From UHGV virus genome UHGV-0205097: 40,139 nucleotides of DNA, one strand, 5' to 3'. The DNA comes from a virus. The translations under genes were made by a program, and so were the position numbers. The notes below the pieces were generated by a model. That model was not told where the DNA came from and made no database searches. It was given only the letters and a program-made list of their open reading frames with translations. Positions 1 to 40,139 of the stretch are shown one piece after another (position 1 is the stretch's first letter; each line of letters opens with the position of its first letter).

Positions 1-272
1 ATTATGCGCACCCATCCTTCGCTAACTTACCAACGCACCGCGAGTTTAAGGGAAGCGCTCCATTTGTTTGTTCAAGCCAACCCGCTAACGCGAACCGCGC
101 GAATAAAGAACGCGAGGAACCCCCTACCCCTGCGCTGCGCGAGCTTCCTATTTGTCGCAAGTCAGGCGGTCGACAAGGGCGACGACAGAAGCGTAGCTAT
201 CGCCGCGGTTGATCGCTTCCAGAACGCGTTTATCGAAGAGCCAAGTAAGAAGACGTCGAATAAATTTCATCA

Positions 273-716
273 TTAGGAATCCTCCTTGTTTTGGAGGATT
301 CTCGGAGACTGGTGTATAAATGTTTCGTAATTAAGAGTCCTGGGTTGTGTAGTTTTAGGGTCGATTGAAATGAATACGATATGAGTTACGGTAGTATAAA
401 CTATTTCATATATCGTAGTATCGTTTCTCAGGGTAAACTTTGTACCTACTGTAAAATCATCCATAGATTTATTTACAGGTACAATTGTTTTTACAGATTC
501 GTTAATTTCATCCCAGTTGTAATCATCCAGGTTGATACCTTTTCTTTCGATTATCTTTTCTACAGCTTCGTAATTAAATTCCGAAATATCGTAGGGTTTA
601 CCTTCGATAGGTAATTTACTTGTTTTAAGTACATACTGGTAACACATTTTCGTTTCGTCACAGATTCTTTTCAATGACAGTTTAGGGTAGTTTTTCATCA
701 GTTCGTTAAGTTTCAT
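273..716 (-). CDS. Hypothetical HTH-like + beta-rich domain protein, paralog of 36087..36590
   Basis: 147-aa ORF with RBS (GAAAGGAT) and an upstream TATAAT. Aligns by eye with 36087..36590 (SLKRICDE..KLPIEGKPYD..NYEAVEKIIERK vs TLKAIADI..KQPIAGEVYD..NWNAITKFIEKR). Confidence 0.75.
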   Translation of the reverse strand: MKLNELMKNYPKLSLKRICDETKMCYQYVLKTSKLPIEGKPYDISEFNYEAVEKIIERKGINLDDYNWDEINESVKTIVPVNKSMDDFTVGTKFTLRNDTTIYEIVYTTVTHIVFISIDPKTTQPRTLNYETFIHQSPRILQNKEDS

Positions 717-984
717 TTTAATATCCTTTCGTTACGTGAGTTTTTATTTACAAGTTTTCTTTCTTGTTATTTTCTGATTATATTATAATATATTTCATTA
801 AAAATTCCACCCGGTAAATTAACTAAAAATAAAATTGTTTTTTAGTCATTATCACCCCTTGGTAATATTTACCACTATACCCCTTTAATCGAGGAAAGCG
901 CGAGGGACCAAACCAGACAACTTTTTAGTTTGAGTTAATAATAAAAGACTTCAATTTTTCAACTAATCGCATCACCTCTCATCT

Positions 985-1002
985 CACACACACACACACA
1001 CA
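985..1002. repeat. (CA)9 dinucleotide tract
   Basis: cacacacacacacacaca read directly. Confidence 0.9.
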
Positions 1003-1510
1003 ATTATAAATGGCGGACCATATATTCGAATTCCTTCTCGACCTTCTCATAGAGTATCACTTCACGAGTCGTTAAAGTTCCACCATCAATACTCCGTGCT
1101 GTCTCTCCGCTGCCTACGCCACACCCATCGGCGCCTACGCCTCCGCAGCTCCCACTACCACCGCTGAAAAATAAATCGACAACTTGGGCATTTTCACCTT
1201 TGAAAGTACCTATCTCTGCCCCACCCCCCAATAACCCGCGGCGAGAGGATGTGGTCAAGCCCGCCGCGTCGCCTATCATCAATATACGACAATTAGTATT
1301 ATCTTTTTCGAGAACGCGTTCGACGCAGCGCGAAAGAAACCACTCGCCGGAACCTTTTTCGTAACAAGCCGAAGGCTTTATCTCTCCTCTAAAATATGCT
1401 TTACATAAATATCTACCTATATACATTTTATCCTCCAACGCGCGCATGCGTGCATTTTATTCATGATGGTACCAAAAAGGCAAACAAAGAAACTTTTGGT
1501 GTTAGTTTCC

Positions 1511-1539
1511 TTGATTTTTCTTCCTATTTATATTATAAT
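1511..1539 (+). promoter_or_regulatory. Sigma-70-type promoter for the packaging/structural operon
   Basis: TTGATT (1511-1516), 17-bp spacer, TATAAT (1534-1539), upstream of the terminase genes. Confidence 0.7.
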
Positions 1540-1609
1540 ATAATTAGAGAGAGAAGTCACGTAGACTACTCGAAAATTCCAAAAAATTTTATCGAAGGGA
1601 GGGTACTAT

Positions 1610-2107
1610 ATGACTTGCAGTATATGCAATCATCCCAGAAGAGCTGATATAGAAAAAGCGTGTTTACTCCGTAGTTATGGTTCTACCGATGTTACGTTGA
1701 AGGATATCGCAAAAGAATATGATGTAGATTTGAAAGATTTGCAGGTGCATGTACTTATGCATATCCCCCTGGAGGAAGCAACTACAGATGATTTGACCGC
1801 GACGAATTCCATTGCGGGTAAAATAAAATTACGCGAAGCCGATATTCTCCGTCAAGTTATGGAGGATAGTTACGTAACGTTCAAAAATTTGAGCGATAAA
1901 ATAAATCGTATCGTGGCAACGCATTCTGCAGATAATCCTACGTTTGTGCAAATAACAAAACCTGTTACTGATTTGTATTTGGGCACGAGTCAGTCAATTA
2001 GGGACACAGCTGATAAGCTTATGAAGATGGATCTTATGATGAATGGAGAGAAGGACAAGGGTATTGAACAGGTAGCGGCTCTTGTTTCTGCAATTCGTGG
2101 CAGTTGA
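1610..2107 (+). CDS. Terminase small subunit (putative)
   Basis: N-terminal CxxCxHP plus HTH-like 'TLKDIAKEYDV'; GGGAGG RBS; overlaps the start of TerL. Confidence 0.7.
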   Translation: MTCSICNHPRRADIEKACLLRSYGSTDVTLKDIAKEYDVDLKDLQVHVLMHIPLEEATTDDLTATNSIAGKIKLREADILRQVMEDSYVTFKNLSDKINRIVATHSADNPTFVQITKPVTDLYLGTSQSIRDTADKLMKMDLMMNGEKDKGIEQVAALVSAIRGS

Positions 2108-3362
2108 TTGGAAACCTTTTAGCCCAAAACAGCTGGATTTTATAAGACATAGCGATGCCAAATTAAATATCGCCGATGGTGCAGTACGAAGTGGAAAAAC
2201 AATTGCATGTACAGTGCGCTGGATTGATTACATTTTAACTGGACCTAAAGGCGATTTGTGTATGATGGGCAAGTCCATGGGTGCGTTAAAAAGAAATGTA
2301 CTTAATGACTTGTTTGATATAATCGGGAGCAAGCACATTCGATGGATTGATCGTCAGCAGGGTGAATTAGAAGCCTACGAACGACGTATTTATGCATTTG
2401 GTGCGGCTAACGAGGAAGCAGAGAGTAAAATCAGAGGTGCAACCTTTGCAGGGGCTTACTGCGATGAAGCGAATTTGTATCCTGAATCTGTTTGGATGCA
2501 GTTACAGGCTCGACTTTCTATACCTGGTGCCAAATGTTTTGCTAACTGCAACCCCGATAGCCCGTATCACTGGTTTTATCAGAAAGTAATAATGGCTGAT
2601 GATATAGCATCTAAGAAGCGCTGGTCGTTCTTAATGGATGATAATCTGTCACTTTCAGATGAATACAAGTTGCAACTTGCATCTCAATACTCGGGAGTTT
2701 ACAAAAGACGTTTTATCGACGGAGAATGGTGCGTAGCGGAAGGATTGATTTACGATTCCTTTAATAAAGCTAAGCACGTTGTACATTATAATGACGATTA
2801 TATCATAAAACACGCAGTAAAATACTTTATAGGTTGCGACCAAGGCACCTCAACGACAACTTCATGGTCATTATTTGTTGAGTTAAACGACAAACCTTTA
2901 CATATTCATAAAATTGCTGAATATTATTATGACGCGATTAAGAACCGGAGGCAGAAATCAGATGAAGATTTTGTGCAAGATTTTCAAACTTTTTGTAACA
3001 GGTATTATGATATGGCGAAGTTACGCGGTGGTTATTGGATGGTATACGTCGACCCTGCTGCTTCATCGTGGGATGCCGCTTTAACAAAACATCAAATAAA
3101 GCATCAACACGCTGACAATGATGTCAAATATGGTATAGCAACTGTGTCAAGTTTGTTATCCAGAGATAATTACACAATGGACCCTTCATGTGTCAATACA
3201 ATAGAAGAGTACGAAACCTATAGCTGGGATGCAAATGCACAGATTTTGGGTATTGATAAGCCAGTTAAAAAACATGACCATGCTTGTGACTCTGATAGAT
3301 ATGGTATACATACATACTTGAAGGGTAGATTGTCAGGTATTTATAGAATGAGGAGAACATAA
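2097..3362 (+). CDS. terL: Terminase large subunit (PBSX-like)
   Basis: Walker A GAVRSGKT, Walker B YCDEA, NCNPDSPYHWF coupling motif, nuclease GCDQG, VDPAA and DHACDSDRY. Start is either GTG 2097 or TTG 2082. Confidence 0.95.
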   Translation: MAVDWKPFSPKQLDFIRHSDAKLNIADGAVRSGKTIACTVRWIDYILTGPKGDLCMMGKSMGALKRNVLNDLFDIIGSKHIRWIDRQQGELEAYERRIYAFGAANEEAESKIRGATFAGAYCDEANLYPESVWMQLQARLSIPGAKCFANCNPDSPYHWFYQKVIMADDIASKKRWSFLMDDNLSLSDEYKLQLASQYSGVYKRRFIDGEWCVAEGLIYDSFNKAKHVVHYNDDYIIKHAVKYFIGCDQGTSTTTSWSLFVELNDKPLHIHKIAEYYYDAIKNRRQKSDEDFVQDFQTFCNRYYDMAKLRGGYWMVYVDPAASSWDAALTKHQIKHQHADNDVKYGIATVSSLLSRDNYTMDPSCVNTIEEYETYSWDANAQILGIDKPVKKHDHACDSDRYGIHTYLKGRLSGIYRMRRT

Positions 3363-3363
3363 A

Positions 3364-4878
3364 ATGTTGTACGACCTTAGTTGGTTAAATGATGGTGAAC
3401 AGTTTCCTCCAGAAACAGAAGTAAATCGAATAAATGCATACGATAGATACGCTAAATTGTTTGATATTGCGCCTTTTGAAGAGTTTGAAGAGATTGCAGA
3501 TCGACTTATAGTAAACTTTGATGCATATTTTGATATTCCGCTTTTGTTAGGATTCCAGAGACTTTCCACTATTAAGTTATCAGATATGGTAATAGGTGCT
3601 CCGCCTTCTATTACAGTAAATGATAATGATTCTATGACTGATGTAATATCAGACATAAGAGACCAGACAGATTTCGATAGTAAACTTTACCTTGCACTTA
3701 TTGATTACTCACGTTATGGTGTTGCAGTATTTAGACTTTTTAATGACGATGAAGTCGTCGAGGACAGAGGTAATTTTGCAGTTTGGAATCCTTGTGAATG
3801 GTTTCCAATACTTAAAAAAGATGGCACCAAGAGAATTGACAAGCACGTAATAGCCTGGAGAGTCAATATGGGTTCGGATTTGAATCCTGATTGGTATCTC
3901 AAAGTCCAGATACATCCTGTAATAGGTGGCAGTTATGAATCACGTGAATACCAGATGGACCCGTCAGGTCAATATGTGTCAAAACTTATAAGTCATAAAA
4001 TAACAAGTACAGGCGATATGCCTTGTCTTGTTCAGCATATATCTAATTTGCCTTCTACAACAAATGTATATGGCACATCAGATTATAAAATTATGAACGA
4101 ACTTGTCTTCAAAGCAACAGAGCGTATGAGACAAATTCTTCATATACTTGATAAACATGCTGATCCTTCAATGACAGGACCTGCAACAATGCTTCAAACA
4201 AATCCTAATACGGGTGAACTTGAATTTAAGACGTCGCAGTTTTACGCTGTGTCGCCTGGTGAGGAACATCCGGAATACATGACGTGGGACGGACAACTTG
4301 AGGCTGCTTTCAAAGCACTTGAACAGTTGCTAAATCTTATTTATGTTATGTCGGAAATGGGCGAAGCTATGATGGGTAAAACAGATGGTACTGGTCAAGC
4401 TATTTCAGGAACTGCTATGAGATATAAGATGGTCGCTCCGCTTGAAAAAGCAAGACGAGTTTCCAATTCTTTTACTTTACCGCTTAAAAAACTTATGGCT
4501 ACGCTTGCACAAATAAGTACAGGTAAAGTAATGAGATATCAGGACATCAATGTAATATGGGAAGATAGCTTGCCGAAAGATCCTCGTGAGATCGCTGAGC
4601 TTACAAGACTTCAGACAGGTGCACCGCAGATACTTCCTCTTAGACACGCTCTTATGGAGAACTATGATATGGATTCTGCTGACGCAACCCATTATATTGA
4701 CGAAATAAAGGCTGACCAGGAAATGTGGGGTGAACTTTCTGCTAAAGAAAGTGAACCACGTCCTGGTGAAGCTGGTAATCCTAGCGCACCTCCGAATCCT
4801 AACAAAAAGGGTTCAGAGAAAACACCACACAAAACAGGGACGGCAAGTTCGGAAAATCAGCGCGAGGACATCCGTTAA
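3364..4878 (+). CDS. Portal protein (SPP1 gp6-like)
   Basis: 504 aa directly after TerL; GxSDY, SGTAMRYK and 'INVIWEDSLPKD' portal-like motifs. Confidence 0.88.
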   Translation: MLYDLSWLNDGEQFPPETEVNRINAYDRYAKLFDIAPFEEFEEIADRLIVNFDAYFDIPLLLGFQRLSTIKLSDMVIGAPPSITVNDNDSMTDVISDIRDQTDFDSKLYLALIDYSRYGVAVFRLFNDDEVVEDRGNFAVWNPCEWFPILKKDGTKRIDKHVIAWRVNMGSDLNPDWYLKVQIHPVIGGSYESREYQMDPSGQYVSKLISHKITSTGDMPCLVQHISNLPSTTNVYGTSDYKIMNELVFKATERMRQILHILDKHADPSMTGPATMLQTNPNTGELEFKTSQFYAVSPGEEHPEYMTWDGQLEAAFKALEQLLNLIYVMSEMGEAMMGKTDGTGQAISGTAMRYKMVAPLEKARRVSNSFTLPLKKLMATLAQISTGKVMRYQDINVIWEDSLPKDPREIAELTRLQTGAPQILPLRHALMENYDMDSADATHYIDEIKADQEMWGELSAKESEPRPGEAGNPSAPPNPNKKGSEKTPHKTGTASSENQREDIR

Positions 4879-4981
4879 ATTAGCCCAGCCCCCACTTACC
4901 ATTTGGTCAAGTCTGCGCGCAGCGCAGAACTGATATATAATCTAAGGCGTAGCACAGCCGTCAATGTGCGGAGGAGTAATT

Positions 4982-5566
4982 ATGAGAACTTTTTTGTCTA
5001 AGTACATGAGTGCCGAGGCACTTGATGAACTTGAAAATGCTTACAAGAATGCTAATGCAGGAGCAACAGGCTTGCCTGTATACATTCCTAAATCACGTTT
5101 TGATGAAGAAAATACAAAACGTAAAAATGCAGAACAGCTTGTAGCAGGATTCGAAGAAGACAAGAAAAAAGCTGTAAAAGAAGCTGTTGAGAAGTACAAA
5201 GATATACCCGAAGATTGGAAACAACAGCTTGATAATGCTACTAATGCGCTTGCTACACAGAAGGCGGATTATGAAGCAAAACTTACAGCAGCAAATCAGG
5301 AAGCCGACGTAACGGCGAAAATTTACGGAGCAGGCGGTAAGAATGTTAAAGCTATAAGAGCACTGATTGACCTTAATCAGGAAGCTACTGTAGATGAACA
5401 GCTTACAGCACTCAAAGAATCGGATTCTTACCTGTTTAGCAAAACCAGCGGCTTTAAGAAGGGCACTGATAAAGACGATGATGGCGGTAAACAGAAAGAA
5501 GACGGTGCGCTTTCACAGGCTGCTATGTATAGAGCAGTCGGCATTACACCTCCGATGGAGGACTAA
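4982..5566 (+). CDS. Capsid scaffolding protein (Gp20-like)
   Basis: YIPKSRFDE motif, coiled coil, GGKNVKAIRALID and LKESDSYLF motifs; GGAGGAG RBS before ATG 4982. Confidence 0.85.
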   Translation: MRTFLSKYMSAEALDELENAYKNANAGATGLPVYIPKSRFDEENTKRKNAEQLVAGFEEDKKKAVKEAVEKYKDIPEDWKQQLDNATNALATQKADYEAKLTAANQEADVTAKIYGAGGKNVKAIRALIDLNQEATVDEQLTALKESDSYLFSKTSGFKKGTDKDDDGGKQKEDGALSQAAMYRAVGITPPMED

Positions 5567-5595
5567 AAATTTAATTAAAAGGAGAAAAGAAAAAC

Positions 5596-6828
5596 ATGCC
5601 TAACATGATCGAACTTGTTAACAAGTATCTGCCTGTACTCGACGCACAGTATAGACAGGAAGCACGTTCTGCAATTCTTGACGTACGTCCGGAATTTGTA
5701 CAGATGACACGTGACGCAAAGAAAGTAAAAATTGCTAAAATGAGAGTCGACGGCCTTGCTGATTATAGTCGTGCAAATGGCTTTACAGCTGGCTATGCTG
5801 ACCTTACATGGGAAGAGCACGAATTCACTCAGGACAGAGGTCGTGCAATTCAGATCGACGATATGGACAACGAAGAAACCTTCGGTATGGCTTTTGGCCG
5901 TCTTGCAGGTGAATTCCAGAGACTCCATGTAATCCCTGAAATCGATGCTTACAGATTTGCAAAATATTATCAGAAAGCAGCAACTCATCTCGAGTTCACT
6001 GTATCTTCTGGCGCTATTCTTAATCTCGTAGATGATTTTGATTCGCAGATGGACGACGACGAAGTACCTGAAGATGGTAGAATTCTTTTCGTTGCACCTT
6101 CTGTGTTCAAGCTTATGGTCAACGATCCGGCGCTTGAAAAATATATCTCTGTTGAAGGCGGCGAAGACAAGACCGTTAATAAGAGATTCTACTATTACAA
6201 CGGACATCCTATTATAAAGGTTCCTGCAGGTCGTTTCTATACAGAAATCGAACTTCTTGACGGTAAGACACAGGGCGAAGAAGTTGGTGGCTATAAAGCC
6301 GCTACGGGTGCAAAAGCAATCGGTATGCTTATGGTATCCAGAGAAGCCGTTATTCAGCTCGCTAAGCGTAGAATCGCAAGAGTATGGGCTCCTACAAGAG
6401 CACAGGCTGCTGGCACGGATGGCGTTAACCCTGATGCTGATGCTTGGAAATTCGACTATCGCGTATATCACGATGCTTGGGTTCTTGATGAAAAGACAAA
6501 GGGCATCGCAGGTGCAACGATCATCAATCACACTGTTACAAGTGTTGAAATTTATTCCGAAGATCAGAACGTAACAATCGAGTCCAATGCTGCTACTGTA
6601 AGCATGGCAACTGTACCGGATGGCTTCCAGCTCCGCGCACAGGTAACATTTACAGGCGGCGCTTCTACAGCAGTTAAGTGGTCCGATGGCGAAGGTCACG
6701 GTACTGTAGGTACAATCGACAGTAACGGCAATGTAACGCTCACAGGTACAGGTACATACAAAGTAACAGCAACTTCTGTATGGGATCCTTCGGTATCTGA
6801 TACTGTTACATTTACAGTAAACGCATAA
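5596..6828 (+). CDS. Major capsid protein with C-terminal Ig-like (Big2-type) domain
   Basis: GLADYSR, DRGR..IDDMDNEET, VIPEIDAYRFAK and YRVYHDAWV are typical Bacillota-phage MCP motifs. The last ~95 aa (VKWS..GTIDSNGNVT..GTYKVTATS) are Ig-like. Confidence 0.92.
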   Translation: MPNMIELVNKYLPVLDAQYRQEARSAILDVRPEFVQMTRDAKKVKIAKMRVDGLADYSRANGFTAGYADLTWEEHEFTQDRGRAIQIDDMDNEETFGMAFGRLAGEFQRLHVIPEIDAYRFAKYYQKAATHLEFTVSSGAILNLVDDFDSQMDDDEVPEDGRILFVAPSVFKLMVNDPALEKYISVEGGEDKTVNKRFYYYNGHPIIKVPAGRFYTEIELLDGKTQGEEVGGYKAATGAKAIGMLMVSREAVIQLAKRRIARVWAPTRAQAAGTDGVNPDADAWKFDYRVYHDAWVLDEKTKGIAGATIINHTVTSVEIYSEDQNVTIESNAATVSMATVPDGFQLRAQVTFTGGASTAVKWSDGEGHGTVGTIDSNGNVTLTGTGTYKVTATSVWDPSVSDTVTFTVNA

Positions 6829-6857
6829 TTAAGATACATTGAGTCGGAGGGTTAGCA

Positions 6858-7382
6858 ATGGCACTTATAGTAGGTGTAGATACATATATAACAATGCAAG
6901 AAGCGAATGAATATGTTAAGAAGTACTACTCGTCCACTGACCCTCTTCGTATTCAATGGGAAGCTATGAGCGAGGACGACCAAGAGATATTCTTGCGCAA
7001 GTCTTTCGTGCAAATCAATAGCTTACCTTATGTAGGTAAACCTCGCTCGCCGAAACAGGTTAATCCTTTTCCGCGAGTAGGGGATTTTACCGAACAGGAT
7101 CTCCTCCATATTAAGTACGCCCAAGTCGAGCAAGCGTTAACGATACCAGATACAGTTGCTGCCCAAGAAACTGAAGATCAGTTACGTTTGCGCTTGCGAC
7201 GTGCGGGCGTAACTTCCTACAAAATAGGAGATCTGTCGGAAAGCTTCGTAGATGGACTACCAGTTGAGTCTAATGCAAACTTTTATGGTTTGACAGAAGC
7301 AGCTTATAAACATTTATCGAAGTGGTTACGAGGAGGTTATAGAGTATGTACCTCAATCAAAGAGCATTGTGGTCGCCTGTAA
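6858..7382 (+). CDS. Head-tail connector/adaptor (DnaT-like family)
   Basis: MALIVGVDTYIT..EANEY, FPR, AQVEQAL and GVTSYKIGDLSESF; position after MCP. Confidence 0.75.
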   Translation: MALIVGVDTYITMQEANEYVKKYYSSTDPLRIQWEAMSEDDQEIFLRKSFVQINSLPYVGKPRSPKQVNPFPRVGDFTEQDLLHIKYAQVEQALTIPDTVAAQETEDQLRLRLRRAGVTSYKIGDLSESFVDGLPVESNANFYGLTEAAYKHLSKWLRGGYRVCTSIKEHCGRL

Positions 7383-7627
7383 TCTCCCCTATAAATTCAT
7401 ATGGCGACATTGAAAATGGTCCTCCTAAAACTATTTCAGTTCGACGCCAAGAGCATGTCGAAGAAGTTAAATTATCCGACGGTACTGTTCATAATACAAA
7501 CTACATTTACTACACCTGTGAAGATGTTAAAGTAGATGATAGATTGGACGGATACCTGGTAGTAAGTTCTTACGACATGCGTTCCCTTGGCGGTAACAAA
7601 GTTTTAAGGAGACTTAAAACTATATGA
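7346..7627 (+). CDS. Head closure / stopper protein (putative)
   Basis: 93-aa beta-rich ORF with NSYGD and VKVDDRLDG; synteny. Confidence 0.6.
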   Translation: MYLNQRALWSPVISPINSYGDIENGPPKTISVRRQEHVEEVKLSDGTVHNTNYIYYTCEDVKVDDRLDGYLVVSSYDMRSLGGNKVLRRLKTI

Positions 7628-8013
7628 GACGTGATAGATTAAAAATCAATAACGCCATTGGATTAAAGGAGATAAAGGAAGACCTCAGAGAGGTACTTCG
7701 CGATCATCATACGCAAGCCAAAGAGGAACTCAGTATAGCGCGTGACGAAATCGAAGCAAGCGCAACTTCATTAGTACCTATTGAATCAGGATTACTTCAG
7801 TCAAGTATTCAGGTAACTGTTTCTAAATCGTCAAGATATCCTGGTATCATAGCAACTGCATCGGCTAAAAATTTTAGAACAGGTTACGATTACGCGTTTA
7901 TACAAGAAGTGAATGAAGCGTATAAGCACGATGATGGTCGTCAAGCACATTATCTTGAACAACCGTTTAGAGAAGCGGTTGATAAATTTTTTGAAAGGAT
8001 GGGATGGAAATGA
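7624..8013 (+). CDS. HK97 gp10-like neck/tail completion protein
   Basis: LVPIESGLLQSS, DYAFIQE and QAHYLEQPF motifs. Confidence 0.75.
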   Translation: MRRDRLKINNAIGLKEIKEDLREVLRDHHTQAKEELSIARDEIEASATSLVPIESGLLQSSIQVTVSKSSRYPGIIATASAKNFRTGYDYAFIQEVNEAYKHDDGRQAHYLEQPFREAVDKFFERMGWK

Positions 8014-8381
8014 TAACGGAAACAATAAAATCATTACTTCCTGAATCGCTTCAAAAGATTACGTATATAGGTGAATTTCCAACTGATGTAGATGATTGCA
8101 TCGTCATAGCTGAAGCAAGCGGACCGCATGGTCAATATTTTGCGCAAGATATGATGAATACGCCTTATATAAAAATAGGTGTACGCAATAATAAATATCC
8201 AGATGGACATTCTCTTATAAATCAATGTAAAAAAGTTTTAACAGGATACGCTGATGCCTCTACGCTCGGCGTTGTTCTTATAAACGATATAATGTACTTT
8301 GGAAGAGATGATAAACGTCGAAATGTTTTTCAACTTACATTCAAAGTATTTTCATTTGTTAAACAGGAGGGTAAAATATGA
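8010..8381 (+). CDS. Tail terminator / minor capsid-family protein
   Basis: IKIGVRN..Y and YFGRDDKRRNVFQLTF motifs; precedes the tail tube gene. Start 8004 or 8010. Confidence 0.7.
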   Translation: MITETIKSLLPESLQKITYIGEFPTDVDDCIVIAEASGPHGQYFAQDMMNTPYIKIGVRNNKYPDGHSLINQCKKVLTGYADASTLGVVLINDIMYFGRDDKRRNVFQLTFKVFSFVKQEGKI

Positions 8382-9010
8382 TTACAGAAAGACCTTATAC
8401 TGGTTTGACCGCAGAAATAAAAGTAAACAACAGCGTGCTCGGATATATGTCCGGCGTTGATCTTACGCTTGAAAAGAGTATAATCGAGGTACTTCAGTTT
8501 GGTGCAAGATACCAGGAGAAAGTACCTGCAATTAAAAACTGGACAGCGAATGTAGATGGTACAGTTGCTTTTACATCTGGCGGTTCACAGCATAAACTTT
8601 ATCAGGCTTTCGAAAGTGATGAAGAGATTACAGTAGGAATATTCCTTGACGACAAGGTTTATTTCGAAGGTAAAGCCTTCGTCGAAAACCTTAACATAAC
8701 AGGTGCACCGGATGATAAGATGAATATATCTTGTGATCTTTCCGGTAACGGCGCAATTACGTTCACAATACCTGAAGTATATCTTGTTGATATACATAGT
8801 GGTGTTGGTGGAACAACTACGCCGGGCGGTTCTCAGAAGGTAGCTAAGGGTGAACAGGTAGAAATTACAATAACACCCGCTGCAGGTTATGCGCTTGATA
8901 AGCTTATGGATAACGCAGAAGATAAAACAACCAGCGTAACAAGTAATAAGTATACGCTTACAAACGTTACGGCAGACCACGAAATAGCTGTAACCTTTAA
9001 GGAGGGTTAA
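8378..9010 (+). CDS. Major tail (tube) protein with C-terminal Ig-like/B-repeat domain
   Basis: KNWTANVDG, YFEGKAFV and ISCDLSGNG tube motifs; C-terminal GGTTTPGGSQKV..ITPAAGY..YTLTNVTADHEIAVTF. Confidence 0.85.
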   Translation: MITERPYTGLTAEIKVNNSVLGYMSGVDLTLEKSIIEVLQFGARYQEKVPAIKNWTANVDGTVAFTSGGSQHKLYQAFESDEEITVGIFLDDKVYFEGKAFVENLNITGAPDDKMNISCDLSGNGAITFTIPEVYLVDIHSGVGGTTTPGGSQKVAKGEQVEITITPAAGYALDKLMDNAEDKTTSVTSNKYTLTNVTADHEIAVTFKEG

Positions 9011-9013
9011 TAA

Positions 9014-9385
9014 ATGGTACGCATAAAGGTAGGAAATCAGGAACTTGAACTTGCTGATACGCTTCGCGTAGTTTATTCTTTGAAAGACATAACGGGGGCA
9101 AAAAATATGCGTGATGCGCTTGCCTCTATTGCGCAGCTTGATCTCGACGGGCAGCTGGATCTTCTTTATGTTGCATATAAAGCACGTGCTGGTGCTAATG
9201 CAATGGATAAAGAAAATTTCGTTGGACTCGTTCTGGATAACCTCGGTGTCTTTGCAGTTACGAATGCTGTCGAAAAACTTGCCGATGGCCTTATGTATGC
9301 TGGTCTCTCGACCGAGGAGGTTGCAGAAAAAAAACTGAGGATGGAGGAAGCTGGGGCGACTTCTTCCGTTACGGATATAGATTAG
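9014..9385 (+). CDS. Tail assembly chaperone (gpG-like)
   Basis: Lies between the tail tube and tape measure genes; contains a slippery A-run at 9327-9334. Confidence 0.8.
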   Translation: MVRIKVGNQELELADTLRVVYSLKDITGAKNMRDALASIAQLDLDGQLDLLYVAYKARAGANAMDKENFVGLVLDNLGVFAVTNAVEKLADGLMYAGLSTEEVAEKKLRMEEAGATSSVTDID

Positions 9386-9654
9386 GATTTAAGCCTGACG
9401 AATTACTCGATTTAACGTTACTTCAATTTAATGCCTGTGCGATGGGGGCTATTGATAAGCAAAAAGATGCTTTAGCTTTAGCTATGCAGGGGGCCTATTA
9501 TACAGCATATTGGAATAACGCAAAGAGACCAAAATCTCTTGATCGAGTAATTCGCGACATCTATAAAGAGCCTCGAAAAGACGCTCCACTGGACGTCGAA
9601 AAATTTAAGAAACGTAAAAGGAGGTTTGAGCAACTTGGCGGATACCAACACTAA
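9014..9654 (+). CDS. Tail assembly chaperone gpGT-like fusion via -1 programmed frameshift
   Basis: Heptamer A AAA AAA at 9328-9334. The -1 frame is open from there (TEDGGSWGDFFRYGYRLGFKPDELLDLTLLQF..) to the stop at 9654, with the typical LG.KP.E..DLT motif. Confidence 0.8.
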
Positions 9655-11944
9655 AAAAGTAATGTATGAGCTCCAAGGTGACGATACCGGCCTTATTCGT
9701 ACGATAAATAGTGCGTTAAAAAAGATTGACGCATTAGATGCAAAGTTGTCTCGTATAGCGTCACGCAAGGATATCTCCGCTGTAAAAGAAGGAGAAACTC
9801 GTGACGCTATTAAGCGTATCTCAGCAATAATGAGCTCGTTGAATGCGCTTGATAAAATGCGTACACAGTTGGCTGCAATTGATATAAGGTTCCTTACAAA
9901 AGACCAGCTTGCGTTGGTCAAGACTGCGGCAGCCGAAATCAATGCAATGTCTAAAAATTTAGGTAAAGCAACTGACGCAGGAAGTGTTACGCAAGAAACG
10001 CTTACAAATACAAGCAAGAGAATAAATGAGCTACGTAAAGCTTTTCGTTTGTCTAACATTGAGTTAGAGCAAACATCAAGCAATACGAACAGGATGAATG
10101 CTTCGTTTGAAGCTTCAACTCAAATAGCGGCTGACTTTAGACATGCAGTAAGTCGTTTAGCAGCTACTTTAAGACGTATTGTCGGAGTTATTCGAACCAC
10201 GTATCGTATCTCTTCAGAATTGTTTACACTTGCCGCGGATTTCGGCGAAACGATGAACAAATTTAACGTAGTTGCTGGTACCACAAGTAAACAGCTTAGC
10301 GAGTTTGCAGATAGTATGCACGATGCGTTTGGTATCGATATAAGCGACATATACGACGCTACAGCATCTTTTAAGAGTATATCTAACTCAATAGGACTTG
10401 CAGACGAAAAAGCAGTTACTTTTTCTACCACATTGTCCAAATTAGCAGTCGACTTGTCCTCGTTGTATAACACCTCTGTTGAGCAAGCTATGAATGCTCT
10501 TACTTCAGGACTTCACGGACAGCTAAGGCCTCTTAAAAATTACAACATTTATCTGTACGAAACAAACTTACAACAGACAGCACTTGCATATGGTATAACA
10601 AAAAATGTAAGTGCAATGAACGAATCGGAACGAGTACTTCTTCGTTACTTATCCGTATTACAGCAATCTAATGAAGCGCAAGGTGATATGGCGCGTACAT
10701 TAAAGTCCGCTGCTAACCAGATGAAGATTACGCAAGCCCAGCTTACGCAAGTCAAACGTAGCTTAGGTCAAATTGTTACAGTTATAGTAATGGTTGCCTT
10801 GCCTGCTATAAACGTAATATTTGCGGCACTTGCAAAAGTAGCTGAATTTATTGCACAAACATTGGGTTACTCATTAGAAGACTTTACAGTAGGTGTATCT
10901 AATGCGCTCGAAGATGGCGAAGATAGTATTGAAGATTATTCTGACGCACTAAACGGATTACTTGCTCCTCTTGACGAAATAAACACCGCTAACAAAGGTA
11001 CGAATTCACTCGAGGATGTTTTAGCAATTGATCCGGCTATACTGAATGCACTCGCAACCTATGACAACTTGATGGGTAGCATTTCGAATAACATAGGTAA
11101 TGTATCGGATACAATTGCCCGAGGACTTGAGGGTACGTTAATAGTTGATATGATTCAGCTTGCGGCGGGTGCTCTTAAAGTGTTTGGTCAAGCTATCGAT
11201 TTTGTAGTAGAACATTGGGAAGCATTTGAACCTGTGGTTAAGACACTTATAAATCTACTTTCGATTTTTTTAGGTATTACTGTTGTTAAAACCTTTATAG
11301 GTTGGGGTACAGCAATCGTTGGGCTTGTAGCCAAATTAAAGGCTTTCGCAATAACTGTTCCTTTAGCAACTAAAACGATCAACGGTGCCTTATTAACTAC
11401 GTCTTCGGCCGTATCCGGCCTTACACTTGCGCTTGGCGCTTTATCATTTGCCGCAAGTTATGCGCTGTTTTCAACTTTCTTCGACCAATTTGATAGTCAG
11501 ACACGTAAAACGATCGGGACAATTTCACTTCTTATATCACTCCTCGGTGCTGCAACTATAGCTTGGGCCGCTTATCACGGCGCTATGACATTAGGCGTAG
11601 CTATACCAGCACTTGCAGCTTCAATAGGTATTGCTGCTGCTTCCGCAAGAGCTGCGCTACCACAGATGGCAACCGGTGGTGTTGTGTCAAGTCCTACTGT
11701 AGCAATGATAGGCGAAGGTAAATACGATGAAGCAGTTGTACCGCTCGGTAATTCACCGCAGTTTAAGTCAATGAAAGAAAGCATCGCGGATGAAGTTGCG
11801 AATCGCGTAATAGGTCGGTCAAGTCTGTCCGCAAGCGAACAAAAATATATAATACTGAATGTAAACGGAAAAGAGTTTGCAAGAGCAATATTGCCTGATA
11901 TGGCTACGGTTGCTCCGCAAGTGGGGGTGACGATTAAACGATGA
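9635..11944 (+). CDS. Tape measure protein
   Basis: Long helical Ala-rich ORF with hydrophobic segments and C-terminal MATGGVV..PTVAMIGEG..EAVVPL motif. AGGAGG spacing favours TTG 9635 over 9626. Confidence 0.92.
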   Translation: MADTNTKKVMYELQGDDTGLIRTINSALKKIDALDAKLSRIASRKDISAVKEGETRDAIKRISAIMSSLNALDKMRTQLAAIDIRFLTKDQLALVKTAAAEINAMSKNLGKATDAGSVTQETLTNTSKRINELRKAFRLSNIELEQTSSNTNRMNASFEASTQIAADFRHAVSRLAATLRRIVGVIRTTYRISSELFTLAADFGETMNKFNVVAGTTSKQLSEFADSMHDAFGIDISDIYDATASFKSISNSIGLADEKAVTFSTTLSKLAVDLSSLYNTSVEQAMNALTSGLHGQLRPLKNYNIYLYETNLQQTALAYGITKNVSAMNESERVLLRYLSVLQQSNEAQGDMARTLKSAANQMKITQAQLTQVKRSLGQIVTVIVMVALPAINVIFAALAKVAEFIAQTLGYSLEDFTVGVSNALEDGEDSIEDYSDALNGLLAPLDEINTANKGTNSLEDVLAIDPAILNALATYDNLMGSISNNIGNVSDTIARGLEGTLIVDMIQLAAGALKVFGQAIDFVVEHWEAFEPVVKTLINLLSIFLGITVVKTFIGWGTAIVGLVAKLKAFAITVPLATKTINGALLTTSSAVSGLTLALGALSFAASYALFSTFFDQFDSQTRKTIGTISLLISLLGAATIAWAAYHGAMTLGVAIPALAASIGIAAASARAALPQMATGGVVSSPTVAMIGEGKYDEAVVPLGNSPQFKSMKESIADEVANRVIGRSSLSASEQKYIILNVNGKEFARAILPDMATVAPQVGVTIKR

Positions 11945-12417
11945 TACCATTAAAAATAAATGATACCCATCTGTGCAAGATATTCGAGCCTACGCTTGAT
12001 ATAACAACCTGGACAGAGCAGGAAATTATTGATTATAGTATTCGTAACCAAATGTTTCCTACCGCTGTTACACTTACATCAGAAACCTATTCTAAAAACG
12101 CTACGCGTACAGCCAACTACGAATTGCAAAATTTAACATTAGTAAATCGTAAAGCAAAACCCGAATTTACCTGGAGGATAATCAAAGCTTCATATGTCGC
12201 AAATCTAATGAGCTTTTTGAATTATACATATAATTTCAAAAATGACGAAGGCGATATTGTTCCATACGAAGCTGAGATTATAAAAGTTGAATACAGGGAC
12301 TTTACAGGCTTGCGCACAATAAACGCTTATTTAGGCCAAACTATCGAAGGTACGTTAACTGAGTATGAGGGCAAATTATATTGGGAAAATTATAGAATAG
12401 CTTTTCCGGAAAGGTAA
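11941..12417 (+). CDS. Distal tail (Dit-like) protein, putative
   Basis: 158 aa immediately after TMP; RTANY and C-terminal IAFPER; synteny. Confidence 0.6.
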   Translation: MIPLKINDTHLCKIFEPTLDITTWTEQEIIDYSIRNQMFPTAVTLTSETYSKNATRTANYELQNLTLVNRKAKPEFTWRIIKASYVANLMSFLNYTYNFKNDEGDIVPYEAEIIKVEYRDFTGLRTINAYLGQTIEGTLTEYEGKLYWENYRIAFPER

Positions 12418-12421
12418 TTAT

Positions 12422-13009
12422 ATGACATTAAAAGTAAGAATATATTTTACCGATACGACAAAAGTATATAACGATAATTATATTGAAGACATTCGTTGTT
12501 CAGAAAACTTGACGAATTCTTCAATTGATATCGAACCCGGTATATGCGAACAATACGCAGAGATAACACTTTACGATAGAGATGGTGATATCCACGATAG
12601 AGCTTCTTCTGGTACGTTAGCGAAAAAACAGAAAGTAGAAATACTTATTGAAGATGGGGAATCAATAGGTACATATTTTACTACTGAATGGAACGTACCG
12701 GGAGAAAGTTCTTCTATTACAATAACTTGCAGCGATCCGTCAACAACGTTTGACGATATTCAGATAGAATCTGCAGGCATAAAAACACGTACAGTGGATG
12801 ATTTACTTACCTTAACATTTGAACAAATAAAAAGCGTAGTATGGCAATATATCGATACAGATACACAAGCTTATTGTAAAAGTATTCGAGTACCTAATAG
12901 TTGGTATTACGCAAATAGTGCGAAGAGTACACTTAATAAAATTTGTTCATTAGGTATGTTACGCATTTACTGGTACATAGATAGATTTATAGTAGCGAGG
13001 TGTTATTAA
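12422..13009 (+). CDS. Tail tip/hub protein, putative
   Basis: Beta-rich, IGTYF..W and ITITCSD motifs; synteny after Dit. Confidence 0.55.
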   Translation: MTLKVRIYFTDTTKVYNDNYIEDIRCSENLTNSSIDIEPGICEQYAEITLYDRDGDIHDRASSGTLAKKQKVEILIEDGESIGTYFTTEWNVPGESSSITITCSDPSTTFDDIQIESAGIKTRTVDDLLTLTFEQIKSVVWQYIDTDTQAYCKSIRVPNSWYYANSAKSTLNKICSLGMLRIYWYIDRFIVARCY

Positions 13010-14452
13010 ATGACACTTACACCATATATTTATCATTCAGGACTAAAGTGGTCATTACTTCCTAAAAATATTATTGATACGGTCGTCACAACACCTATCA
13101 ATAATACTATGGGAGATGAAACCGTAGTCCATACAGAATCTTTTACTACCAGTAGTTTAGGAAATTTACCTGTTGCAAATTCTGTTGCACCTACTTATAT
13201 ACGAACAATGCGGAATAAAGGTTCAACATTTGCAACAAGAAATTTCACTTACGCAAAAGCACGTACGGAAGCGTTAATAGCTACTGGCACTAAGAAAATA
13301 ACAACAGAAAAACCTGTAGCAGGTATACCTAATGTTGAATTAGTATTTTCCGGAACTTCTTCCGTTATTACTCGAGGCGAAAATTCATTTGACGATTACC
13401 CTACTCTTGAACAATTACAGGATAATACGTTTTCACTTGCGGAATGGATAGAATCCAATAAATCTTCCGCAAGTCAGGCGCTTACGTGGAGTTACGGCAC
13501 ACGTGCGTTTTCAATGAATCCTTGGGTAAAAAATATTATTACTGTGAACGACCCGCAAGCGGTGTCGCCGGCTGATATCTTTACGAATTGGGCGGAACAC
13601 GTAACTACATCAACAACAGCTGAAGTTAACAATTGGGAAGAACATTTTAATTATAATCCAGGTAATACTAATGCAGTACGTGTAAAACCTTATCTTATAG
13701 GAGGCGATCTTTTTGAAGAAGCCCAGAGAGCGCTATTACTTATCGATAATAGTATCAGTATTAGCGTAGAAGTTGTAAAAATCGATGACTACAATTTCGA
13801 AATAACTTGGGAAGCACCCGTCAGATTTGCTTATATTGCAGCGTCACAAAAGCGTGGTACAATTCTTGGTATAGCCACAGACATCGATAACTGGGCGTTT
13901 GTTGATAATATTACACAAATCGATGTGAACATTAAGAGTCAACCTTTTAATACAGATAAGGTAACGCGTAGCTATAGCTTGTCCGCAAGTAACACGTTAA
14001 CTACAAACGTTTCAAATGAACATCCTATCACAATAAATGGGGATGAAGTAATAACACTTGAAACTTACGTAGGAGTAGGACGTGATCCTTGGACCGAATA
14101 TATTGCGTCAACATTGTTGTTAAAATACAAAGAGGGCAAGTATATTGTTAATTGCACAGTTTTAGGTGATTGGGCAATACAAAACAATATACATATTAAC
14201 TCAGCTTTAACAGTACAGTTACTTGACGGCACTATTATTTCGAGGAACGGAGTACCGTGTTTCTTTGAGGTCAAGACTATCGAAAAAGTTTACAGAGGTG
14301 ATACTTTTGAGTTTAATTTAGGATTACTCGAAAGTTATACTGCAAATAAACTTGCGACACCTACTGGACTTACTATTACAGCAACATTAGATGCTACGCA
14401 GCTCAGTAAGCCGACAGGACTTACTATTACAGCAAATTTTGAAAGGGAATGA
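13010..14452 (+). CDS. Tail tip protein ending in two tandem FN3 A-strand-like peptides
   Basis: 480 aa; C-terminus KLATPTGLTITA-TLDAT-QLSKPTGLTITAN. Confidence 0.6.
   Translation: MTLTPYIYHSGLKWSLLPKNIIDTVVTTPINNTMGDETVVHTESFTTSSLGNLPVANSVAPTYIRTMRNKGSTFATRNFTYAKARTEALIATGTKKITTEKPVAGIPNVELVFSGTSSVITRGENSFDDYPTLEQLQDNTFSLAEWIESNKSSASQALTWSYGTRAFSMNPWVKNIITVNDPQAVSPADIFTNWAEHVTTSTTAEVNNWEEHFNYNPGNTNAVRVKPYLIGGDLFEEAQRALLLIDNSISISVEVVKIDDYNFEITWEAPVRFAYIAASQKRGTILGIATDIDNWAFVDNITQIDVNIKSQPFNTDKVTRSYSLSASNTLTTNVSNEHPITINGDEVITLETYVGVGRDPWTEYIASTLLLKYKEGKYIVNCTVLGDWAIQNNIHINSALTVQLLDGTIISRNGVPCFFEVKTIEKVYRGDTFEFNLGLLESYTANKLATPTGLTITATLDATQLSKPTGLTITANFERE
14366..14435 (+). repeat. 19-bp direct repeat GGACTTACTATTACAGCAA (14366-14384, 14417-14435)
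   Basis: Read directly; encodes the duplicated GLTITA strand. Confidence 0.9.
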
Positions 14453-14455
14453 TAT

Positions 14456-16813
14456 ATGATTACATTTTCTTGGAATTCTGTGCCTAATGCAACTGCTTAT
14501 TCAGTTGCATGGGCACCTACCCTTTCGGGTAATAAAAAGATACTTGTTGCAAGTCAAGCGGCAACAAGTTATTCTTTCGACGGCTCACATGTAGATGACC
14601 CTTATTATGTAAATAGGGATACTTATATGTTTGTTCGAGCGCTTGACGGAAGCAATTATGTATCTTCGGATTGGGCAAGTGTGGTAATGCAAATGAGAGA
14701 AGTTTCTATTGCGGGATCTCATATATCATCAACACTTGCTATAGGTGATTATCGAGTTGTAGTAGGTACAACTGTACCTTCGTTCACAATAACACCTGAT
14801 AAGGGTTATCAACTTACTGCCGAAGATATATCAATTGTAAATAACGGTGTTGATATTACTTCGCAAGTTTATAACGCAAATACTCATACTGTATCTTCGT
14901 TTGTAGTAAACGGTTCTGTGCAAGTTCTTGCGACAGCAGTACAGGCACAACTTGCGGCACCTGTAATAAGTTTGTCAGGATCAATAGTATCTTGGGCAGC
15001 TATTCCAGATGCAGAAAGTTATAAATTGTATGTTAATGGACAATTTACGGCTAATCTCGGAAACGAACTCTCTGTTGATTTGTCGCAAGTTATCGCGCTT
15101 AAAGTTCCTTACACTGTCAATGTACTCGCACATGCAAGTGGATTTAAGGACTCAGAACTTAGTAATACAATTTCATATACACCTAAACCCGATGCACCAG
15201 TACTCACTCTTAACGGTAATATTCTTTCATGGGTAGCAATTCCGAGTGCTACAAAATACACACTTGTAGCTATCTCGAATAGCTTATCATTATCGAAAAC
15301 AAAAACTGTAGACGCAAATACTACGTCGCTTGACTTGACCACGTGGACTGATCTCGTTCCAAGTTCTTGGACAATCGGCGCAATTGCATATGTTGGTGAT
15401 GTACGTAGTGATACATCTGATACCGTAACTTACGTTAATACAATTCAGTTGGCGTATCCCGAAACAGTAAATATATCCGGTAATGTGCTTACTTGGAATA
15501 ATGTCGCAAATAACTCGGGTTATGAAATATTGTATCGTAGAGTGAACGGTACAGGTGAAATATATCAGACTGATATAGTTGACACAGATATTACACAACA
15601 CACATTAACGGTAACAACAGCTGGCTCATATTCTATAACAGTAGTTACAATAGGTACAGGTTCTTATACGGATAGTGAAGAAAGTCCTTCTGTAACGTAT
15701 ACCGTTCAGAACAAGCTTGCAACGCCCACGATAGCGATTGACGGAAACACCTTAAATATAACAGATGTTGAGAATGCGCAGAAATATAAAATCTACGCTA
15801 ACGGGGAGCTTAAAACTACTATTCCAAAAGGAAGTACACAAACAACATATGATTTAACAAACCTTAATCTCAGCGCAGGTAATTATGCGATAACAGTCGT
15901 TGCCGAAGCAGAAGGATTTACAGATTCAGATGTAAGTAATTCAGTTAACTACACTGTTCAAGCTCAATTAGCCACACCTACAATAGCAATGAACGCAGAC
16001 GGTAAAACGCTTGAAATAACGGACGTAGAAAATGCAACGAGTTATGATGTGTATGTCGACGGAACGTTGAAAATAAATGTACAGAGAGTTACGGGGTATA
16101 CGGTTACTTTTGCATCTGATTTCTCAAGTATTGCTTATGCGGGTGGGGAGCTAAGTGATGTAACATTGACGGCAAATACTGGCGTATCTACACCGCTAAC
16201 AAGCACCGCAAGGGGATTAGTGTGGCAGGGAGTTTCTAATCTTATATCGTCTCGCAGTGTAGCTTTAGGTATAAGTTACACTGATGCGAGTGGTGCAAAT
16301 AAATCCTTTAATAACTATCTCGCATTGACTTCTGATATTACAATTACGTATGCAAATGATACTTGTCTAACAGGTGATACGCTCATTACTCTTGCAGATG
16401 GTACGACAAAGCGTATTGATACAATCACACTTGCTGACAGGGTGCTTGCATATAATCCCGAAACGATGGCTCTTGAAGCAGATGAAATCATTCGTTGCGA
16501 CAGCGACAAAATAAAGACACACAGCGAATATGATGTCTGGACATTTAGTGATGGAACAATTATCAAGACTGTACATCGCCATAGATTTTACAATGTTGAA
16601 CGTAATGCAATGGTTTATATGGACGAATGGAAAATTGGTGAACATGGCAGAAAAAAAGATGGAGTACTTGTTACACTTGTGTCGCATGAGAATGTCAAAG
16701 AAACAGTCAATCACTATACTATCTTTACGAAAAAACAAAACTATTTTGCGAACGGTCTTTTGAGTGGTAACAGATACACAAAGCCTATTGTATTCGCAAA
16801 TGATGGGAGGTAA
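14456..16813 (+). CDS. Tail fibre/adhesin with FN3-like repeats and a C-terminal Hint (intein-like) domain
   Basis: Repeats of the form LAxPxI..LSW.A.P.A..Y...DL....Y...V.A...G..DS..SN...YT. Hint domain from CLTGDTLITLADG (16364) to NYFANGLLSGN (16771). Confidence 0.8.
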   Translation: MITFSWNSVPNATAYSVAWAPTLSGNKKILVASQAATSYSFDGSHVDDPYYVNRDTYMFVRALDGSNYVSSDWASVVMQMREVSIAGSHISSTLAIGDYRVVVGTTVPSFTITPDKGYQLTAEDISIVNNGVDITSQVYNANTHTVSSFVVNGSVQVLATAVQAQLAAPVISLSGSIVSWAAIPDAESYKLYVNGQFTANLGNELSVDLSQVIALKVPYTVNVLAHASGFKDSELSNTISYTPKPDAPVLTLNGNILSWVAIPSATKYTLVAISNSLSLSKTKTVDANTTSLDLTTWTDLVPSSWTIGAIAYVGDVRSDTSDTVTYVNTIQLAYPETVNISGNVLTWNNVANNSGYEILYRRVNGTGEIYQTDIVDTDITQHTLTVTTAGSYSITVVTIGTGSYTDSEESPSVTYTVQNKLATPTIAIDGNTLNITDVENAQKYKIYANGELKTTIPKGSTQTTYDLTNLNLSAGNYAITVVAEAEGFTDSDVSNSVNYTVQAQLATPTIAMNADGKTLEITDVENATSYDVYVDGTLKINVQRVTGYTVTFASDFSSIAYAGGELSDVTLTANTGVSTPLTSTARGLVWQGVSNLISSRSVALGISYTDASGANKSFNNYLALTSDITITYANDTCLTGDTLITLADGTTKRIDTITLADRVLAYNPETMALEADEIIRCDSDKIKTHSEYDVWTFSDGTIIKTVHRHRFYNVERNAMVYMDEWKIGEHGRKKDGVLVTLVSHENVKETVNHYTIFTKKQNYFANGLLSGNRYTKPIVFANDGR

Positions 16814-16816
16814 ACA

Positions 16817-17284
16817 ATGAGTAAAACAACATTAGATTTATCAACATTGTCCGATATAGCGGACGGCGCACATACCGTAAAGGTTAAAGCAAAGGCTGAC
16901 GGGTACAGAGACAGCGAGTTTTCTAACGAAGTAAGCTATACGAAAGCGCCAGCGGGATATAATCTTACTACATCAAATGTGTCAATTCCAAACGAGAATT
17001 ACGCCTATTTTGATATTACGTTTGGTGATGGAACCACAAAAAGTGCACAATTAGGTGATAATACCACGATAGGCAATCAAAGCTCGATAAATTATCCCAA
17101 AGTAAGTAACCCTATACTCAATGTTATTAAAATTAGACTATATACATACAAGGATTATCCGTCAAAACCGTACATAAGAATGAAAACGTCTGGTACGGTT
17201 TTAGACAAGAGACAACAAGGCGGAAGTATAGAATTAGAGCTAACAGCAGATACGAGTGTTTTAATTTTGAACGGTTCCGCATAA
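16817..17284 (+). CDS. Tail fibre partner protein: C-terminal half of an FN3-like repeat + variable beta domain
   Basis: N-terminus SKTTLDLSTLSDIADGAHTVKVKAKADGYRDSEFSNEVSYT matches the second half of the repeats in 14456..16813; GGGAGG RBS. Confidence 0.7.
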   Translation: MSKTTLDLSTLSDIADGAHTVKVKAKADGYRDSEFSNEVSYTKAPAGYNLTTSNVSIPNENYAYFDITFGDGTTKSAQLGDNTTIGNQSSINYPKVSNPILNVIKIRLYTYKDYPSKPYIRMKTSGTVLDKRQQGGSIELELTADTSVLILNGSA

Positions 17285-17421
17285 ATGGTTCGAATATATT
17301 AACTTATGCCAAACTACAAAAACACACTTATAAAAACAACATCCGTTCCGGTTTTGGAATTGACGGACGAGATGTGCGACGAAGTAAAACGTCTCTTTGA
17401 GCTGAAAAAGAGGAATATAAT

Positions 17422-17544
17422 ATGCCAGTAAGAAAAGTAAAAGGTGGATATAAGTGGGGTACAAAAGGTAAAGTATATCCTATTAAAAAGCAAGCTGAAA
17501 AACAAGGGCGTGCTATTAAAGCATCCCAGAAAGGAGGTAAATAA
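17422..17544 (+). CDS. Small basic phage protein, 40 aa (absent from the ORF track)
   Basis: AAGAGGA RBS; MPVRKVKGGYKWGTKGKVYPIKKQAEKQGRAIKASQKGGK; stop abuts the next ATG. Confidence 0.7.
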   Translation: MPVRKVKGGYKWGTKGKVYPIKKQAEKQGRAIKASQKGGK

Positions 17545-17545
17545 A

Positions 17546-17764
17546 ATGATTTCGCTACTCAGAAGACACAATGTAGATTACAATAATATTTGTGAGTTTA
17601 TTGCTGACGCTGAAGTTGATATCAATACTGCTGATGAACAAATTGAAAAAATTCTCGGCGGGACTTGCGGCATACATTCAGCAATATTAGTAATTGATAC
17701 AAATAAAACTTACTATAAAAAATCTACAGGTGAATGGGTGCCATTAGGAGGTGGGAGCGCTTGA
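17546..17764 (+). CDS. Hypothetical protein (72 aa)
   Basis: AAGGAGGT RBS before ATG 17546; the track's start at 17444 is probably too early. Confidence 0.7.
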   Translation: MISLLRRHNVDYNNICEFIADAEVDINTADEQIEKILGGTCGIHSAILVIDTNKTYYKKSTGEWVPLGGGSA

Positions 17765-17940
17765 ATATAATAAAGGCTCCTTTGGCAACTATTATTCCGC
17801 AAGTAATAGGCGTCATTATTCCCGAGCCGCAAATATCACAACTAAGTAAACCCACAAATTTACAAATAAAAGCGGAGGTAAATAATTATGTATCAAGCAA
17901 CCGGAGCACTATTCGCAAAAAAAGACGTTCGCGATTATAA
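17761..17940 (+). CDS. Hypothetical protein carrying an FN3 A-strand-like peptide
   Basis: GGAGGT RBS, TTG start overlapping the previous stop; contains QLSKPTNLQIKAE. Confidence 0.5.
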   Translation: MNIIKAPLATIIPQVIGVIIPEPQISQLSKPTNLQIKAEVNNYVSSNRSTIRKKRRSRL

Positions 17941-18958
17941 AGCAAATTTTATAGCTGGCTCATTTGATTTTCCTGAAACATATGAGTGTCCTAATATGCC
18001 TGAACCAGTCGATCAAGGCTCAGTAAATTCTTGCGTAGCTTGTTCACTCAAGACAATAATAGAATGGCACTCAAGAAGACAAGGTGATGATTCACGACCT
18101 ATGAGTATAGGTTACATTTATGGTAATCGTGAAAATTCTACACATACTGGCGAAGGAATGTATACGCGCGAAGCGATAGGTTCAATTGTGACCTATGGTG
18201 ACTGTGCGAAAGAAGATTTCCCGGAGAACGTAGAAGTTCCGCGTGTAATAGAGTTGTTCAAGTCTCGCGTGACGCAACTTATTGATGTAGCTTATCCTAA
18301 CAGAATTACATCATACGCAGTGCTTACATCAGATAAAGCTACGAAAGCTGCACTGATGCAAAATGGTCCTGTAGTAATGGCTATGGAATGGTTCGGCGAT
18401 ATTACATTCGATAAATACTACATAATGCACACATCGTGCAAGCATTCATTTAAGAACGGCGGCCATTGTATGGTTATCTACGGTTGGAATAAAGATGGAT
18501 GGCTTGTTCAGAACTCATGGGGAAAGGATTGGCAAAACGGAGGTCGGTGCATTATTCCTTTCGATGTATCAATACGCGAACGTTATCAAATTGTTGACAA
18601 TTTTTCAGAAGCAATGAATAAAAAACGCATTGAAGACTTGACCAAACAAAATGAAGAACTTCTTCAGGTTGTCGCAAACTTGCGCCTTCAGATAGCTACT
18701 CTTACAGAACAGCTTAAAGAATTTAACGAGTATAAAGAACTCACGCAAGAGCAGATAAATAAAATCGATGATCTTTCTACAGAATTATTTAACGCAAATA
18801 ATAAACTGTACGAAAGTCTTGAAACAATTGAAAATCAGAAGAAGGAGATTGAAGCTTTGCGCAAGGAATTGCTCGAAGTGAAAAAACCCTATAACACCCC
18901 TTGGGGCAAGCTTATCGCAAAGATAATCAATCTCATTCTTCGAATATTTAGTATATAA
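17888..18958 (+). CDS. Papain-like C1 cysteine peptidase + coiled coil + amphipathic C-terminal helix (candidate lysin)
   Basis: DQGSVNSCVA (Gln/Cys), GGHCMVIYGW (His) and VQNSWGKDW (Asn) catalytic motifs; directly upstream of the holin. Confidence 0.85.
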   Translation: MYQATGALFAKKDVRDYKANFIAGSFDFPETYECPNMPEPVDQGSVNSCVACSLKTIIEWHSRRQGDDSRPMSIGYIYGNRENSTHTGEGMYTREAIGSIVTYGDCAKEDFPENVEVPRVIELFKSRVTQLIDVAYPNRITSYAVLTSDKATKAALMQNGPVVMAMEWFGDITFDKYYIMHTSCKHSFKNGGHCMVIYGWNKDGWLVQNSWGKDWQNGGRCIIPFDVSIRERYQIVDNFSEAMNKKRIEDLTKQNEELLQVVANLRLQIATLTEQLKEFNEYKELTQEQINKIDDLSTELFNANNKLYESLETIENQKKEIEALRKELLEVKKPYNTPWGKLIAKIINLILRIFSI

Positions 18959-18970
18959 GGAGGTAATCTT

Positions 18971-19186
18971 ATGAACTGGAAGCAAAAACTCACATCCCGC
19001 AAATTCTGGCTCGCTGTTGTTGCACTTGTAACAGCGATACTCACTTCACTTAATATGAGTGAAGCTGATGTTACAAACATCACAACAGTTATTATGGCTT
19101 TCGGAACTGTGATAGCTTATATCATAGGCGAAGGTCTTATTGATGCAGCCGCTACCAAAAATAAGAACGACAAGGAGGATAAGTAA
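18971..19186 (+). CDS. Holin
   Basis: MNWKQKLTSRKFW signature, two TM segments, YIIGEGLIDAA, charged tail. Confidence 0.85.
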   Translation: MNWKQKLTSRKFWLAVVALVTAILTSLNMSEADVTNITTVIMAFGTVIAYIIGEGLIDAAATKNKNDKEDK

Positions 19187-19188
19187 AA

Positions 19189-19464
19189 ATGGACCTTGAT
19201 CTTGCATCTGAGATGCTTCAGGATTTGAAAAAAGAATCACGAAGAAAACAGATTATCATCTACATTCTCGTTGCAGTGATTGTTCTACTCGTCGTATTAG
19301 GAATGGTAGAAAGACTGTTTTATGATTACACTACTGTCGATATAGATAGTGGTGACGGTGGCAATGCTAATTATATAGGAGAGGACGGAACTATTATAAA
19401 TGGCGAGGATTACTGTACGACGCAAAACGGCCAAGTCGAACCTATCCAAAGTACGGCGCACTAA
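19189..19464 (+). CDS. Single-pass membrane protein
   Basis: Basic patch followed by IIIYILVAVIVLLVVLGMV; AAGGAGG RBS. Confidence 0.7.
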   Translation: MDLDLASEMLQDLKKESRRKQIIIYILVAVIVLLVVLGMVERLFYDYTTVDIDSGDGGNANYIGEDGTIINGEDYCTTQNGQVEPIQSTAH

Positions 19465-19486
19465 AACCCGTATAAGGAGGAAATGA
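19400..19486 (+). CDS. Tiny Arg/Lys-rich peptide, 28 aa (overlapping ORF)
   Basis: MARITVRRKTAKSNLSKVRRTKTRIRRK; upstream GGAGAGG; stop lies 1 nt before the next ATG. Confidence 0.45.
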   Translation: MARITVRRKTAKSNLSKVRRTKTRIRRK

Positions 19487-19487
19487 C

Positions 19488-19793
19488 ATGAACCCCAACG
19501 CATTAGTTAACATCGGTACTTGTAACGCTAAGTCCGAAGCTACTGAAAAAAGACTATTGCATTTGGAAGCACAGCAAGATGAATATAACAAATCGCAAGT
19601 AAGTGTAGCCGAGTGCCTTGCTAAACTTACGGTGCTTTGTGAAACTTCATCGCAAGCTCATCAGCAAACAAACGAAAGACTTGCGGCATTAGAACATCGT
19701 CCCGGCAAGTTCTGGGATAAAATCATTGTCGGCGCTCTTTCAGGTGTTATAGGTGCTGTACTTACCGCGTTTGTGCAAACTTGTCTAATCTAA
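19488..19793 (+). CDS. Coiled-coil + C-terminal TM protein (XhlA/holin-like)
   Basis: RLLHLE..RLAALE..PGKFWDKII followed by a TM helix. Confidence 0.6.
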   Translation: MNPNALVNIGTCNAKSEATEKRLLHLEAQQDEYNKSQVSVAECLAKLTVLCETSSQAHQQTNERLAALEHRPGKFWDKIIVGALSGVIGAVLTAFVQTCLI

Positions 19794-20053
19794 AAACCGA
19801 TTTATCGACAAAAGGCACAAAATGTAAATTACAGTTTACGACGCGCGAAAAGGAATACTTTGAGCAGGAATGCGGATTTACTGATGAAGAGCTTGACATA
19901 TTTAGATTACGTACACGTGGATATAGTGTCCTGCAAATCTCTTTCAAAATGGAAGAACTGTACGGCAAATATACACCAGGTGGTCAATATAGTATAAGCA
20001 AAGTCGAAGCACGTATTCGCTCAATAAAGAAAAAGATATTAAAGGTTTTATAA
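19781..20053 (+). CDS. HTH DNA-binding protein (LuxR/sigma region-4-like)
   Basis: CGFTDEELDIFRLR.RGYSVLQIS..SISKVEARIRSIKKKILKVL. Confidence 0.7.
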   Translation: MSNLKTDLSTKGTKCKLQFTTREKEYFEQECGFTDEELDIFRLRTRGYSVLQISFKMEELYGKYTPGGQYSISKVEARIRSIKKKILKVL

Positions 20054-20057
20054 AGGG

Positions 20058-20097
20058 AAAATGAAGCATAATCGAAGGGTTATGCTTCATTTTTTAT
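20058..20097 (+). terminator. 14-bp perfect inverted repeat (terminator and/or operator)
   Basis: AAAATGAAGCATAA-tcgaaggg-TTATGCTTCATTTT followed by further T residues. Confidence 0.65.
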
Positions 20098-20105
20098 GTT
20101 ATAAT
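20097..20105 (+). promoter_or_regulatory. Extended -10 promoter for the accessory cassette
   Basis: TGtTATAAT followed by ATAAAT and a GAGGAGG RBS. Confidence 0.6.
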
Positions 20106-20134
20106 ATAAATAGAAAAAGAGGAGGAATAAAGTT

Positions 20135-20407
20135 ATGATTTCAGTAAATAGTTTTGATGAAGCGCGTAATTATCCTGTAATGTTTAACACAGCAGAAATT
20201 TTTCTTGATAATAATCGAAACGTGTTCTATCTGAAGTCCGTCGACTCTATGGGCAAATACACAATAAATACTTACAAATTTGAACAAGTAGAAAATGAAA
20301 AGCCCATGACAACGGCGGACTTCGCAACACGTGAACAGTTCGAAAGTTTAAGTTCAAAACTTGACACATTACTATCACAGTTAGGAGTGAATACTGATGG
20401 CAAATAA
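20135..20407 (+). CDS. Accessory cassette protein 1 (hypothetical)
   Basis: Strong RBS; VNSFDEARNYPV..FYLKSVDSMG..FATREQFESL. Confidence 0.75.
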   Translation: MISVNSFDEARNYPVMFNTAEIFLDNNRNVFYLKSVDSMGKYTINTYKFEQVENEKPMTTADFATREQFESLSSKLDTLLSQLGVNTDGK

Positions 20408-20603
20408 TATTCTTCAGACACTTGCACAGCAGAAAGTACAACCCACAAATACTAATATGTTACAGCAGTTAAAAGATTTCAAACGTAATTACAAAGGTGA
20501 CCCTAAGCAGGCAGTAATGTCAATGCTTCAAAGTGGTCAAATCAATAACGCTCAGCTCCGGCAAGCTATGGCGTTTGCCCAGCAGTTCAAAGGATTGTTA
20601 TAA
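20397..20603 (+). CDS. Accessory cassette protein 2 (Gln/Met-rich helical)
   Basis: AGGAG RBS; GDPKQAVMSMLQSGQINNAQL. Confidence 0.75.
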   Translation: MANNILQTLAQQKVQPTNTNMLQQLKDFKRNYKGDPKQAVMSMLQSGQINNAQLRQAMAFAQQFKGLL

Positions 20604-20655
20604 TAGTAGGTCGACATGCTATTATTTCAAAATAAATTAACAAAGAGGTAATACA

Positions 20656-21285
20656 ATGGAAAATATGTCTCCGGCTGATATCCGTGCGGTAACACACGAC
20701 AATGATGATGGATTCGGCGGTGGGTGGCTTTGGATTGTAGTACTGTTCCTCTTCATGTATGGATTCGGTGGAAACGGATTCAATAGACAGGGAGAATTCG
20801 GTCAGTACGCAACTGCAGCTTCACAGCAGGAAATCCTTTACGGTCAGCAGTTTGGTCAGCTCAACGATAGACTGACAAACATCGGCAATGGTATTTGTAG
20901 TCTCGGCTACGAAATGCAGGGTAATATAGCGCAGCTTGGTAAAGAAGTTGCTCTGGGCCAGTCAAGTCTGGGCATGAACGTAATGTCCACAGGTAATGCA
21001 ATTCAGAAACAGCTTTCTGATTGTTGCTGCGAAAACAGACTTGCAACAGCAAATCTTGCGGCACAGATGGATCGCCAGACTTGCGACATCACAAGCGCTA
21101 TTCGTACAGAGGGCGAAGCAACACGCGCTCTTATCCAGACAAACGAAATTCAGGCACTCCGCGACAAAGTGTCACGTCTTGAAATGGACAACAGAATGTA
21201 CGGCGTAGTAAGATACCCTAACGGTTATACTTATAACGCAGGTGCATCTCCGTTCTGCGGTTGTAACAACGGTTGTTGCGCATAA
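20656..21285 (+). CDS. Accessory cassette protein 3: Gly-rich TM segment + coiled coil + Cys clusters
   Basis: GFGGGWLWIVVLFLFMYGFGGNG, DCCCEN and C-terminal CGCNNGCCA. Confidence 0.8.
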   Translation: MENMSPADIRAVTHDNDDGFGGGWLWIVVLFLFMYGFGGNGFNRQGEFGQYATAASQQEILYGQQFGQLNDRLTNIGNGICSLGYEMQGNIAQLGKEVALGQSSLGMNVMSTGNAIQKQLSDCCCENRLATANLAAQMDRQTCDITSAIRTEGEATRALIQTNEIQALRDKVSRLEMDNRMYGVVRYPNGYTYNAGASPFCGCNNGCCA

Positions 21286-21322
21286 AATTTCAACAACACT
21301 TTAACAAGTAAGGAGAAATAAT

Positions 21323-21739
21323 ATGTATAGAAAATCCGCTCAGGTAGCTGTTAATACTACCGCGCAGGCAACAACTGCAGCAGGAACTACGTTGAATGTA
21401 CTTGGAATAAAACTTACAAATACAGGATGTTCAATAAGTACACTCGGCAATGGATTCAAAATTAACGATGGTGGTCTTTATAAAATAAGATACGTTATTA
21501 CAGTAACTCCTACCGCAGCGGGCACACTTGCGGCACAGTTATTTGTAAATGGTACTGCGCTTCCGTGTTCTCTTATACAAAACACTGTTGACGCAAGTAC
21601 CACATACACCTACGTAATTGAAGCGCCCGCTGTATGTGTTCAAGCCTGCTGTGCAGTGCAGCCTATTGTAACCGCAACAGTAAGTGGCGTAGCAGCTGAC
21701 GTAACATACGTAAGCGCTTCCGCTGTAAGACTTGCGTAA
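21323..21739 (+). CDS. Accessory cassette protein 4: beta-sandwich (BclA-C/C1q-like, tentative)
   Basis: FKINDGGLYKIRYVITV..QLFVNGTALP pattern; Cys residues. Confidence 0.6.
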   Translation: MYRKSAQVAVNTTAQATTAAGTTLNVLGIKLTNTGCSISTLGNGFKINDGGLYKIRYVITVTPTAAGTLAAQLFVNGTALPCSLIQNTVDASTTYTYVIEAPAVCVQACCAVQPIVTATVSGVAADVTYVSASAVRLA

Positions 21740-22233
21740 TGACTACCTCGGAATTCTGGCGCAAGATAAGCGCCCATCAGATTGAAGGTGTAATGTTTCA
21801 TTTTCAGATGATTGATTTATTTGAGTTCTTAGGCTTGCGCAAGTTATCCGAGGAACAGGAAAATCACTTCTACGAAGAAACATTAGCATTACGCAATACA
21901 CATAAATATGTATTAGATACTCATAACATTTTATTACTCAACGATAAGTTGGGAACACCTAACTTAATACCATCCTCGTGGTCAAGTCATACGCGGATGG
22001 ACGTTGATAAATCGACGCGTCGGTCAAGTGTAATGTCTGCGTTTGATAAGTGGCGTCAATGGGAATCCGATACGCTCCAATTTTATACCGAGATGCGCGA
22101 CGAGTCTGATAGTGTACTCGATATAGAAAAACTAAATAAAATGATTGAAGATGTTGGTTGCGAACTTCAAGAAATTTACAATACGATACTCGAATTGAAA
22201 ATTCGTGATTTCGACCCAGCGAGTTTAATCTAA
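21739..22233 (+). CDS. Accessory cassette protein 5: ferritin-like helical bundle (tentative)
   Basis: HQIEGVMFH, FLGL, EENHFYEE, WESDT and DVGCEL: spaced Glu/His residues in helices. Confidence 0.6.
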   Translation: MTTSEFWRKISAHQIEGVMFHFQMIDLFEFLGLRKLSEEQENHFYEETLALRNTHKYVLDTHNILLLNDKLGTPNLIPSSWSSHTRMDVDKSTRRSSVMSAFDKWRQWESDTLQFYTEMRDESDSVLDIEKLNKMIEDVGCELQEIYNTILELKIRDFDPASLI

Positions 22234-22237
22234 AAGT

Positions 22238-22265
22238 AAAAGCTCCTATTCTATAGGAGCTTTTT
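22238..22265. terminator. Bidirectional rho-independent terminator between the converging arms
   Basis: AAAAGCTCCTAT-tct-ATAGGAGCTTTTT. Confidence 0.85.
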
Positions 22266-22385
22266 CTATTGAAATGACTTAAAATTTCGCGCTATATTAA
22301 GCGATTTTTATTTAATCATATAAATATATTGCTTTATTTTATCGCTTGTTATAGCGCGTTATTTCGCTTAAAAACACTATGGCAT

Positions 22386-22856
22386 TTACTGGGGATTACG
22401 TTCGTAATATCTCAAAAGCCTTACTGCATCACGTAAATGCTCTGTCGCAGCTTGTCCTTTTCGATCTACTGTTTTCCATAGGTCAAGTTCATCGTTAGAT
22501 AATGCGTACTTCTTGACGGATGGTTGCAAGCCTACGAGCTTGCGCGAACATGATACTATGTCACCCATCTGTGTGGTCAAATCATAATTCGTATACACGG
22601 GATGACGCATATGCCATAATTTTATTACTCCTATGACTTCAACAGGGTAAAATGTATTCCATATAAGTTTTTGTGCTTTACCTGGATACATTTGAAATGT
22701 CTCATATATAATTACTTCCGGGTTCCATATGCAAAGCAATTCGTAAACAGCTTTGTGACATTCACCTATTGTACCACCGTAAAGTTTACCATCGTAATCT
22801 CGTATAACCCATCCTGTACTATTTCCTGGATCAAGCGCTAAGCATCTCTGCAACAC
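22386..22856 (-). CDS. RuvC-like Holliday junction resolvase
   Basis: LALDPGNSTGW, IIYETF and HLRDA acidic RNase H-fold motifs. Confidence 0.75.
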   Translation of the reverse strand: MLQRCLALDPGNSTGWVIRDYDGKLYGGTIGECHKAVYELLCIWNPEVIIYETFQMYPGKAQKLIWNTFYPVEVIGVIKLWHMRHPVYTNYDLTTQMGDIVSCSRKLVGLQPSVKKYALSNDELDLWKTVDRKGQAATEHLRDAVRLLRYYERNPQ

Positions 22857-24387
22857 GTTTGAACACCTCCTCTATATCTTCTGCTTTTTTAGTTGTGATT
22901 CCTTCTACATGTTGGTCAATCGAATGCTCCATATTAAGTATCCATATATTTGTCATACCAACTTGACCACTACGATTTACTCTATCCTCTGCTTGCTCAT
23001 TGATACCTGGTGTCCAATCCCTATCGAGGAATATAACATTCCTACAGTGATGTTGCAAGCCATCGACGCTTGTGCCAAGTGCACCTATAGTACCAATAAG
23101 TACCCGATATGAATCGAAACTGTCTTTTACCCGCTGACGTTCTTTACTGGACATCTCGCCGTAGTAAAGTTCACATTTGATTTTTGCTTTGGTCAAGTAT
23201 TCGTGCAAAGCTTTCGCGCTTTCCGCAAACTTACTGAATATAACAACTTTCTCGCCCTCATTGTCCTCAAGCCAATCGCGAATCCATTCGAATTTCGGGT
23301 TATGCTTGCACGAAGGAAACTTGCAACAATTAGTTGTAATTTGCTGCTGCTTGATAATTTGATCCATCGCGTTCTTTATTGTGATACCATCTTCCGCAAG
23401 TCTATCCAGCGCAAGATTAACTACATCCTTATAAAGATTACGTTGCGATACATCCATAGGCAACTTTATTGGAATAATATTCTTGCCCTCGGTAACGTTT
23501 TGATTGTCGCCGCCGACGGAAATAATTGAAAGTACTTTCGCAAGTAGATTACGCGCGTTTTCAGATGGAGTCAAACCTACAGGCTTGCGACCAAAATGAT
23601 CTTCTTCTACTTCGCAAAATCTATTTACAAATTCCCAATATGAGTTTCCGCTTATCTTAGGGTCAAGAAAATTCAGTTGCGACCACAAATCATCTGGATG
23701 ACCAAGAATAGGTGTACCAGTAAGACACATTCTATGGCGAGAAGGTAGATCCTTCAACGCTATAGTTATTTGTGCTCCTGCTGTTTTTATTCTATGCGAT
23801 TCATCCACAATAATTATATCCCATACCCATCCCTTACACTTCATAAAGGGTTGAGTAGGCGCAAGTACTTTATGTTTACGTGTACCTACATTACGCGGAG
23901 TCAATTGTTCATAATTTGTAATATAGATAACACCTTTAGATGAATCGCTCAAACTCGGGCCATTGCCGAGGACTTGCACACACTCTGACATTTCTGGCCA
24001 CCATTGCACAAACTGGTCTTTCCATTGATATACAACAGATTTAGGACATACGACGAGTATGCGTTTGAATCCTTTAAGTCTACAATGCTCAATACTCTCA
24101 AATGTTTTACCATATCCGGGTTTATTTCTGTTCAAGCAATTCTTGAGCCTAAGAGTATGCTCAATGTCCTTTACTTGATAATCCCTTGCTTTAGGATTTA
24201 TTTCGGAGTGATCGCTGTCATCGGAAAAACACTCCAAATCTATACCCAAACAAACACGATTGAATATATTGTCCTCAAGTATTAGGTTATCGCCGTTACG
24301 AGTAATGTTTACGCAAGTCTTGCGTATGTACATTTTCTCTTGATTAGTTAGATCCATCAGATGAATCTTGTTGTTCAATTGCTTCAT
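22831..24387 (-). CDS. SNF2-family helicase
   Basis: PGYGKT, VVCPKSV, ITNYE, VDESHRIK, LTGTP, GTSVDGLQ and QAEDRVNRSGQ. Start approximate (24387 or 24393). Confidence 0.92.
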   Translation of the reverse strand: MKQLNNKIHLMDLTNQEKMYIRKTCVNITRNGDNLILEDNIFNRVCLGIDLECFSDDSDHSEINPKARDYQVKDIEHTLRLKNCLNRNKPGYGKTFESIEHCRLKGFKRILVVCPKSVVYQWKDQFVQWWPEMSECVQVLGNGPSLSDSSKGVIYITNYEQLTPRNVGTRKHKVLAPTQPFMKCKGWVWDIIIVDESHRIKTAGAQITIALKDLPSRHRMCLTGTPILGHPDDLWSQLNFLDPKISGNSYWEFVNRFCEVEEDHFGRKPVGLTPSENARNLLAKVLSIISVGGDNQNVTEGKNIIPIKLPMDVSQRNLYKDVVNLALDRLAEDGITIKNAMDQIIKQQQITTNCCKFPSCKHNPKFEWIRDWLEDNEGEKVVIFSKFAESAKALHEYLTKAKIKCELYYGEMSSKERQRVKDSFDSYRVLIGTIGALGTSVDGLQHHCRNVIFLDRDWTPGINEQAEDRVNRSGQVGMTNIWILNMEHSIDQHVEGITTKKAEDIEEVFKRVAEMLSA

Positions 24388-24904
24388 CCGCATCTTCCAA
24401 ATCCCCCCAACTTCTTCCTATTTCAGCATCCGCTTTGAACGGGAAATCCAAAACAGGATTCGTTAAATATTTTTTAGGCATATTCGCCATAGTAGATATA
24501 CCAATATCTACAACACGTCTCAGTGCTTTAGGGTCATCGATACATTCTATAATAATAGAGTCGTGAACCGTGTTTACAATTCTTGCGTCAATTCCCTCTT
24601 CTATCAACTGATCGTGGATTGAACATACACTAAGCATGGTCAAGTCTGACGCGATTGATGATACAGGGAAATTAACTGCTTCGTTTTCAACGTGATTACG
24701 ATTATCCATAGTTACAATGTAATGACGCTGTCTGCCGAAAACTGTTGTATAAGGTTCCGAATTGTATGGTACCTTGCGCATCTTATCAACAAAACGTTTT
24801 GCACCAGGAGCAGCTTTATACCAGTCTTGTACAAGTCTTGTTGCTTCGCCCATTGACATATGCAGCTTTGTTTTCATAGAGCCCGGACCACGCCCATATG
24901 GTAT
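24344..24904 (-). CDS. polA: DNA polymerase A, exon 3
   Basis: Begins IPYGRG, completing motif B; AVNFPVSSIASD and motif C VHDSI. Confidence 0.9.
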   Translation of the reverse strand: MPYGRGPGSMKTKLHMSMGEATRLVQDWYKAAPGAKRFVDKMRKVPYNSEPYTTVFGRQRHYIVTMDNRNHVENEAVNFPVSSIASDLTMLSVCSIHDQLIEEGIDARIVNTVHDSIIIECIDDPKALRRVVDIGISTMANMPKKYLTNPVLDFPFKADAEIGRSWGDLEDADEAIEQQDSSDGSN

Positions 24905-25517
24905 CGGTTACTTATCCGATTCTTCTTTCTCAGATAACCTGACTATACCTTTCGTGAAATTCTTCCACACTTCGTGTTCCTTCTGATGGCAACTTTTACA
25001 AAGTGTTTCAAGATTTTCAGGATCGTTGTTGCTACGATCGCGATCCTTATGATGCACTAATAAGTAGTAAGTAGATCCGCAACGCTCACATTTATTTCCT
25101 ATCATCTTCTGATAAGATCTTGCGCCGTTAACGTAGTTATTATTGTTTGTACCTGATTGATTATAACCCCGTCTCATGCCTTGATAATATTCATGGTTGT
25201 ATTTTGTTACATACGCTTTACGCTCTTCGCGATGCTCATAATAGCTACGCAATGCTCTCTCACGATTTACGTCATCACGGCAGTTGCAACAGTACAATTG
25301 TCTTCCACTATTAGGTATGAACTCTTTTCCACATCTCTTACATATTCTCTTAGTTAACATCTTTCACTTACCTCCCGTATAAATAGATTCGATTGATTTG
25401 AGTTTCCTCAGACGATCTATTATAAGTCGATACACACTACCCGTAACGTAGGCACGGTCTCAACATCTCAGTCCTAACCGTTTTGAGGAGGTTTTACTTC
25501 GGCATACGCTCTTACGC
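24905..25517 (-). mobile_element. Group I intron 2 in polA (613 nt)
   Basis: The exon ends in U (..CUUCGGU) and pairs with the IGS GCCGAAG. R-like UAUCGACUU, S-like AAGGUAUAGUC, terminal G. Splicing restores KTVNFG|IPYG. Confidence 0.88.
24908..25360 (-). CDS. Intron-encoded HNH homing endonuclease
   Basis: CERCGS..LLVHHKDRDRSNNDPENLETLCKSCHQKEH; N-terminal Zn ribbon. Confidence 0.9.
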   Translation of the reverse strand: MLTKRICKRCGKEFIPNSGRQLYCCNCRDDVNRERALRSYYEHREERKAYVTKYNHEYYQGMRRGYNQSGTNNNNYVNGARSYQKMIGNKCERCGSTYYLLVHHKDRDRSNNDPENLETLCKSCHQKEHEVWKNFTKGIVRLSEKEESDK

Positions 25518-25763
25518 ACCGAAGTTAACTGTTTTAGCAGCTACACGTTGTTCCTTAGTAAAATTCTCGCCGAATATTTTATGCGCCATAGCATCGTGCA
25601 AGTCTTTACCTTCACGATAAGTTTCACGCAAATATTCATCTTGCGAAAGATAAGCAAGTACACGAAGTTCAGCCTGTGAATAGTCGAACTGTACGAGCTT
25701 ATATCCAGGAGGAGCAATAAACAGATTCTTGATAAGCTTCATTCTTGGAATATTCTGCATGTT
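25518..25763 (-). CDS. polA: DNA polymerase A, exon 2
   Basis: NMQNIPR, motif A DYSQAELRVLA, DLH, RVAAKTVNFG. Confidence 0.92.
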
Positions 25764-26455
25764 CTTTTAACTGGACTATATCATCTACTGCCCTTATCGC
25801 GACAGTAGGAGTGCGCTTCAGCCTTTCGGCTTACGGGCTCGCGCCCTAGTCTCTGCTCTTACGTAATTGTTGATGTAACTTTGAGTGCGCAGCATTTGTC
25901 ATAAGCGCTAAATTGCTTATATCGTTATTATGCTTGTCGCCGTCTATATGATGAATAACAAAACCGGCCGGTATTTCCGTTAAGCCTAACGCTTTACACA
26001 TAACTACGGAATGCTCAAAAACATGGTTGCATCCTGTGCGTCCGGTATACCATTCAGGGCGCAATATCATCCAATATCCACGACCATCAGAAACACGCTC
26101 TTTGTAGTTAGGATGCTGTTCTTTGTACTTTCCCTTCATTGGATTTTTATCACCCTTTTTAGATAACTGATAACTACGCTGCTTACGCATTTTACGATAA
26201 TCTCTATCGTACATATCGTACAAAAACCCTCTGTAAAGCCAAGTAACAGATATTCCCAATTCTTCTGCTATCTGAGCGTCCGTCAAATTTGTTTCTTCAT
26301 ATAGTCTCTTTAATTTATTTACATCAACTGTCATAATCATGTACCTCCTATGGTAGATATTATTTACGTTTAGATCAGGATTATCCCTTTCGGGCCTTCC
26401 CTGAATTCACACTCTTCTTCGATGTAGCTCACGCTACAAAGCCCCAACATGTTTT
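25764..26455 (-). mobile_element. Group I intron 1 in polA (692 nt, IA-like)
   Basis: P1: CCCU|AA pairs with UUGGGG. P10: CAUGUU pairs with 3' exon AACAUG. P AAUUCAGGGAA, Q AAUCCUGAUC, R CAGAGACUA, S GAUAUAGUCC, terminal G. Splicing restores SDP|NMQNIP. Confidence 0.92.
25846..26340 (-). CDS. Intron-encoded HNH homing endonuclease
   Basis: VFEHSVV..GFVIHHIDGDKHNNDISNLALMTNAAHSKLH; N-terminal HTH-like segment; AGGAGG RBS. Confidence 0.9.
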   Translation of the reverse strand: MIMTVDVNKLKRLYEETNLTDAQIAEELGISVTWLYRGFLYDMYDRDYRKMRKQRSYQLSKKGDKNPMKGKYKEQHPNYKERVSDGRGYWMILRPEWYTGRTGCNHVFEHSVVMCKALGLTEIPAGFVIHHIDGDKHNNDISNLALMTNAAHSKLHQQLRKSRD

Positions 26456-27739
26456 AGGGTCACTACAACTCAAACGACCTGTTTCCGTTCCGTGCAAGTT
26501 AAACGTACAACGTACACGGTTATCCTTATTCATAACACTGAATATGCCTTGAACATAAGTATCCATGTACTTGTTATACTTGCGCAAGTCCATAATGGCT
26601 TGCACAAACGGTATCTTGGGAAATTCTTCGGCAAGGGCGCTCAACGCGTCGGCGTCAGTTTTGTCAAGTTTCTTACCTGTTATTGTTTCAAGCATCCATT
26701 TGAGCTGCTTAGGTGACTTGTGATTGAAAATACTGGAAAATGTTTTAGCACCCGTGTCGCTCATATACGCAGCAGGATCCCAGGTACGTGCTGCTTCCTC
26801 TTTTACGTGTTTCTCGGCTTCGTATATAAGTGTGTCGAGTTTATCTTGCAACTCATAAATATAATCCTGGTCTACGAGACAACCTGCGACCTCTATATCA
26901 CGAAATACGTTCGCAGCCTTGACCAACTTATAATAAATATCGATTGAACCCGGACGCATTATGCGTTTGAATTTTTTGTTTAACTGATATGTTGTGCAAG
27001 CATCGCGATAAAGATAAGGTATCAATATATCGCTCGATATCATATCGTATTGAAAATCAGCCATCTTTACTTTATGTTGCAAGCACCACTTACGTTTGTA
27101 TTCATTCAGCTTATCATCCCACTGAGGTGTCTGTAAGTATAAAGGACCCAAATCCTTTAAGCCGTGTGTACCTTTACGCTCGTTTATTCCGGCATAATGT
27201 TGCAACATAGTATCTTCATCTATACGTGCGCGTATTTCCATAAGATATTTCAAACGCGCTGTATCGAATTTACCGTTTTGCCATATAAATGTTATATTTG
27301 TTTTATCAAATAAATTCTGCAATTCATCAATAGGAAAATCATCTCCTACTTTTAGAACAATGGCGTCATAATCACTGTACGCAAAACCTATAAGTAATAC
27401 TTTATTACCATCGTAACCCGTATTACGCGTTTCTATATCCACTGAAAGTAAATCGTATTGTGCAAGCCTGTCCAGAGCTTGCACAATATCTTCTTTAGTC
27501 TCATATGTAACGCCGTTTACTTTAGAATCATCCCACCATCCTTTTTCAGGAGCTCCGTCAAGATAATTGTGAACTGCTTCTATAAGTATATCCATCAAAT
27601 TGAAGTTTCCACGTAAGACTGTTTCAGTGGGTACGTAAAGTACATCATTTACTACCTTGAAAAATCTTTCGTGATTCATAGTAAGACGTATTTCTTTACC
27701 TTCTGGTATATTCGGTGCAATTGCTTCTATAACCGTCAT
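26456..27739 (-). CDS. polA: DNA polymerase A, exon 1 (3'-5' exonuclease and start of polymerase domain); spliced product ~696 aa
   Basis: Exo motifs VDIET, QNGKFD and YLYRDA; FNHKSPKQL; GTETGRLSCSDP. Confidence 0.92.
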
Positions 27740-28443
27740 ACGAGACCTGCCTCTCTTAATTCATCACGAATATCATTGTATATATAATCCTTAAAGTTAT
27801 CGTGATATAAATCGATTGTACGCACCGGACGCTGTCCCCATATATCGCGTACGCCTTCTCTTGCAAACAACGAAGGTATACAAGTATCACAACTGCGTAT
27901 ACTTGCAGGATCCTTGTACTGCCTGAATTCATCAAGTGAATCCCAACAACCGAGCAAGTGAATTGCTTTAGAACTGCCTCTCCATAGTTCCTCAAGTCCT
28001 GGGCGCCCACTTTTTGTCAAGTTACGCGATACTTTAGGAATACCTATACTGTGTATTTCAGGCATCTGCGACAACAGATAAAAACATTTACAGAATTCAT
28101 CAATTGTACCACCATGACAAACTGCCATAAGCCTAAAATCGTGAAGTCTTCCCATACGTCTAAGATGTTCGATATCTTTCGCAACACGCTCTACTGTTTC
28201 AAGTCCTTTTGTAAATACATCAGGAAGTATAAATTCATGTGCGTCGCAACGTACTGCCGCATCATACACAGTGTTTATGTCTACTGCTCCACCCAATTCA
28301 ATCAGGCTATTATCCATTATGCGATAACAATTTTTGTTAGCTGACAACGGATAATAGCCTGACATATGCGCAAGAAGCATAGCATAATCACCGTCGTAAG
28401 TTCTTACTATCTGTTTAACTGGTACTATGCTTGCTAATTTCAT
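27736..28443 (-). CDS. TGT/DpdA-like TIM-barrel base-exchange enzyme (divergent)
   Basis: Motif order IMDNS / ILPDV / AVCHG / IGIP / IHLLG / SCDT parallels the TGT-family D-S-G, D, QG, G, H.LG and S.D motifs; near yhhQ. Confidence 0.62.
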   Translation of the reverse strand: MKLASIVPVKQIVRTYDGDYAMLLAHMSGYYPLSANKNCYRIMDNSLIELGGAVDINTVYDAAVRCDAHEFILPDVFTKGLETVERVAKDIEHLRRMGRLHDFRLMAVCHGGTIDEFCKCFYLLSQMPEIHSIGIPKVSRNLTKSGRPGLEELWRGSSKAIHLLGCWDSLDEFRQYKDPASIRSCDTCIPSLFAREGVRDIWGQRPVRTIDLYHDNFKDYIYNDIRDELREAGLV

Positions 28444-28676
28444 TTTTTATTTGCCTCCCTTAACGAAATTTCCCTTTCGAGGTACCATTTGGCTTTTTTC
28501 AAATCCTGCAATGCTTTCGCATCGGCAGATAATCCTTTTGATTTTTTATGTCCACATCTTGCGACATACTTGACCACATTACCGAGGTTAAATCCTAAAT
28601 TCTTCGCCTCGATAAAATCAATTGTTTCTATACCACCTTCGGTATAATGTTCCGGGTGATTTATAATATCAGACAT
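28440..28676 (-). CDS. DUF3310 family protein
   Basis: INHPEHYTEGGIETIDFI..FNLGNVVKYVAR.GHK..DLKKAKWYL. Confidence 0.85.
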   Translation of the reverse strand: MSDIINHPEHYTEGGIETIDFIEAKNLGFNLGNVVKYVARCGHKKSKGLSADAKALQDLKKAKWYLEREISLREANKK

Positions 28677-28971
28677 CGTACTTCTCCTTGTATCGTGCAA
28701 GTAATTTATTTACGTTACGTTCGATTACTTCGTCGAGCGATATATTAAGCTGTGTTGCAAGATTTGCAACATACCACATTACATCCCCGAGCTCTTCTAT
28801 GGTATGTCCCGGATCAATTTCACGTCCGTGAAAATACTTTTTCTTTATATCATCTGCAACTTCACCAGATTCTCCTGTAAGACCAAGTGCGAACCCTATA
28901 ATAGGCTCGCACTTAGTAGGTGCAGGAAGAATACCATGTGATGCAAATTCCTGGTATTCTTTAAGTGTCAT
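28669..28971 (-). CDS. MazG-like nucleotide pyrophosphohydrolase
   Basis: LGLTGESGEVADDIKK..EELGDVMWYVA..NVNKLLARY. Confidence 0.9.
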   Translation of the reverse strand: MTLKEYQEFASHGILPAPTKCEPIIGFALGLTGESGEVADDIKKKYFHGREIDPGHTIEELGDVMWYVANLATQLNISLDEVIERNVNKLLARYKEKYDV

Positions 28972-29636
28972 TAGGCTACACTCTCCTCATATTTTTTAAC
29001 TTTACGAGCAATAATTGCTGTAAACGGAACTATGCAACTTTCATACAAAGTCTTGCAAAGTGCCTGAGCAGGTATTGCAATAAGAATCTGCTGCCAGGTC
29101 ATAAATTCGAACCCGAGGAAAAGCTTAGGAAGTATGTTCATTCCAAGCGGAATAAATATACAGCTATCGCAAAGCTCTCCAACGAGCGAACTTATAATGG
29201 CTCTGTACCAGAATCCTTTACCGTCCGTATGTTTTTCTTTCATCTTGCGGAACACTTTATCGTTCATCAAGTCGCCTATCATATAAGCTGTGAGTGATGC
29301 TGCGAGTGACCACGGTGTAGTACCAAGTACAGCTTTCATACTATCCGATACTGCAGGATCAACACCAGGAATAGCGTTCGCTATGGCAAATATTGTTACC
29401 ATTACTATATTTGCGCCGAATGCTATCCACGCGGTCAATCTTGACCACTTATATCCATAGACTTCGCTGAACACGTCGCTTAGTATATAAGTTATAGGAA
29501 ATACAATTACTGCACAAGGAAGTACTGCAAATCCTATACTAAACACCTTGCAAGCGATAATGTTGCTAATGAGCATTGCTACTGTATTTATAACTACCAG
29601 CAGCATAAATACGGATGATACTTTTTTTGTTTTCAT
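28971..29636 (-). CDS. yhhQ: Queuosine precursor transporter (YhhQ/VUT family)
   Basis: SNIIACK, FPITYILSDVFSEVYGY, ASLTAY, RAIISSLVGELCDS; about six TM segments. Confidence 0.9.
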   Translation of the reverse strand: MKTKKVSSVFMLLVVINTVAMLISNIIACKVFSIGFAVLPCAVIVFPITYILSDVFSEVYGYKWSRLTAWIAFGANIVMVTIFAIANAIPGVDPAVSDSMKAVLGTTPWSLAASLTAYMIGDLMNDKVFRKMKEKHTDGKGFWYRAIISSLVGELCDSCIFIPLGMNILPKLFLGFEFMTWQQILIAIPAQALCKTLYESCIVPFTAIIARKVKKYEESVA

Positions 29637-29676
29637 ATAAATTCTCCTTAGATTTTATTTGAAGGGCATGTGAAGA

Positions 29677-29934
29677 TTAAACGCCCTTGTCTCTTCGTTC
29701 TCTTATAAGCATAAGTGTATCCTCTTTCGCTTTGAATGCGCTACTTGAGGTACCTTTAATAGCCCCTGAGAGAAGTAACTCTTTGTACAAGTCATCCATC
29801 AGCCACTTATCGATGTCGAGCAGCTCTCTGCAAAGCTTTTTACTTACCATACCGCCCGACAATACAATTTCAAGCCGAGGATACTTGTTAAATATTTTTT
29901 CGACTTTTTCACGGTCGAAATAACATTCATTCAT
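29677..29934 (-). CDS. Hypothetical protein (winged-helix-like)
   Basis: GGAGG RBS; coupled to the primase-helicase gene; loosely resembles that protein's C-terminal segment. Confidence 0.65.
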   Translation of the reverse strand: MNECYFDREKVEKIFNKYPRLEIVLSGGMVSKKLCRELLDIDKWLMDDLYKELLLSGAIKGTSSSAFKAKEDTLMLIRERRDKGV

Positions 29935-29935
29935 A

Positions 29936-32608
29936 CTATACCTCCATTTGTCTTGCTATGTCGATTAAAATCTTATCGGATTGATAAGTACCGTTATAGG
30001 CAATTTTCATCAATCCTCTTGTCAATAGTTCTGATATGATTTTCGAAGCTTCAGTACGGTCTACTCCGAGAATTTCTTGTACTTGACCACCTCTAAATCT
30101 CTGCGCGCTCAACAATATTTTCATCGCAGGATACTGTGCAACCAGTGCCTTGACGAAATCAATATTCTTGCCACGCATTTTAGCAGCTTTTCGATTCTCC
30201 TCTATGAAGCTTTTGTAATCCAGCGTAGGTTTATCAAGTGCCGCCTTCAAGAACTCGCACGAATATTCGACGTGTTTCGGAAGGACTTGCAACTTATTAC
30301 CTACTATAGAACCACACAAAACAGCAAATGCGCAAGAAAGTCGTAAAAGTTTTTCGTGAACGGCTACGCCAACTACAAGAGGCCCACCTTCGTATTCTTC
30401 CGATAAATCTCCTATTACTTCCTCAAGTTTTGCAATTGTCTCTTTGCCAATCTCAATATTGCTTCTATCTACTGTCCAGGAAAACGTAAATAAGTTTTTA
30501 TATTTAGTTTCATCGAGAGGTTCATTACGCAAGCCTTTAAGGTTTGTAACGTCATCTCTTGCGGCACTTAATACTAAATCGAATCTCGCCTGGTCTTCAA
30601 CAACAGGTATATATTCGACAAAAGCGCCATAACCTTTCCAATAAAAATCTTCTATATTTTTACCTGAACGTGGATTACTTAACCATATAAGACGTGTACG
30701 AGCTCTTGCTTCGCCTTTTGCTATTTTGTTAATAGTAACAGCACCACTTGAACGAGTAGCCGAAAGTTCTTTGATATCCTCAACTTCCAAACCTGAGGCT
30801 TCATCTATTACCAATAAACCTTTATCGTTCATCGGAATTGCACCCCAAGTTATAATCCAGGAATCACCGTTCTTTTGCACACCACCTATAACGCCTGTTC
30901 TTCTCGCATTTTCACCATTTATATAGCTACCCATCTGCAAGTGTTTAACAAAACGTTGGGCAAGCTGCGATTTACCCGTTCGAGTATCTCCTATTACCAT
31001 TGTATCAAGCCATCCTTTGATGATACCGCCTTTCCAAGGTATTTCTGTAACACTTGCGTAAGTTAACAGAACAGCACCAAACAAATCAGGCCTTCCTTCA
31101 ATACCTACTGCAGTTTCCCATTTTCTGTAGTGCAAGTCTATTAAATCAAACGCGCTATTGCATCTACTTGCGCAAGCCTTAAAGTAATCAATCGTAGCTT
31201 GACTACATTCTCCCGTAGCTGATGCGACAGGTTCAGCGCGCTTGATTACGTAATAGTTTTGCTGCGAACGTGGATCGGTAACTCTACACGCAGTAAAGTT
31301 ATACTTGACCGTAGGTATTAAACGTGTTTCTTCATACAAATATATTCCATAACGCGGTTCGTATGAAGCGTCGTCCAAGCCATCCGTGAAACTTGCGGAT
31401 TCCTGAAACATAAGAATTTGAACATTCACATAAGCCGCCGGCTCACTTCCTACGTACTTGCAACTGAATAACTTGCGCAAGTAAGCATCCTGTGCCGAAT
31501 CCGAACTACCTACAAATTGAAGTATTTGCCTCGGGTCGATATCGATTTCCTCAGCTGTTTTAGCTACACCGATTCTACAAGGCTTTGTACAAGTTGCGTT
31601 CATACATCTTACTTTAAGACGACTCGGAACTGTGTATGTTTTTGGGTCTACACCGATAACGCACATATTTTCCAGAGTCATCCAAGTGTTCAAGTTTTCG
31701 ACGTATTCACTCTTACTTAATGTAGTGGTAGTATCATCTGCTTCTTTTATGATAGTTTCTTTTACAGCTTCTTCTGTATAAGGTTCAAACTCTGTATTGT
31801 GATATTCCATCCAATAATCGGTAAAATCCTTACAGGGAAGCTTAATGACTTTTATCTCTCTTGCGACACTTGACAGCGCTTTTATATAGTTAGCATTAAG
31901 TCTTGCACCGGCAGGGTCATTATCGATCATCAAATAAACTTTTTTGTCGGCAAACAAATTTTCTTCGTGTGCCGGCATATTACTTCCTCCCGTACCTGTA
32001 ACACAGTTCAGACCCTGTGATATAGCTACGAGACAATCTTTTTCACCTTCTACGATATAAACTTCGTCTTTATCAGCGGTCAAGTTTTCATAGGGGTAAA
32101 ATCTGGCTTCGTTACATCCCCGAACTCCTACTACCTTTGCGTTTGTACTTCCTTCAATACGCCTATGAGGAGGCAAATACTTGCGGACGTTTATCAACAT
32201 TCCTGTCTTCGAATATACAGGAATTGTGATCCGCGTATCGTCGTAACCTAATTTGTATTTGGAAATAACTTCATCGGTAATTCCAAACGAATGTAACGCT
32301 TTTATCTCGGCAGGCTTTTCCTGCAATTTTTTAACACACGCGTCAACGTATTCCTCGGTAGGAAACGGGAGTGTTTTATTTTGATTCCATTGCTTAACAG
32401 CATTAGTAGCAACGTCACGACCTACGTCGTAATAACGCTCAATGAATTCAACATAATGTCCTCCCGTTCCACAACCGTGACAATACCACGCACCTGTTTC
32501 CTTGTTAACAGTGAATGACGCATTTGTGTCATTGTGCATAGGACAGCGCGCATACGATTGTTCGCCAGACTCTTTTTCAAATCGTACAAACTGTTCGTAA
32601 AACGCCAT
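29936..32608 (-). CDS. Primase-helicase fusion: CHC2 Zn finger + TOPRIM + MCM-like AAA+ helicase
   Basis: CPMHND..WYCHGCG; IVEGEKD, DNDPAG, KDFTD; GDTRTGKSQL, GLLVIDEAS, ARTRLIWLSNP, ARFDL. Confidence 0.88.
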   Translation of the reverse strand: MAFYEQFVRFEKESGEQSYARCPMHNDTNASFTVNKETGAWYCHGCGTGGHYVEFIERYYDVGRDVATNAVKQWNQNKTLPFPTEEYVDACVKKLQEKPAEIKALHSFGITDEVISKYKLGYDDTRITIPVYSKTGMLINVRKYLPPHRRIEGSTNAKVVGVRGCNEARFYPYENLTADKDEVYIVEGEKDCLVAISQGLNCVTGTGGSNMPAHEENLFADKKVYLMIDNDPAGARLNANYIKALSSVAREIKVIKLPCKDFTDYWMEYHNTEFEPYTEEAVKETIIKEADDTTTTLSKSEYVENLNTWMTLENMCVIGVDPKTYTVPSRLKVRCMNATCTKPCRIGVAKTAEEIDIDPRQILQFVGSSDSAQDAYLRKLFSCKYVGSEPAAYVNVQILMFQESASFTDGLDDASYEPRYGIYLYEETRLIPTVKYNFTACRVTDPRSQQNYYVIKRAEPVASATGECSQATIDYFKACASRCNSAFDLIDLHYRKWETAVGIEGRPDLFGAVLLTYASVTEIPWKGGIIKGWLDTMVIGDTRTGKSQLAQRFVKHLQMGSYINGENARRTGVIGGVQKNGDSWIITWGAIPMNDKGLLVIDEASGLEVEDIKELSATRSSGAVTINKIAKGEARARTRLIWLSNPRSGKNIEDFYWKGYGAFVEYIPVVEDQARFDLVLSAARDDVTNLKGLRNEPLDETKYKNLFTFSWTVDRSNIEIGKETIAKLEEVIGDLSEEYEGGPLVVGVAVHEKLLRLSCAFAVLCGSIVGNKLQVLPKHVEYSCEFLKAALDKPTLDYKSFIEENRKAAKMRGKNIDFVKALVAQYPAMKILLSAQRFRGGQVQEILGVDRTEASKIISELLTRGLMKIAYNGTYQSDKILIDIARQMEV

Positions 32609-32625
32609 AATCCATTACCTACCGA

Positions 32626-32982
32626 TTATGCCGCGAAAATTTTCTTTATTCTGTTTACTTTTGAATCGTTGTAATCCTCAACGGTTATCTTTGCTTTGAA
32701 AGAAAGACCTACGAGTTCTTCTGTGTCAAAATCAACCGCACCACCGCAATCTATGCCTGCTGCAGCAAGGAGGTCTTTAAGTTTGAAAAGGCAGTTCTCC
32801 TGGAGAACATAATTTTCAAAGATTGCTGTCTTTGTTTCTTCTTCGCGGAATCTTGCCAGAAGCATAGGTTTACCTGTGCTGGATATTTTTTCTTCGAGGG
32901 ATTCGAGAGTTACATTGTATGTACCCTCTTCAAGAATAGTATTGCCCTGTACGTTACTAAAATCGAGATTAAGTGTTGCCAT
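32626..32982 (-). CDS. DUF669-like ssDNA-binding protein
   Basis: LDFSNV..EGTYNV..SSTGKPML..FDTEELVG..YN...NRIK. Confidence 0.75.
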   Translation of the reverse strand: MATLNLDFSNVQGNTILEEGTYNVTLESLEEKISSTGKPMLLARFREEETKTAIFENYVLQENCLFKLKDLLAAAGIDCGGAVDFDTEELVGLSFKAKITVEDYNDSKVNRIKKIFAA

Positions 32983-32988
32983 AATGAT

Positions 32989-33312
32989 TTACTCCTTTAT
33001 AAAATTAAAATTTTTATTGCAATCCGAGGGGTCGTCCTCGTCATCGCCAAAATCGGATCCACCCAAGAATTCTTCTGGGTGCATTGTTAATTTGCCGTCC
33101 TCTTCCATATACTTAAAGTAGAGTTCGGTTGCTTCATCTCTCCACGTTTGTATTTGCGGCAAGGATGAAATTGATTCGTGACTTAAGTTATCCAACGAAT
33201 GCTTAAATTCTTCCGGTGTTATGTTGTTATCCACTGCACTACGTGCAAGTGTCTCAGCCATAATATAGTAATCTTTATCGTAAGTGAGATCACGAAACTT
33301 TATACGACACAT
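32989..33312 (-). CDS. Hypothetical protein
   Basis: 107-aa ORF coupled in the operon; acidic C-terminus. Confidence 0.55.
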   Translation of the reverse strand: MCRIKFRDLTYDKDYYIMAETLARSAVDNNITPEEFKHSLDNLSHESISSLPQIQTWRDEATELYFKYMEEDGKLTMHPEEFLGGSDFGDDEDDPSDCNKNFNFIKE

Positions 33313-34073
33313 TATCCAAATATCTCCTTTGCTTTAGGATTCTTATACTCGGCACCTTTACCAAGTCTTGTCTTTGCTGGCCACCCCTGTTTCGGTAAAG
33401 TACTTGCACACCAATCACCAGTAATGTTATTGTATGTGTGTACTACTACTTCGAAATAAGCCGGAAGCTCTTTTACAAGTTTTCCGTGGATTGCCGGGCC
33501 CTTAACAGTACTTCCTGTTATTTCATCCTTGACAATGGATTCCTGCATTGTGAATATAATATTAAGACCTTTCTTACTTACGTTCTTAAACGCCTCTACA
33601 GAAAGTTTGTTCAAGTCCGTCATCATACCCCAATGCTGTATTTGAATGTTCTTGCGGTAAGCAAGCGACTCATTATCACCTCCGCCGAGATTTTGTTCCT
33701 TGCGAAGTTTCTGTAGCATTATCCACTGAACCTCAGTCCAAGTATCAATAACAATCCAGTCAAACTTGCGCTCAATAGTTTTACCTATTGCCTTTGACCA
33801 CTTCGCTGGGTCATTACTATCACAGAGCTTATACAGTTCATCAAGATCACCGAACTTGTCAAAGGATACAATCTCGATGTTTTTCCAATACTGTTCAAGC
33901 TCCTTTGCTTTTTGAATCGTTCTACGTCCTTTATCGGAGTCAACAATAAGAACGTACCCGAGTTCACCTAGCGTAGCTACCAGATGTGTCTTTCCACTAC
34001 CTGATTCACCATATATGAGAGCAAATATACCCTCCATAGGTTCATTTTCGAAATCAATTGCTTCCAATCTCAT
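33312..34073 (-). CDS. Sak4-like (AAA_24) recombination ATPase
   Basis: IYGESGSGKT, IVIDTWT, WG motif, AKTR; next to SSB and nuclease genes. Confidence 0.82.
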   Translation of the reverse strand: MRLEAIDFENEPMEGIFALIYGESGSGKTHLVATLGELGYVLIVDSDKGRRTIQKAKELEQYWKNIEIVSFDKFGDLDELYKLCDSNDPAKWSKAIGKTIERKFDWIVIDTWTEVQWIMLQKLRKEQNLGGGDNESLAYRKNIQIQHWGMMTDLNKLSVEAFKNVSKKGLNIIFTMQESIVKDEITGSTVKGPAIHGKLVKELPAYFEVVVHTYNNITGDWCASTLPKQGWPAKTRLGKGAEYKNPKAKEIFG

Positions 34074-34095
34074 TCCTCCTTTGTATTTTGTTTAG

Positions 34096-34171
34096 TGGGA
34101 ACAGCGAGGATCGAACTCGCGATAACCCCTCCCGTCAGGGGTTAGAAGATTTGCCACTAATCTATGTTCCC
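34096..34171 (-). tRNA. tRNA-like RNA with aberrant anticodon arm (possibly Val-GAC-derived); no encoded CCA
   Basis: Acceptor GGGAACA/UGUUCCC + A73, D arm GAUU-AGUGGCA-AAUC, T arm GCGAG-UUCGAUC-CUCGC; central arm UAACCCCU-GACGGG-AGGGGUUA. Confidence 0.7.
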
Positions 34172-34271
34172 ATAGAGGCGGCCATTGGAGTAACCGCCTC
34201 ACAATGAAAGGAGTGCTTTACTTGCGCCGAGGGCGGACCAGTCCCGCGCAAGTAAAATCTATGTGATAAAT

Positions 34272-34664
34272 TCAGTCGTCCGTTAGGCTGAATGTATCGC
34301 CAACCATGTACATTTCGTCAAGTGGATAAAACTTGACCACGTAGGAATGCTTTGAATCAGGTTCGCGCATGTTAACTTGCACAGCTCTTTTGCCAGGTAA
34401 AATTGTAAATGATTCGCACGCTATGCGATTATCGAGGTGGTAAAGACTTGAAGACTCAACAGGCATAAATACGTCGCTTTCGATACCTATCCAACAATCT
34501 ACTTCCCTATCTACATCAAAATGATATCCTGGACCGCTTATTCTTCCTCCTCCGTTGTAGCCATAACTTGTAAATGGTATACCCATATACCAAGCCGGCC
34601 ACCAGAGTTTACAAAATGACAACGGTATCTTAGTTTTTGGATTCGAATAAGGCACAATAATCAC
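34272..34664 (-). CDS. Hypothetical protein
   Basis: 130-aa ORF with AAGGAG RBS. Confidence 0.55.
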   Translation of the reverse strand: MIIVPYSNPKTKIPLSFCKLWWPAWYMGIPFTSYGYNGGGRISGPGYHFDVDREVDCWIGIESDVFMPVESSSLYHLDNRIACESFTILPGKRAVQVNMREPDSKHSYVVKFYPLDEMYMVGDTFSLTDD

Positions 34665-34764
34665 TCTCCTTATAACTAACTGCTAACCATCTGTCGGCGT
34701 CAGACTTGCGGCAAGGATGAAGACATTTCCCTATTCCACCCCAGAACCTACAATTTTTACACAT
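34630..34764 (-). CDS. Small Cys-rich protein
   Basis: MCKNCRFW...C..PC...DYCALFE; ATG overlaps the end of the nuclease gene. Confidence 0.55.
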   Translation of the reverse strand: MCKNCRFWGGIGKCLHPCRKSDADRWLAVSYKESDYCALFESKN

Positions 34765-35713
34765 CGGCTTCTGGGTTGTGTCGTTGAGCTTTTTCGTCAA
34801 GATGATCGCACTCCCTTTCTTCAAACTCTCCTGAGAACTCTTCAAGAAGCTCCTCTTTGTCAATATCTGCATAACCGTAGTGCATACACAGATCAGCGTA
34901 ATCGCACATCTGACATTTCATAAATCCCGGCGTAGGAATTGTATCATCTTTGTTAGCTATTGCCAAAGCCGTGTTACAAAATCCTGTCATAAAGTTGTGC
35001 AAATCACTTGCGGAATATTCACATACATCGCGCTTGTAATCGAACTTTGTCTGCAGTTTCTTGACCTGATTAAGATAAATGGGACCTGTTTCAAAAATTT
35101 CGAGGTACTTACCTTGACGATGGTAATCTTCAAGTATTTTCTGGAGCGCCCAGGTGTAAACTCTCGGCTGTTCATCAACAAGGTTATAAACTTCCGGTCT
35201 GAAATTCTTTGCCGTCTTATGTTCAAATCCTACCATACGACCTGTTTGAACATCGATACAAATCATATCGATTGAACCACATACACAAATTGCTTCGTGC
35301 GCAATACCTTCTGAATCAACACCTATCCATTTGTCTGTGTCATCCTTTTTGATGCTTACGATATCTGTCGTCGCTTCGCCGATAAAGCCTATAGGATAAT
35401 TGAAACTCTTCTCAATGTCGACAACTATGTAACGGTCTTTGTCAACCTGATAAGGTCCATTGTAATAACCTTTAGCCATATTATCCATTACTTTCCACTG
35501 GACGCTATCCGTGACTTCACGATTTATCCATTCCAAGATTGTGTCAATTGAGGTACCCATGTACATCATCGCAAGGACTTCGTGAAACTGTGTTCCGAAT
35601 ATAAGATTATCATTTGCAACTATAGGTCTCAGATGAAATCTGTTTCGCGAGCTAAACTCGTGTTTCCGCTTACATTCTCTGTAAGTCTTGACCTCAGATA
35701 CGTCAATTCTCAT
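34757..35713 (-). CDS. PD-(D/E)XK exonuclease, Cas4/RecB-like with Fe-S cysteines
   Basis: CKRK, GTQFHE, IEK, GSIDM, EHKT, QPRVY, CQMCDYADLC. Confidence 0.85.
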   Translation of the reverse strand: MRIDVSEVKTYRECKRKHEFSSRNRFHLRPIVANDNLIFGTQFHEVLAMMYMGTSIDTILEWINREVTDSVQWKVMDNMAKGYYNGPYQVDKDRYIVVDIEKSFNYPIGFIGEATTDIVSIKKDDTDKWIGVDSEGIAHEAICVCGSIDMICIDVQTGRMVGFEHKTAKNFRPEVYNLVDEQPRVYTWALQKILEDYHRQGKYLEIFETGPIYLNQVKKLQTKFDYKRDVCEYSASDLHNFMTGFCNTALAIANKDDTIPTPGFMKCQMCDYADLCMHYGYADIDKEELLEEFSGEFEERECDHLDEKAQRHNPEADV

Positions 35714-35996
35714 CTTTCGTTTCCTCCTGAACCCTATTCAGAAATTCGCGCAGACTTGCGACAAACAACCGTTCTCCAGCCGATGACTGGATAGCCGTTC
35801 TACGAAGTCCATCAAGCGCCGCGATAATGGTATCCCCTACATGTGCTGTGCTGCAACGTGCGCCGGTGAGGATTGTTACGGTGTCATCATCTTTGTCACT
35901 ATCCGTTGCCATAAATATAATTGATGTATTCGAATTAAGTATTTCCTCGTTTGTCTCGGTATTTGTTATCTTTACGTTAAAAATCTTATCGCTCAT
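35703..35996 (-). CDS. Hypothetical protein
   Basis: GAAAGGT RBS; coupled to the nuclease gene. Confidence 0.65.
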   Translation of the reverse strand: MSDKIFNVKITNTETNEEILNSNTSIIFMATDSDKDDDTVTILTGARCSTAHVGDTIIAALDGLRRTAIQSSAGERLFVASLREFLNRVQEETKDEN

Positions 35997-36086
35997 TGCT
36001 ATTACTTACCTTTCTGAAAACTTTTATTTTTAGGTTTGGGGAAAACGCACCGGACGTACCAGTGCGCTCCCCGATTAGTGAGGAAA

Positions 36087-36590
36087 TTATTCAGCTACGT
36101 ACTGCTGATTGAATGTCCAGTTGGACAGGCAATTCAGAACTTCGCTGCCATCAACCTTGAGTACAAGGTGTGTTGCCGAGAGGTAAACTACGACAAAATC
36201 TACATCCTCGTGTTTCTTGAGGTGAATGATATCGCCGACGTTTATTTCCTTCTTACGTGCGGGCATCTGTTTACCATCACCAAGGTCAATCATTACTTTT
36301 GTTGAGCCACGCGAGCCACGTCTCTTGTCCGAAGCTGCAAGCTCCTCGTCTCTTGCGACAGCTGCGTCATACACTTCTTCGAGTGTCTGGAACTTGTCGC
36401 CTTCCTTGCCGATTCTCTTCTCGATGAACTTTGTGATTGCGTTCCAGTTATAGACACGCGCATCATAAACTTCACCTGCGATCGGCTGTTTTGCAATACT
36501 GTAAAGTCTCTGCTGAGGTACTTCAAAGATATCAGCAATTGCTTTAAGTGTGGGCTGGGGTCTTCCGTTCATTACTTCTACGAAATTCAT
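36087..36590 (-). CDS. Hypothetical HTH-like + beta-rich domain protein, paralog of 273..716
   Basis: GGAGG RBS, own promoter; TLKAIADIFEVPQQRLYSIAK is HTH-like. Confidence 0.8.
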   Translation of the reverse strand: MNFVEVMNGRPQPTLKAIADIFEVPQQRLYSIAKQPIAGEVYDARVYNWNAITKFIEKRIGKEGDKFQTLEEVYDAAVARDEELAASDKRRGSRGSTKVMIDLGDGKQMPARKKEINVGDIIHLKKHEDVDFVVVYLSATHLVLKVDGSEVLNCLSNWTFNQQYVAE

Positions 36591-36657
36591 TTTGTTTCCT
36601 CCATATTATTTATTATTTTTTTTTTATTAAAATAACTTGTTGTTATCTTACAATTAT

Positions 36658-36686
36658 ATTATATATCAAAACTCAGAAAAAAGCAA
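36658..36686 (-). promoter_or_regulatory. Sigma-70-type promoter for the replication operon
   Basis: TTGCTT, 17-bp spacer, TATAAT on the minus strand. Confidence 0.7.
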
Positions 36687-36757
36687 GATAACTAATACAA
36701 AAACTTTTTGGTTTTTGATTATTCGGATGTCACATCCTCTAAAGGAAGGACATTCTG

Positions 36758-36961
36758 TTAGGATTCATAGTAATCCATAATTCTATTGTATACACACCAC
36801 GACATAGGTGTCAATCCTGCAATTAGTTTATCTGCATAGTAACGATTACTTATACCTATTATTTTATACGGATCGTCGCCTTGCGCTATTCCTTCGTGTA
36901 GAAGCAGAAGTGCTTCGGCCTTATAATTATCCTCGCAATAATCCGACGGACGTTCATCCAT
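36758..36961 (-). CDS. Hypothetical protein
   Basis: AAGGAGGTG RBS before MDERPSDY. Confidence 0.55.
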   Translation of the reverse strand: MDERPSDYCEDNYKAEALLLLHEGIAQGDDPYKIIGISNRYYADKLIAGLTPMSWCVYNRIMDYYES

Positions 36962-36975
36962 TGTTTTCACCTCCT

Positions 36976-37329
36976 TTAACAAAAATCATTAAAATCAAAT
37001 GGCACGTCTTCATATTCATATGACAATTCAACTTTTTTCGCGTCTTCAAAATATCTACCTATGAAATTTGAATATTGTTTTTTGGTTATCAAAGGCTCGT
37101 CATCAGTAAAAATTCTATTTATGATAAACATTACTGTTCTTTTTTGCTTTTCTGTGGGCTTAAATTCTTCGGGAATTTCCCACTCTTTTTTGCATGGATA
37201 ATATTTTATTTTACATTTTTTACACTCCGAGCAATAGTGGTATACGGAATCATAATCAGGTTCATCCGCAAAAGAAGCCATAGTGTGGTAAATATCTTTC
37301 ATTTCCTTTCCACAGTTAGGACATTTCAT
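36976..37329 (-). CDS. Hypothetical Zn-ribbon protein
   Basis: AAGGAGG RBS; MKCPNCGKEM..CKKC. Confidence 0.65.
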   Translation of the reverse strand: MKCPNCGKEMKDIYHTMASFADEPDYDSVYHYCSECKKCKIKYYPCKKEWEIPEEFKPTEKQKRTVMFIINRIFTDDEPLITKKQYSNFIGRYFEDAKKVELSYEYEDVPFDFNDFC

Positions 37330-37360
37330 TTTTCTGATTCCTCCTTTGAACATTCTCTTT

Positions 37361-38002
37361 TCAGATGCAGAAAGCAGGGGCTACGCCGCTCGAGTGGTTC
37401 GCATTGCTGCCGCTGCTGTTGCCGTTGCTGTTGACAGTGCGGAAATAGCTGCCGTTGTAGATACTCGGCGACCGCTCCCACCACCAAGCAGTTCCATAAC
37501 CCTCGCGTTCTTTCACTCGGCTTCGCTCCGTTCCGAATATGTCTATCTGGCTGTCTTCCGGCTCTATCGCTTCGTAGTTTGTGTCTTTCCCGAACACCTG
37601 TGTTTTCGAAAGCAGAAACAGCTTGTCCTCTGTCTCTCGTCTTTTGCCGTCCCATACCTGCACTATCTTCGTCGGCTTGATTACCTTCTTTAATCCGTCC
37701 GGCAGAAGCTCTATCACTTCTTCGTTGAGATATTTTCGCATAGCGCTTTCTTCCCATCCGCCTTTGTTCGTCCAGCCCTTGTTCATTGGCTTTGTCTCTT
37801 TCAAGCAGTTATGCATTATAAAGTATATCTTGCCGCTCTCGTCTTTTCCTATATCAAAGCTCACTTCCTCACCGTTTTTCAGCGTTACGGGAATATTATC
37901 TCCGCTTTTCAACACCTCGCCGAGCTTTCCAGCTTCCGAAAGTACTTTAAGCTCTTCCCAAGAAATCCATTTTATTTCCGTTGTTATAACTTTAATTTTC
38001 AT
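37361..38002 (-). CDS. DUF6273-like / C-type-lectin-fold protein with DGR-type variable region
   Basis: NKGGWEESAMRKYLN, DKLFLLS..QVFG, WWWERSP..GVAPAFCI; the C-terminus is rich in AAC/NNC codons. Confidence 0.78.
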   Translation of the reverse strand: MKIKVITTEIKWISWEELKVLSEAGKLGEVLKSGDNIPVTLKNGEEVSFDIGKDESGKIYFIMHNCLKETKPMNKGWTNKGGWEESAMRKYLNEEVIELLPDGLKKVIKPTKIVQVWDGKRRETEDKLFLLSKTQVFGKDTNYEAIEPEDSQIDIFGTERSRVKEREGYGTAWWWERSPSIYNGSYFRTVNSNGNSSGSNANHSSGVAPAFCI

Positions 38003-38202
38003 TTTTTCCTCCCTCTTGCTAACATTACCCGTCTTATAGAGTCGCTATCAGCTTCACGATTTACTTTTTCGGCAAACTTGCGGACATTGGCTTGCTCGTT
38101 GTAATTTGTCTTCCACTGGATGTAATCTTTACAATTTGCGTGACAAGTGGCGTGTCTGTCGCGACAACCTTTACAAGGCGTGTCTTTATTTGGTCCGGCC
38201 AT
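37999..38202 (-). CDS. Small Cys-rich hypothetical protein
   Basis: PCKGCRDRHATCHANCKDYIQWK; AAGGAGG RBS. Confidence 0.7.
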   Translation of the reverse strand: MAGPNKDTPCKGCRDRHATCHANCKDYIQWKTNYNEQANVRKFAEKVNREADSDSIRRVMLARGRKK

Positions 38203-38206
38203 TGTT

Positions 38207-38491
38207 TTAGCTACCTCCTTTATATTTGTAATCCTCAGGCTTGATCAACCCGCCGCGCGATAGCGCAGTTACGTAATTTGTGACCCGGACTTGCGCAAAC
38301 CTTAACTCCTGCCACGATGAAGATGTACGCACCGCATCAGCGTAGTAAGAACACAATGTTAGATATTTATCTTCCAAGCTCTTACCTTTCATAGACTTGC
38401 GAACCTCCTGCCATTTTATATCTTTAACAGCGTGTCTAACCTCTTCAGCTGATACGTGTCCAAAGTAAAGTAATTTCCAATTAGGTTTCAT
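38207..38491 (-). CDS. Hypothetical protein
   Basis: 94-aa ORF with AGGAG RBS. Confidence 0.65.
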   Translation of the reverse strand: MKPNWKLLYFGHVSAEEVRHAVKDIKWQEVRKSMKGKSLEDKYLTLCSYYADAVRTSSSWQELRFAQVRVTNYVTALSRGGLIKPEDYKYKGGS

Positions 38492-38493
38492 TT

Positions 38494-38796
38494 TTATCTC
38501 CTATCGTTTGTGCAAGTGTACGCGAAGAATTTTACGCCGTCAAACGTAAAACTTATTTTACGGTCAAAATTCTTATTATCAGTTTGCTTATCTTCAAGAA
38601 TTACGTGCCCCGGATCAAGTGCACTCGCTTCATCAAAAAGCTTGTACAACGATTTAATAAGGTAAACGTGAACCCTTGGTCCTTCATTGTGAAAATGTGA
38701 TACGTTACAAATTCCTCCTTCAATTGAAGCATTGAGTTGTTCTTCTGTAGCGTATATTTGTTTTGCAAGTAATGTAAGTTGTTTAATGTTATTCAT
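38494..38796 (-). CDS. Hypothetical protein
   Basis: 100-aa ORF with AAGGAG RBS. Confidence 0.65.
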   Translation of the reverse strand: MNNIKQLTLLAKQIYATEEQLNASIEGGICNVSHFHNEGPRVHVYLIKSLYKLFDEASALDPGHVILEDKQTDNKNFDRKISFTFDGVKFFAYTCTNDRR

Positions 38797-38978
38797 TTGT
38801 TTCTCCTTTTCGTTATCGAACGATTGAAATGTTCACCCATTCGTTCAAGTTCAATATTGCCGAATATGACTTGCGATAACGCACTTGTTGTAACATTCAG
38901 CCAGTTTAGTTTCTTGCGAGCCTCTTCGGCTTCGCGTTCTTGCTCAGCTTTTAGCCGCCGAGCTTCTTCCTGTTTCAT
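38793..38978 (-). CDS. Hypothetical protein (short, charged)
   Basis: MKQEEARR..; fills the gap in the operon and its stop overlaps the next ATG. Confidence 0.45.
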   Translation of the reverse strand: MKQEEARRLKAEQEREAEEARKKLNWLNVTTSALSQVIFGNIELERMGEHFNRSITKRRNK

Positions 38979-38988
38979 TTTGAATTTT

Positions 38989-39387
38989 TCACCACGAGTC
39001 GATATCAATTTTCAAATCCTCCAAGTTAATATGTTTATTTTCGATTAAGAACGGTACTCCGTCGCCTACTCTTCCTTCAAGTGCGCGATCGACTTGACCA
39101 ATATGGTCTTCAATCCAATCTGGATTAACCCCACATTTAATCAAATGTTCGCAAGTCATTTGAATTCCTCTAAGCAAAGTGTATCGCTCCACATCTAACG
39201 CGTGCGCCTTCTTGACAAGCGCGCTTGTACGTTTCTTTGGTACGTAATCCGACCCGTGAATTTCACGTGCTTTCTTGAGCTCATAATTTGCGTGATATCC
39301 ATATTCTTTCTTCCGCGCTAAATCCAAGAGCTGTTGTTTACCGTAATCGTATTCCAATGTTAATTTGTCAACCAATGTTAACGACAA
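38989..39387 (-). CDS. Hypothetical early protein
   Basis: First gene after the promoter; GAAAGGATG RBS, TTG start. Confidence 0.65.
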   Translation of the reverse strand: MSLTLVDKLTLEYDYGKQQLLDLARKKEYGYHANYELKKAREIHGSDYVPKKRTSALVKKAHALDVERYTLLRGIQMTCEHLIKCGVNPDWIEDHIGQVDRALEGRVGDGVPFLIENKHINLEDLKIDIDSW

Positions 39388-39406
39388 TCAAATCACATCC
39401 TTTCTA

Positions 39407-39441
39407 ATTATATTATATAACAAGGTACAGGTCAATTGCAA
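39407..39441 (-). promoter_or_regulatory. Sigma-70-type early promoter
   Basis: TTGACC-17-TATAAT, or alternatively TTGCAA-18-TATAAT, on the minus strand. Confidence 0.7.
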
Positions 39442-40139
39442 CCCTTTTCAAAATTTATTTTTGTTACTCACATAGCGGCGTGAATTGAACACGCGTGTGA
39501 AGCGATGAGCGATGAGTTGGCAAGGAGCGCGAACGCGCGCGCAGAGCTTGCGGAAAATAGGGGGCGCCGGGCTTTAAGGGGGCCGCTTTAGCGGTTGTGC
39601 AAAAGAGAGGAGAGCGGCGAGGAGTGAGCGGCGAAGGTGGTTGTAGAGAGGCAAATGATGAAAAGAGCGAGGCAAGGAAGAGCTTATTTAATAAATAATT
39701 AAATGAGTCATATATTCGCGGGGAAAAGCTAAAAACAACGGTTAAAATTCAAAATGACCGCATATTTCAGTCATCTGTAAGGATTAAATGCGATTTTTAC
39801 CATACTTTTTAGCTTTTTTTCATATATTTAGTTAGTAAAAACGTACAACCTTCATAAAAAATTCATATTTATAAGTGAAAATTTACATATATATGACTTT
39901 TTCTAAAAACCACTAAATAAGGGGTTTTTTACAGATAATAATAGAGAGAGAAAAATAGGAATGATATTAGTCATATATATAGAAAAAGAGAGATATAAAT
40001 AGATATTTTTAAGCGGCTGGCCAAAATTTTGTAACTAATAGGTGAAACTCACAACAATTACCGGGTAATAATTGTATTTCCGTTGTGATTTTAGCTAAAC
40101 CAGCATCGGACCTGTAAATAATATACGTTCCAACGCGCT

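Follow-up and report, generated by a model that had tools for sequence, protein, structure and literature searches.

How two neighbouring tail genes of an uncultured gut phage come to share one fibronectin type III (FN3) domain was examined in the window, the whole 40,139-nt stretch of the virus genome UHGV-0205097 that was analysed. One gene ends with short peptides resembling the first strand (A) of such a domain, and the next begins at strand B. The preliminary description of this locus had proposed that the tail-tip protein docks fibres by donating A strands to an incomplete fibre domain, an interpretation that was partly supported. FN3 pieces cut at gene boundaries were found to be conserved, so the separate proteins likely complete each other's fold. 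That this complementation, through predicted binding, docks and branches the fibres is the reading we favour and consider reasonably probable.

The tail-tip gene and its strand-A tail

13010..14452, + strand: tail-tip protein, likely hub/Tal-like, bearing the strand-A tail
14348..14383, + strand: FN3 strand A, copy 1, KLATPTGLTITA
14399..14434, + strand: FN3 strand A, copy 2, QLSKPTGLTITA

The tape measure gene was located at 9626–11944 and is followed by two genes and then by 13010. As the third gene after the tape measure, 13010 occupies the position of a siphophage hub or Tal protein, behind the tape measure gene and two putative distal-tail genes. The Atlas neighbours of its product were tail proteins, with scores of 0.85–0.91, and searches against Pfam, PHROG and PDB gave no meaningful family match. 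By gene order and Atlas neighbours, 13010 likely encodes a hub/Tal-like tail-tip protein. Neither it nor the FN3 repeats matched any of 50,697 phage records searched for cultured relatives, and a profile of the phage's repeats found no FN3 acceptor within 13010 itself.

The gene was confirmed to end with the two strand-A peptides of the preliminary description, which repeat with a period of 51 nt and differ from each other at 10 of 36 bases. Their duplication is also kept in relatives. Copy number was two or four in all 15 tail-tip sequences fetched, copy 1 was present in every one, and all terminated at ANFERE; in the relative L001, three copies of the copy-2 unit bring the total to four. Compared with L004, the tail carried seven synonymous changes and one non-synonymous change (pN/pS 0.012/0.241), and the three positions that vary among 14 sequences all fell outside the L-P-L-I-A pattern, where in our reading they would face outward. 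On this substitution pattern, the tail is under purifying selection and is kept as protein.

The assignment to strand A was made differently for the two copies. A matrix built from complete repeats only ranked copy 1 sixth among the 48,621 ten-mers of the window, directly behind the five training repeats. With the same matrix copy 2 was outside the top 25, a poor score for likeness to the phage's repeats, and it is therefore assigned through generic FN3 matches, in which it aligns with strand A of complete domains. When copy 2 was joined across the stop to the beginning of 14456, the query aligned, from the peptide to at least residue 80, with 83 single domains belonging to 40 out of 148 unrelated proteins. 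Six of the seven homologous proteins scanned from this FN3 alignment exceeded the Pfam fn3 (PF00041) cut-off, and no Pfam family was matched by the 14456 domain alone or by the stop-read-through query. A hand-made strand-A motif gave two matches against a shuffle mean of 0.004 and was dropped as evidence because it had been fitted to the peptides.

The fibre gene and its start at strand B

14456..14689, + strand: FN3 domain with strands B-C-C'-E-F-G only, the predicted socket (profile, model and homologues)
14948..15955, + strand: four complete FN3-type fibre repeats, two to four in relatives (profile)
16364..16771, + strand: Hint (intein-like) module at the fibre C-terminus (Pfam Hint, E 8e-4, falling short of the family cut-off)

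The abrupt start of the second protein at strand B, and the conservation of this split position in relatives, both held. All 24 fibre homologues, the window's own included, begin at strand B (search range 150–2000 residues), and a profile built from the complete repeats of this phage meets 14456 only from position 13 of 79, in a weak match of 9 bits. A model of residues 1–85 gave six strands with a pLDDT of 75.5, its residue 1 corresponding to residues 17–21 of solved single-domain FN3 structures; against 3mpc, Z was 9.1 and rmsd 3.1 with 77 residues aligned, from residue 21. This B–G model was guided by 20 complete-FN3 rows picked for likeness, so its fold leans towards FN3. A single-sequence fold of residues 1–167 failed (pLDDT 42.5) and was discarded. 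The modelled domain lacks the first strand only and the seventh strand matches the upstream tail; the seven-stranded FN3 sandwich (A-B-E / C'-C-F-G) would be complete only with tail peptide and 14456 domain together. The start motif of the Hint module was found in 14/24 fibre variants.

The fair confidence with which the six-stranded domain was modelled, with no partner, leaves some room for a different reading, in which the tail repeats serve a separate purpose, for instance by pairing with one another across the hub trimer or by contributing strands to some other tail protein, while the fibre domain is stable alone or completed by another segment. The 17-residue unit of the tail does expand like a tandem repeat, and the fibres of phage DT57C are anchored by strand donation to an intact sheet (PMC10713586, available text). 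We nevertheless consider this quite improbable. Confident modelling of an incomplete domain is a poor guide to whether it is stable, no spare (orphan) strand A was found within the fibre, and the exact complementarity of neighbouring gene ends would have to be a coincidence, twice.

The A/B cut with a strand-A tail is known only in one close group (at least 97% identity). L018, read by eye and missed by the motif scan, is the one example of the A/B cut outside this group. In L005, the only distant locus whose gene neighbourhood could be read, the tail and the socket are missing together, a point in favour of docking. Relatives of the A/B joint numbered one contig in the viral scans and two loci in the metagenome scan. 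All 12 distant 13010 homologues end at an LMEV-like motif without a strand-A tail, and no clear orphan strand A or strand-B start was seen when both ends of 148 distant proteins were inspected by eye.

The gene junction

14450..14458, + strand: TGA stop, one spacer codon and in-frame ATG of the fibre gene
14435..14477, + strand: predicted hairpin whose stem takes in both the weak ribosome site and the TGA and whose loop holds the AUG (computed fold)
14480..14516, + strand: strong predicted RNA hairpin, 27 nt past the stop (z −4.25)

The TGA at 14450–14452 is followed by TAT and then by the ATG of 14456 in the same frame. A frame that continues past the stop could also be left if a single fused gene had been interrupted by a sequencing error or recent mutation, and the preliminary description had itself named such an event, with fused close relatives, as one danger to its proposal. 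The TGA was, however, constant in 4/4 runs from up to four studies (one run is maybe the window's source), and it is also kept in loci L001 and L004. No fused fibre-start form was found among proteins of 150–2000 residues and, in a weak search, no fused 13010 form among proteins of 841–2400 residues. Together with the conserved ANFERE end, these results refute an error or recent mutation, to which we assign a negligible chance.

Read-through is a more serious alternative, although still an unlikely one. It holds that the in-frame TGA is sometimes passed, giving a single hub–fibre chain whose domain is completed in cis by the last strand A, and it stays alive because the stop is in frame and in structured RNA. 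The frame is open across the stop, and among the six TGA stops at the 21 gene junctions this is the only one with an in-frame start following; in-frame neighbours as such are nevertheless common (5/21 junctions, three of them likewise separated by 3 nt). Of the 19 starts scored, that of 14456 has one of the four weakest ribosome sites (pairing energy −5.7 kcal/mol), and the site is predicted to be paired, so independent translation is not assured. The hairpin at 14480..14516, equalled in stability by 0/200 shuffles, ranked first among 265 windows across the tail and lysis region and falls within a 143-nt invariant run, the longest there, against which it must be set that runs of 135 and 119 nt occur elsewhere. 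A hairpin starting 27 nt past the stop is also probably beyond the reach of a terminating ribosome. A precedent exists in phages that add Ig-like domains to virion proteins by recoding, there frameshifting (PMC5009743, available text). On read-through, the span from Pro to Trp would be 21 residues, compared with a mode of 18 and a length that 3/128 complete domains reach. Only the last copy could complete a domain in this way, which leaves the conserved copy 1 and the four-copy form unexplained. Read-through and trans docking could coexist.

The hairpin over the ribosome site (14435..14477) was no more stable than shuffles (z −0.55); if formed, it would couple fibre translation to the tail-tip gene. 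Rfam gave no match at the junction. A look for expression found no RNA data set listed as holding the sequence, and two runs labelled RNA are probably DNA.

A second cut through an FN3 domain

15965..16084, + strand: half FN3 domain, strands A-B-C-C', then a variable head domain (profile positions 1 to about 40)
16817..16948, + strand: half FN3 domain, strands E-F-G, at the start of the next gene, then a variable head (profile positions 40–79)

A second FN3 cut, more widespread than the A/B cut, was found between 14456 and 16817. Like the in-frame stop in structured RNA and the missing tail of the 12 distant homologues, it had been overlooked in the preliminary description. The FN3 chain ends after strand C' in 23/24 fibres, and the E-F-G half forms a constant island whose flanks are swapped. 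Exchangeable head domains lie behind both halves and move between them (P0030, P0022), and P0022 includes a natural fusion that joins both FN3 halves. An Atlas search for 16817 returned nothing above 0.80. The reading of loci covered a set of 15, minus four that are near-identical (L022, L023, L025, L026). The cut recurred in L010, a phage with other head and connector families, and also in L013, L015 and L017; as read from these loci, the mid-domain cut is common to unrelated phages. L019 and matches in L020, L021 and L027 were rejected as half domains, being complete domains. This second cut is likewise left unexplained by read-through, since a head and the Hint module lie between its two halves.

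The constant E-F-G half between swapped flanks and the movement of heads between halves would also suit a reading in which the fragments are relics or recombination anchors, FN3 leftovers kept as blocks of DNA homology at head swaps. A peptide in ORF 17761–17940 resembles such an unselected relic. It is strand-A-like and had been considered as a third plug, a candidate rejected as unsupported by selection: six of its changes are non-synonymous, one of them a stop, and one is synonymous. With a nonsense variant and without selection, it indicates that such motifs can persist without function. In the tail and in both halves, however, changes are mostly synonymous (pN/pS about 0.05–0.11), which argues for selection on the protein and not on DNA identity. 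The half at 15965..16084 gave pN/pS of 0.04–0.06 / 0.55–0.66, and the half at 16817..16948 gave 0.03–0.05 / 0.50–0.64. This substitution pattern largely refutes the relic or anchor explanation, which we consider very improbable.

Comparison with known systems

In chaperone–usher pili, a second polypeptide supplies the strand that an incomplete Ig-like sandwich is missing (PMC9046445, available text). The analogy with these pili drawn in the preliminary description stands in its principle, as an incomplete Ig-like acceptor is present here and completion by another chain is predicted, and fails in its particulars. The missing pilus strand is G and comes from an N-terminal extension, whereas here it is strand A and the candidate donor is C-terminal; pilus subunits carry both groove and donor and polymerise, whereas here there is no polymer of like subunits. 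The present system differs further in its FN3 fold, its donor tail in two to four copies, its setting in phage virion proteins and its second, mid-domain cut. No periplasmic chaperone or usher was found among 18 window proteins scanned against Pfam. By eye, the 13010 and 14456 proteins start without a hydrophobic leader, and their genes sit in the phage tail module.

The donor strand of type V pili is C-terminal. These pili of Bacteroidota (PMC9046445, available text), taken as a comparison system, share with the present locus a C-terminal strand predicted to plug into the next subunit. They differ in fold; here donor and acceptor are different proteins, and no secretion or lipoprotein precursor or protease trigger is evident.

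Among engineered proteins, a monobody, which has the FN3 fold, can be split in the CD loop into two peptides that refold together (PMC11666773, available text), and PDB 4m6a is by its title an FN3 scaffold with a swapped N-terminal strand. In both cases this fold is reassembled from pieces, and the CD-loop cut is near the natural mid-domain cut, but they are laboratory constructs, whereas the cuts here are natural gene boundaries under selection.

Among phages, the T5 hub pb3 continues into the central fibre pb4 through FN3 strings (PMC10038345, available text), so that a tail-tip protein leads to a fibre by an FN3 string across a gene boundary as it does here; in T5 whole domains meet via loops, whereas here the boundary falls inside a domain. 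With DT57C LtfA/LtfC the shared feature is a fibre held at the tail tip by short strands of one chain. In DT57C these strands come from the fibre and extend complete sheets at their edge, whereas here the tail-tip protein is predicted to supply the missing strand of the fibre domain. The recoded Ig-like extensions of PMC5009743 also place an Ig-like region just past the stop of a virion gene, but here the boundary splits the domain, the upstream piece is repeated and recoding is only a candidate.

Proposed tail-tip architecture

In fold complementation as we propose it, a strand-A peptide of the tail tip would slot into the incomplete FN3 domain of the fibre and so join two separately made proteins, and the two strand-A copies would allow each tail-tip subunit to hold two fibres. 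Closure of both cuts in trans on the virion would give every fibre a forked, two-headed end, and if 13010 is a trimeric hub, there would be up to six fibres and twelve heads. The outcome would be a tail tip with several branched and swappable fibres.

More tentatively, with a chance that we put somewhat short of even, a single FN3 fold may serve gut phages as a connector kit with two levels, in which gene boundaries tune the valence and combination of receptor binding. The multivalent strand-A plug, changing copy number in 51-nt steps, would set the number of fibres per tail tip, and the half-domain joint would fork the fibre into two independently swappable heads, some of which may be fed by diversity-generating retroelements.

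Fold completion between chains is already known from pili and from engineered FN3 fragments. No description of natural split FN3 domains in phage tails was found in the literature; the available portions of PMC13370021, PMC10743442, PMC2147016 and PMC8471655 contain no account of split FN3 domains from phages. Should the joints hold, they would account for the way in which gut phages bear numerous exchangeable adhesin heads and change how many they have, and gene-by-gene annotation would be missing domains cut by gene boundaries. Plug and socket would then also form a natural peptide-tag/catcher pair of about 12 and 80 residues.

A domain divided between two genes

The preliminary description placed two tandem strand-A-like peptides at the end of the tail-tip protein and an FN3 domain beginning at strand B in the fibre protein encoded downstream (14456..16813); both claims were borne out.

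13010..14452, tail-tip gene, third after the tape measure gene

The tail-tip protein ends with a 17-residue unit present twice, KLATPTGLTITA and QLSKPTGLTITA (copies 1 and 2), followed by ANFERE and a TGA stop. One codon past the TGA, the fibre gene starts in the same frame with MITFSWNSVP. Copy 2 joined to the start of 14456 was searched against 1.84 billion representatives, giving 226 protein matches, of which the best 150 (148 of them new) were analysed; on local re-alignment, 83 domains in 40 of these 148 proteins began at the peptide and reached at least query residue 80. Pfam fn3 was detected in six of seven scanned proteins whose domains span that range, and the query alone matched no Pfam family. 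A model of fibre residues 1–85, built with 20 FN3 rows as an aid, has six strands (pLDDT 75.5), and its first residue aligned to residues 17–21 of single-domain FN3 structures (3mpc: Z 9.1, rmsd 3.1, 77 aligned). Viral structure matches to this model included FN3 and tip-attachment proteins (TM about 0.6).

A matrix built from the phage's complete repeats placed copy 1 sixth among 48,621 ten-mers and left copy 2 outside the top 25. Together with the generic FN3 matches, this indicates that the likeness of copy 1 is to the local repeats and that of copy 2 to generic FN3 strand A. The split FN3 domain is real and likely functional.

A third strand-A-like peptide, QLSKPTNLQI, lies in a 59-residue ORF (17761–17940) with a strong ribosome site and 17 cluster members. 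Its variants are mostly non-synonymous, one being a stop, and it was rejected as a third selected strand A as no selection was seen; a strand-A motif alone therefore proves little. That the tail repeats have a role unrelated to the fibre domain is an unlikely alternative.

Conservation of the first cut

All 24 fibre homologues, including that of the window, begin at MITFSWNS, in a search whose range, up to 2,000 residues, left room for a fused protein. They are 98–100 % identical within the first domain and so represent one population rather than 24 independent events. From a cluster of 60 tail-tip sequences, 15 were retrieved; all end at ANFERE, 14 carrying two copies and one carrying four. 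The TGA is unchanged in four of four runs and in L001 and L004, and no form fused across this first cut was found in that search; an erroneous split is extremely improbable.

Relative to L004, the tail has seven synonymous changes and one non-synonymous (pN 0.012, pS 0.241), comparable to the gene body relative to L001 (pN 0.013, pS 0.169). The tail was without counterpart in all 12 distant homologues (27–42 % identity), and in L005, the only distant locus whose surroundings were available, the gene that follows also lacked the socket (the domain starting at strand B); the tail is accordingly a lineage-specific addition. In one other phage, L018, one gene (3576–4622) appears by eye to end near KLAAPVIVLTI and the next (4635–6134) to have an FN3 from strand B behind an N-terminal domain; this is a possible independent split, which the motif scan did not detect.

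RNA features and possible read-through

14435–14516, two predicted hairpins at the 13010/14456 junction

Pairing at the ribosome site of 14456 is weak (−5.7 kcal/mol, in the bottom four of 19), and a fold of this site with the gene start is predicted that is no better than in shuffles (z −0.55). The second hairpin (14480–14516) is strong (z −4.25) and ranks first among 265 windows across the tail and lysis region; six windows reach z −4. It sits in the longest invariant run relative to L001 and L004 (143 nt); as such a run was reached in 2 % of uniform simulations and others measure 135 and 119 nt, this invariance is weak evidence. Overall, the RNA features fit translational coupling or read-through.

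In-frame neighbours occur at 5 of 21 junctions, this one being the only TGA among them. Read-through of the TGA, which is compatible with docking, is unlikely, though the likeliest of the rivals; in its product, Pro and Trp would lie 21 residues apart, a span found in 3 of 128 complete domains (mode 18). The strongest argument against pure read-through is the retention of copy 1, because completion in cis is possible for the last copy only.

A second cut between the fibre gene and 16817

The last repeat of the fibre breaks off after strand C' and is followed by a variable head, as in 23 of 24 homologues, and the next gene, 16817, begins with strands E-F-G (profile positions 40–79) followed by its own head. 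In the exception, protein P0022, both halves are fused into one complete domain; the loose ends of two contigs of one run read like such a junction. Behind the complete domain of P0022 stands the head of the window's fibre, and in P0030 the head of 16817 stands behind the first half; heads therefore move between the two half-FN3 positions.

In the DNA, the E-F-G half stays constant while the sequences on either side are exchanged. It is very unlikely that the FN3 fragments are relics or recombination anchors; selection acts on the protein sequence of both halves (pN 0.03–0.06, pS 0.50–0.66). Of 15 loci matched in a search, eleven were read, and four matched via complete domains. Besides L013, L015 and L017, the L010 phage has these same halves, there together with other head and connector families. 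Genes starting with the E-F-G half were also found in two further loci:

L024 4992–7782, with tail-protein domain phrog_5302, beside a reverse transcriptase-like gene
L028 4959–7697, with tail-protein domain phrog_5302, in a record titled Acholeplasmatales

This suggests that both are diversity-generating retroelement targets, the adjacent reverse transcriptase being observed for L024.

In P0026 (residues about 420–572) both halves lie in one chain, about 70 residues apart. The stretch between them includes MKFKKNIQFFA, apparently a fused gene start, which may correspond to a Prp protease cleavage motif.

16364–16771, Hint (intein-like) module at the fibre end, in 14 of 24 variants by motif

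Read-through cannot directly join the second-cut halves, since a head, often with a Hint module, stands between them. Similar modules also close other head-bearing genes, in L007, L013, L015 and L018; self-cleavage or a folding aid are candidate roles for the module.

Proposed mechanism and known systems

The favoured mechanism, which we consider probable, is one in which the tail-tip and fibre proteins would be made separately, each strand-A peptide would complete the first domain of one fibre, and the half-domains of the second cut would complete each other in trans at the distal end, so that the fibre would fork into two heads. What is shown is the identity of the fragments, their conservation and the selection on them; that the parts bind, in what ratio and where on the virion is inference.

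If docking holds, the working principle is like that of donor-strand complementation in pili (PMC9046445); however, the missing strand and the donor end differ, and the phage has no self-polymerising subunit, so the joint is not a member of the pilus systems. Other sources describe an FN3 domain divided in its CD loop that refolds from two peptides (PMC11666773), T5 hub and fibre joined through whole FN3 domains (PMC10038345), DT57C fibres anchored by strands added to sheets (PMC10713586) and the known production of Ig-like extensions by recoding (PMC5009743); the title of PDB 4m6a names an N-terminal strand swap in an FN3 scaffold. No description of natural split FN3 domains in phage tails was found in a literature search of the main texts of mostly openly available papers. 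This locus contributes a tail-tip protein whose plugs (strand-A peptides) vary in number, a module cut in two different ways, a naturally occurring fusion of the second cut and measured selection.

The phage and other features of its genome

Among the genes of the window, a tailed phage genome, are those for terminase, portal, scaffold, major head, major tail and tape measure proteins. The 13010/14456 junction occurs in contigs of pig gut and wastewater runs (four of four), and no cultured relatives were found among 50,697 phage records. The product of 13010..14452 had no match in Pfam, PHROG or PDB; its Atlas neighbours are tail proteins (0.85–0.91), and we infer a hub/Tal-like protein. The major tail protein (8378–9010) has a divergent InlB B-repeat domain (Pfam Flg_new_2) at its C-terminus. 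A papain-family (C1) peptidase with a coiled-coil tail (17888–18958) adjoins a small holin-like gene, the usual endolysin place; by eye, a lipase-like protein occupies a comparable position in L005. Past the lysis module, a block of small genes (20135–22233) like those in L013 contains a Cys-rich 209-residue protein. The minus strand encodes a fusion of a primase with an MCM-type P-loop domain, as well as a DNA polymerase of family A (29936–32608 and 26429–28443); the polymerase appears to be divided over separate ORFs.

Follow-up and report, generated by a model that had tools for sequence, protein, structure and literature searches.

Complementary parts of one FN3-like beta-sandwich are encoded on two separate proteins of a tailed phage, as in composite joints of the BppU/BppA type. 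Natural fusions of the two halves, their pairing in gene order and selection on their sequences make it probable that they re-form an FN3 domain by non-covalent fragment complementation, giving branched modular adhesion or receptor-binding appendages. The features concerned lie in the window, the whole analysed stretch of 40,139 nucleotides from virus genome UHGV-0205097:

14348..14449, + strand: two 17-residue repeats resembling FN3 strand A by sequence pattern, at the end of tail gene 13010..14452
14456..16813, + strand: fibre-like protein of 785 aa, comprising an FN3-like start that lacks strand A, a spacer domain, four intact FN3-like repeats, the N-half, tip 1 and a Hint domain
15713..15961, + strand: intact 'type 1' FN3 repeat, beginning at K420; seven strands in the model, pLDDT 80-91
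15965..16081, + strand: N-half of the split FN3 domain (strands A, B, C and C'; Q504-V542), followed by QRVTGYTVT
16082..16363, + strand: variable tip 1, 94 aa; members of its family follow either the N-half (4) or the C-half (2)
16364..16771, + strand: Hint domain of the hedgehog/intein-like kind, spanning Cys637 to Asn772; a 13-residue tail then closes the 785-aa protein
16806..16810, + strand: Shine-Dalgarno sequence GGAGG of the C-half gene, abutting the stop codon of the upstream gene
16817..16945, + strand: C-half of the split FN3 domain (strands E, F and G), opening the 155-aa gene 16817..17284 and followed by APAGYNLT
16946..17281, + strand: variable tip 2, 112 aa; members of its family follow either the C-half (5) or the N-half (4)
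17306..17360, + strand: box of about 54 nt just past the last tip gene, conserved at the DNA level in 10 of 11 aligned loci

The original prediction gave the sequences and coordinates of the intact repeat and of both halves just as they were found here. It also placed the N-half inside the fibre and the missing half at the N-terminus of gene 16817, in agreement with profile HMMs that resolve the 785-aa protein into four paired N+C repeats and one unpaired N-half, and the 155-aa protein into a single unpaired C-half at its start. The 'unrelated domain' it described after the N-half is real as a domain switch, but consists of two domains, a 94-aa tip (543-636) and then the Hint domain (637-772). 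The Hint domain, the polymorphism between intact and split forms and the presence of the joint in podoviruses all go beyond what it described.

The window, of about 40 kb, has the gene complement of a siphovirus-type tailed phage: terminase, SPP1-type portal, scaffold, major head protein, tail terminator and tail tube, with a 772-aa gene occupying the tape-measure position. The latter is followed by three more tail-region genes, the 785-aa gene, the 155-aa gene, a papain-like peptidase and a holin, and on the basis of this position the 785-aa and 155-aa proteins would both be located in the virion. The split-domain genes sit after the tail genes in the window, and after the capsid gene in relatives L001 and L010. 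Portal type and leader motifs point to a host among the Bacillota; the contigs of relatives come from pig-gut and gut runs (X1, X6), or from human gut in the case of L003. The major head protein (5596-6828) has a C-terminal extension of about 100 residues, and the tail tube protein (8378-9010) ends in a Flg_new_2 domain.

One indication that the two halves belong together comes from proteins in which they are contiguous. In a search of proteins of 85-272 residues clustered at 90% identity, the 155-aa protein matched 432 clusters; of the best 120 of these, 110 open with the C-half (one behind a short extension), five have another domain first and five are fusions. Similarly, among the 121 N-half sites of the 120 best N-half matches (two sites come from a single distant protein), 28 run straight into a C-half, 82 into a tip and four into a tip plus Hint domain, while seven form the end of the protein. 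In the fusions an ASVPNTTT-type linker joins N-half to C-half, and because the halves are contiguous in natural proteins their pairing is not attributable to chance. Residues 55-141 of one such fusion, P0022, are predicted to form seven strands with pLDDT 92-98, and comparison of this model with known structures by VIA-align matched it to the FN3 domain of Bacillus chitinase A1 (1K85; Z 10.3, rmsd 2.2, 80 residues). In the models the division falls within the C'-E loop. Going by FN3 topology, both halves would contribute strands to each of the two sheets, and neither would complete the core alone. In a single model of the 785-aa protein, the lone N-half forms four strands at pLDDT 70-79 whereas the intact repeat reaches 80-91; the lone C-half of P0022 was modelled at pLDDT 54-72, which may reflect a shallow alignment at that site. 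Neither window protein matched an fn3 family in a Pfam scan, in which relatives gave just sub-threshold Ig_RIMBP2 matches.

Refolding of a divided FN3 domain has precedents. An engineered FN3 domain (monobody) cut near its middle is reported to refold 1:1 from two peptides (PMC11666773, citing Dutta et al. 2005); that cut lies in the CD loop, whereas in the window one more strand precedes the natural cut, which falls in the C'(D)-E loop. In HCF-1, two polypeptides are described as associating non-covalently through a half FN3 repeat and its complement, Fn3nc/SAS1 (PMC6582346). Unlike the phage halves, these derive from an animal nuclear protein, of which a single precursor is cut by proteolysis, and they carry no variable tips.

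The arrangement is not a one-off broken gene, an outcome that would have counted against the original prediction: the split recurs across many loci and clusters, and the C-half gene keeps its start and its ribosome-binding site, a purine-rich one, in all seven split loci whose gene begins MSKTT. For the locus comparison duplicates were counted once (L002 with L001; L012 and L034 with L025; L017 with L016; L027-L029 with L026), and L036 and L037, weak matches without relation, were removed from the set. An N-half at least 88% identical is present in the directly upstream gene in seven of the eight close loci with upstream DNA visible (L001, L003-L007, L010), and an unpaired N-half lies upstream in all seven distant loci of the same split type (L011, L014, L016, L019, L023, L025, L030). 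In L025, the sole unpaired C-half is internal to the next gene. Most loci were found via the C-half, and pairing in the reverse direction rests on few cases: searching from the N-half, a C-half was found two genes on in L033, none was found within 5 kb in L035, and L032 runs up to the end of its contig.

It is unlikely that adjacency fails to define the pair and that the halves instead fold with other partners, whether as homo-oligomers, by strand swap with intact repeats or with halves encoded at a distance. Such partners would account for the orphan or unbalanced halves of L035, of L008, where C-half genes have no N-half within 6 kb to either side, and of L007, where 10 kb hold three C-halves and two N-halves and the third C-half gene has no partner in view; they would also suit the proteins with two N-halves or two C-halves (P0124, P0277). 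Yet L007 itself shows matched pairing, since the type 1 repeat (intact in the window, absent from L004) is there split over two genes and a second repeat type is cut in the same loop, resulting in a three-gene chain in which repeat types correspond in gene order, type 1 N-half to type 1 C-half and type 2 N-half to type 2 C-half. Fusions, moreover, unite the same two halves, and distant partners would still constitute complementation.

Formation of one covalent chain from the two genes, through readthrough, frameshifting, excision at the DNA or RNA level, or ligation of tip 1 to the N-terminus of the partner by the Hint domain, is judged quite unlikely. Two attributes of the window would favour it: the genes are in the same frame with three bases between them, and a Hint domain with catalytic Cys and His lies between the halves, its closest solved structure being BIL2, which is reported to ligate proteins, attaching ubiquitin-like domains to an amine (PMC8616854). 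The Hint domain is, however, found behind just four of the 86 split N-halves that carry a tip, and its last residue, Asn in the window, varies between copies; being optional, and present also behind C-halves and intact domains, it is therefore dispensable for the joint. Stop-codon readthrough was rejected as a general mechanism, only six of 13 gene junctions being in frame. Excision of the insert was likewise rejected: in joined contigs 31 other letters stand at the junction, and these contigs hence represent alleles rather than excision products.

The identity of the Hint domain is indicated by Foldseek, in which BIL2 (6Y75) was the best match at E 1.7e-8, with 2LWY and 1AT0 among the matches; the match to PF01079 (E 8e-4) fell below the curated cut-off. 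It shares with BIL and Hedgehog Hint domains the fold, the first Cys and the block-B His (PMC4031507, PMC8616854), both residues being present in 16 of 16 aligned copies. Unlike inteins and type A BILs, the aligned copies have no C-terminal His-Asn, nor do they have the Cys, Ser or Thr that comes next in inteins, the terminal position being N, D, C or K, preceded by Gly or Ser and followed by Arg or Lys, and the domain ends a phage fibre tip. For such a domain, reviewed Hint mechanisms lead to the expectation of an N-terminal thioester without splicing (PMC4031507). The Hint domain, itself optional, may cut itself off at Cys637 or pass tip 1 to a nucleophile or amine. It is mobile among tip positions, and Hint domains less closely related to it are found at the ends of other fibre genes (L009, L023, L024, L025, L026, L030, L033).

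In split loci the halves are under purifying selection, pooled dN/dS over eight related split loci per half being 0.065 at dS 0.71 (N-half) and 0.095 at dS 0.84 (C-half). These values come from a small sample, and recombination with intact alleles could contribute to them. Per-column conservation in split versus intact forms is 0.98 versus 0.96 and 0.94 versus 0.93. The low dN/dS implies that the halves are kept as protein and not as DNA boxes. It is thus very unlikely that they are DNA homology boxes or relics for tip swapping and no longer a protein joint, for although contigs switch tip exactly at the half ends (those of three runs diverge there from the window and rejoin it at 17304-17305), repeats are gained or lost between near-identical phages (L004) and the downstream box is kept at the DNA level even with a broken reading frame, the halves differ far more at synonymous sites (dS 0.7-0.8) than in their amino acids (dN 0.05-0.08), the start codon and Shine-Dalgarno sequence are retained in seven of seven loci, and N-half sites are split in 93 cases versus 28 intact.

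The box of about 54 nt is also found in L001 (at 5286), L003 (5157), L005-L010 and L022, with around three differences between the window and L001. It opens a 300-aa gene that is intact in L001 and L010 and truncated or frameshifted in six other loci; RNA folding of the box was not significant (z -1.3 to 0.6). From its conservation and the rejoining of contigs at 17304-17305, it is a candidate for the right-hand boundary of tip exchange. A repeat search of positions 13000-18000 gave no recombination repeats or inversion sites around the insert. Remains of another C-half gene start are found behind the tip gene in L001 (~5210-5265) and L005 (~5110-5150), which suggests that tandem tip genes are gained and lost.

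Under fragment complementation, the fibre would serve as the socket for the 155-aa protein, with two exchangeable tips displayed at the joint. The fibre itself would be hung on a tail protein by a first split, with strand A supplied by gene 13010: gene 14456 begins at strand B, and the strand-A-like repeats of gene 13010, of which the close relative L032 has four copies, are likely donors for a domain whose remainder opens gene 14456. Tips would be exchanged by recombination in the constant flanks, that is, the halves and the downstream box, and would bind host-surface or gut ligands.

Clustering of 239 variable segments gave 38 families, 34 of them behind a half and four ahead of a C-half. 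Fourteen of the 34 occur behind either half, including the families of both window tips, and 11 proteins with the window-type scaffold carry several different tips; the expectation that the downstream domains would be hypervariable and swappable is thereby borne out. Their proposed role in receptor binding has direct support in relatives, where tips are targeted by DGRs or contain DUF6273, though none for the tips of the window. Of 36 tip-family representatives scanned, DUF6273 alone passed the curated cut-off (P0167), and tips of this type sit on these joints in P0167 and L023. DGR cassettes were found in L013 (1319-1637) and L016 (7256-7586), each with a TR and a reverse transcriptase, and with a target gene that opens with a C-half and ends in the variable repeat; TR/VR mismatches fall at template A in 9 of 11 and 15 of 16 cases, respectively. 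In the window, a scan of 43 proteins gave no reverse transcriptase, and positions 13000-18000 contain no long repeat. The window tips matched no family in Pfam or PHROG, and the Atlas gave no function for them; tip 1, whose model is of low confidence, has only weak beta-sandwich look-alikes there, and tip 2 weak beta-sandwich look-alikes at TM about 0.5. The tips may serve in receptor binding, mucus adhesion or as decoys.

The joint is widespread among phages. The N-half matched 518 clusters, and about 97 of the 120 best matches are carriers like those located behind the major head gene in L001 and L010. Halves about 90% identical to those of the window are present in phi29-like podoviruses; L001, for instance, encodes a phi29-like connector, head protein and terminase. 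The C-half profile matched 2567 representatives at 50% identity, 654 of them with E no higher than 1e-10, counts that take in intact repeats within long proteins; the best 150 of these matches comprise 59 proteins of >800 aa, 52 with the C-half first, 26 with an internal unpaired C-half and 13 with paired halves only. No tblastn match to the C-half was found in a cultured-phage collection of 50,697 records, and bacterial genomes gave one distant match only, an intact repeat (L031).

Several related arrangements accompany the split domain. In L015 (657-1958), L018 (3-1982), L020 (5289-5861), L021 (1218-1721) and L026 (6733-7881), proteins with runs of strand-A-like repeats are encoded ahead of a gene that begins at strand B, strand A being absent, and that has a variable domain. 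A short AILG repeat accompanies such runs, and the proteins carrying them possibly act as multivalent scaffolds. A strand-A-like motif ends the holin in L003 (3304-3768) and L005 (3294-3758), and another ends the tail protein that precedes this holin; in L014 (4053-5650) one FN3 domain is apparently spread over three genes, as strand A, B-C-C' and E-F-G. Chaperone-usher pili are chains built by donor-strand complementation from incomplete Ig-like folds, each completed by the next subunit. Two proteins with the C-half first and the N-half last (P0284, P0331) would extend chains as chaperone-usher subunits do, although split-FN3 joints differ in having no chaperone or usher, in using half domains besides single strands and in the possibility of branching. 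In L011 (614-1504), L019 (5437-6141) and P0290, an N-terminal segment with His and Cys is followed by a variable domain and then the C-half; it has no Pfam match, and its His/Cys spacing resembles that of Prp protease. An L27-type Prp leader motif was detected in five of 348 ORFs of the fetched loci, all five inside split-domain gene clusters and none in the two genes of the window; the Prp substrate motif is described as N-terminal, L-x-L-Q-F-F-A-like and cleaved before the A (PMC9405229). The roles suggested for strand-A tags, chain-type proteins and Prp leaders are read from sequence. It is conceivable, if rather doubtful, that unrelated gut-phage families share a self-assembling kit of strand tags, half-domain plugs and sockets, chain extenders and cross-linkers, with branched multivalent appendages drawing on dozens of pooled tips, and with an optional Hint domain or Prp-made N-terminus locking or timing some joints covalently.

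The principle of a composite joint is already known. In the Lactococcus phage Tuc2009, a 25-residue hairpin of BppU is reported to complete a sheet of BppA; the resulting composite domain is titin-like and carries a carbohydrate-binding module (PMC4742702). As there, two phage proteins would make one beta-sandwich by which an accessory module is hung on the tail, here known from sequence. In contrast to the fixed baseplate hairpin described for Tuc2009, the window domain is halved (ABCC'/EFG) and bears tips on both halves, cut and intact alleles coexist, and siphoviruses and podoviruses share the joint. Tentaclins and other Hoc-like DGR targets of gut phages are described as Ig/FN3 domains in a row, tipped by a variable C-type-lectin domain, DUF6273 (PMC10743442). 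These are single polypeptides with an N-terminal DUF6273 and then Ig domains, whereas DUF6273 is C-terminal in the split-FN3 relatives; neither window protein has a DUF6273 domain and no DGR adjoins the window tips. The word 'split' does not occur in the accessible text of the tentaclin paper, nor does that of the VARTIG paper (PMC8416519), which describes variable Ig-type tips as in tentaclins, mention a split. No description of a half-domain cassette with a shared tip pool was found in the largely open-access literature covered; the mobile half-domain toolkit with its shared tip pool would be the new part.

If the halves dock, a phage could add, drop or swap a binding tip without changing its capsid or tail, and the same joint would serve siphovirus tails and podoviruses. 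Docking would also provide a route to host-range or mucus-binding diversity besides DGRs and invertible tail fibres, and would account for hundreds of unannotated phage genes of about 140 aa starting MSKTTLDL. The type 1, type 2 and strand-A tags could furnish natural, possibly orthogonal, split-FN3 tag pairs for protein display.

Elsewhere in the window, on the minus strand, a family A DNA polymerase occupies two ORFs with two HNH endonuclease genes between them (24344-27739), which suggests interruption by an intron or homing elements. The replication arm on the same strand also contains a gene of the Vut_1 transporter family (28971-29636) and a stand-alone DUF6273 gene (37361-38002).
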